Below, piece by piece: positions 1 through 32,000 of a DNA stretch of 32,000 bases. The notes under the pieces are model-generated. The model ran no database searches and was not told the origin of the DNA. It saw only the letters and a list, made by a program, of their open reading frames with translations. Made by a program: the position numbers and the translations under genes. The stretch comes from an uncultured Acidobacteriaceae bacterium (lineage in GTDB: Bacteria > Acidobacteriota > Terriglobia > Terriglobales > Acidobacteriaceae): assembly GCA_963833015.1 (NCBI GenBank), contig CAWHWJ010000020.1, forward strand, positions 67,891-99,890. Reading direction: 5' to 3'. Position 1 is the stretch's first letter. Each line of letters opens with the position of its first letter.

Positions 1-316
1 ATCCTCGTTTGCCCTATGCGACAGGCTCAGCCGGACTCACGATAACAGTCAGAGGCAGCTCCCGACGGATCATGATTATGCGGTTCCGACCCGCGAATAT
101 CAGACTGATCAATCGTCGCCCAAACCTGCCCGGCTGCTGCTCGCTCTGTCCTCGAGAAAAAGCAAAAGGAAACTACAAACCACAGATGTCGCAGAGTTGA
201 CACGGTCACTCCATATCAGGGCTTAGCGCTCATTGACAGGCTCTTCGAGGGTTTATCGGCATTTCTGGAGCGTCTGTGTGTCCTTCAGAGCGAGATGGAC
301 AGCTTACTCTGAATGT

Positions 317-1411
317 ATGACCGAAAATGAGAAGACGATTCGCGTTGGATTAATTGGCTACGGCTTTGCCGGCAAAACTTTCCATGCTCCATTGATCCGG
401 TCAGTGCCGGGACTGGTGTTGAGTGTTATAGGGTCGAGTAAACGAGAGATCCTGAAGGCAGAGTATCCCAATATCCTCGTCTGTTCCGCCGACGAAGTAC
501 CTACCCATCCGGATGTCGATCTGGTCGTGATTGCCAGCCCCAATGAAAGCCATTTCCTTCTCGCGGCCACTGCCTTGCGGGCAGGGAAAGATGTCGTCGT
601 GGATAAACCCTTTACTGTGACCCTTGCGGAAGCTCGTTCGCTCGCAGAAATTGCAGAAAAACACAACAGGATTCTGTCTGTCTTTCATAATCGGCGATGG
701 GACAGCGAGATTCTTGCCACTAAGGCAATTTTAGAAACAGGTGTGCTCGGCGAAATATCTCATTACGAGTCTCACATCGATCGTTTTCGGCCGCTCGTGC
801 GTCAACGCTGGCGCGAAGATCCCGGTCCGGGTGCAGGTTTATGGTTCGATCTTGGACCTCACCTCATCGACCAGACATTGCATCTCTTTGGACTTCCGCA
901 TGCAGTGAATGCCAGCTTCGGAATTTTACGCAAGGGAGGACGAACGGATGACTGGGCCCACGTGCAACTCATCTATGACCACATGCGGGTCGTCCTGCAT
1001 GCCTCGTTACTGGTGTCGGGCGGCGGTCCGCGATCTGTGCTTCACGGCACCCGGGGAAGCTGGGCGAAGTTCGGCGCTGACGTGCAGGAGCGGCAACTGA
1101 TGAGTGGCATGCTCCCTGACGATCCGGTGTTTGGCAATGACCCTAGTCCCGGCATCGTGTACGACGGTGCAACTGGCACGCAGACGGAAGTGCCGTCGCC
1201 AACAGGCAACCAGCGGGGATACTACTCCGGCATCAGAGACTCCATTCTTGGCAAATGCCCGGTGCCTGTTCCTGTAAAGGATGCTGTTGCTGGCATGGCT
1301 ATTCTGGAGACGTCCTTTAAGTCGGGAGCCCGGGGTCAGGTGCTGCCTCTTCCGCTGACCGAAGACGAACGCTCGAAATTGAAACAGCCTCATCTGCTAT
1401 CAGTAGTCTGA
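317..1411 (+). CDS. Gfo/Idh/MocA family NAD(P)-dependent oxidoreductase
   Basis: The ORF track gives 233..1411. I prefer the internal ATG at 317 (MTENEKTIRVGLIGYGFAGKTFHAP), which places the Rossmann GxGxxG motif at the N-terminus. The downstream sequence (VVIASPNESH, DKPF, FHNRRWD) is typical of the family. Confidence 0.85.
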   Translation: MTENEKTIRVGLIGYGFAGKTFHAPLIRSVPGLVLSVIGSSKREILKAEYPNILVCSADEVPTHPDVDLVVIASPNESHFLLAATALRAGKDVVVDKPFTVTLAEARSLAEIAEKHNRILSVFHNRRWDSEILATKAILETGVLGEISHYESHIDRFRPLVRQRWREDPGPGAGLWFDLGPHLIDQTLHLFGLPHAVNASFGILRKGGRTDDWAHVQLIYDHMRVVLHASLLVSGGGPRSVLHGTRGSWAKFGADVQERQLMSGMLPDDPVFGNDPSPGIVYDGATGTQTEVPSPTGNQRGYYSGIRDSILGKCPVPVPVKDAVAGMAILETSFKSGARGQVLPLPLTEDERSKLKQPHLLSVV

Positions 1412-1520
1412 TCGTCTGACACATTGAGATTTCATTCCTGATCTCTTGGCTACGGCTGGCTGCCACAGTCGATCACTGAAACCCCGGATTTTTACAACAG
1501 CTTTGGAGCCGATTGATCTT

Positions 1521-2750
1521 ATGGGAAATACAAATCGTACTGACATCTGGTCCCGTCGGAACTTCATCAAGGCCGCAACTCCTGTTGTACTCGGGCATGT
1601 CAGTTCAAGACGAGGACTGGCGGCAGGCGCGGAGCATAGGAATGTATTCGCGTACGTGGGTTCCTACACGAGTGCGGTCGATGGCGGAGCCAACGGCGAG
1701 GGAATCTATCGTTTCGAAATGGAGGCTCGCACGGGCGCGTTCACCGCGCGAAAGCTGGTTGCCAAAGCGCTCAATCCTTCCTGGATCGTGATTCATCCTT
1801 CGAAGAAATATCTTTACACGGTCAATGAGATCGTCAATCAGGAAAGCGGCGCGGTGAGCGCGTATGGGATTGAACCGGCAACCGGTGACTTGACTCCTCT
1901 GAACATGGTCAGTTCCGAGGGCAGAGGGCCGGCCCACATGAGCCTCGATGCTTCAGGCAAGTACGCTTTTGTCGCGAATTACGCTGGTGGCACGATTGCT
2001 GTGTTTCCGATTCTGGAGGGAGGAAGATTGGGGGCAGCTACGGATGTTCACCACGATCTCGGATCGGTGGGCGCCAAATCCGCAACCAACGCTCCGCCGG
2101 GAAGCTATGCCATCAGCGGCCACGATGCGCCTCACGCGCACATGATCGCGGCTGATCCCGAGAATCGGTTTGTTCTTTCTGTCGATCTGGGACAAGACAG
2201 GATCTATGTGTATCGTTTCGACAGCGATAGCGGGAAACTGAGCCCTTCGGAAGGCGAGCCTTTCATTTCCTTTCCATCGGGCAACGGGCCGCGTCATTTT
2301 GTCTTCCATCCGAACGGCCGCTGGATATATGTTCTCGGCGAAGAGTCGTCCACAATTGCGTTCTTCTATTACGACGCTACGCGTGGAGCGCTGACTTTAC
2401 AGCAAACCATTTCGTCGTTGCCGGAGCGATTTGCAGGGACGAACTTCACCTCTGAAGTAGTCATTTCGCCGGATGGCCGATTCCTGTATGCTGCCAATCG
2501 CCTGCATGATACGATCGCGATTTGCTCCATCGATAGCAACGGCAAGCTCACGCTCATTGGTGAAGTCTCGACGATGGGAGACTACCCTCGCCACTGCACC
2601 TTCGATCCGAGCGGCAGCTTTTTCTACGTGTGTAATCAACGTAGCGATAACATCACCTGCTTTAGAGTGCAGCGTCAGACAGGACTACTTTCGTTCACCG
2701 GTCTATATACAGCGGTTGGAACCCCATCCATTGTGACTTTTCTGTCTTAA
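1521..2750 (+). CDS. Lactonase, 7-bladed beta-propeller family (6-phosphogluconolactonase-like), Tat-exported
   Basis: Start chosen at ATG 1521, giving MGNTNRTDIWSRRNFIKAA, a twin-arginine-like signal. The body shows the repeated propeller pattern (GPAHMSLDASGKYAFVANY, GPRHFVFHPNGRWIYV, YPRHCTFDPSGSFFYVCNQ) characteristic of lactonase family proteins. Confidence 0.85.
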   Translation: MGNTNRTDIWSRRNFIKAATPVVLGHVSSRRGLAAGAEHRNVFAYVGSYTSAVDGGANGEGIYRFEMEARTGAFTARKLVAKALNPSWIVIHPSKKYLYTVNEIVNQESGAVSAYGIEPATGDLTPLNMVSSEGRGPAHMSLDASGKYAFVANYAGGTIAVFPILEGGRLGAATDVHHDLGSVGAKSATNAPPGSYAISGHDAPHAHMIAADPENRFVLSVDLGQDRIYVYRFDSDSGKLSPSEGEPFISFPSGNGPRHFVFHPNGRWIYVLGEESSTIAFFYYDATRGALTLQQTISSLPERFAGTNFTSEVVISPDGRFLYAANRLHDTIAICSIDSNGKLTLIGEVSTMGDYPRHCTFDPSGSFFYVCNQRSDNITCFRVQRQTGLLSFTGLYTAVGTPSIVTFLS

Positions 2751-2878
2751 GTCGTGCTTCCCGTTATCGCTCAGGTCTTGATGAGTGACTTGGCGATTAT
2801 GCGTAAATCGAGATCTGCGTTTTCTGCGGAAATGAGCGGTCAAGCGCTGAGCAGGATGCGGATCTGATCCTTCAGCTT

Positions 2879-5581
2879 CTACTCCATCCTCAGTGCGCGC
2901 ATCGGATCGGTGGATGCCGCGCGCCGGGCCGGTACAATCGCTGCTACCGAAGCGGCAACCAAAAGCAGAAGTACGCTGCCGCCCACCGCCAGCGGGTCCA
3001 TGACAGGCGTTTGATAAAGGAGACTGCGCACCCAGCGCAGCGCGATCAGCGCTATCGTGAGCCCAACACCAGTGCCGAGCAGAACCGGATATGCAGCCTG
3101 CCGAAGCACCAGTCCGATCAGGGCACTCTTCCCCGAACCCAATGCGATGCGGATGCCGAATTCCTGCCGGCGCAGCGAGACCGAATACACAAGCACGCCA
3201 TACACGCCCAGCAAGGCCAGGCACAACGCGGCCGCGCCGAAACCGCTAAGCAGCATGGCCTGGAAGCGGTCGGTTGCCACCGAATCGCTGACCTGTTCAT
3301 CCATGGACTTGAGCGTCGGAATGGCGACCTGCGGATCGATCTGCCAGATCGCGCGCCGCATCTCCGGAATCAGCGCATCGCTGGGTTGCGAGCTGCGCAC
3401 CAGAAACGACAGCGTCCATGGCGTGTAGGCCCAGTAGGGCAGATAGACCATGGCTGCATTGTCCTTGAGGCCGTTGATGCGCGCATCGGCCACGATTCCG
3501 ATCACCGTGATCGGATGCTTGTCGTCCGGAACGAGGTCCTTGATCGTTCGTCCGATGGGATTCTCGCCGGGAAAGCCCTCGCGCGCCGTCCTCTCCGAGA
3601 TGAGCGCCACATAGGGATTGGCGCGATCGGCAGCTGTGATGTTGCGGCCAGCGACGAGCGCGCTTCGCATCGTGGGCAGATAGTCGGGATTGATCCAGCG
3701 CACGTTGATCGCCGGCTCCTGCCCCGCCGGTACGGGATGGTCCGGCCGGGTAAGATTATCCACCCAGGTTTCACCGGTCAGTGGCGCCACGCTGGTCAGG
3801 GCCACCGACTGCACGCCGGGCAGTTGTCCGAGAGCGGCAAGCGCGCGGTCGATAAAGCTTTGCTTGGCGATCTTATAGGTTTTGGAGGAATCGCCGTATT
3901 GCGGTGAGAACAGATCGACCTGCGCCAGCGTCACGTGGCTCGCATCGAAGCCGCGATTCTGCCGCAGAAGCCGGGACAGGCTGCGCAGCGCCAGCGAGGT
4001 GACAATGAGCAGGACCACGGTGCACGCCACCTGCGCTGCCACCATAAGGCTGCGCACACGGTGGCTCTCCCGCGTATTGGCTGCGCGCGTGGAGTTTGCC
4101 TGCAGCGCAGCTTGCGGAGCAACACGAAGAGAGCGCAGGGCGGGCAGCATGCCAAACGCGATTGCGGCCGCAATCGAGAGTCCTGCGGCAAACAGCAGCA
4201 CCGGCGTGCTGACGTGCACCTCATCGAGGCGCGGGATATTAGCAGGCGCCAATGCGATCAGCAGCCGCACGCCGCCGAAGGCCAGCGCTGCTCCGGCTGC
4301 GCCGCCGGCAAACGCCAGCACCAGGCTCTCGGCCAGCCGCGACCTCGCCAGTTGGCCCCGGCTTGCGCCGAGTGCCGCGCGAACCGCCGTCTCCCGCTCC
4401 GCATTGACAGCGCGCGCTAGTTGCAGGTTAGCCAGGTTGACGCACGCGATCAGCAGCACCGCGCCCACTGCGGCAAACAGCATCCAGAGCGCGCCGCTCA
4501 CGCCCGACGCCACATCCTTCGCCAGCGGCGTCAGCGCGATTCCGAACTGTAGAGGCAGATGCGCGGAAAGCGTGTACGCATTCTGTAAAGCCTCCAGTTC
4601 GGCGTTTGCCTGGGCCAGCGTTATGCCGGGCTTGAGCCGCGCAATCGCCTTGTAGTTGAAGTTGCCCATGTCTGCATTCAGGTCGCGCTCGCTCGGCGCC
4701 TGCGGCTTAAAAAGCAAGGCGTCGCGTGCGAATTCCTGAAAGGCGATCTTCGGCGCCAATACGATCTGCGGAAACTGCACGCCCGGCGGCAGCACTCCGA
4801 TGACCGTAGTCGGTTGGCCGCCAATTCGAAGCGCCTTTCCAATCACTCCAGTGTCGCCATCGAAGAAACTCTGCCAGCCCTCGTAGCTCAACATGACTAC
4901 ATCGTCGGCGCCCTTTTTCGTATCGCCTTCCGCAAACTCCCGGCCCAGAATGGGTTGAACGCCAAGCAGCCGGAAAAGATTCGGCGAAGCTGTAATCGCG
5001 CCTACAATGTGGGGGTGATCGCCGTTGGGCGAGACGCTCAGTCCCTGTTGGGCAAAGATCGCGGCGTCTTCGAGGGTTGCCTCCGCGTCTTTCTTCAGGC
5101 GCAGAAAATGCCGGTAATTGTCGGGAATCGCCGTCCGCTCGCTGCGCGCCTTGTCTTCGACCGTCTCGCGCATCACCACGAGGCGGTCCGGATCACGAAA
5201 AGCGAATGGCTTGAGCAACACCGCATTGACCACGCTGAACACCGACGTGACCGCGCCAATGCCCAATGCGAGCGTAAGGATGGCGGTGAGCGCGAACCCG
5301 GGCGACTTCCGCAGTTGACGGATGGCATAGCGGATATCGCGAGCCGCCTCTTCAATCCATGGCAGGCCGCGCTGTACGCGATAGCTCTCGCGGATCTGCG
5401 TGATGCCGCCAAACGCGCGCAGCGCGGCGGTGCGTGCCTGCTGCTCATTCATCCCGCGCACGCGATTTTCTTCGATGGCCAGATCGATATGCGCGCGCAG
5501 TTCTTCGTCGAGAACGGCATCGAGCTTCCTGCTGCGGAAGAGTGCTGCGAAACGGCTGAGGAGAATGCGGATCCAGTCCAT
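2879..5581 (-). CDS. ADOP-type duplicated permease (MacB/FtsX-like, two FtsX domains), copy 1
   Basis: 900 aa. The N-terminus (MDWIRILLSRF..LDEELRAHIDLAIEENRVRGMNEQQARTAALRAFGG..IRYAIRQLRKSPGFALTAILTLALGIG) matches the acidobacterial duplicated orphan permease signature. MacB-like periplasmic and FtsX transmembrane blocks are duplicated. The start lies 9 nt downstream of the PadR stop. Confidence 0.9.
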   Translation of the reverse strand: MDWIRILLSRFAALFRSRKLDAVLDEELRAHIDLAIEENRVRGMNEQQARTAALRAFGGITQIRESYRVQRGLPWIEEAARDIRYAIRQLRKSPGFALTAILTLALGIGAVTSVFSVVNAVLLKPFAFRDPDRLVVMRETVEDKARSERTAIPDNYRHFLRLKKDAEATLEDAAIFAQQGLSVSPNGDHPHIVGAITASPNLFRLLGVQPILGREFAEGDTKKGADDVVMLSYEGWQSFFDGDTGVIGKALRIGGQPTTVIGVLPPGVQFPQIVLAPKIAFQEFARDALLFKPQAPSERDLNADMGNFNYKAIARLKPGITLAQANAELEALQNAYTLSAHLPLQFGIALTPLAKDVASGVSGALWMLFAAVGAVLLIACVNLANLQLARAVNAERETAVRAALGASRGQLARSRLAESLVLAFAGGAAGAALAFGGVRLLIALAPANIPRLDEVHVSTPVLLFAAGLSIAAAIAFGMLPALRSLRVAPQAALQANSTRAANTRESHRVRSLMVAAQVACTVVLLIVTSLALRSLSRLLRQNRGFDASHVTLAQVDLFSPQYGDSSKTYKIAKQSFIDRALAALGQLPGVQSVALTSVAPLTGETWVDNLTRPDHPVPAGQEPAINVRWINPDYLPTMRSALVAGRNITAADRANPYVALISERTAREGFPGENPIGRTIKDLVPDDKHPITVIGIVADARINGLKDNAAMVYLPYWAYTPWTLSFLVRSSQPSDALIPEMRRAIWQIDPQVAIPTLKSMDEQVSDSVATDRFQAMLLSGFGAAALCLALLGVYGVLVYSVSLRRQEFGIRIALGSGKSALIGLVLRQAAYPVLLGTGVGLTIALIALRWVRSLLYQTPVMDPLAVGGSVLLLLVAASVAAIVPARRAASTDPMRALRME

Positions 5582-5590
5582 AATCGCCTC

Positions 5591-5929
5591 CTAATTCGAC
5601 GGGGCAAGGAAGCGCGCCATGGTGGCGGCGATGCGCTCCCAGTTTTCGATCTCCTGCTCGATCTGCTTCCGCCCGGTGCGGGTCAACGAGTAGAACTTAG
5701 CGCGGCGCCCGGTTTCCGAAGTACCCCATTCGGCCTTCACCCACCTCCGCTGTTCCAGGCGAAGAAGAGCTGGATAGATGGTTCCCTGGTTGAGGCTCAT
5801 CGTGTTCCCACTGACTTGTTCGATTCGTCGCGCAATTCCGTAGCCGTGCAGCGGACCCATCGACTCAAGCGTCTTCAGCACCATCAGATCAAGCGTTCCC
5901 TGTAATACATCTGATTTGCTTTCCGGCAC
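5591..5929 (-). CDS. PadR family transcriptional regulator, copy 1
   Basis: 112 aa with a GTG start. Winged-helix PadR motifs are present: LQGTLDLMVLKTL..GPLHGYGIARRIEQVSG..LNQGTIYPALLRLEQRRWV..YYSLT-like KFYSLTRTGRKQ. Confidence 0.9.
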   Translation of the reverse strand: MPESKSDVLQGTLDLMVLKTLESMGPLHGYGIARRIEQVSGNTMSLNQGTIYPALLRLEQRRWVKAEWGTSETGRRAKFYSLTRTGRKQIEQEIENWERIAATMARFLAPSN

Positions 5930-5950
5930 GTCCGCTCTCCTGTTGATCGT

Positions 5951-5980
5951 CTACCTATATCTAGGACACGTTATAGGTAG
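5951..5980. promoter_or_regulatory. Perfect 9-bp inverted repeat CTACCTATA-N12-TATAGGTAG upstream of PadR copy 1 (candidate operator)
   Basis: Read directly from the sequence: ctacctatatctaggacacgttataggtag, 22 nt upstream of the PadR start. PadR regulators typically bind inverted repeats and autoregulate. Confidence 0.45.
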
Positions 5981-6141
5981 AATGTCAACAGGTTAATCGT
6001 TGAGTCTCAGCCTTTGCGTCTGATATCGACTATTGACTACAGGGCTTACCACGTTCCAAAACTAACTAAAGCACCTGGAAACGCGGTTTGGCGATGATGC
6101 GCCAATTGAGAATGCCTCTGGAAGATTGCCAGAATGTCAGC

Positions 6142-8760
6142 CTATTCGGCTCTCAATGCTTGCATCGGATCGAGGCGCGATGCACGCCACGCGGCGACGA
6201 TACATGCGAACGCAGCCACCGCGAGCAGCGTTGCGGAAACCGCGGCAAAAACCGCCGGATCGAGCGGCTTGATCTCATAGAGCAGGTCGCGCATCAACCG
6301 GCCGGCTGCCAGGCTTGCTGCAAGTCCCACCACAAGACCGAAGACCGCGGGTCGCATTCCATCCAGCAGCATCTTCTGCATCACGTGTTCGCGCTTTGCG
6401 CCCAACGCGATGCGGATGCCGATTTCGGTCGTCCGCTCCGTTGCGATGTACGACATCACCCCGAACAGGCCCACCGCGGCAAGGACCAGCGACAGCGTCG
6501 CGAAAGCGACGAGCAGCGTTGTGTTGAAGCTCTGGTCCAGGGTCGATTTGCCGAGCAACTGGTTCATGGTGAGCACGTCGGAGACGGGCAGATCGCTGTC
6601 CATCTCGGCGACGATGCGCTCAACCGGCAGAGCGTATTGCTCCACGTCATGACTGGAGCGAACGACAAGCGTGCCGACGGTCTCGACGCCGGCATCCAGC
6701 GGGAAGTACATCATAGGCAGCAGTTTTTCGCCGATCACGGAGCGCGTATCGCCGACGATGCCCACAACCTCCGCGGTGTGATGCCGAAGCAGGGCATTGA
6801 TGTGTTTGCCGACTGGGTCCTCGCCGGGAAAGTACTGATTAGCGAACGACTGGCTGATGACGACTTCATTGGCCGCATCCAATCGCTTACCGAAGTCAAA
6901 TGTGCGGCCGCGCAGGAGAGGAATACCCATCGAGGCGAAATACTTTGAATCGGCCCAAAGCTTATTGGCACTCAGTCCGCTGCCTTGCGGCAAGGGCGGG
7001 TGTTCGACAATAGTGAATCCCCAATCGCCCCAATATCCCTGGCCGGGAGCGACCGTGACAAAGCCCGCCGCATCCACGCCGGGCAGACCGCGGACGCGCG
7101 CGAGCAGCGTGTCGAAAAAGTTGGCGCGCTGGGCCGGCGTGGGATAGCGGGCATCCGGAAGGCCGAGATGCATGGTGAGCACGTTTTGCGTGATGCAGCC
7201 CATGTCGGCGGAGCGCAGCCGTTCGTAACTCTTGAGCAGCAGGCCGGCACCGATGAGCAACACCACAGTCAAGCCGACTTCGATCGCCAGCAACACCTTG
7301 CGCAGCGTGGCTCGCGCGCTACCGCCGCTCACCGAGCGCGAGGCCTCATACAACGCGCTCAGTACGCGTTTGTCGCTGGCGCTGAATGCCGTGATCAATC
7401 CGCAAAACAGCGCGCACAGCACGATGATGCCGACGGTGAACGCAGCTACCACGCCGTCGATGTGGATGGATTCGACGCGGCTCATGTCCTGGCGAATTCG
7501 CGTCAGCCATTGCAGCGCGGCGAAGGCCAGCAACAGGCCCAGGGCGCCTCCGGCGGCAGACAGCAGCAGGCTCTCCAACAGCCGTTCGCGCATCAGGCGC
7601 AGCCAGCCTCCGCCCAGCGCGGTGCGAATTGCCAGTTCCTTGCGTCGCGCCGCCGCGCGCGCCACCAGCAGGTTGGCCACATTCAGGCAGGCGATCAGAA
7701 GCAGGCAGCAGGTCGCCTCCAGAAGCACGTAGAGCGGCTTCTTGATGTCGCCCACGATGTCATCCAGCAACTGCCGGCTGCTGGCACTTCTGAATACGAA
7801 TGGGTCGTTGAGGTGCGCATCGTGGATGCGACGGGAGATCAGACTCAGGTCGGCTGCGCCCTGCGCCGCGCTGACTCCCGGCTTGAGCCGTCCAACCACG
7901 TTAAGCATGTGTATGCTGAACGAGGTCATCTGTTCCTCGGGCCTGTCGTGGTAGACCGATGTCCAGAGCTGCGTGGATGAGTCAGGAAAATTGAACCAGG
8001 CGGGCATGATGCCGATGACGGTATAGGGCTGGGCGTCAAGATAGATCTTCTGGTTGAGGATGGCAGGATCGCCGCCGAAGCGGCGCTTCCAAAGGCCCCA
8101 GCTGAGCAGTACCGTGGCGCTGGCGGCGGGGCTGTCATCGGCCTGCGAAAAATCGCGGCCGAGGGCGGGCTGCACGCCTAGTGTGCGTAGCAAATCCCAT
8201 GAGAGCTCTGCGCTATCGAGCTTCTCCGGCAGTTGCCCACCCGACCCGGAGAGTCCGACGCGGCTGCCGCGCGCGAGTGCAAGACTGCTGAAACTCTGGT
8301 TCTGCTTCTTCCATTCGGCATACATGCCTCCGGAGACCGTGTTGTAGGCTACCGTGTCGTTTTCATGAAGGCCCGATTCGTAAAGCATGACGAGGCGATC
8401 CGGATCCTGGAATGGCAAGGGCTTGAGCAAAACGCCACGCACTACCGTGAACAGCGCGACGTTAGCGCCAATGCCCAGCGCCATCACCAGGATGGCGATG
8501 ACGGTAAAGCCGGGGGTGCGACGAAGGGTGCGCAGACTGAAGCGCAGATCGCGTGCGAGGGATTCAAGCCAGTTCCAGGACCAGATGGCGCGAGTCTGTT
8601 CACGAATAAGAGTAGGATTGCCAAAGGCGCGCAAGGCTGCGTGGCGAGCTTCTTCGGGGGTCAGGCCGCGGTCGCGCTGCTCTTCTTCTTCGAGATCGAG
8701 ATCGGAACGCAGCTCCCGCTCCAGGTCGACATCCCGCTTCCGCGATGGCCACCATTTCAT
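6142..8760 (-). CDS. ADOP-type duplicated permease (MacB/FtsX-like), copy 2
   Basis: 872 aa. The N-terminus (MKWWPSRKRDVDLERELRSDLDLEEEEQRDRGLTPEEARHAALRAFGNPTLIREQTR..LRRTPGFTVIAILVMALGIGAN) has the same architecture as copy 1. The start is 1 nt after the PadR-2 stop, which suggests translational coupling. Confidence 0.9.
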   Translation of the reverse strand: MKWWPSRKRDVDLERELRSDLDLEEEEQRDRGLTPEEARHAALRAFGNPTLIREQTRAIWSWNWLESLARDLRFSLRTLRRTPGFTVIAILVMALGIGANVALFTVVRGVLLKPLPFQDPDRLVMLYESGLHENDTVAYNTVSGGMYAEWKKQNQSFSSLALARGSRVGLSGSGGQLPEKLDSAELSWDLLRTLGVQPALGRDFSQADDSPAASATVLLSWGLWKRRFGGDPAILNQKIYLDAQPYTVIGIMPAWFNFPDSSTQLWTSVYHDRPEEQMTSFSIHMLNVVGRLKPGVSAAQGAADLSLISRRIHDAHLNDPFVFRSASSRQLLDDIVGDIKKPLYVLLEATCCLLLIACLNVANLLVARAAARRKELAIRTALGGGWLRLMRERLLESLLLSAAGGALGLLLAFAALQWLTRIRQDMSRVESIHIDGVVAAFTVGIIVLCALFCGLITAFSASDKRVLSALYEASRSVSGGSARATLRKVLLAIEVGLTVVLLIGAGLLLKSYERLRSADMGCITQNVLTMHLGLPDARYPTPAQRANFFDTLLARVRGLPGVDAAGFVTVAPGQGYWGDWGFTIVEHPPLPQGSGLSANKLWADSKYFASMGIPLLRGRTFDFGKRLDAANEVVISQSFANQYFPGEDPVGKHINALLRHHTAEVVGIVGDTRSVIGEKLLPMMYFPLDAGVETVGTLVVRSSHDVEQYALPVERIVAEMDSDLPVSDVLTMNQLLGKSTLDQSFNTTLLVAFATLSLVLAAVGLFGVMSYIATERTTEIGIRIALGAKREHVMQKMLLDGMRPAVFGLVVGLAASLAAGRLMRDLLYEIKPLDPAVFAAVSATLLAVAAFACIVAAWRASRLDPMQALRAE

Positions 8761-8761
8761 C

Positions 8762-9118
8762 TCAGCTCTCCTCGGCGGCGGGCCACATCACGCGTGCGAC
8801 AGCTTCCGCCATCTGCTTCCACTGCGACTCTTCGACCACGAGCTGCTTCTTGCCTTTATCCGTCAAGCGGTAGTATTTGAATTCCCGATTTCGGTCCGGT
8901 GCAGTCTCCCATTTGGAGACAACCCATCCTCGCCGCTCCAGGCGATGCAGCGCGGGATAGAGCGAGCCGTGCTGCATCTGGAGGAATTCATTCGTGCTCC
9001 TCTGAATGTGCTTCCCGATCTGGTGACCGTGAGCAGGTCCATAGAGAAGGGTCCTCAAGATGAGCATGTCAAGCGTTCCCTGGAGGAGCCCGACCCGTTG
9101 CTGCGCTTGCTTGGCCAT
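8762..9118 (-). CDS. PadR family transcriptional regulator, copy 2
   Basis: 118 aa with PadR motifs: LLQGTLDMLILRTLLYGPAHGHQIGKHIQRSTNEFLQMQHGSLYPALHRLERRGWV..YYRLTDKGKKQL. Confidence 0.9.
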   Translation of the reverse strand: MAKQAQQRVGLLQGTLDMLILRTLLYGPAHGHQIGKHIQRSTNEFLQMQHGSLYPALHRLERRGWVVSKWETAPDRNREFKYYRLTDKGKKQLVVEESQWKQMAEAVARVMWPAAEES

Positions 9119-9128
9119 AGAAGACAGT

Positions 9129-9155
9129 CTACCCCCGATCTGGCAAGGATGGTAG
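9129..9155. promoter_or_regulatory. CTACC-N17-GGTAG inverted repeat upstream of PadR copy 2 (candidate operator; same half-sites as copy 1)
   Basis: Sequence ctacccccgatctggcaaggatggtag lies 11 nt upstream of the PadR-2 start. It shares the CTACC/GGTAG half-sites with 5951-5980. Confidence 0.3.
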
Positions 9156-9315
9156 GTGCGTCATGCACGGACAGCAGGAAAACCAGCTAGGACAGCCTCG
9201 TGTAAGACCGGCTGGCGAGGCCCATAGGAGTTGAGTTATGCATGGCGGAACGGCAACCTGCACATTTCCATGCGCTCTCGTTGGGATTGCCTGTATAGCG
9301 AACTAGAGGCCTGCT

Positions 9316-9621
9316 ATGCCGATCAATCATCGTATTCTTTCGTGTAGCAACGACGAGTATCTTCTTCGAGTCCGACACTGGGCCCTGGAGCATGCGTTGT
9401 TTGAGGTAGTAGACGTATACGGAGTCGACGCCTTTGAGAAGCTGAGAGAAGGCGATTTTGACGTTGTCCTCATCTGTCACTCGCTCTCAGATGCGGAACA
9501 ATGTCGCGTTCGAAAGACAGCCGAGGGACGCTGGCCGAACGCGGCCATTCTGAACCTAGATCGACCACTGGATACGCTGCGCGTGCACACGATACCGATG
9601 GCTGAGTTCCGACGCCGGTGA
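9316..9621 (+). CDS. Hypothetical protein with receiver (REC)-like fold features
   Basis: 101 aa, with AGAGG 8 nt upstream of the ATG. The pattern ILSCSNDEYLL..ALEHALFEVVDVYGVDAFEKLREGDFDVVLICHSL resembles a response-regulator receiver, with 'CHS' replacing the phospho-acceptor Asp region. This is a weak call made by eye. Confidence 0.35.
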   Translation: MPINHRILSCSNDEYLLRVRHWALEHALFEVVDVYGVDAFEKLREGDFDVVLICHSLSDAEQCRVRKTAEGRWPNAAILNLDRPLDTLRVHTIPMAEFRRR

Positions 9622-9814
9622 AGCGGTCTTCCATTCTGGACCTAGCCCGATCCTTGAGCCGTGAGTGTCCGCTGCCGGTCAACGGTGTTCAGAATCGGTC
9701 AGAGTGGATGTTGAACATGCCGAGGCACTGTACTAATTTCCAGTCTTTAGATGGTGAACGTTTGGCCTCCGGATTGCAGCTCTTCAGGTGTGAAGATCTC
9801 TTAAGGAGCTTCCC

Positions 9815-10297
9815 GTGATCAGCAAGAAGTGGATGTTCTTGTTGGCGCTCGCGTTGTTCATCTCGATTCTGCCCAGCAGCGGGCAAACAAGCAAACATCC
9901 CGACTCACTTTTCGAAACGATCAAGTCCCTCGATGCTAAGCTCTTTGACGCGTATAACCACTGCGACTTAGAGACGCTGGGCTCCATGGTTTCGGATGAT
10001 CTTGAGTTCTATCACGACCAGACAGGACTGACCGTAGGGAAAGCGCCGTTCCTCGCGGCAATTAAGCAGAACATCTGCGGTAAGGTTCAGCGGAACCTGC
10101 TAGAGGAAACCCTTGAAGTCTATCCGCTGAAGGGATACGGAGCGGTCGAAATCGGAATTCATCGATTCCATCATCCCAACCAGCCAGACAATGTTGGGGA
10201 TGCCAAGTTCGTGACAATCTGGCATGACGACAATGGGGTATGGAAAGTCACGCGAGTGATCAGCTACGAGCACAACCAGGGGCTACTGGCGAAATAG
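9815..10297 (+). CDS. Secreted NTF2-like / SnoaL-DUF4440-type protein
   Basis: 160 aa with a GTG start 6 nt after AAGGAG. It has a signal peptide (MISKKWMFLLALALFISILPSSGQ). The body (LDAKLFDAYNHCDLETLGSMVSDDLEFYHDQTG..GDAKFVTIWHDDNGVWKVTRVISYEH) is typical of DUF4440/NTF2-like domains. Confidence 0.75.
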   Translation: MISKKWMFLLALALFISILPSSGQTSKHPDSLFETIKSLDAKLFDAYNHCDLETLGSMVSDDLEFYHDQTGLTVGKAPFLAAIKQNICGKVQRNLLEETLEVYPLKGYGAVEIGIHRFHHPNQPDNVGDAKFVTIWHDDNGVWKVTRVISYEHNQGLLAK

Positions 10298-10959
10298 TGG
10301 CAAAACCAGTCATCGGATTCTGATCCATACTGCGGCCATTGTTGCAATCTGAAAACGGCCCGGCGAGGAATAGCAATGCGTCATCATCAGGATTGTTCTT
10401 TGGATGCCGTTAGTGTGCCACAGGATTGGCTCGAGGAAGAGGGTTTTCAAGACGAGCATTTCCAGAGTTCCCTGAACAAGATCGCTGGAGGATTCGGGTA
10501 TAGGCGTGGTTGCTCCTCTCGATAATCAAGATGTGTAATGCACGCTCCTGCCGATTGCCAAGAGGAGGGCGGATAATGCGGCGGCGTTTCAAAACTGCCA
10601 GCTTGCAGCAACTCTCTCACCTGTCGTGCCGCAGGCGTTGTTTCCCAACAGGGCATCCTTTGGTCGACCACGGCAAAAGCAAGATAGGTAACGGTAAAGC
10701 GAACTTCGCGCCATGGAATCGCATTCTGGCCATCAGCTCAGGACGTCAGGGTTCAACAAAGAGTATGAAACTAAGAATCGTAATTTACTATTGGCGCTAA
10801 CAGGAAAGAGCCAATTGCCTAAGCTCAGCTTCTCGGCGAAAGGTTTCAGTTCCCTGTTGAGAAGCATCTGCGCTTCGGCATAGCTGCAGGTTTCGATTGC
10901 GTGAATTGAACACAACCCATGAAGATTGAATGGGTATCTCGATATTTCCACATTGGGAC

Positions 10960-11047
10960 GAACTACGGGTCACTGGCCCACCTGACCCTTTCGGATGAAC
11001 TACGGGTCACTGCCGCTCTAAGGGTCACTGGCCCAACCTGACCCTTT
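10960..11047 (+). repeat. Iteron-like direct repeats: 3x GGGTCACTG, 2x GAACTACGGGTCACTG, 2x GGGTCACTGGCCCA(A)CCTGACCCTTT (each with an internal GGGTCA/TGACCC inverted repeat)
   Basis: Read directly. GGGTCACTG boxes start at 10967, 11004 and 11022. The 16-mers are at 10960 and 10997. The 24-25-mers are at 10967 and 11022. Confidence 0.8.
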
Positions 11048-11539
11048 GGCAGGTGGCAAACCGTTTCCAATAGCGTGCCCGAATCGGCGGCAAAAAGGAT
11101 ACATACACGTCTCATCTATCCGGGCAGGTGATTTTTTCTTATTTCCTTCTTTCCGGGGCTTTCAGCTCTGTGAAATCCCATATGCCTCTTTAGGTATCCT
11201 AAAGAAACATAGATGCCGTCTTATGTAGCGTCATCTCAGCTTTCCTATCGAACGCTTACGCACGGTCCCACAGGCACTCAATCACCGTCGTCGCTCCTTT
11301 ACATTGCTCAGTATGCTCAACCGACCACATTATGGGTGCGGGCGTTTCCACCGTTGGAAATTTGGACTCGAGTGTAACTTTGGGAACCCTTACTTCACGA
11401 CTTCACCCGCGTCTAGAGAGCTTTTATTTCTTTATTTCCCCGTCCGGTCCACAAACGTTAGGAGTTGCTCTGACACTCGGAACTGTGGCAAAGGGAGGCA
11501 ACAGCGTGGTTATGTGCTAAGGATTTGAGTGCTTCCGCG

Positions 11540-11595
11540 GGCAATACCGGGCAATGTGCCACGGCAATGGTGGTAAATATAGCAATTGTGGCAAT
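11540..11595 (+). repeat. Array of five (G/A)GCAAT direct repeats in 56 nt
   Basis: GGCAAT at 11540, 11550, 11563 and 11590; AGCAAT at 11581. The array ends 45 nt upstream of the tRNA-Ser-like fragment. Confidence 0.75.
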
Positions 11596-11633
11596 CTAGA
11601 ATCAGTAAGTTACTGGACCACAAAGCGTCGCCG

Positions 11634-11660
11634 GAGTTCGAATCCCACTCTCTCCGCCAT
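11634..11660 (+). other. tRNA-Ser-like 3'-end fragment (T-loop, acceptor 3' strand and CCA), not a full tRNA; att-like direct repeat copy 1
   Basis: GAGTTCGAATCCCACTCTCTCCGCCAT contains the T-loop consensus GTTCGAATCC, the acceptor strand TCTCTCC, discriminator G and CCA. There is no complementary 5' T-stem or acceptor strand upstream. The 20-mer at 11641-11660 recurs at 13162-13181. Confidence 0.65.
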
Positions 11661-11693
11661 AGCTCAGCTGGAAGTGGGCAAAAAGGGTTGGAA

Positions 11694-11981
11694 TCAGTCC
11701 GCCTGTTCCTTAGCGCAAAAGCAGCATTCGATCCCAGCGTCTTCGACGGCGGCCTTGACGGCATCGGTCATCTCGCGGCTACTTGAGAAAACGGTCCCTA
11801 ACTGACCATGCGAGAGCCGATAATTTCCCAATTTGTATGCTGGCTCATTTCCCCCCGCATCCGCGTCGTAGACTTCCCCGTGATACGGACAACGCACCAG
11901 CACCTTAGCATCAATCGCAATCTCCGTTGCGACTTGCCGCTGGTCTTCGTGGCGTTCGATCATTCTCTTTACCAAGCTCAT
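11694..11981 (-). CDS. Hypothetical small Cys/His protein (possible zinc-binding; CPYH...CCFC)
   Basis: 95 aa with protein-like composition: MSLVKRMIERHEDQRQVATEIAIDAKVLVRCPYHGEVYD..AYKLGNYRLSHGQLGTVFSSSREMTDAVKAAVEDAGIECCFCAKE. I recognise no domain with confidence. Confidence 0.6.
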   Translation of the reverse strand: MSLVKRMIERHEDQRQVATEIAIDAKVLVRCPYHGEVYDADAGGNEPAYKLGNYRLSHGQLGTVFSSSREMTDAVKAAVEDAGIECCFCAKEQAD

Positions 11982-12156
11982 AGCACAACTCCGGCGGATG
12001 TGATTTTAACGTGGACGCGCCAGTCTGTCATCATGGGCTGGTGCAAGGCGGGATGCTCAGGCGCAGGAATTTCTATCGCAGGCGACGCCTCCTGAATCTG
12101 CATCGCAACGGAACCGGGCGTAGGATGGGAACAAAGCCAGCACTAGGCATTAGACA

Positions 12157-13056
12157 ATGGCATCGCTAGTCGAAGAACTTCAGCGTGACGCATTAAATCC
12201 GGGCGTGAAGGTCAGCGATCTCTTGCGGAAAGCGAAGACAATTGCCATCAAGCTGGACCTCCCTGAGCTTGAGGCATGGGTTGAGAATGAATTGAACGGC
12301 TATCCGCCAGGCGACGTGCCCAAATACCGGGTCCTTGTTGGACAGGTAAAGGGGCAGAATCCGTTTCATGGTTGGCAGTCCGTCATTTTCCCTGACAACG
12401 ATACGCAAGAGGCATTCTCCAAACGGCACGTCTTCCAAAAAGTCGCGGAGTTGGAGAGTGTGATTGCCAATTCGGGCAAAGGAGGCGAGCTTCAGATTCC
12501 ACTGACTGCTAAGGCGAAACAGCTATTGATGCGAGCAACTGGATTCGACGAGGACTTTACAATCATGGTGAACGCAAGTGCCGTCGATGGGATTTTGGAC
12601 GCTGTGCGAAACGCATTGCTTGAATGGGCGCTGAAGTTGGAGAAATCAGGTATCAAAGGTAGTGGCGTGTCATTTTCAAGCGACGAGCGCAAGAAAGCAC
12701 ACGAGGCCCAGGCCGTTTACAACATCGGAACGATTGGGACGTTTACAGGAAATATGGGGTCCGGCAGCGGCAACTTTACTGTTGAAGGCAACATCGTCAA
12801 TGCAGATTCCAAAGGCGCTATCGAAGGTCTAATTGGGCGGATTCGATCCAACGAGGCTCAACTTGGCTTGGAACCTCCATCTGCAAAGGAGCTGGATAAA
12901 GCCCTAGACGGTCTTCAACACGAAATACAGCGCCCGGACCCGAGGGCCAACCGGGTTAGAGAGTTTCTAGGTTCGATTCGCAACATTGCGGAAGGTGCGG
13001 TTGGAAGCCTTGTAGCTCAAGGCATCTTGTACGAGATTTCAAAGCTAATGGCTTGA
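12157..13056 (+). CDS. AbiTii-like domain protein (candidate abortive-infection / phage-defence protein)
   Basis: 299 aa. The N-terminus LVEELQRDALNPGVKVSDLLRKAKTIAIKLDLPELEAWVENELNGYPPGDVPKYRVLVGQVKGQNPFHGW, followed by ..AVRNALLEWALKLEKSGI, matches my memory of the AbiTii (Lactococcus AbiT second component) domain pattern. The assignment is from recall, not a search. Confidence 0.55.
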   Translation: MASLVEELQRDALNPGVKVSDLLRKAKTIAIKLDLPELEAWVENELNGYPPGDVPKYRVLVGQVKGQNPFHGWQSVIFPDNDTQEAFSKRHVFQKVAELESVIANSGKGGELQIPLTAKAKQLLMRATGFDEDFTIMVNASAVDGILDAVRNALLEWALKLEKSGIKGSGVSFSSDERKKAHEAQAVYNIGTIGTFTGNMGSGSGNFTVEGNIVNADSKGAIEGLIGRIRSNEAQLGLEPPSAKELDKALDGLQHEIQRPDPRANRVREFLGSIRNIAEGAVGSLVAQGILYEISKLMA

Positions 13057-13161
13057 ACGCGGCTCGATAGCTCAGGCTCCCGTTAGCGTAGTAAAGCCTT
13101 AGTAATGGGTTAAAATCTGGCAAACTCCTGTGTTCATGCGGGTATCAGATGTTTTCTGTAA

Positions 13162-13181
13162 AATCCCACTCTCTGCGCCAT
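13162..13181 (+). repeat. att-like direct repeat copy 2 (19/20 identical to 11641-11660)
   Basis: AATCCCACTCTCTGCGCCAT versus AATCCCACTCTCTCCGCCAT. Same strand, 1521 bp apart. Confidence 0.7.
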
Positions 13182-13313
13182 TCCTGCTGTCCGCTTCGGT
13201 ATCTCCTACCTCACACTTGCTCGGCAACACTGGGTCATTCACTGAGTGGTTGCCGAAACTATTGTTTTTAAGACAAACGCAAATTTGTGCCGTAATCTCA
13301 TTTTGGATTCGAC

Positions 13314-14237
13314 ATGCGTTCTTTCCTGAGGTTCTTGTTAGCGGCTGCGATTGTGACGTCTTGCCCGGGCCTGCTTCGGGCGCAGGACCTCTCACCTCGC
13401 GCCTATGTGATCACACCTGTGCGTTCGAATGCGGTAAATCTGACCTATTCGTTTTTCGATGGCAGCATCATTCTCGGTAACGCTGTCCCGATTGTCGGCG
13501 CGACAGGGCGCGTCAATGTTCAGATTTTGAGCTACTATCATTCCCTGAATTTCTTTGGGCGGTCGTCCAGTGTTGCTGTTGTTTTGCCCTATGGAGTTGG
13601 CAACTTTGACGGAACCGCGGCCGGTGTTCAAGCCCATCTCTACCGTTCAGGCCTGCTGGATTCCACATTCCGCTTTTCGGTGAATCTGAAGGGCGGTCCG
13701 GCAATGGACTTGCGGGAAATGAGTAAGTGGAAACAAAAGACACTGATCGGAGTCAGCTTTAAGTTCACGGCTCCAACGAGTCAGTATGACCCGACAAAGC
13801 TCGTCAATTTCGGCACGAATCGCTTTTCTTTTGAGCCGGAAGTTGGCTTGTCGAAACGCCGCGGACATTGGCTGATCGATACCTATGGCGGCGTATGGTT
13901 TTTCACTGAAAACCCGAATTTCTTTCCCGGAACGCCAGAACAATCGAAGAATCCAGTTGGAGCATTCGAAGGTCACCTGAGCTACGATGTGAGACCTCGC
14001 CTGTGGACCTCGCTGGATGGCAACTTCTGGTTCGGAGGCAGCACAAGCCTCAATGGCGTTCCCAGTCCGCAGACGTCGGAGAGGAACTCGCGCGTCGGGG
14101 CCACCGTGTCCTTCCCAGTGACAAAACACCAATCGATCAAATTCAGTTACAGTGACGGCGCCTACATACGGTATGGCGGAAACTTCCAGAATATTTCAGT
14201 AGGCTGGCAGTATTCGTGGATTAACAAACCCAAATAG
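13314..14237 (+). CDS. Outer-membrane beta-barrel 'transporter' (MetA-pathway-of-phenol-degradation-like family)
   Basis: 307 aa with a signal peptide (MRSFLRFLLAAAIVTSCPGLLRAQ). DLSPRAYVITPVRSNAVNLTYSFFDG and the alternating beta-strand pattern ending in an aromatic-rich C-terminus fit this outer-membrane protein family. Confidence 0.65.
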   Translation: MRSFLRFLLAAAIVTSCPGLLRAQDLSPRAYVITPVRSNAVNLTYSFFDGSIILGNAVPIVGATGRVNVQILSYYHSLNFFGRSSSVAVVLPYGVGNFDGTAAGVQAHLYRSGLLDSTFRFSVNLKGGPAMDLREMSKWKQKTLIGVSFKFTAPTSQYDPTKLVNFGTNRFSFEPEVGLSKRRGHWLIDTYGGVWFFTENPNFFPGTPEQSKNPVGAFEGHLSYDVRPRLWTSLDGNFWFGGSTSLNGVPSPQTSERNSRVGATVSFPVTKHQSIKFSYSDGAYIRYGGNFQNISVGWQYSWINKPK

Positions 14238-14246
14238 GCCGCTCGC

Positions 14247-15641
14247 TTACTGCTGCCAACCGCCGCCAAGCGCGTTGTAAAGCTCCACCAGGGCCAGCCT
14301 TTCAGCGAGCTGCGCCTGGGCCAGTGCAATCTGCGCGTTGAAGTAACGCGTGTCGCTGTCGAGGACTTCAAGGTAGCTGGTGACGCCGCCGTTATATTGA
14401 AGATTCGCGAGGCGAACCGCGTCTCCTGCCGCGGCAGTTAACAACTCCTCCTGCGCCCGGTACTCCTGATCCTTCCGGTAACCAACCAGCGAGTCTGAGA
14501 CTTCACGAAACGCTTGCTGGATTGACTGCTGATAGAACAAAAGCGCTTCCTGCTCCTGCGCCTCAGTCAACCTTACATTGGCGCGGAGTTTCCCCGCGGT
14601 AAAGATCGGTTGAGCTAATTGGCCACCGAAGCTCCATAAACCAGCGGGCCCGGTAAACAGGCTGCTAAGAGCTGAACTTTGGTAGCCAGCTATGGCGGTC
14701 AGACTAATGTCGGGGAAATATGCCGCTTTCGCTACTCCGATCTGTGCGTTGGCTGCCACGAGTTGTTGCTCGGCAGACTGCAGGTCGGGGCGACGCTCCA
14801 GCAGCGCCGATGGGAGACCGGCAGGAACGGTCGGCGGAAATTTGTTTTCGACTAACGGCTTTCCGCGAGTAATCGGTTCCGGATTATCACCCAATAAAAT
14901 GCTGATGAGGTTTTCCTGCTGCTCAATGCTCCGCTCCAGAGCGGGAATGTTCGCCGCTGCTGCGTAGACCAGTTGTTCAGACTGGCGAACATCGAGCATG
15001 GAGACCGTTCCGCCGGTTTCCCGTATCCGCACCAGGCGCAACGACTCGTTGCGGGAGGTGAGTGTGTCTCGAGAGATCTGCATCTCGGCATCCAGCTCGA
15101 GCAGTTGGAAATAGGCCGACGCAACATTACTCACCAAGCTCCAGATCACAGCTTTCTGGGCCCACTCAGTCGCGAGAAGACTGGCGCGTGCCGATTCGGT
15201 TGCTCTTCGATACTTTCCCCAGAAGTCGATTTCCCAGGCCAGCGATAGATTTACCTGATTGGCGCTGGTATTGGTAGTCGGTAAGGTCTTTGTCTGGGGG
15301 AGTTGCACGTTGGACGCACTTGCTCCACCGTAAATGGATGGAAACTGATCCGCGCGGGTGATGCCCAGCGAGGCTTGCGCCTGCAACACGCGAGTTGCCG
15401 CGATGCGCACGTCATAGTTTTGCGCGATTGCCTTATGGATCAGCGCCTGTAGCTGCGGATCATCGAAGACAGTCCACCACTTTTCATCGGCAAAGGACGC
15501 AGTGGTCTGCGGCGGAGCATTGGGATCGAGCCCGCGGTAGGCATCGGGAGCCGCGATGGTTGGACGCTTGTAGTTGGGCCCGACGGTGCATCCGGTCAGG
15601 AACAGGAGGGCTGTTGCAATGAGCCGATGTCTGGCGATCAT
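14247..15641 (-). CDS. RND efflux outer-membrane factor lipoprotein (NodT/OprM family)
   Basis: The track ORF is 14247..15848. I prefer ATG 15641 (MIARHRLIATALLFLTGCTVGPNYKRP), which gives a lipobox plus the canonical NodT N-terminus. The two TolC-like repeats end in LYNALGGGWQ. Confidence 0.9.
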   Translation of the reverse strand: MIARHRLIATALLFLTGCTVGPNYKRPTIAAPDAYRGLDPNAPPQTTASFADEKWWTVFDDPQLQALIHKAIAQNYDVRIAATRVLQAQASLGITRADQFPSIYGGASASNVQLPQTKTLPTTNTSANQVNLSLAWEIDFWGKYRRATESARASLLATEWAQKAVIWSLVSNVASAYFQLLELDAEMQISRDTLTSRNESLRLVRIRETGGTVSMLDVRQSEQLVYAAAANIPALERSIEQQENLISILLGDNPEPITRGKPLVENKFPPTVPAGLPSALLERRPDLQSAEQQLVAANAQIGVAKAAYFPDISLTAIAGYQSSALSSLFTGPAGLWSFGGQLAQPIFTAGKLRANVRLTEAQEQEALLFYQQSIQQAFREVSDSLVGYRKDQEYRAQEELLTAAAGDAVRLANLQYNGGVTSYLEVLDSDTRYFNAQIALAQAQLAERLALVELYNALGGGWQQ

Positions 15642-15643
15642 GG

Positions 15644-18600
15644 CTAGTCTCCCTCCGAGGGCGTGACGGTTGGCAACGTAGTTGGCGGCGATTCTTTCCC
15701 TTTCTTGAAGAAGTTGCCGAAGCGCTCCACTACGTCGAACGAGACGGGAACGAAGAAGATGGCGATGACGGTAGACGCGAGCATGCCGCCGATGACCGTC
15801 GTTCCAAGCACCTGGCGCGAAATGGCGCCTGCTCCGAATGCCCGCCACAACGGCACGCAGCCAAGAATGAAGGCAAATGCTGTCATCAGGATTGGCCGCA
15901 GTCTCACCCTGGCGCCGGTTAGAGTCGCCTCGATGAGCGGCTTGCCCTTGTCGTATTCAAGCTTGGCAAATTCTACGATGAGAATGGCATTCTTGGACGA
16001 CAGTCCTATCAGCATAACCAGCCCAATCTGGGCATACACATTATTGTCGAACCGGCGAAGGTAGAGCGTTAAGAACGCGCCGAAAACGGCAATGGGAAGT
16101 CCCAGCAATACGCTGAAGGGCAGCGTCCAGCTCTCATATTGCGCGGCCATGATGAGGAAAACCACAAACAAGGCCATGCCAAAAATAATGCCGGGCGAAA
16201 CGCCTTGCGCCGCCTTTTGCTCCTGGTACGACATGCCGGAGTAATCGAAGCCCATCTGGCCAGGCATCGTCTTGTGGAAGACGTCTTCCAGCGCAGCCAT
16301 GACCTGAGCGGAACTGTAGCCGGGCGCGGCCGCGGCATTAATCTGCACGCAGTTGAAGAGGTTGTAGCGCATGACAAACTCGGCGCCACTGCGCGCATCG
16401 GTGGTGGTCAGCGTACTCAACGGAACCATGTCGCCGGAAGCGTTCCTGACGTAAAACTTGCCGAGATTGTCTGCCCTGGTCCGGAAGTCTCCGTCGGCCA
16501 TGAACATATACCTGCCATTGCAGGCCGAAGCGGTTGAAGAAGTTAATCAGCGAGCCGCCCATGAACGTCTGCACCGTCTGGTACAGGTCGCTCAGCTGGA
16601 TCTGCTGGGTCATCGCCTTGGCGTTGTCCACCTTTACCCCGACCTGGGGAACGCCGAACAGGGCTGTGGTAAAGAGCCCCGCCAGTTCCGGGCGTCTGCG
16701 TGCCTCGGCCATATACACCTGGGTCTGTTTCGCGAGAAAGTCAATGCTGCCGCCAGATCTGTCTTCAAGAATGAAAGTGGCGCCTCCTGACGTGCCCACG
16801 CCGGGGATCGCGGGCGGCGGGAACGAGAAGGCAACTCCCCCTGGGACTCTTGACAGGGCCTGCTGAAGGTGAGCTTTGATCCCCTCGTAACTCTCCTCCG
16901 GAGTTTTGCGTTCATCCCAGGGCTTCAGTGAGATAAAGAAGAATGAACTGTAGGTGGCGGCGACGCCGCTCAACAAGCTGTATCCGTTGACAGTGCTGAC
17001 GTATTGCACGCCAGGTGTGTCCATCATGATCTTCTCGACTTCGCGCGCGGCCTCCGAGGTGAGTTGCAGAGACGAGGCGTTAGGCAGTTGCAACCCGGCA
17101 TAAAGGTATCCCTGATCTTCATCGGGGAGAAAGCTTCCCGGGAGCTGTTTTCCGAAGTAACCCGCACCCACCGCCAGCCCGGCGAGCAGGAGAAACGCCA
17201 GAGCGGCTTTGTGGATCAGGTGCCTGCATATATTCACGTACCCGTCGGTGGCGCGACCGAAGACATTGTTGAACCCGCGAAAGAAGGCGCCGAGGGGTCC
17301 TCGAGACTCTTTCTTGGGACGCAACAGCATGGCGGAAAGCGCCGGGCTTAGGGTGAGCGCGTTGAATGCCGAGAAGAGCACCGAAATCGCGATGGTGATT
17401 GCGAACTGCTTATAAAGCTGGCCAGTAATACCAGGAATGAAGGCCGTGGGAATGAATACTGCAGCCAGGATGAGTGCGATCGCAATGACCGGTGACGAAA
17501 CTTCCTCCATCGCTTTGATGGTTGCGTCGTGAGGCGTCAGACCGAGCTCGATATTGTGTTCGACCGCCTCCACGACGACGATGGCATCGTCGACGACCAG
17601 TCCAATTGCCAGAACCATACCCAAAAGCGACAGGGTGTTGATGGAGAAGCCCAGCATGGGAAAGACCATGAAGGTCGCAATCAGAGAGACAGGAACGGCG
17701 AGCAGAGGAATCAGCGTGGCTCTGAGGCCCTGCAGGAAAATGAAGACGACGAGGATGACCAGAAGCAGAGCCTCTCCCAGCGTCTTGTAGATTTCGTGGA
17801 TGCCGGCACTGACCGCGAGTGTCGTGTCGAGTGCGGTAATGTAGTCCAGCCCCTGTGGGAACCTGCCTTTCGCCTCGTCCATCATTTTGAGGACAGCGGC
17901 TCGCGTTTGCAGCGCGTTGCTGCCAGGAGTGAGGTAGAGCGCGAGGAGGGCAGCGGGCTGAGAAGGCTTATTCTCTCCCGACACTCCCAACCGCGCAACA
18001 TAGGAATAGTATTGCGATCCAAGTTCCACACGCGCCACGTCTTTCAGCCGCAGGATTGACCCGTCGGACTGAGCGCGGACGACGATCTCACCAAACTCCT
18101 CGGCCGTGGGCAGACGCCCCGGAGCTCGCACGTTGTAGGTGAATTGCTGGCCGAGTGGGACGGGCTCGCCTCCAACCTGGCCCGCAGGATTGACCTTGTT
18201 TTGAGCCTTGACCGCATTCGTGATGTCGGAGACGGTCACGCCCAGGCTCGCCAGCTTGTCAGGGTTCACCCAGATGCGCATCGCATAAGGCCCGGCGCCG
18301 AATATCTGTACCTGTCCGACCCCCGAGATACGGGTGAGCGCGTACTGCAAATTGATGGTGGCGTAGTTAGCCAGAAAAATGCTGTCGTATGTGCCGGAGG
18401 GCGAGTAGAGGTCGAGCAGCATAAAGGGCGCCGTCGTCCCCGGCTGAACGATTACACCTTGCTGGGTTACCTCGGAGGGCAGTTGCGAGGCGGCCTGGCC
18501 CTGCCGCATCTGCGCCAGAATCTGATCGGTGTTGATGTCGGTTCCCAGCGCGAAGTCAACGTACAGCACCATCTTTCCGCCAGAGCTCGCGCTCAAGGAG

Positions 18601-18836
18601 TACATGTAATTCATGCCGCTGACGCCCGACATCTGCTGTTCTATCGGTGTTGCAACGGACTCCGCAATCGTCTGGGCGTCCGCGCCGGGGTAGGTGGCTT
18701 GTACCTGGATCATCGGGTCGGCGATATTGGGGAACTGTGCCGTAGGTAGCTCGAGCACCGCGACCCCGCCGGCCAGCACCATCAAAATTGCGATGACTAT
18801 CGCGACGATGGGGCGATTAATAAAGAATTTCGACAT
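15644..18836 (-). pseudogene. RND (HAE1/AcrB-MexB-like) efflux permease, reading frame split by a 1-nt insertion near 16497-16502
   Basis: Two overlapping ORFs (16338..18836 and 15644..16507) together cover a full ~1060 aa AcrB-like protein. The frame changes at ..FNRFGLQWQVYV|HGRRR.., while the other frame continues MADGDFRTRADNLGKFYVRNASGDMVPLS. GTTCATGGCCGAC carries one extra base relative to an in-frame VQADGDF/VHADGDF. This could also be a sequencing error. Confidence 0.8.
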
Positions 18837-18838
18837 GA

Positions 18839-20131
18839 TCAGTTGCCCCCGAGCGCCGCAGGGGCGGGCGTGTAAGGCTTAACGACGACCGGAATGCCTT
18901 CCTTCACCATCTCCGGCGGCGCGGCCGCTGCAAACATCAGTACGCGTTGAATACCTTCGACCACAACCTTCTCGCCGGGCTTCAGTCCCTCAGTGATGAT
19001 CCAGTTCGGGCCGACCCGATCTCCCACCTTGACCGGTCGAATCACTGCCCTGTTTTCAGGGTTGAGCACAATGACCTGGTATTGCGACTGCACTTCAATC
19101 ACGGCTGGTTGCGGGACCAGCAGCGCATTATCGTTATCGCCGACCCTGATCCGGATGCGGCCAAAGCCACCCGGACGAAGAGTAGCGCCCTTGTTGGGAA
19201 ACTCAGCGGCCATCTGGATGGTGCCCGTTCCTGTACCGACCTGCCGGTTCACATAGATGATCCTTCCCTTCTCGGGATAAGGAACGTCATTGGACTGGAT
19301 GAACTCAACCGGCATAGGCGGGCGCGAACCGCTGCCGAGCTTTCCAGTAATGAATGCCGTTACCTTTGGAGCAAATTCGAGAAAGAGGCTTTCGCTGGGG
19401 TTGAAGTATGCCCAGATTGGATTCACCTGTGAGACGGTCGCCATTTTCGTGGCGGTTCCGACCAGATCGCCAATCTGCGAATTGGATACGCCGGCAATGC
19501 CGTCTATGGGTGAGTAGACTTTTGTCCAGGCCAGATTCAGCTCTGCGTTCGCCAAATTGGCCTGCGCGGCTTGTACCTGCGACTTCATGGCTTCCTGATT
19601 GGTCAGATCGGTATCGAGATCCCTTTGCGCGATCGCCTTTTGAGCTGCCAGAGGAGTGTCGCGATTGACGTCGTTGGTCGCCTTGGCGAGATCGGCTTCG
19701 GCGATGCCTACCTGCGCCTTAGCCTGGTCCAATGCGGCCTCATATTGTCGCGGGTCGAGCGTAAAGAGAAGTTGGCCCTTCTTGACGAAGAAGCCGTTCT
19801 GATAATTCTGCTGGAGGAGGTATCCCTGTACTTTCGGAGTGATCTCGGCGTTCACGGGGCCGTTCAGCTGCGCGACCCACTCGCCGTAGATGGGAACGTT
19901 TTGCTGAGCGACAGGCGCTACCGTAACCTCGGGAGGACCTGGCTTCGGGCGCTCGGGTTCTTTTGCACAGCCGATGAGCGTTACGAATAGAAATATGCCG
20001 ACGGAGACCAGACTATGGAAAGCGCTGCTGGCTAATAGATTTGTTTGTCCACGTTGCTTCGACTTTGTTGCGGATGATCCATACGGGCGAGACTCGTGCG
20101 GGGTCTGCATTGACACACTCCTCATAGTCAC
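18839..20131 (-). CDS. RND efflux periplasmic adaptor (membrane fusion protein, HlyD/AcrA family) lipoprotein
   Basis: 430 aa with lipobox VTLIGC. It has the typical adaptor blocks (QVNPIWAYF, coiled-coil LDQAKAQVGIAEADLAKA). The stop is 2 nt before the permease start. The start could instead be M8 at 20110. Confidence 0.85.
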   Translation of the reverse strand: MTMRSVSMQTPHESRPYGSSATKSKQRGQTNLLASSAFHSLVSVGIFLFVTLIGCAKEPERPKPGPPEVTVAPVAQQNVPIYGEWVAQLNGPVNAEITPKVQGYLLQQNYQNGFFVKKGQLLFTLDPRQYEAALDQAKAQVGIAEADLAKATNDVNRDTPLAAQKAIAQRDLDTDLTNQEAMKSQVQAAQANLANAELNLAWTKVYSPIDGIAGVSNSQIGDLVGTATKMATVSQVNPIWAYFNPSESLFLEFAPKVTAFITGKLGSGSRPPMPVEFIQSNDVPYPEKGRIIYVNRQVGTGTGTIQMAAEFPNKGATLRPGGFGRIRIRVGDNDNALLVPQPAVIEVQSQYQVIVLNPENRAVIRPVKVGDRVGPNWIITEGLKPGEKVVVEGIQRVLMFAAAAPPEMVKEGIPVVVKPYTPAPAALGGN

Positions 20132-20414
20132 ACTTCTGAGGTGGCGACCCGCACTCGGTTCTTTTCACAACAACAAGTCGACAACTCAGGACATAGTCAC
20201 CAGACAGCGGCTTGACGCAGTCAAAGGTACGCCCGTATGCCTTGATCACAAACTGGCAGAAGTGACAGTTGCGCCCGTTTGCGACGATTGACGACGAGCG
20301 ATTCCTTGACTGCACGCGGAGCGCCACTATAGCAGATTTTTGAAGGACTGTTCAGATCTGCAGCGTGCTTCTTTTGGGAAGGTGTTTGGAGTGATCCAGG
20401 CGGGAGTTAGAGGA

Positions 20415-20506
20415 ATGGCGGAGAGGGAGGGATTCGAACCCCCGATACCCTTACGAGTATGCCTGATTTCGAGTCAGGTGCATTCAACCGGGCTCTGCCA
20501 CCTCTC
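20415..20506 (-). tRNA. tRNA-Ser (anticodon CGA), CCA encoded
   Basis: The reverse complement reads GGAGAGGTGGCAGAGCCCGGTTGAATGCACCTGACTCGAAATCAGGCATACTCGTAAGGGTATCGGGGGTTCGAATCCCTCCCTCTCCGCCA. It has a 7-bp acceptor stem, the anticodon arm CCTGA-CTCGAAA-TCAGG, a long variable arm and the T-loop TTCGAAT. Confidence 0.9.
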
Positions 20507-20512
20507 CGTGTT

Positions 20513-21649
20513 TTAAACCATTTTATTTCTGCTATTTACAGAGCACCCCTGTTTCGTTGGTTTTGCATGAAATGGGCTGGTGTCCGTTCTGGTGTCCCTT
20601 CCCTTGTCGGAGTTCACCAAGCGGTCCACTGCCGATGCCTGGTGTTCGGGAGCGAGATGGGAATAGCGCATGACCATCTGAAGCGTTCTGTGCCCGAGCA
20701 GCTCTGCCACCGTGCGCAGATCAACCCCGGCCATAACCAGTCTACTGGCAAAGGTATGCCGGTTGCAATGCCAGGTATACCCCTCGATCCCAGCCTCTTC
20801 GATCGCGGTGGGAAACCAGCCGCGCGATCCCTGAAGCGCATTCCCGCTGTGCACGGAAGGAAAAACCGGATCGGTCCCTCTCTGCCTTCCCGGGCCGTGT
20901 AACTGCTTCAAGGCTGTCAGAGCGATCGCGTTAAGAGGAATCGTACGGGGATTGCCGTTCTTGGTTTTAGGAAGGTGAATCTGCCGGCGGTCGAAATCCA
21001 CCTGGTTCCAGCGCAAGCCGTACTGTTCGCTCATCCGCATCCCAGTATGGACTGAAAGAAGGAGGTAAGGCAGAAACTCCGGGAAGCGGCTCTTGATGGC
21101 GGCTCTTAATCGAACCTCTTCTTCGTCGGACAGAAATCTGACTCGTCCAGTTCCCTCCGTCTTCCGCCGGATACGCGCCGCGGGATTCCGCTCAATCTTC
21201 TCGTTGTCGATGCCCACCCGAAAGATCAAAGAGAAAGTCGCCTGCCAACGATTCCGGCTACTTGCCGCCCAGTTCCTCTCCACGGACTGCTCCGTCAGCC
21301 ATGAAACAATCTCGTTCTTCCGGATGGAATCGGCTGGGCGGGAGCCGAATGCTGGAAGGAGCTGATTGATTCGCAAGCGAAGTTCGTAGGTCTGTTTGGC
21401 GCTGTTCTCAGCCTGACTGTGTATAAGTGCATCCTGGCAGAGCTCTTGGAAAGAGATAGCCTTTGCGCGGAGGTTCTCCGGCAGTTTCATCCCCTCAAGC
21501 TTCTGCGTATGACGTTTCGCCAGCAGCTTTTCCGCAACGCTGCGAGTCCCAGCCTTTTCGCGGCGCTTTCTTCCGTCCGCATCGGTCCAGCGAATCCACC
21601 AGATCCCGCTTCCCTTCTCTCTTTCAAAAACTCCACGCTTTGGTGCCAT
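20513..21649 (-). CDS. Tyrosine-type site-specific recombinase / phage integrase
   Basis: 378 aa. The N-terminal arm/SAM-like region is GIWWIRWTDADGRKRREKAG. The catalytic region is HTGMRMSE..WHCNRHTFASRLVMAGVDLRTVAELLGHRTLQMVMRYSHL. The stop codon is 6 nt from the tRNA-Ser 5' end. Confidence 0.9.
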   Translation of the reverse strand: MAPKRGVFEREKGSGIWWIRWTDADGRKRREKAGTRSVAEKLLAKRHTQKLEGMKLPENLRAKAISFQELCQDALIHSQAENSAKQTYELRLRINQLLPAFGSRPADSIRKNEIVSWLTEQSVERNWAASSRNRWQATFSLIFRVGIDNEKIERNPAARIRRKTEGTGRVRFLSDEEEVRLRAAIKSRFPEFLPYLLLSVHTGMRMSEQYGLRWNQVDFDRRQIHLPKTKNGNPRTIPLNAIALTALKQLHGPGRQRGTDPVFPSVHSGNALQGSRGWFPTAIEEAGIEGYTWHCNRHTFASRLVMAGVDLRTVAELLGHRTLQMVMRYSHLAPEHQASAVDRLVNSDKGRDTRTDTSPFHAKPTKQGCSVNSRNKMV

Positions 21650-21714
21650 GCCGCTAACCTACTGCACCGGATTCTCATTTTCAATAGTCAGGCGCATCAA
21701 CAAATTCCCGGTAA

Positions 21715-21895
21715 CGAGGCCTTGAACGCTTTCTGCAATGGGCTTTCTTCGACGGCGAAGGAATCATCACTGAAAACAGTCGTGAGGAGCAGCGCAAGGC
21801 GATCAAGTACAACCATCTCGTGGCCAACTGCCTGATCTTTCATAATCTGTGCTCGCTGACCTGGCTCGTTCGGGAACCTGGAGCAACACGGCGAA
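21715..21895 (+). pseudogene. Tn3-family transposase C-terminal fragment (~55 codons)
   Basis: My own translation of this frame gives RGLERFLQWAFFDGEGIITENSREEQRKAIKYNHLVANCLIFHNLCSLTWLVRE. It resembles the conserved Tn3 TnpA C-terminal block (..FF.r.GeI..r..e.Q......nL..naI..wN). It is truncated at both ends. Confidence 0.45.
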
Positions 21896-21898
21896 TTT

Positions 21899-22096
21899 AT
21901 GCTTCGCAGAGTGAACAACAGCGGCGACACCAGCTGGCACAAAGGCAGGGTATTCATCAGCGAGGTTTTTCGATTTGAGATTCTCGGCTTCGAGCAAGTC
22001 GACGAAGACTTCTACAAGGTCTATTTTCGGGATGTTGAGATTGGTGAGTTTGACGCGGAAGCGCTTCGCTTCCGTCCGGTTCAGGTCATGCGATGA
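21899..22096 (+). pseudogene. IS481/IS3-type DDE transposase C-terminal fragment
   Basis: RRVNNSGDTSWHKGRVFISEVFRFEILGFEQVDEDFYKVYFRDVEIGEFDAEALRFRP matches the typical C-terminal tail of IS481-family integrase-core transposases (R.V..nG.i.w.g..lfiS.aL.Ge.vGleevddg.w.VyF). No catalytic core is present upstream. Confidence 0.5.
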
Positions 22097-22156
22097 ATCG
22101 ATGTTCGGAGTCAATTGACGCGGTAGGGACGATCCTCACGGATCGCCCCCCGCACA

Positions 22157-22188
22157 GATCCGCACAGGCGCGTCTACGCATGCGGCTC
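22157..22188 (-). ncRNA. Group II intron domain V candidate
   Basis: GAGCCGCAUGCGUAGACGCGCCUGUGCGGAUC folds like canonical domain V. It has a 9-bp lower stem, a 2-nt bulge (CU), a 4-bp upper stem and a tetraloop. The catalytic AGC triad is present, but its G faces an A rather than the usual U. Confidence 0.6.
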
Positions 22189-23751
22189 TTATGAAGAATG
22201 GGTGGCGTAAAAGCGGGCGTCGGGATAGGGGTGAAGAACACAGGGTGGTGGTATCCACCGTTCAAGGACCGGAGTAAACTTCTCCCACTTCTTCTTCGCG
22301 CGTTGACTACGACGAACCAGTACATTACGCCATAGTCGATTGACGCGTTGTCTGAAGATGCGCAGCTGATCGATGTTGCCGGGGACAGCATGGTATTGGT
22401 AGTAGCCGGTGACCACCTTCCGAAGCCATTCACCGACCTGACTGGTGCGATCGTGCTTGCGGCGTTGAAGCTCAGCCTTGATGGCTTTCAGCTTCGCAAC
22501 CATGCGCTTCTTCGCAGTGATCCGCCAGACGGTGAAGGTCTCGGTCTTGTGGCGTTGCCCACTGTAGTGGGTGAACCCCAAGAAGTTGAAGGTCTCCGGT
22601 TTCCCTTCCCCACGCTGCTTCCGGTCACGGGCCGCATAGCGCCCGAACTCGATCAGCCGGGTCTTATCCGGGTGTAGTTCCAAGCCGAACTTTGCCAGCC
22701 GTTCCTTGAACTCTTCGAGGAACCGCACAGCATCAGCCCGCTGCTGAAAACCCAGCACAAGATCGTCGGCGTAGCGAACGATGATGACATCGCCCTTGGC
22801 CACTTTCCTGCGCCAGACGTCAGCCCACAGATCGAAGAGGTAATGCAGGTAAACGTTAGCGATCAGCGGTGAAGCCACTGATCCCTGCGGCGTACCCTTA
22901 TTTGTCTCCGACCACTGGCCGTCTTCCGATACTCCCGCCTTTAACCATTTCCGGATCAGGCGAAGTATCCTTCGATCGGCCACCCGATGCTCGATGAACT
23001 TTAAGGCCCATTCGTGACTCAAGTTATCGAAGAAGCCTAAAACGTCCGCATCGAGTATCCAGTTCACCTTCTTCCGTTGGATGCCCACCGTCAGAGCATC
23101 AAGCGCCTGATGCGGGCTGCGGCCCGGACGGAACCCGTAGGAGAAGCCCTTGAAGTCGACCTCATATATCTGATTGAGGATCGTCACCACGGCCTGTTGG
23201 ACGATCTTGTCCTCCACAGCCGCGATGCCCAGCGGACGTTGTCGTCCGTCAGCCTTCGGTATATAGACTCGCCTTGAAGGTTGGGCCCGGTACGCTCCAC
23301 GATGAACCCGGCCGTGAAGATCGACCAATCGATCTTCCAGACCGGTTTCATACTCCTGCCATGTCACGCCGTCTACCCCCGGTGAGGCCTTACGCTGAAG
23401 CACGTAAAAGCTGTCGCGGAGTAAATCAATGTTCAGGTGGTGGAGCAAGGAAGTGAACCGTTCCTGCTTTCTTTCCTTTGCTGCTTTTCGCACACCGTCC
23501 AGTTCCTGGGACATGCGTTTCCCGCTCTGTGTCGGGAGCATGTTTGACTGTGCGATGTTCTCCTTCATCTGCGCCCTTCCCTCCCCAACCTCCGCAGTAG
23601 CTTTTGCTTCCTTGTTCGGCTGGTTCACAGGTACTAAAACGCAGTCCGACTTCTCCAACACGTGCATGTCCGCATTGCGGCTTGCGGCCTTCGCGGACCG
23701 GCCTTGGTCGTTAGACCAAGGCGTGCTGGAGATCTCCCGGTTCTCGTGCAT
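22189..23751 (-). CDS. Group II intron reverse transcriptase/maturase (no obvious En domain)
   Basis: 520 aa with RT motifs: ..ASPGVDGVTWQEY.., RRVYIPKADGRQRPLGIAAVEDKIVQ, GTPQGSVASPLIANVYL, IVRYADDLVLGF. The maturase/X region and the C-terminus ..IPPPCVLHPYPDARF are typical of bacterial intron-encoded proteins. The true start may be an internal Met. Confidence 0.9.
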   Translation of the reverse strand: MHENREISSTPWSNDQGRSAKAASRNADMHVLEKSDCVLVPVNQPNKEAKATAEVGEGRAQMKENIAQSNMLPTQSGKRMSQELDGVRKAAKERKQERFTSLLHHLNIDLLRDSFYVLQRKASPGVDGVTWQEYETGLEDRLVDLHGRVHRGAYRAQPSRRVYIPKADGRQRPLGIAAVEDKIVQQAVVTILNQIYEVDFKGFSYGFRPGRSPHQALDALTVGIQRKKVNWILDADVLGFFDNLSHEWALKFIEHRVADRRILRLIRKWLKAGVSEDGQWSETNKGTPQGSVASPLIANVYLHYLFDLWADVWRRKVAKGDVIIVRYADDLVLGFQQRADAVRFLEEFKERLAKFGLELHPDKTRLIEFGRYAARDRKQRGEGKPETFNFLGFTHYSGQRHKTETFTVWRITAKKRMVAKLKAIKAELQRRKHDRTSQVGEWLRKVVTGYYQYHAVPGNIDQLRIFRQRVNRLWRNVLVRRSQRAKKKWEKFTPVLERWIPPPCVLHPYPDARFYATHSS

Positions 23752-24339
23752 GTTGTTTTATCAGCGTGCGCGGGTTCTTAGACTACGCAGGACCGGACAG
23801 CCACTCGCGTGTAACGCAGCCGCCGTATTGCCTTCCTCCAACTCGGAAGAGAGTCGGCATCCTGATCTTCCGGCTTTTCGAAGCTCAATAGCCCGGCCCA
23901 CCAATACCCCTATCTACGCTTCAAGTGACACCTCGCGATGTCCCCAACAAGACTCGGGGTCAGGATGGATTCGCTACTTCCTTTCCTGCAGGGGACTTGC
24001 ACCCCCTACAACATGCCGGTTTATCCCGGCGCTCTCCGACTAGCCGGTGTTTTCGGCCAAGTGGATCGGAATCGAGTTGAATCGTCGTGCGGAAACCCGT
24101 CAATTGCGCCTCAGAAGACAACCTTTAAGGGCCGATTTTGTTAGCAGAACCGGCTGCTCCCATTGCAGTCGCGATTAACAATTGATCAGTTGCGCGCACG
24201 ACGTAGACGCTGGTTTCTCTCAGCAGGCGTTGCCGGCTGCGTTCCTAGTTCAAGTCTGTTGCTCACGCTGATACCGCCGCCTCAATCCGCGGACCAGAAC
24301 CATCACCGCTGGGCACACCGATAACCCGAAAGCTGAAAC

Positions 24340-24372
24340 TTCGATGATCGAATTCCAGCCGGTTCTGCGCAA
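24340..24372 (+). promoter_or_regulatory. Bipartite motif copy A: TTCGATGATCGAA palindrome / TGATCGA-N16-GCGCAA
   Basis: TGATCG at 24345-24350, a 16-nt spacer, then GCGCAA at 24367-24372. The ATG at 24396 follows with a 23-nt gap and GGAG as ribosome-binding site. Confidence 0.6.
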
Positions 24373-24395
24373 TCCCCGTTAGAAGGAGAAACTGT

Positions 24396-24524
24396 ATGGG
24401 TTTCAGACCATCCACCCTCAATTCCGTTCGCAACATCATGTGCCCAAACTGTACCGACGCGACGGCCGCAAGCGTTGCAGACGGATACGACTATAGTCAC
24501 CCCGTTGGCAGTCCTGTGACATAG
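24396..24524 (+). CDS. Small hypothetical protein (42 aa, CxxC) downstream of motif copy A
   Basis: MGFRPSTLNSVRNIMCPNCTDATAASVADGYDYSHPVGSPVT. It has a good ribosome-binding site (AGAAGGAGAA) and the same motif-to-ATG spacing as two clear genes. It is too short for the ORF track, so this is my own translation. Confidence 0.35.
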   Translation: MGFRPSTLNSVRNIMCPNCTDATAASVADGYDYSHPVGSPVT

Positions 24525-24745
24525 CGCGACAAGGGATTGGATGCTGCACAGTTCGACGGATTGCTCACAGACTATGACCGTATACTGCTCCGATTCGGTA
24601 TGCACATCTTGTGGCAGCTCTAGGCGACAGATGCCGAGGAAGCCAGAAATAGTGTGCTTTCTGATCTCATGGTCGAGCAAAAGAAGGCACGATCCGCGTT
24701 ACACCAACATGCCGTCATAGAAAACGACGAAACAGGGGGTAGTAG

Positions 24746-26122
24746 ATGACAACGATAAACATGGCCACCCAATCCGCATTGGCCGCGGCGCACGATCTGC
24801 GTGCGGTGATGCAAGGTAAGGTCGTATTGGCAGGCGAGAACGCCTACCATCACGTTCAGCGGATTTGGAACGGCGCCGTCGACCATCGGCCGGCAGTCTT
24901 TGCACTCTGTGAGAACGTCGCAGACGTTCAGGCTTCTGTGCGCATTGCTCGCGCTCACAACCTTCCCCTATCAGCACGCGGGGGCGGACACGACTGGGCG
25001 GGCCGCGCTTTGCGACACGGCGGTCTCGTGATTGACCTGACTTGCATGCGCCACGTTGAGGTGGACGCAGCAGCAAAGATTGCGACAGTTGCCGGCGGCG
25101 CTACGGGCACGGATGTGAGTGCTGCTGTTACTCCACACGGATTGGCAGCCGTGACCGGCAACGTCGGAGCCGTTGGCATGGCCGGCTTTCTCCTCGCCGG
25201 AGGATATGGGCCGCTCACCACAAGATTTGGACTAGCCGTCGATAACCTGCTCGGCGCTGAGCTCGTGCTCGCCGATGGCCGTATTGTTTGGGCGGATGCA
25301 TCGCAAAACAGCGACTTGTTCTGGGCCATTCTAGGCGGCGGCGGTAATTTCGGTGTGGTCACCTCGATGCGTATTCGTCTCCATCCGGTAAGTGAGATCC
25401 TGGCGGGTATCATTCTGTTTCCCTGGTCAGAGGCCCGGTCGGTGCTGCGCGGCTACGGAGAGATGATGGCTTCTGCTCCCGACGAACTCTCGATGCTGGC
25501 GGGAGCCCTTCCTGGGCCGGACGGCAGCCCGGTCATATTCCTTGGGCCCATATGGAGCGGTCGACATGAAGAGCGTGAAAGGGTCATCGCCCAGTTGCAG
25601 AGCCTCGGCACACCCATTCTGACGCAGATTGCACCGATGACCTATTCCAATCTACTCGGCATCTATGACGCGCAAGTGATCAACGGTCGCCACTACACGC
25701 TCCAGACGCGCTGGCTTGCCGATCTCACGCCGGAGATCATTTCTGCCATAGCTGAAGCGGGCGCGGCGCGGACGTCAAACCTTTCCTTCATCGCGCTGCA
25801 CCACTTCCACGGCGCGGGCACGCGAGTGGCTCCTGATGCAACAGCGTTCGGCATGCGTCGAAAGCACTTCATGATCGAGATCGTTGCGGCATGGGAGCCA
25901 AGCTCGAAGGACGAAGCCGCCGTTCACCGGCAGTGGGTCTCTGATCTGTCCTCGGTCCTTGCGCCGCTCGCGCTGCCCGGCGGCTACGCCAACTTCCTCA
26001 CGCGGGATGATCATGAGCAGATCGGCTCTGCATACGGAAACAACGCACGCCGCCTGAGCACCCTCAAGCGACAGTTCGATCCCGACAATATCTTCTCATC
26101 GACGACGCCGCTGCCGGTCTGA
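24746..26122 (+). CDS. FAD-linked oxidase (FAD_binding_4 plus BBE/berberine-bridge-like C-terminus)
   Basis: 458 aa. Motifs: PAVFALCENVADVQASVRIARAHNLPLSARGGGHDWAGRA, GLAAVTGNVGAVGMAGFLLAGGYGPLTTRFGLAVDNLLGAELVLADG, DLFWAILGGGGNFGVVT. The C-terminus LKRQFDPDNIFS is typical. Confidence 0.9.
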   Translation: MTTINMATQSALAAAHDLRAVMQGKVVLAGENAYHHVQRIWNGAVDHRPAVFALCENVADVQASVRIARAHNLPLSARGGGHDWAGRALRHGGLVIDLTCMRHVEVDAAAKIATVAGGATGTDVSAAVTPHGLAAVTGNVGAVGMAGFLLAGGYGPLTTRFGLAVDNLLGAELVLADGRIVWADASQNSDLFWAILGGGGNFGVVTSMRIRLHPVSEILAGIILFPWSEARSVLRGYGEMMASAPDELSMLAGALPGPDGSPVIFLGPIWSGRHEERERVIAQLQSLGTPILTQIAPMTYSNLLGIYDAQVINGRHYTLQTRWLADLTPEIISAIAEAGAARTSNLSFIALHHFHGAGTRVAPDATAFGMRRKHFMIEIVAAWEPSSKDEAAVHRQWVSDLSSVLAPLALPGGYANFLTRDDHEQIGSAYGNNARRLSTLKRQFDPDNIFSSTTPLPV

Positions 26123-26163
26123 ATCAGCAAGTCCGAACCCAGACTGCCTGCGAACCTCAATGA

Positions 26164-26289
26164 TTGAGTTCCGGCGTGTATGAGCACCTGACCGAGCACG
26201 ACATCCGAGCCATCTATGAGTACCTCAGCGCAGTGCCCTGCATCGAAGGGCCACCCGCACTGAGCGTACTGCATAACGACTGTCAATGA
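26164..26289 (+). pseudogene. Possible 3' remnant of a cytochrome-c-like gene
   Basis: My own translation gives ..VYEHLTEHDIRAIYEYLSAVPCIEGPPALSVLHNDCQ*. It resembles C-terminal tails (..D..AIYeYL.aiPc..G) that I recall from c-type cytochrome-like proteins. There is no upstream coding partner. Confidence 0.25.
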
Positions 26290-26304
26290 CGGAGAACAAT
26301 CACA

Positions 26305-27174
26305 ATGAACATCAATCAACTCCAATGCGATGCTGAAGCGGCCACCGTGCGCGCTTCTGTCGAAAACTACGTTTTGGGGAACAGCGCGCAGGAGCAAACG
26401 CGCCTTAAGCTCCAAGCAAAGTTTCTTGAAAGATGGACCGAACAATTCCTGTTGTCGGCTGGTCTCGAGCCCGGCATGCGGGTGCTCGACCTCGGTTGTG
26501 GAATGGGCGACGTGTCGCTGCTCGCCGCCAGGCTAGTTGGCGACACAGGACATGTAACGAGCATCGATCGCGATGCCGTAGTGATTGAAAAGGCTCGCGA
26601 GCGGGCATGTCTTGAGAGCCGCGGCGCGGACATGGAATTCATTGAGAGTAATCTCCTTGATTTTCACGGAACCCGGGACTTTGATGCGGTGATCGGGCGA
26701 TATGTTTTGCTCTATCAACCTGATCCCGCCGCGGCCATTTCTCACGCAGCAGAGCAGGTGCGTTCAGGAGGGATTGTTGTCTTTCACGAAATGGACTTTG
26801 GAAACCAGTCAAAAAGCTACCCGGACAAAACCCTTTTCGGAACCCTGCAATTGCTGGTTGCCGAAACGTTCCGCCGCGCGGGCGTCTGGACGGATCTTGG
26901 CTTACACCTGACACGCCTCTTTCTTGAGGCCGGGCTCCCATGGCCTACAATCAAAGCCGAAGTTCCCGTGGGCGGAGAGCCCGGCTCGTTCATTTACCAA
27001 TGGATGACCGAGACCGTGCGGAGCCTGCTGCCGCGCATGGAGCAGTTCGGTCTGGCAAATACCGGTGAACTCGCGATCGACACCCTGGTGGCACGAATGG
27101 ATGCGGAAGCAGCCGTCTTCAGGAGTCAGATTTTGGGCCCTCTCCAGTTTGGGGCATGGAGCAGGAAACCTTGA
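26305..27174 (+). CDS. Class I SAM-dependent methyltransferase
   Basis: 289 aa. Motif I is RVLDLGCGMGDVS, followed by the post-I acidic residue (SIDRD) and motif II/III-like DAVIGRYVLLY..GGIVVFHE. Confidence 0.85.
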   Translation: MNINQLQCDAEAATVRASVENYVLGNSAQEQTRLKLQAKFLERWTEQFLLSAGLEPGMRVLDLGCGMGDVSLLAARLVGDTGHVTSIDRDAVVIEKARERACLESRGADMEFIESNLLDFHGTRDFDAVIGRYVLLYQPDPAAAISHAAEQVRSGGIVVFHEMDFGNQSKSYPDKTLFGTLQLLVAETFRRAGVWTDLGLHLTRLFLEAGLPWPTIKAEVPVGGEPGSFIYQWMTETVRSLLPRMEQFGLANTGELAIDTLVARMDAEAAVFRSQILGPLQFGAWSRKP

Positions 27175-27484
27175 CAGGGCGCCAACGCGCGCATTCCGCC
27201 GTCTGTATCGAGCGGCAATGGGCCGTGAAGGAGCGACAAGAGCAGGAAAAGTATCGGCAAACGGGGATGGAGCCCGGAAAGCTCTCGGTTGATGTCAAAA
27301 TGCATTCACCGGCAGTGGAACCCAAGCCACATGCCGTGTAGTCCGCATCTCGGACAAGTGGTTCCTGTTCCCAAAACGGGCCTTCGCGGTGATTGTGACT
27401 TTGTGAAACGCGTTTCCAAAGTAGACCATGGAAATGACAGAGTATGGAAAGCCAAGAAGCCGGCTTTCCACCCTTCCCACACTC

Positions 27485-27530
27485 CTTGGAAATCCCTTTG
27501 GGATTACCACTATTGGAATGGTCCGCCGCC
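27485..27530 (+). repeat. Structured repeat, left copy (hairpin GGAAATCCC-TTT-GGGATTACC followed by a CCAC...CCGCCGCC tail)
   Basis: Read directly. It is related in sequence and order to 28633-28679 and lies 44 nt upstream of the IS110-type ORF. Confidence 0.6.
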
Positions 27531-27573
27531 TGGAACATCCGGACGATCATCTTAGCTGGCAGGAGGTTTCACC

Positions 27574-28599
27574 ATGGAGATTTCGACCATCGGCATCGAC
27601 CTGAGCAAGGCCACCTTTCACCTGATTGGTCTCGGCCCTCACGGTGACATTGTGCTTCGCAAGAAGCTCTCACGGAAGCAGCTCCTAACTTACACAGCAA
27701 CCCGCAGGCCGATGCTGATTGGGATGGAAGCCTGTGCAGGTGCTCACTATCTCGCTCGCGCCCTTCGGGATCAGGGGCATGATGCCAGACTCATGCCGGC
27801 GCAGTATGTGAAGCCTTACGTCAAGACGAACAAGAACGACTTCCTGGACGCGGAAGCGATTGCGGAAGCCGTTCAGCGACCGACGATGCGTTTCGTGCCG
27901 ATCAAGAACGACGAGCAGTTGGATCTGCACGCTACACCGTGTGCGCGATCGCTGGGTCGCAAGAAGAACGGCCGTGATGAATCAGATACGCGGATTTCTC
28001 CTGGATCGCGGGATTGCTATACGAAAAGGGCCTTCTTACCTCGTGACGCAACTGCAGGTCATCTTTACCGAGGGTGATTCTTCGTTTTCCGGAAGGCTAC
28101 TGCACTTGATTCGTGAGTTGAAGCATGAATGGGACGAGCTCGAAAGGAAGATCGCTGAAGCCAGTGCTGAGCTCGCCCACATCGCGAGATGGATGATGGC
28201 TGCCATCGCTTGATGGAGGTGCCAGGCTTCGGGCCAATTGTTTCGACAGCACTCGTTGCCGCGATTGGTAACGGCATCAGCTTCAGAAAAGGGCGGGACC
28301 TAGCCGCTTGGTTAGGGTTGGTTCCGCGGCAACGCTCGACAGGCGGCAAGACCAGACTGCTCGGCATTAGTAAGTTAGGCAATGAATATCTGCGCCGCAT
28401 GATGCTTCATGGCGCTCGATCGGTGGTGATGCAGATGGAACGAAAACCTTCTGCTCTCGGCGAATGGCTGACCAGTCTTTCGGCGCGACGTCACCGCAAC
28501 GTAACGGTTGTCGCTCTGGCCAACAAGATGGCTCGAATTGCATGGGCCATCTTGAGCAAAGGTACACACTACTCTGCACCGGCCTTCGTGGCGATCTGA
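27574..28599 (+). pseudogene. IS110-family (IS1111/IS5075-like) transposase with two frameshifts
   Basis: Three consecutive ORFs in different frames (27574.., 27860.., 28189..28599) jointly give a full IS110-type protein: MEISTIGIDLSKATFH..MEACAGAHYLAR..KTNKNDFLDAEAIAEAVQRPTMRFVPIK / ..LHRVRDRWVARRTAVMNQIRGFLLDRGI.. / ..EVPGFGPIVSTALVAAIGNGISFRKGRDLAAWLGLVPRQRSTGGKTRLLGISKLGNEYLRR..ALANKMARIAWAIL. The frame breaks are near 27925-27935 and 28175-28195. Confidence 0.85.
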
Positions 28600-28632
28600 A
28601 GCAAGGCTTGGAAAAGGCGCCCGTAGTTCGGG

Positions 28633-28679
28633 CTTGGAAATCGCTTCGCGATTCCACACTTTTCCAACCCTCCGACGAC
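28633..28679 (+). repeat. Structured repeat, right copy (hairpin GGAAATCGC-TTC-GCGATTCC followed by a CACAC...CCGACGAC tail)
   Basis: Read directly. It has the same order as the left copy, with one compensatory stem change (C-G to G-C). It lies 34 nt downstream of the IS110-type ORF. Confidence 0.6.
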
Positions 28680-28974
28680 GAAGTTATCCTCTCAAGTTTG
28701 CGAGACAAATCGATGTGTGAGTGAACGGTCTCAACCGGCTGTGTGGGAATGAGAACCCTTAGGAGTTCGACCCACTTTGTAGACCAGCGACGCGCGGACT
28801 CCATTATGGCCAGGAGCTCAGCTCCACAAACAGGCCGGATACATTTGCGCAGACCCAAAACACTCGCAACAAAGATTTAGCTTGCAATCTGACGGCGGAC
28901 CATACAATTCCCACGGCCTCGACTGCTGGCATATTTCAAGGTGCAAGAGTATGAGAGACCGAATCCAAGGCCTT

Positions 28975-30284
28975 TAGGAACTTGTTGAAATAGGTTCCTT
29001 CCTGCGACCGCGAGAGAGAGGTAATCGTCTAAGTGGCATGCGAGGAGATGAGCGGGTTCAGGATGGGATGTTCAGCTATGTGTCGCTGGAGCAGCGAGTG
29101 CCCGAGGACCATCCATTGCGAGCAGTGCGCAAGCTGACGGACAAGGTGTTGCTGTCGCTCAGCGGGGAGTTCGACCAACTGTATGCAGCAAGTGGCCGTC
29201 CGTCGATCGCGCCGGAGTATATTCTGCGGGCGCTGTTGCTGCAGGTGTTCTACTCGGTGCGCTCGGAGCGGATGCTGGTCGAGCAGATCGACTACAACCT
29301 GCTCTTCCGCTGGTTCGTGGGGCTGGGTATGGACGACGCGGTGTGGAATCACGCGGTGTTCTCGAAGAACCGCGATCGGCTGCTGACCAGCGAGGTGGCG
29401 CAGCAGTTCTTCGCCGAAGTCAACCGACAGGGGAAGAAGTTCATGTCGGACGAACACTTCACTGTGGATGGCACACTGATCCAGGCGTGGGCGTCGCAGA
29501 AGAGCTTCCGCAAGAAGGACGGTTCCGACGATGGTGACGGCTCGAACTTCCACGGCCAGCAACGTAGGAACGACACCCACGAGTCGACCACCGATCCGGA
29601 TGCGCGGCTCTACAAGAAGAGTTGCGGCAAGGAGTCGAAGCTGAGTTACCTGGGCCATGCGCTGGTGGAGAATCGCAACGGGCTGATTGCTGCCGCGATG
29701 GTCACGCACGCTGATGGATATGCGGAGCGCGACGCCGCGCTGTTGATGCTGGACGCCGAGCAGAAGGGCCGCTCCCGGCGTATTACTGTGGGGGCAGACA
29801 AGGCTTACGATACAAAGGATTTTGTAACCACGGTGCGGGAGTTGAACGTAACTCCGCATGTCACCAAGTACGAGAACGGACGCAGCAGTAGCCTGGACAG
29901 AAGGACCACGCGCCATCCAGGCTATGCCATCAGCCGGAGCCGGAGATGGCTAGTGGAGAAGTGCTTCGGATGGCTCAAGCAGACCGGACCTCTCCAACAG
30001 GTCAAGTATCGCGGCCTGGAAAAAGTGGACTGGCTGTTCGTCTTCAGTTGCGCGGCCCACAACTTGATCAGGCTGCCAACGCTGATCGCCCAACAACAAC
30101 CTACCCAGGCTCATGGAGCAGGGTGCCTGAAACCTTCTCTCAGCGCCTGAGATAGCCTCCATGGAGGTTCTCGGAACCGCACAAACACACTGAATAAGCC
30201 TGAGTTTCGAACTGATTTCAGCTCCGCACAAGATCCAATCCCCAATGAATCCGCCCCACTGCGGCGAATTTCAACAAGCTCCTA
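28975..30284 (+). mobile_element. IS5-family insertion sequence (~1.31 kb) with terminal inverted repeats
   Basis: The left inverted repeat is TAGGAACTTGTTGAAATA (28975-). The reverse complement of the right end is TAGGAGCTTGTTGAAATT (ends at 30284), giving 16/18 identity. The flanks read TTAG / CTAG, so a 3-4 bp TAG-type target duplication cannot be separated from the outermost repeat bases. Confidence 0.8.
29038..30150 (+). CDS. IS5-family DDE transposase (InsH-like N-terminal domain plus DDE domain)
   Basis: 370 aa. MRGDERVQDGMFSYVSLEQRVPEDHPLRAVRKL..GRPSIAPEYILRALLLQVFYSVRSERMLVEQIDYNLLFRWFVGL..VDGTLIQAWAS..ADKAYD are canonical for this transposase family. The reading frame is intact. 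Confidence 0.9.
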   Translation: MRGDERVQDGMFSYVSLEQRVPEDHPLRAVRKLTDKVLLSLSGEFDQLYAASGRPSIAPEYILRALLLQVFYSVRSERMLVEQIDYNLLFRWFVGLGMDDAVWNHAVFSKNRDRLLTSEVAQQFFAEVNRQGKKFMSDEHFTVDGTLIQAWASQKSFRKKDGSDDGDGSNFHGQQRRNDTHESTTDPDARLYKKSCGKESKLSYLGHALVENRNGLIAAAMVTHADGYAERDAALLMLDAEQKGRSRRITVGADKAYDTKDFVTTVRELNVTPHVTKYENGRSSSLDRRTTRHPGYAISRSRRWLVEKCFGWLKQTGPLQQVKYRGLEKVDWLFVFSCAAHNLIRLPTLIAQQQPTQAHGAGCLKPSLSA

Positions 30285-30349
30285 GACCTCAAGGGGGTTG
30301 TAATGGAGGTCCTTGGTCCAAAGTGTAACGAACGCTCAAGTTCACTCAG

Positions 30350-30473
30350 GGGACTACACCCTCAATCTCGACAGAAAACCGCCCCAACCAGATTATGGAT
30401 TCACCCTAAAACGTTCTTATGCCACAGATTAGGAAACAAATGACCCCCTTTTGTCGCGAACCTTTGCCAAACC
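30350..30473 (+). repeat. ~123-bp repeat R, copy 1
   Basis: GGGACTACACCCTCAATCTCGACAGAAAACCGCCCCAACCAGATTATGGATTCACCCTAAAACGTTCTTATGCCACAGATTAGGAAACAAATGACCCCCTTTTGTCGCGAACCTTTGCCAAACC is about 90% identical to 31217-31339. Confidence 0.85.
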
Positions 30474-30537
30474 TCAGAATAGACAGGGACACCGTCTGTT
30501 TTTCCATCGAACGGTTTGATCAACGTATCGCCTGGGA

Positions 30538-30570
30538 TTCGATGATCGAAATCCAGCCCGTTTTGCGCCA
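30538..30570 (+). promoter_or_regulatory. Bipartite motif copy B: TGATCGA-N16-GCGCCA
   Basis: TGATCG at 30543-30548, a 16-nt spacer, then GCGCCA at 30565-30570. The ATG of the cupin gene at 30594 follows with a 23-nt gap. Confidence 0.6.
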
Positions 30571-30593
30571 TTACAAATGACAGGAGAACCAAG

Positions 30594-31097
30594 ATGATAC
30601 AAGTTACAAATGTTGTCAAAGCCGACGAAAGAACAGTCCTGGATTTGCCCGACGGGGCGAGAATGGAACCTCTCAGCCCTTCGAGCGAAGACGCTTATTG
30701 CGTTATGAGGGGAACGATCCCTCCAGGTGTAAGCGTGCCCTTGCACAGCCATTCGGACGCCGAGAGCTTCTACGTGCTTTCCGGGGAAGCGGAAGCCCTG
30801 GTGCAGACCGCAGGCGGACTGGAATGGCAAAATCTCAGACCGGGAGACTTTATCCACATTCCTGGCGGCGCTAAACATGCATGGCGCAATCTTTCGAGCG
30901 AGCCGATGTCGACACTGATTACCTGCACTGCGAAACTTGGCCGCGCGCTTCAGGAGATGGGACAGCTCGCGAGCAAATTCGGCACGCAATTCCCCTCACC
31001 GTCCGCCGTTCGATGCCTCGTGGAAATATCGGAGCGTTATGGATACTGGCTCGGCAGCCAGCAGGAAAACGTAGCAGTAGGAATTCAGCTCACCTGA
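30594..31097 (+). CDS. Cupin domain protein
   Basis: 167 aa. VSVPLHSHSDAESFYVLSGEAEALV..GDFIHIPGGAKHAWRN is the two-motif cupin_2 signature. Confidence 0.85.
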   Translation: MIQVTNVVKADERTVLDLPDGARMEPLSPSSEDAYCVMRGTIPPGVSVPLHSHSDAESFYVLSGEAEALVQTAGGLEWQNLRPGDFIHIPGGAKHAWRNLSSEPMSTLITCTAKLGRALQEMGQLASKFGTQFPSPSAVRCLVEISERYGYWLGSQQENVAVGIQLT

Positions 31098-31216
31098 TGC
31101 TCGTCTTCGCACCGCGAACAATGCCAGCACAAGTGGACGGGGTTTCAGCTTTCCAACCGATCCGCTATCGGGGATCGCTGAGTTGTGGCCTCAGAGTGGT
31201 GCATGAGATTATCGTT

Positions 31217-31339
31217 GGGACTGCACCCTCAATCTCGACAGAAAACCGCTCCAACCAGATTATGGATTCACCCTAAAATGTTCTTATACCACAGATTAGG
31301 AAACAAGTGGCCCATTTTGTCGCGAATCGTTGCCATACC
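31217..31339 (+). repeat. ~123-bp repeat R, copy 2
   Basis: GGGACTGCACCCTCAATCTCGACAGAAAACCGCTCCAACCAGATTATGGATTCACCCTAAAATGTTCTTATACCACAGATTAGGAAACAAGTGGCCCATTTTGTCGCGAATCGTTGCCATACC. Confidence 0.85.
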
Positions 31340-31363
31340 CCTCTATAGCTAATGACCTGAGAT

Positions 31364-31396
31364 TTCGGTGATCGAGTTTCAAACGCCTTCGCGCAT
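31364..31396 (+). promoter_or_regulatory. Bipartite motif copy C: TGATCGA-N16-GCGCAT
   Basis: TGATCG at 31369-31374, a 16-nt spacer, then GCGCAT at 31391-31396. The ATG at 31420 follows with a 23-nt gap. Confidence 0.6.
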
Positions 31397-31419
31397 TTCT
31401 CCATAGAGGGAGAAACACA

Positions 31420-31614
31420 ATGGCTACCAAATCAAATTCCCAGCACGCATTTGCTGTGGAATTGCCGTCACTGGAGATGCACTGGATTTCGGAGGGAGGT
31501 CGCCTTCGATCTGTATGGGTGGCAAGTCAACCGGAAACATTTGATTTCAACCAGCCTCAGGGTGTAGCCGAGCTGAAAGGCAGCACTGAGTCTGGTGCGA
31601 AACGGGCGGCGTAA
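31420..31614 (+). CDS. Small hypothetical protein (64 aa)
   Basis: MATKSNSQHAFAVELPSLEMHWISEGGRLRSVWVASQPETFDFNQPQGVAELKGSTESGAKRAA. GGGAGAA lies 8 nt upstream as ribosome-binding site. The motif-to-ATG spacing is identical to copies A and B. No domain recognised. Confidence 0.45.
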   Translation: MATKSNSQHAFAVELPSLEMHWISEGGRLRSVWVASQPETFDFNQPQGVAELKGSTESGAKRAA

Positions 31615-31674
31615 AGTTCTCGTCCGTTCGGCAGGAGTTGACGGGCGTGTCGTTTGCTCAAATCTCTGTGTCAA

Positions 31675-31706
31675 GGTGTGATCGAGTTCCAGCTCATTCC
31701 GCGCAT
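31675..31706 (+). promoter_or_regulatory. Bipartite motif copy D: TGATCGA-N16-GCGCAT (no usable ORF behind it)
   Basis: TGATCG at 31679-31684 and GCGCAT at 31701-31706. AGAAGGAGAA follows, but only a 7-codon ATG ORF lies downstream. Confidence 0.5.
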
Positions 31707-31816
31707 TTCTTGACAGCGACAGAAGGAGAACCCCCCGGCGTCCCCGAAATGGGACTGGCCGCCGGCGCCTGATCCAACTCAAGCCTTCATCTCGAAAAGG
31801 AAGCTACGCGAGAGGC

Positions 31817-31848
31817 AGGATGATCGAATTTCACCGCATTTATCGTAT
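31817..31848 (+). promoter_or_regulatory. Bipartite motif copy E (degenerate second box): TGATCGA-N16-TCGTAT
   Basis: TGATCG at 31821-31826 and TCGTAT at 31843-31848. It lies 105 nt upstream of the ATG at 31953. Confidence 0.4.
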
Positions 31849-31952
31849 TACATCGTAGAAGGACCGCATCACCCGCTCAGTCGCTTCTGTGCCATGGAAG
31901 AACCAACGATACGACCTACCAACATAGCAACGCCGACAAGGAGGCAAAGACT

Positions 31953-32000
31953 ATGGCTCGCATTCCCTATGCGACGACGACGCAGTACGAAGAGTTGATG
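31953..32000 (+). CDS. Partial CDS (5' end only), possibly a carboxymuconolactone decarboxylase/AhpD-like family protein
   Basis: AGGAGG lies 9 nt upstream. MARIPYATTTQYEELM... resembles the common MARIPY.. N-terminus of CMD-family proteins. Only 16 codons are in the window. Confidence 0.35.
   Translation, partial: MARIPYATTTQYEELM

What the first reader, a model, noticed from the sequence alone, without database searches (positions are those of the whole stretch)
11540..13181. 1.5-kb islet with an AbiTii-like gene bracketed by direct repeats of a tRNA-Ser 3' end
AATCCCACTCTCT(C/G)CGCCAT occurs twice on the same strand (11641-11660 and 13162-13181; 19/20 identical). Copy 1 extends into an unmistakable T-loop (GTTCGAATCC), so the repeats are att-type scars of integration into a tRNA-Ser gene. 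Between them lie only two divergent genes: a 95-aa Cys/His protein and a 299-aa protein whose N-terminal half looks like the AbiTii abortive-infection domain. No integrase lies inside the islet. The core differs at only 2 of 19 positions from the 3' end of the intact tRNA-Ser(CGA) at 20.4 kb, which has an integrase beside it. This suggests a minimal, possibly trans-mobilised defence islet, and a two-gene combination I do not recognise as a described system.
Basis: partly seen in the sequence, partly recalled or inferred. Interest (0 to 1): 0.7.

Follow-up and report, generated by a model that had tools for sequence, protein, structure and literature searches.

The report
Decayed tRNA-Ser island remnant carrying AbiT-like gene
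This 1.5-kb stretch is a worn-down leftover of mobile DNA that once inserted into a serine tRNA gene of a soil acidobacterium and still carries one intact phage-defence-type gene, so it is an ordinary case and not a new two-gene system.

Summary
AATCCCACTCTCT[C/G]CGCCAT occurs at 11641-11660 and 13162-13181, where chance predicts no matches. The repeats come from tRNA-Ser(GGA), not from the tRNA-Ser(CGA) at 20.4 kb. Related metagenome contigs (about 90% nt identity) carry an intact tRNA-Ser(GGA) directly upstream of the same outer-membrane-protein gene. Their homology to the window starts exactly at the left edge of copy 2. Copy 2 is therefore the displaced chromosomal 3' end (attR).

Copy 1 matches the tRNA 3' end at 25/25 positions but has non-tRNA DNA on both sides. 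There is no intact tRNA-Ser(GGA), and none of the relative's left flank, anywhere in window 1-11635. The segment is therefore not a simple 1.5-kb insertion. It is most likely the distal, integrase-less unit of an accretion or rearrangement at this tRNA.

The 299-aa protein is a strong AbiTii hit. Its family also carries an AbiTi-like C-terminal module (43 of 44 members), and the two modules occur elsewhere as adjacent genes. It is a single-chain AbiT. The 95-aa protein belongs to the lambda Ea8.5 family, a gene typical of att-proximal prophage regions. The two genes never co-occur in about 80 other loci, so a two-gene system is not supported. This is a new member of known kinds, of modest interest.

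The parts
11540..11595 (+). Cluster of GGCAAT direct repeats (4 exact copies plus one AGCAAT), 41-96 nt left of core copy 1. Candidate arm-type recombinase or accessory-protein binding sites of the DNA to the left (inferred).
   Evidence: Four of the 12 + strand GGCAAT copies in the 32-kb window fall within 56 nt. None of 2000 random placements gave 4 copies in 60 nt. Function is inferred from the position next to an att core.
11636..11660 (+). Core copy 1: the 3' end of tRNA-Ser(GGA) from the T-loop to CCA+T (GTTCGAATCCCACTCTCTCCGCCAT). It has non-tRNA DNA on both sides, a P-O-P'-type junction.
   Evidence: It matches L092:6361-6385 at 25/25 positions. The five bases to its left are CGGAG where the tRNA has its T-stem strand GTGGG. 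ARAGORN and Rfam find no tRNA here.
11694..11981 (-). A 95-aa lambda Ea8.5-family protein (hybrid homeodomain/zinc-finger fold, CxxH...CxxC), apparently intact. Best read as a relic of a temperate-phage or integrative-element att-proximal region.
   Evidence: Pfam PF20735 gives E=6.8e-8, 33.5 bits against a cutoff of 27. It also hits phrog_6325 at 2.4e-10 and PDB 2M7A/2M7B at 1.7e-7 and 3.7e-7. Homologues P0122 and P0123 are each the first gene after a tRNA-Pro at an island edge. Forty viral-contig relatives were found.
12003..12031 (-). Sigma-70-like promoter match (ATGACA-17-TAAAAT) upstream of the Ea8.5-like gene, in the 175-nt divergent intergenic region.
   Evidence: Consensus scan. The number of matches is not above the shuffle expectation, so this is weak evidence.
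12157..13056 (+). A 299-aa single-chain AbiT-like protein. It has an N-terminal AbiTii alpha+beta domain (res 1-183), a disordered Gly-rich linker (185-213) and a C-terminal four-helix AbiTi-like module (216-298).
   Evidence: Pfam AbiTii E=3.8e-47. PADLOC AbiTii E=7e-49 and AbiTi E=5.8e-5 at res 243-297. Across the family, AbiTii hits 44/44 members and AbiTi 43/44 (best 5.7e-13). AlphaFold2 mean pLDDT is 82.9. The two modules occur as adjacent genes in L369/L370.
13162..13181 (+). Core copy 2: the displaced chromosomal 3' end of tRNA-Ser(GGA) (attR), with one substitution, continuous with the native downstream flank.
   Evidence: L092:6366-7444 aligns to window 13162-14240 at 90% identity. 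Homology begins exactly at 13162, inside the relative's tRNA T-loop.
13182..14237 (+). Native chromosomal flank and the MetA-pathway-type outer-membrane-protein gene (13314-14237), which lies directly downstream of tRNA-Ser(GGA) in relatives.
   Evidence: Pfam PF13557. Synteny with L092-L096.
20416..20507 (-). Intact tRNA-Ser(CGA), a different isoacceptor in inverted orientation. It is not the source of the repeats.
   Evidence: ARAGORN and Rfam. Its 3' end differs from copy 1 at 2 of 20 positions. It is conserved at the same place in L092.
20513..21649 (-). Tyrosine integrase abutting the 5' end of tRNA-Ser(CGA). It belongs to a separate window-specific insertion that also holds a group II intron.
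   Evidence: Pfam Phage_integrase E=8.7e-29. Homology to L092 stops at 20542. Group II intron: RF02005 at 23773-23999 and the RT ORF at 22189-23751.

Best explanation
The segment 11661-13161 is an integrase-less remnant at the tRNA-Ser(GGA) integration site of a Terriglobia-like acidobacterium.

An element carrying about 20-25 nt of the tRNA's 3' end in its attP integrated by site-specific recombination. This displaced the chromosomal 3' end, which is now copy 2 (attR), still joined to its native flank and OMP gene. A later recombination at the same core then joined unrelated, non-tRNA DNA to the left of the core. That event was either a second integration into the regenerated tRNA (tandem accretion) or a core-mediated rearrangement. 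It produced copy 1, a P-O-P'-type junction. The older unit lost its recombination module and kept two intact genes.

One gene is an Ea8.5-family zinc-finger/homeodomain protein. In lambda this gene sits next to xis-int-att, and its closest homologues are the first gene after a tRNA at island edges. The other is a stand-alone abortive-infection-type gene that fuses the two components of lactococcal AbiT into one chain. The AbiTii alpha+beta domain is the presumed phage sensor or adaptor. The AbiTi-like helical module is the presumed effector.

The two genes are neighbours by history and do not form a system.

Shown: the repeats, the empty site, the right breakpoint, the domain assignments, the split/fused relationship and the lack of co-occurrence.

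Inferred: the order of events, the arm-site role of the GGCAAT cluster, and the defence function and mechanism.
For: Repeats and the empty site:
- The repeats are far beyond chance.
- Relatives L092-L095 carry an intact tRNA-Ser(GGA) directly upstream of the orthologous OMP gene (93% aa identity).
- blastn homology to the window starts exactly at 13162. Copy 1 matches the tRNA 3' end at 25/25 positions.

Left side of the segment:
- To the left of copy 1 the five bases are CGGAG where the tRNA has its T-stem strand GTGGG. It is therefore not a truncated tRNA.
- A GGCAAT cluster lies next to the core.
- There is no tRNA-Ser(GGA) and no counterpart of L092's left flank in window 1-11635.
- GC content is 0.52-0.53 for 9156-13161 and 0.57-0.59 for the flanks.
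- No integrase or integrase remnant is detectable.

Use of this core as an att site:
- The same 23-nt core occurs as a non-tRNA fragment in 30 of 120 IMG/VR contigs. About 15 of these share one phage-type left arm.

The 299-aa protein:
- AbiTii hits are strong.
- 43 of 44 family members also hit AbiTi.
- A 158-aa AbiTii gene followed 13 nt later by a 128-aa AbiTi-like gene occurs in L369/L370.
- Family members sit on 166 plasmids and 28 viral contigs.
- No conserved neighbour is found in 34 loci.

The 95-aa protein:
- Ea8.5 assignment.
- Homologues lie directly after a tRNA-Pro at island edges. In prophage contigs they lie near integrases.
- Lambda ea8.5 lies in the exo-xis region (PMC4195576, PMC8614690).
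Against: - The left end of the insertion could not be mapped. No available relative is syntenic with window 1-11635. Tandem accretion therefore cannot be separated from rearrangement, and an intact tRNA-Ser(GGA) with an integrase may lie just beyond the window.
- The genes left of 9155 (PadR/MacB permeases, lactonase, oxidoreductase) look chromosomal and not island-like.
- The AbiTi match of the window protein alone is weak (E=5.8e-5).
- The fold search found no significant structural relative, so the effector mechanism is unknown.
- The divergent arrangement of a small putative DNA-binding protein next to the Abi gene is also what a local regulator would look like.
- No phenotype data exist.
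Confidence: 0.62

Rival explanations
1. The 1.5-kb segment is a complete, minimal att-flanked defence islet that an integrase encoded elsewhere moves as a unit, for example the one next to tRNA-Ser(CGA). Its two divergent genes form an undescribed two-gene defence system.
For: - Both cores are nearly perfect (25/25 and 19/20) and in direct orientation.
- Both genes are intact and full length relative to their homologues.
- A tyrosine integrase lies 7.3 kb away.
- Integrase-less att-flanked elements that are mobilised by related elements are known from the literature (CIMEs; my own knowledge).
Against: - The two genes show no co-occurrence in 33 other AbiTii loci and 43 other Ea8.5 loci.
- The AbiT-like gene already contains both AbiT modules.
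- The window integrase sits at the 5' side of a different isoacceptor, whose 3' end differs from copy 1 at 2 of 20 positions.
- No relative carries the islet alone inserted in an otherwise intact tRNA.
- No copy of either junction was found in IMG/VR.
- The only other contigs with the islet are identical to the window.
Confidence: 0.1
2. The same history applies, but the Ea8.5-like protein has been co-opted locally as a transcriptional regulator or antitoxin-like controller of the divergently transcribed AbiT-like gene. The pair is then functional here even though it is not conserved elsewhere.
For: - The two genes are divergent and share a 175-nt intergenic region containing a promoter-like site.
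- The Ea8.5 fold is a homeodomain/zinc-finger hybrid, which is compatible with nucleic-acid binding (PDB 2M7A/2M7B match; PMC8614690).
- Both genes stayed intact while everything else was lost.
Against: - The pairing is not conserved.
- AbiT-like homologues stand alone next to unrelated genes.
- The promoter match is not above chance.
- DNA binding by Ea8.5 proteins is not established in the papers found.
Confidence: 0.12
3. The 299-aa protein is not a defence protein in this organism. It is an AbiTii-domain protein with another role, or a decaying passenger, and the segment is simply junk left by old integrations.
For: - No member of this fused family has been tested.
- No significant fold match points to an enzymatic effector.
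- The immediate neighbourhood holds no other recognised defence gene.
- NCBIfam and PHROGs give no hit for it.
Against: - The ORF is full length, and 19 invariant plus 27 nearly invariant family positions are retained.
- The family is carried by plasmids, prophages, and integrase- or TA-rich islands.
- Both modules match models built from an experimentally validated Abi system (PMC13064643).
Confidence: 0.15

Closest known systems
Lactococcus lactis AbiT (two-component abortive infection system, AbiTi + AbiTii)
   Same: The N-terminal 183 residues match the AbiTii domain (Pfam PF18864 E=3.8e-47; PADLOC E=7e-49). The C-terminal helical module matches the PADLOC AbiTi model in 43 of 44 family members. 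The two modules also occur as adjacent genes (L369/L370). The family is carried on plasmids, prophages and islands, as Abi genes usually are.
   Different: Here the two components form one polypeptide of 299 aa, joined by a disordered Gly-rich linker. The host is an acidobacterium and not a lactococcus. Only the C-terminal half of the AbiTi profile (positions 60-113 of 114) is matched in the window protein. No phenotype is known. Other AbiTii-domain proteins described in the literature carry HEPN domains (PMC3710099), and this one does not.
tRNA-targeting integrative elements and tandem genomic-island arrays; cis-mobilisable elements (CIMEs) left by decay of such elements
   Same: The direct repeats consist of the tRNA 3' end from the T-loop onward. 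An empty site with an intact tRNA exists in relatives. The cargo is compositionally distinct. The unit is integrase-less and bracketed by two att cores, one of which is a junction between two non-tRNA arms.
   Different: No intact tRNA and no cognate integrase are visible at the proximal end within the window. The unit is very small (1.5 kb, two genes). Excision or mobilisation is untested. The left neighbour looks partly chromosomal.
Bacteriophage lambda Ea8.5 and its prophage homologues (PF20735; PDB 2M7A, 2M7B)
   Same: Pfam hit above the gathering score. The size is the same (about 90-100 aa) and the CxxH...CxxC zinc-ligand pattern is present. It sits close to an att site. Its 3' end faces the att core, as in lambda's ...ea8.5-xis-int-att order.
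   Different: No xis or int lies between it and the core. Sequence identity to the solved homologues is low. Function is unknown in every member.
PADLOC candidate system PDC-M14 (protein B)
   Same: The C-terminal module of 37 of 44 family members matches the C-terminal third of PDC-M14B models (best E=6e-10).
   Different: Only the C-terminal module is shared. No PDC-M14A-like partner is present. The window protein's own match is marginal (E=0.005).

Membership tests
AbiT (AbiTi + AbiTii) abortive infection system | Presence of the AbiTii domain | tested here: met
   Pfam PF18864 gives E=3.8e-47 and 161 bits against a cutoff of 27.6, covering residues 3-185 and profile positions 1-188 of 189. 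PADLOC AbiTii gives E=7e-49.
AbiT (AbiTi + AbiTii) abortive infection system | Presence of the AbiTi component | tested here: met
   It is present as a C-terminal module. The window protein gives E=5.8e-5 at residues 243-297, on profile positions 60-113 of 114. 43 of 44 family members hit AbiTi, best 5.7e-13. Stand-alone 126-128-aa relatives of the module hit AbiTi over profile positions 22-113, and one is encoded 13 nt after an AbiTii gene.
AbiT (AbiTi + AbiTii) abortive infection system | Two separate genes, both required | tested here: not met
   There is a single 299-aa ORF. No separate AbiTi gene lies in the islet, and the 95-aa neighbour has no PADLOC hit.
AbiT (AbiTi + AbiTii) abortive infection system | Abortive-infection phenotype against phages | not testable with these tools
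   This needs phage challenge of a host expressing the gene.
tRNA-integrated genomic island (tyrosine-recombinase type) | Direct repeats derived from the 3' part of a tRNA gene at both ends | tested here: met
   Copy 1 matches the tRNA-Ser(GGA) 3' end at 25/25 positions and copy 2 at 19/20.
tRNA-integrated genomic island (tyrosine-recombinase type) | Intact tRNA gene reconstituted at the proximal end | tested here: not met
   ARAGORN and Rfam find no tRNA at or left of copy 1 in window 1-13181. The five bases left of copy 1 are CGGAG where the tRNA has its T-stem strand GTGGG.
tRNA-integrated genomic island (tyrosine-recombinase type) | Own integrase gene | tested here: not met
   No integrase ORF or remnant is found in 9000-13400.
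tRNA-integrated genomic island (tyrosine-recombinase type) | Empty site in related genomes with boundaries at the repeats | tested here: inconclusive
   The right boundary coincides exactly with copy 2 (window 13162 = L092:6366, inside the intact tRNA). The left boundary is not mappable, because L092's left flank is absent from the window.
Cis-mobilisable element (CIME) | att sites on both sides and no recombination or transfer genes | tested here: met
   Two cores lie in direct orientation. The only genes between them are the Ea8.5-like and AbiT-like genes.
Cis-mobilisable element (CIME) | A cognate integrase-bearing element integrated in tandem that can excise it | tested here: inconclusive
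   The DNA left of copy 1 has a GGCAAT repeat cluster, but no integrase lies within the window on that side.
Lambda Ea8.5 family (PF20735) | Profile match above the curated threshold and the zinc-ligand pattern | tested here: met
   33.5 bits against a cutoff of 27. PDB 2M7A/2M7B give E=1.7e-7 and 3.7e-7. C31/H34 and C86/C89 are present, and C86 and C89 are invariant in alignment A3.
PADLOC PDC-M14 | Full-length PDC-M14B together with a PDC-M14A partner | tested here: not met
   Only profile positions 157-246 of 275 match, at E=0.005. No A-type hit was found for the neighbour.

The most novel reading that the evidence does not exclude
The 1.5-kb unit is still a working, integrase-less 'defence cassette'. 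Its two near-perfect tRNA-Ser(GGA) cores would let a neighbouring or incoming element's integrase excise and re-insert it, by CIME-like cis or trans mobilisation. It would then be one of the smallest att-flanked vehicles for a single-gene (single-chain AbiT) anti-phage function.
Probability: 0.1. Interest if true: 0.55.

Novelty: new member of a known kind. Interest (0 to 1): 0.3.

Why it matters
This is mainly a clean worked example, not a discovery. It shows how comparison with an empty site changes the reading of a pair of tRNA-derived repeats. The scars come from tRNA-Ser(GGA), the segment is a decayed unit of a larger or rearranged insertion, and its two genes are not partners.

The most useful by-product concerns AbiT. 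The roughly 300-aa AbiTii-domain family is common on Klebsiella, Aeromonas, Vibrio and Pseudomonas plasmids, in prophages and in Acidobacteriota. It appears to be a fusion of both AbiT components, and a split version (a 158-aa gene followed by a 128-aa gene) exists elsewhere. The AbiTi-like C-terminal module is also attached to pentapeptide-repeat and PDC-M14B-type N-termini.

This gives a simple, testable design for working out the still unknown AbiT mechanism: a sensor domain and a shared helical effector module in one chain.

Tried and rejected
- **Genome-contig scan with the OMP.** It returned 79 loci of paralogues at or below 69% identity. None shares the window's neighbours, and the window's own genome is not in that collection.
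- **Metagenome-contig scan with the MacB-like permease.** It returned 80 loci, some up to 98% identical, but homology is confined to window ~6076-9155. The left breakpoint could not be mapped.
- **tRNA-Ser near the MacB module in L139.** This looked like a lead but is tRNA-Ser(GCT) in 1 of 20 loci, so it is a coincidence.
- **Rfam at permissive threshold on 10300-13320.** Only chance-level hits. Copy 1 is not a degraded but recognisable tRNA.
- **Pfam on small ORFs of the ORF-free 10300-11640 stretch.** Nothing found.
- **tblastn with 8 integrases against 9000-13400.** Nothing found.
- **tRNA-derived direct repeats around AbiT-like genes in L003, L005, L007, L008 and L009.** None found, so att bracketing is not a family trait.
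- **Exact search of IMG/VR for the two junction sequences (possible attP).** No matches.
- **Literature and records.** Bouchard 2002 and the record I recalled for the AbiT plasmid were not held. Searches for PDC-M14 and AbiTi added nothing beyond two papers.
- **Considered and rejected: the RT next to the integrase as a defence reverse transcriptase.** It is a group II intron (RF02005).
Full report
**Observation.** The 20-mer AATCCCACTCTCTCCGCCAT occurs at 11641-11660 (+). A one-mismatch copy lies at 13162-13181 (+). A two-mismatch copy is the 3' end of the only tRNA gene in the window, tRNA-Ser(CGA) at 20416-20507 (-). Dinucleotide-preserving shuffles gave a mean of 0.00 matches. Copy 1 continues upstream into GTTCGAATCC, a T-loop. 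Between the copies lie two divergent ORFs: 11694-11981 (-), 95 aa, and 12157-13056 (+), 299 aa.

**Source of the repeats.** Close homologues of the outer-membrane-protein gene just right of copy 2 (13314-14237) were found in metagenomes. Contigs carrying the 93%-identical protein (L092-L096) have an intact tRNA-Ser(GGA) on the same strand, directly upstream of that gene. By blastn, L092:6366-7444 aligns with window 13162-14240 at 90% identity. Homology starts exactly at the first base of copy 2, inside the relative's T-loop. L092:6361-6385 matches window 11636-11660 at 25/25 positions. The RND efflux operon and tRNA-Ser(CGA) further right are also syntenic (L092:10657-16928 = window 14247-20542).

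The repeats are therefore 3' ends of tRNA-Ser(GGA), not of the CGA isoacceptor. Copy 2 is the original chromosomal 3' end, displaced by an insertion and still continuous with its native flank. That is an attR. The same 23-nt core is present in at least 120 IMG/VR contigs. In 30 of these it is a fragment outside any tRNA. About 15 of those share one non-tRNA left arm, which is how a phage attP or attR looks.

**Why it is not a simple 1.5-kb islet.**
- Copy 1 has non-tRNA DNA on both sides. The five bases to its left are CGGAG where the tRNA has its T-stem strand GTGGG. Neither ARAGORN nor Rfam, even at a permissive threshold, sees a tRNA there.
- In att nomenclature, copy 1 is a P-O-P'-type junction and not a B-O-P' attL.
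- No intact tRNA-Ser(GGA) lies anywhere in 1-13181. The genes left of the tRNA in L092 (peptidase S9, MatE, MFS, Ldh) have no counterpart in the window.
- Relative to the empty site, what is 'extra' is therefore everything left of 13162 that the window shows.

Two readings remain open. One is a tandem array whose proximal element reaches beyond the window. The other is a recombination at the core that replaced the tRNA body with other DNA.

I could not separate these readings. The genome scan with the OMP returned only paralogues without synteny. The metagenome scan with the MacB-like permease returned 80 loci that share only window ~6076-9155, even at 97-98% identity.

The local evidence fits foreign DNA on both sides of copy 1:
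- GC content is 0.519 for 9156-11635 and 0.526 for the islet, against 0.593 and 0.568 for the outer flanks.
- The stretch 10300-11640 has no ORF of at least 90 aa apart from one TTG-start ORF with no family hit, and no protein-family hits at all.
- Four GGCAAT repeats plus one AGCAAT lie 41-96 nt left of the core. None of 2000 random placements reached 4 copies in 60 nt. These are plausible arm-type binding sites, which is an inference.
- No integrase or integrase remnant is detectable in 9000-13400.

**The 299-aa protein.** It is a strong AbiTii match (Pfam PF18864 E=3.8e-47 over residues 3-185; PADLOC E=7e-49). It also has a weak AbiTi match at residues 243-297 (E=5.8e-5). Its family is large (244 hits, about 300 aa each, mostly from Acidobacteriota metagenomes). 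Family members also sit on 166 plasmid records (Klebsiella, Aeromonas, Vibrio, Pseudomonas and others), all listed rows annotated as hypothetical or unannotated. A further 28 are in viral contigs.

Scanning 44 family members against PADLOC gave AbiTii in 44/44, AbiTi in 43/44 (best 5.7e-13) and PDC-M14B in 37/44. The AlphaFold2 model (mean pLDDT 82.9) shows three parts:
- an alpha+beta domain, residues 1-183
- a disordered Gly-rich linker, residues 185-213
- a four-helix C-terminal module, residues 216-298

A library-wide phmmer search with residues 186-299 found the module always at the C-terminus of its host protein. The hosts are proteins of about 300 aa (the fused form), 110-128-aa stand-alone proteins that hit AbiTi over most of its profile, PDC-M14B-like proteins, and proteins with pentapeptide-repeat N-termini. 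One stand-alone protein (P0308, 128 aa) is encoded 13 nt downstream of a 158-aa AbiTii-domain gene, in a toxin-antitoxin-rich stretch (L369/L370).

Split in one genome and fused in another, the two modules belong together. The window protein is a single-chain version of the two-component lactococcal AbiT system. That system is known to need both genes. Phage escape mutations map to the major capsid protein and early genes, but the mechanism is unknown (PMC13064643). Anantharaman et al. described AbiTii as an N-terminal alpha+beta domain fused to HEPN effectors in other bacteria (PMC3710099). Here the AbiTi-like helical module takes that place.

Foldseek against PDB and BFVD gave nothing at E<=0.001. 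YicC endoribonuclease (8VER), which the review aligns with AbiTi, appears only at E~4. The sensor/effector division is therefore an inference, and the effector chemistry is unknown.

**The 95-aa protein.** It belongs to the lambda Ea8.5 family:
- Pfam PF20735 gives 33.5 bits against a cutoff of 27.
- phrog_6325 gives 2.4e-10.
- PDB 2M7A and 2M7B give 1.7e-7 and 3.7e-7.
- The CxxH...CxxC pattern is kept.
- It has no PADLOC hit.

In lambda, ea8.5 lies in the exo-xis region beside xis, int and att (PMC4195576, PMC8614690). Its two closest full-length homologues on longer contigs are each the first gene downstream of a tRNA-Pro. Both sit at the edge of islands carrying restriction-modification genes, together with HTH/M78 genes in one and resolvase and Prim-Pol genes in the other. 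Forty more relatives sit in viral contigs, several within 1-5 kb of a tyrosine integrase. In the window its 3' end faces the core, 33 nt away. This is the lambda order with xis and int missing. The gene is best read as a relic of the element's att-proximal region.

**Are the two genes a system?** Apart from contigs identical to the window, the two genes never co-occur.
- No Ea8.5-like gene lies within 2 kb of the AbiT-like gene in 33 other loci. No neighbour family there is shared by more than 4 loci, and that largest family consists of tandem AbiTii paralogues.
- None of the 43 other Ea8.5-like loci has an AbiTii gene.
- AbiT-like genes in other loci are not bracketed by tRNA repeats.

The two-gene-system idea is not supported. 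A purely local regulatory relationship cannot be excluded. The genes share a divergent 175-nt intergenic region containing a promoter-like site that is not above chance.

**The integrase at 20.5 kb.** It abuts the 5' end of tRNA-Ser(CGA), which is inverted relative to the repeats. Homology to L092 stops at 20542. The insertion it belongs to also holds a group II intron (RF02005 at 23773-23999; RT at 22189-23751). Nothing links it to the tRNA-Ser(GGA) cores.

**Verdict.** The segment is a decayed, integrase-less unit at a tRNA-Ser(GGA) integration site. It carries an intact single-chain AbiT-type gene and a phage-relic Ea8.5-type gene. It is a new member of known kinds. It has modest interest of its own (0.3), with a useful lead on AbiT architecture.

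The most novel reading not excluded is a still-mobilisable CIME-like defence cassette. I put that at about 0.1.

Noticed in passing
window 6076-9155: The PadR regulator (8762-9118, -) and the MacB/FtsX-type permease (6142-8760, -) form a sharply bounded cassette of about 3.07 kb. In 80 JGI metagenome loci, including ones 97-98% identical in nucleotide sequence, homology to the window stops at these same two ends, most sharply at 9155. The flanks are unrelated, also in the sampled comparison of the loci with one another.
   Followed up: partly
window 15644-18836: The AcrB-type RND transporter is split into two overlapping ORFs (832 and 287 aa). The cause is a single 1-nt indel relative to the intact 1063-aa gene of relative L092 (97% nt identity). 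This is either a frameshifted pseudogene or a sequencing error.
   Followed up: partly
window 20513-24738: A tyrosine integrase abuts the 5' end of tRNA-Ser(CGA), and synteny with L092 ends at 20542. L092 retains a 58-nt remnant that matches the 3' part of the integrase gene (window 20711-20768). An 18-nt inverted repeat (20546-20563 / 24721-24738) brackets the integrase together with a group II intron (RT 22189-23751; RF02005 23773-23999).
   Followed up: partly
window 10300-11640: This 1.3-kb stretch has no credible ORF and no Pfam or Rfam hit. It contains three copies of CTA[CA]GGGTCACTG[GC]C[CG]C[AT] (10963-11035). Two of these copies begin the palindrome GGGTCA-N10/11-TGACCC. Purpose unknown; possibly operator or arm sites of a lost element.
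   Followed up: partly
P0255, P0353; L369:2472-3347: The AbiTi-like C-terminal module is also found behind pentapeptide-repeat domains (432- and 454-aa proteins) and on PDC-M14B-like proteins. In L369 a split AbiTii (158 aa) plus AbiTi-like (128 aa) gene pair sits among ParE, BrnT/BrnA and Polbeta-NTase genes.
   Followed up: partly
L246:2042-2070; L245:1-550: The site upstream of this OMP gene varies among relatives. L246 (81% aa) has a degenerate tRNA-3'-end-like sequence (GGAATCCCCCTCTCCGCAAT) about 1 kb upstream, with an unknown 205-aa ORF in between. L245 (94% aa) has neither a tRNA nor a fragment within 500 nt.
   Followed up: partly
L092:7445-10656 versus window 14240-14247; window 31304-31342: Relative L092 has an extra 3.2 kb (signal peptidase S26 and an MscS-type channel) between the OMP gene and the RND operon. 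This segment is flanked by 38-39-nt elements that match window 31304-31342 at 92% identity. They look like a short dispersed repeat marking another indel.
   Followed up: no
L198, L199, L201, L203 (viral contigs): Several prophage-type contigs carry two AbiTii-family genes in tandem.
   Followed up: no
window 27574-30150: An IS110-family transposase fragment (27574-28077) and an IS5-like DDE transposase (29038-30150) lie here. Further right are 102-nt and 51-nt dispersed repeats (30350-31414). The right third of the window is rich in mobile-element debris.
   Followed up: no

Follow-up and report, generated by a model that had tools for sequence, protein, structure and literature searches.

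We report here that a two-box motif repeated within an uncultured Acidobacteriaceae genome is probably (a probability of about two in three) a promoter recognised by an ECF43-like sigma factor that phosphorylation activates, with leaders of roughly 15 nt. The preliminary description of this DNA had proposed a -35/-10 promoter of ECF type, followed by a short leader of fixed length, ahead of a redox- or stress-type set of genes, and this proposal, which on the sequence would appear to hold, survives all of our in-silico tests. The copies, the genes near them and the surrounding elements are listed below in coordinates of the window, by which we mean the whole 32-kb stretch of DNA analysed.

24341-24398, + strand: copy A, full module, matrix score 54.4; tcGA plus box 1, 24345-24351; box 2 GCGCAA, 24367-24372, with CGCA core 24368-24371; TAG, 24380-24382 (predicted start-site region); GGAG, 24385-24388; ATG, 24396
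24396-24623, + strand: conserved 75-aa protein, first gene served by copy A
24746-26122, + strand: FAD-binding/BBE oxidase, 458 aa (PF01565, PF08031), downstream of copy A
26157-26179, + strand: sixth copy, truncated to its box 1 half, caa-TGATTGA-GTTCCGGCGTGT, from alignment
26305-27174, + strand: SAM-dependent methyltransferase, 289 aa
27574-30150, + strand: two insertion sequences splitting the gene array (Pfam), namely an IS110 family element with a broken reading frame (27574-28599; PF01548, PF02371) and an IS5/DUF772 family element (29038-30150; PF05598, PF01609)
30350-30473, + strand: 124-nt block ahead of copy B, with a second instance at 31217-31339 ahead of copy C
30539-30596, + strand: copy B, matrix score 39.0; box 1, 30543-30549; box 2 GCGCCA, 30565-30570; GGAG, 30583-30586; ATG, 30594
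30594-31097, + strand: cupin, 167 aa (PF07883), served by copy B
31365-31422, + strand: copy C, matrix score 29.2; box 1, 31369-31375; box 2 GCGCAT, 31391-31396; GGAG, 31409-31412; ATG, 31420
31420-31614, + strand: 64-aa ORF, served by copy C
31675-31730, + strand: copy D, matrix score 32.9; box 1, 31679-31685; box 2 GCGCAT, 31701-31706
31817-31860, + strand: copy E, matrix score 21.1; box 1, 31821-31827; box 2 TCGTAT, 31843-31848
31954-32000, + strand: start of a CMD/AhpD-like gene (MARIPYATTTQYEELM...) that runs into the window end, downstream of copies D and E

All five copies start where the preliminary description had placed them (24345, 30543, 31369, 31679 and 31821) and lie on the + strand. 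It was also right that the ATG of A, B and C stands 23 nt past box 2 and is preceded by GGAG, and that a TTCGAT-G-ATCGAA palindrome is present in A and B. The box spacing it gave needs correcting, however, as TGATCGA and GCGCAW are 15 nt apart (22 nt from start to start) rather than 16; TGATCGA-N16-GCGCAW has no match in the window, and a 16-nt spacing is obtained only with the second box taken as CGCA. Likewise, the box sequences it ascribed to all five copies are exact (TGATCGA-N15-GCGCAW) only in A, C and D, whereas box 2 deviates in B and E; variants of the TCGCAT type occur elsewhere (L154, L215, L216 and L211, the L numbers being our handles for loci outside the window). Conservation extends beyond the two boxes over a unit of about 51-55 nt, with the consensus tcGA-TGATCGA-nTT..TTCT-GCGCAAT-N7-TAGAAGGAGAAAC-N3-4-ATG.

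The motif is far more frequent in the window than shuffled sequence would give. TGATCGA-N16-CGCA has 3 exact matches versus 0.06 expected, and the two-box motif has 8 matches with up to 2 mismatches versus 2.8 expected, each count being reached in 0 of 100 shuffles. Furthermore, a scoring matrix built from 49 instances, all from outside the window, picks exactly the five copies from both strands of the whole 32 kb (scores of 21.1-54.4), with the runner-up site at 4.1.

Copies A, B and C have the look of functional units and D that of a decayed one, and E is a variant with a long leader. In copy D the ribosome-binding site is shifted by about 6 nt and just a 7-codon ORF follows in place of a gene, so that this copy is probably a decayed unit. 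Copy E retains TAGAAGGA and has no ATG after it, the ATG of the CMD-like gene at 31954 being 105 nt downstream. Orthologous copies of A are found in L215, L220, L134 and L219, and the module of copy B also precedes cupin orthologues in L144, L147, L165 and L201, with a further B-like copy in L189 that is followed by a short ORF only. For the truncated sixth copy, homology to the full copies of L220 and L215 ends just short of box 2, and the glycosyltransferase gene that comes after its counterpart in those two loci is absent here.

The first gene behind copy A had been described as a 42-aa CxxC peptide; the 42-codon frame is real, yet it is the front part of the conserved 75-aa protein, stopped by an in-frame TAG (24522-24524; CAG in L215) that is followed by 32 further codons. 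Neither this protein nor the 64-aa ORF behind copy C has a Pfam family. The same FAD/BBE oxidase gene comes after a sigma-kinase-rhodanese trio in L216 and L220, and the methyltransferase family stands directly behind the module in L108, L121, L164, L127, L130 and L151. The suspected CMD-like gene near D and E is borne out by its L164 orthologue (MARLPYATPAQLAELM...), which matches PF02627 (CMD). The array is within a mobile-element-rich island and is cut up by insertion sequences. The repeats of the 124-nt block are 91% identical, are found in this genome only and lie outside the conserved module; both contain a weak sigma-70-like match (TCGACA-17-GATTAT).

Related genomes, to which the preliminary description had looked for a positional bias, do show one. 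About 65 distinct module copies were found in other Acidobacteriaceae contigs from soil and peat, every one of them on the strand of its downstream gene and mostly with the start codon 22-24 nt past box 2. The downstream genes belong to unrelated families (cupin, methyltransferase, alcohol dehydrogenase, enoyl-CoA hydratase, glycosyltransferase and CMD, as well as GMC and FAD/BBE oxidases), and conservation of the module is therefore not a matter of coding or flank homology. Three copies (L165_269, L153_5418 and L127_6693) lack the ribosome-binding site and retain both boxes, making the two-box core a separable unit. In 15 copies located by gene context alone, conservation forms two peaks, at -4 to +9 and +23 to +28, which are 16 nt apart with invariant spacing, and boxes and spacing are invariant even between genomes whose linked proteins are merely 60-70% identical or thereabouts.

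Additional conserved positions are TT at +8/+9, C at +11, TTCT before box 2, T28, C31 and a T-R-R before the ribosome-binding site. These exceed the usual need of a plain -35/-10 promoter and count against a promoter reading, as does a -35 box without the ‘AAC’ that most ECF groups typically have.

Sigma genes that co-occur with the motif, another pointer given by the preliminary description, were found in related loci, where a trio of ECF sigma factor, Hanks Ser/Thr kinase and rhodanese is encoded immediately upstream of motif arrays (L127, L164, L151/L154, L209, L213, L215, L216 and L220), the first copy typically lying 70-75 nt past the rhodanese stop codon. Trio orthologues occur at 12 of 54 motif loci versus 0 of 154 control loci; inside the 32-kb window there is no sigma, kinase or rhodanese gene. 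The linked sigma factor matches TIGR02999 (194 bits) and PF07638, and has LQPTALVHE at the sigma-2.2 position, with QPTA replacing DAED. Its genes have their own promoter of TGnTATAAT type, so the motif is not of the housekeeping promoter type. Two-box matches that lie ahead of the sigma gene or diverge from it outnumber expectation (8-9 seen versus about 1.4-2.4 expected). The customary ECF hallmark, a clear copy ahead of the sigma gene on the same strand, is found in L220 only, which has one upstream match per strand (scores of 21 and 24); L209 and L164 have box-only matches there, and 8 other loci have no motif copy upstream of the sigma gene.

We propose that each copy would combine a promoter read by an alternative (ECF, group 4) sigma factor with a short standard leader. 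Box 1, as tcGA-TGATCGA-nTT, would form the -35 element and box 2, as CGCAAT after TTCT and 16 nt past box 1, the -10 element, the conserved T-purine step some 8 nt past box 2 being the predicted start of transcription. The resulting mRNA would have about 15 nt ahead of its AUG and little beyond a ribosome-binding site (R-GAAGGAGAAAC-N3-4-AUG). It is the gene neighbourhood that suggests that the linked sigma reads the motif: the regulator would probably be the TIGR02999/PF07638 ECF sigma encoded beside the arrays in related genomes, with the membrane Hanks-type Ser/Thr kinase and the rhodanese-like protein as partners. As QPTA stands where the acidic DAED patch is usual, we infer that the sigma factor may be inactive until the kinase phosphorylates its threonine. 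The putative targets would be a variable accessory set of small-molecule-modifying enzymes, among them oxidases of the FAD/BBE and GMC types, a Zn alcohol dehydrogenase, cupin, CMD, methyltransferase, glycosyltransferase, and an enoyl-CoA hydratase accompanied by acyl-CoA synthetase. If this is true, soil Acidobacteriaceae would switch on oxidoreductase- and detoxification-type genes through a kinase-activated alternative sigma factor.

Since box 1 lies in an 11-bp palindrome, TCGAT-G-ATCGA, and many copies can be read as a 12-codon ORF, other readers of the motif are conceivable. It could be a repressor operator or activator site, either overlapping the promoter or standing in for it, in which case the initiating sigma could be any, and the factor would bind the TCGAT-G-ATCGA palindrome, the palindromic TGCGCA, or both. 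The palindrome TTCGATGATCGAA in copies A and B, the good conservation of TCGA-TGATCGA among context-derived copies, and conservation exceeding a minimal -35/-10 pair all speak for such a site, which the preliminary description had named, as a repressor operator, as an alternative. In the larger sample, however, the left half of the palindrome (-4 to -1) reaches only 0.2-0.8 bits, far below the right half and unlike a symmetric dimer site, although the sigma-linked copies preserve it better. A distance of 6 bp between half-sites is also unusually short for a helix-turn-helix dimer, and no DNA-binding regulator besides the sigma factor is consistently encoded near the arrays. A palindromic -35 box is also seen in ECF41 (TGTCACA), and strict orientation to the gene together with a sharp 5' edge at box 1 fits a promoter better; we consider a transcription factor site unlikely.

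Distinctly doubtful is a leader peptide, M-I-E/D-F-Q/H-x-V/I/L-L-R-N-P-S-stop, whose translation or stalling would regulate how each downstream gene is translated, the transcript itself beginning further upstream. When the A ahead of TGATCGA is taken as the first base, the frame opens with ATG in 48 of 65 copies and with GTG or TTG in 8, and in 27 it ends after exactly 12 codons at a TAG or TGA before the ribosome-binding site, placing the stop just ahead of that of the main gene; a weak purine run resembling GGAAC is present 6-10 nt upstream, the variable +7, +10 and +13 are third codon positions (E/D, F and Q/H), and the CGC to CGT change of copy E leaves arginine. On the other hand, 8 of 65 copies would start with CTG or ACG, 22 of 65 have no stop inside 25 codons, and the ‘stop’ position is a non-stop TGG in 12 copies and never TAA. 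In the unbiased sample, codon positions 1, 2 and 3 carry 1.0, 0.82 and 0.78 bits, a profile unlike that of coding sequence, and T28 and C31 are conserved third positions with variable first and second ones. Orthologous copies that precede the methyltransferase gene would replace F by S, V by S and P by L, and no conservation upstream of -4 could give the leader its promoter.

Very improbable, in our view, is that the copies are inert promoter and ribosome-binding-site segments spread by local duplication or recombination and having no present regulatory role. Mobile elements are abundant in this region of the window, truncated or half copies exist (at 26157 in the window, L134_7764 and L217), and B and C have the 124-nt upstream block in common. 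Against this, flanks and downstream genes are unrelated and the module is conserved across genomes, which tells against the purely local duplication that the preliminary description had named as its possible undoing; boxes and spacing are invariant at a level of linked-protein identity where neutral sites should be saturated. Scarcely credible, finally, is a structured cis-regulatory RNA in the 5' UTR (riboswitch-like, or a hairpin hiding the ribosome-binding site), for despite the fixed distance to that site, a possible 7-bp hairpin over GGAGAAA in copy C and complementary changes between +13 to +17 and +29 to +34 in a few copies (L180, L124), the block is short and the reading fails the tests run, with no consensus structure (zero pairs predicted by RNAalifold from 34 diverse copies), single folds of A, B and C that are no more stable than those of shuffled sequences (z = 0.59, 0.72 and -0.25) and no Rfam family up to an E-value of 10, a check put forward earlier that leaves the promoter reading in place.

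As a promoter, the motif system would be a useful new example of a kind of control already known. ECF41 sigma factors use the target promoter TGTCACA-n16(+/-1)-CGTC before carboxymuconolactone decarboxylase, oxidoreductase or epimerase genes, proven targets having leaders of 20-30 nt (Wecke et al. 2012, PMC3426412). The motif resembles this in its 7-nt group-specific palindromic -35 box beginning TG, 16-nt spacer, 4-nt -10 core beginning CG, short leaders, and CMD-family and oxidoreductase targets adjoining the sigma gene. It differs in the boxes themselves (TGATCGA and CGCA), in conservation of spacer and leader too, in having many copies per locus versus one or two, and in a linked TIGR02999/PF07638 sigma with a kinase partner and without the long C-terminal extension.

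ECF43 sigmas, in which STTA or QTTA replaces DAED, are activated when a Ser/Thr kinase phosphorylates them, as with EcfP/PknT of Vibrio parahaemolyticus and EcfK/PknS of Xanthomonas citri (PMC8999054, PMC13147305). The linked locus likewise has an ECF sigma beside a membrane Hanks-type kinase, no anti-sigma gene, and a threonine-containing motif in place of the acidic DAED patch of region 2.2, here QPTA. It differs in having rhodanese as a third fixed partner, and in targets that are variable redox and modification enzymes rather than polymyxin resistance or a type VI secretion system. No target promoter consensus for EcfP/PknT- or EcfK/PknS-type systems was found in the published literature examined.

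‘Mobile’ or propagated promoters are homologous promoter segments before unrelated genes within one genome. The present copies resemble them as one promoter-plus-leader segment before many unrelated genes, with half copies at rearrangement breakpoints. They differ in that many genomes conserve them and in their link to a single sigma factor locus, and so have the appearance of a regulon that is being maintained, not of a segment that spread recently.

Reading of positions 24200-32000 places TGATCGA, the first box of the two-box motif, at the five positions reported in the preliminary description. The five copies are as follows.

24345, plus strand: copy A, exact TGATCGA-N15-GCGCAW
30543, plus strand: copy B, second box GCGCCA
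31369, plus strand: copy C, exact TGATCGA-N15-GCGCAW
31679, plus strand: copy D, exact TGATCGA-N15-GCGCAW, with only a 7-codon ORF behind it
31821, plus strand: copy E, second box TCGTAT, 105 nt ahead of an ATG at 31954

The gap between the boxes, formerly put at 16 nt, is in fact 15 nt (the N16 form of TGATCGA to GCGCAW has 0 matches), so that the box starts lie 22 nt apart, and the GCGCAW consensus claimed for all five copies holds exactly in A, C and D and departs in B and E. The ATG found 23 nt past the second box in A, B and C is confirmed, with GGAG ahead of each, and the palindrome TTCGAT-G-ATCGAA in copies A and B is likewise real. The conserved block exceeds the two boxes alone, spanning about 51 nt from TTCG(A/G)TGATCGA through GGAGAA. 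In the window TGATCGA-N16-CGCA has three exact matches where 0.06 are expected, and the two-box pattern with up to two mismatches has 8 against 2.8 expected, a number reached by 0 of 100 shuffles. A scoring matrix trained on 49 copies, all from outside the window, recovered exactly these five (scores 54.4, 39.0, 32.9, 29.2 and 21.1), the next best score in the window being 4.1 with both strands counted.

We also found a truncated sixth copy at 26157-26179 (plus strand), consisting of TGATTGA and 12 nt of spacer. Its homology to two related loci, L220 and L215, stops just before the second box, and the glycosyltransferase gene that lies behind the equivalent copy in both is missing from the window; a third related locus, L134, has a different 12-nt deletion in the equivalent copy. 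Motif copies seem to act as rearrangement breakpoints.

The first 20 kb of the window hold ordinary Acidobacteria-type genes, including MacB-like permeases and an RND efflux system, but none for a sigma factor. An AcrB-type RND transporter (15644-18836, minus strand) is divided into two overlapping ORFs (16338-18836 and 15644-16507), likely through a frameshift or an assembly error, and an AbiTii-domain protein of the abortive-infection type (12157-13056, plus strand; PF18864, E = 4e-47) sits amid ordinary chromosomal genes. The mobile and boundary elements beyond this region are listed here.

20416-20507, minus strand: tRNA-Ser, anticodon CGA, directly abutting the tyrosine integrase
20513-21649, minus strand: tyrosine integrase, 378 aa (PF00589, PF22022)
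21650-22100: transposase fragments next to the integrase
about 22100-24199, minus strand: group II intron (Rfam RF02005 at 23773-23999, 159 bits; RT ORF 22189-23751)
27574-28599, plus strand: IS110-family transposase in at least two reading frames (27574-28077, 27860-28213, 28189-28599)
29038-30150: intact IS5/DUF772-type transposase

The zone of tRNA-Ser, integrase and transposase fragments resembles the boundary of an integrated island holding the motif array; an integrase likewise adjoins the orthologous unit in L215 and L220. The intron, whose 5' end (GTGCG) is at 24199, is followed after about 140 nt by copy A. Homology of the sequence ahead of A to L215 and L134 starts at 24202, and L219 and L220 have, at the corresponding position, sequence resembling the 5' end of the intron. 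Behind copy A follow a small ORF, an FAD/BBE oxidase, a SAM methyltransferase, the broken IS110 element (probably inactive, since its transposase reading frame is split) and the IS5-type element. Copy B then precedes a cupin gene and copy C a 64-aa ORF; copies D and E come next, before a CMD-like gene of which the window holds the first 15 codons. Both B and C are preceded by a 124-nt direct repeat (30350-30473 and 31217-31339, plus strand, 91% identical), which is confined to this genome and the Logan contig L001, and each repeat copy contains a weak sigma-70-like match, TCGACA-17-GATTAT.

The small ORF behind copy A had been described as a 42-aa CxxC peptide, which turns out to be the N-terminal portion of a conserved 75-aa protein (24396-24623, plus strand); its gene is interrupted at 24522-24524 by an in-frame TAG, beyond which 32 more conserved codons follow (RDKGLDAAQFDGLLTDYDRILLRFGMHILWQL). 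At this position L215 has CAG (Gln) in an intact 75-aa ORF, and a 75-aa gene is called at the same place in L220; the TAG is either a nonsense mutation or, less likely, read through. The 75-aa protein matched no Pfam family.

A genome-collection scan with a 35-bit degenerate pattern returned at least 118 loci. Among the matches listed nearly all were chance occurrences inside coding sequence of GC-rich genomes, and the only true copies were those of two Acidobacteriaceae MAGs (L090 and L108), in which the architecture is that of the window, with tagaaggagaa and with the ATG 22-23 nt away. The L090 copy, in the region 3340-5100, precedes a broken peroxiredoxin-like gene; in divergent orientation to it lie a YCII/DGPF-like gene and a 429-aa sigma factor whose C-terminal extension is long, and the kinase-linked sigma factor is not adjacent there. 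A metagenome scan identified true copies on about 55 contigs from soil and peat, roughly one third of the matches being a conserved dihydroorotase coding motif that was discarded by context. A profile built from the metagenome copies found more, weaker copies, with all significant HMM matches on the strand of the next gene, for a total of about 65 distinct copies.

The consensus of these copies is cGA-TGATCGA-gTTyCAgCcggTTCT-GCGCAA-TccCtcaT(A/G)GAAGGAGAAAC-N3-6-ATG, with start codons mostly 22-24 nt past the second box. Counting from the T of TGATCGA as position 0, conservation stops upstream of about -4 save for a weak GGAAC-like stretch. Because copies without a ribosome-binding site keep both boxes, the two-box core is a separate unit. 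The genes behind the copies belong to unrelated families: cupins (several of them orthologues of the window's cupin), SAM methyltransferases, Zn alcohol dehydrogenases, an enoyl-CoA hydratase with an acyl-CoA synthetase, GMC oxidoreductases, FAD/BBE oxidases, MGT-type glycosyltransferases, CMD proteins and small ORFs.

Where contigs are longer, the copies are arrayed immediately behind three genes in fixed order:

First gene: ECF sigma factor (TIGR02999 'Sig-70_X6', 194 bits against a cut-off of 126; PF07638)
Second gene: Hanks-type Ser/Thr kinase of about 940 aa (PF00069), with a transmembrane segment and TPR repeats
Third gene: two-domain rhodanese-like protein

For a sample independent of the search pattern, a protein-database search was made with the rhodanese (603 homologues), and the contigs of eight diverse homologues were examined together with one anchored on the FAD oxidase cluster of the window. 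Every one of these contigs contains the trio; most have a motif copy 70-75 nt past the rhodanese stop codon and further copies beyond, while two have degenerate copies and one has none. The motif is linked to the ECF sigma gene in 9 of 10 rhodanese- or oxidase-anchored contexts, and trio orthologues were present at 12 of the 54 loci with the motif (many of them no longer than 1-3 kb) versus 0 of 154 control loci. The neighbour lists of the trio loci contain no anti-sigma domains. The gene order in L220 is sigma, kinase, rhodanese, integrase (minus strand), motif, 75-aa gene, FAD/BBE oxidase, motif and glycosyltransferase, and its FAD oxidase is more than 90% identical to that of the window. 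This order and identity make the window array a relative of such a cluster, one that has become detached from the regulator genes or has lost them.

In the most likely reading, the motif is the promoter targeted by a kinase-activated, ECF43-like sigma factor of the Acidobacteriaceae, and a short leader is built into it. An ECF-type promoter with a short leader was the principal proposal of the preliminary description, and strand, distance, spacing and sigma linkage all uphold it. The spacing TGATCGA-N16-CGCA is invariant in about 65 copies, and 15 copies found by context show two conservation peaks, TCGATGATCGAnTT (-4 to +9) and CGCAaT (+23 to +28), separated by a constant spacer. The second box varies among GCGCAA/T, TCGCAT, ACGCAA and TCGTAT, which leaves a constant core of CG(C/T)A. 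In most groups the ECF -35 box contains AAC, and the ECF -10 core is of the CGT(C) type. Here the first box lacks the AAC, and the -10 core is CGCA(A/T), in which CG is invariant and the third base is C rather than T, CGTA occurring in copy E alone. The GGAAC-like stretch at -10 to -6 was considered as the true -35 and rejected, as it has no conserved -10 at 16-17 nt and carries less than 0.55 bits per position. A conserved T-purine step 7-9 nt past the second box fits a start site, predicted at about 24381 for copy A. Transcripts would then start near R-GAAGGAGAAAC, and this would account for the constant distance of the ribosome-binding site from the second box. The candidate promoter would stand ahead of each gene or small operon in a variable set of accessory enzymes. 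We infer the sigma factor that reads the motif, the transcription start and the phosphorylation switch; the copies in the IS-disrupted island may or may not still be under this control, since the window contains no sigma factor gene.

The sigma genes themselves have a canonical TGnTATAAT element about 35 nt ahead of the start, so the housekeeping promoter is ordinary in these Acidobacteriaceae and the motif is something else. An extended -10, TTGnTATAAT, is common to the sigma genes at L127 (about 1530), L164 (about 1245), L217 (about 5890) and L218 (about 4470). Two-box matches near sigma genes are enriched (8-9 observed versus about 1.4-2.4 expected), and divergent-strand copies lie near the sigma gene in five loci. 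Upstream of the sigma gene, box-only matches were seen in L209 and L164 and none in eight other loci. Since a clear copy on the sigma strand occurs in L220 only (score 21, plus a divergent copy with score 24), autoregulation is at most partial.

A repressor operator had been offered as the alternative, and a factor bound at the palindrome is a minority possibility. The left half of the palindrome is better kept in the sigma-linked sample, but in the large sample it is clearly weaker than the right half, and no other regulator is consistently near the copies. The conserved spacer would be accounted for if an extra factor bound over the promoter.

It is improbable that each copy is a translated 12-codon sensor ORF (MIEFQPVLRNPS-stop) ending on the ribosome-binding site of the next gene, a shared leader peptide that would control the kinase/sigma-linked array gene by gene, beside or in place of a promoter. 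Read from the A before TGATCGA, the ORF begins with ATG in 48 of 65 copies (74%) and has a stop at codon 13 in 27 of 65 (42%), but 22 of the 65 have no stop within 25 codons, 8 have CTG or ACG at the start (those of L142 and L152 read ACG with GATCGA kept), and the 'stop' position is TGG 12 times and TAA never. Information by codon position (1.0, 0.82 and 0.78 bits) shows no relaxed third position and is not a coding pattern; at T28 and C31 the third codon position is conserved while the first two vary, and orthologous copies differ by radical amino-acid changes.

A structured RNA was rejected, as RNAalifold found 0 pairs across 34 diverse copies, single folds of A, B and C were no better than shuffles (z-scores about 0), and the Rfam check for a known cis-regulatory RNA proposed earlier gave no match even at E-values up to 10. 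The motif is conserved even between genomes in which the linked proteins share only 60-70% identity, and the flanks of the copies are unrelated; this excludes inert relics of a local duplication, which the preliminary description had also envisaged. Sigma-54 promoters carry GG and GC at -24/-12, spaced as in TGGCAC-N5-TTGC, and the consensus on inspection has no GG 12 nt upstream of GC. Integron attC sites have imperfect inverted repeats R''/R' (RYYYAAC ... GTTRRRY) at cassette ends together with an IntI integrase; inspection of the five copies and the consensus revealed no R'/R'' pair, and the central domain of the integrase at 20513-21649, which abuts tRNA-Ser, is of phage type. Nor does the consensus, by inspection, fit a housekeeping -35/-10 or a XerC/D dif-like site.

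Acidobacteria, Planctomycetes and Proteobacteria commonly carry ECF sigma factors activated by kinases, of which to our knowledge only two have been studied. We found no target promoter consensus for this class in the accessible literature, and a full-text literature search for the motif or for the sigma-kinase-rhodanese trio returned nothing relevant. The candidate promoter, TGATCGA-n16-CGCA with a fixed 15-nt leader, would allow regulon members to be predicted from scans of Acidobacteriaceae genomes, and would supply reporter studies, in a phylum where genetic tools are few, with a compact part that joins promoter and ribosome-binding site. The presumed targets of the sensory system are shuffled oxidases, dehydrogenases, cupin/CMD proteins and group-transfer enzymes, a set suggestive of small-molecule detoxification or modification, and the gene array of the window is a broken, IS-riddled copy of such a presumed regulon island.

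The ECF promoter type is known and the sigma class little studied, while the consensus is new; many copies per locus, a near-invariant 15-nt leader and a conserved spacer are unusual. TGATCGA-n16-CGCA has the same format as the ECF41 promoter, TGTCACA-n16+/-1-CGTC, whose -35 box TGTCACA is a group-specific exception to the AAC (PMC3426412). With ECF43 systems the related loci share an ECF sigma gene beside a Hanks-type Ser/Thr kinase and the lack of an anti-sigma gene, ECF43 sigmas being without anti-sigma partners (PMC7826278). In ECF43 sigmas the acidic DAED motif is replaced by the threonine-containing STTA/QTTA, and phosphorylation of the threonine by the neighbouring kinase permits binding to core polymerase (PMC8999054, PMC13147305). 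By inspection against these published motifs, QPTA, which also contains a threonine, takes the place of DAED in the sigma factors of L127 and L164, whose region 2.2 reads LQPTALVHE.
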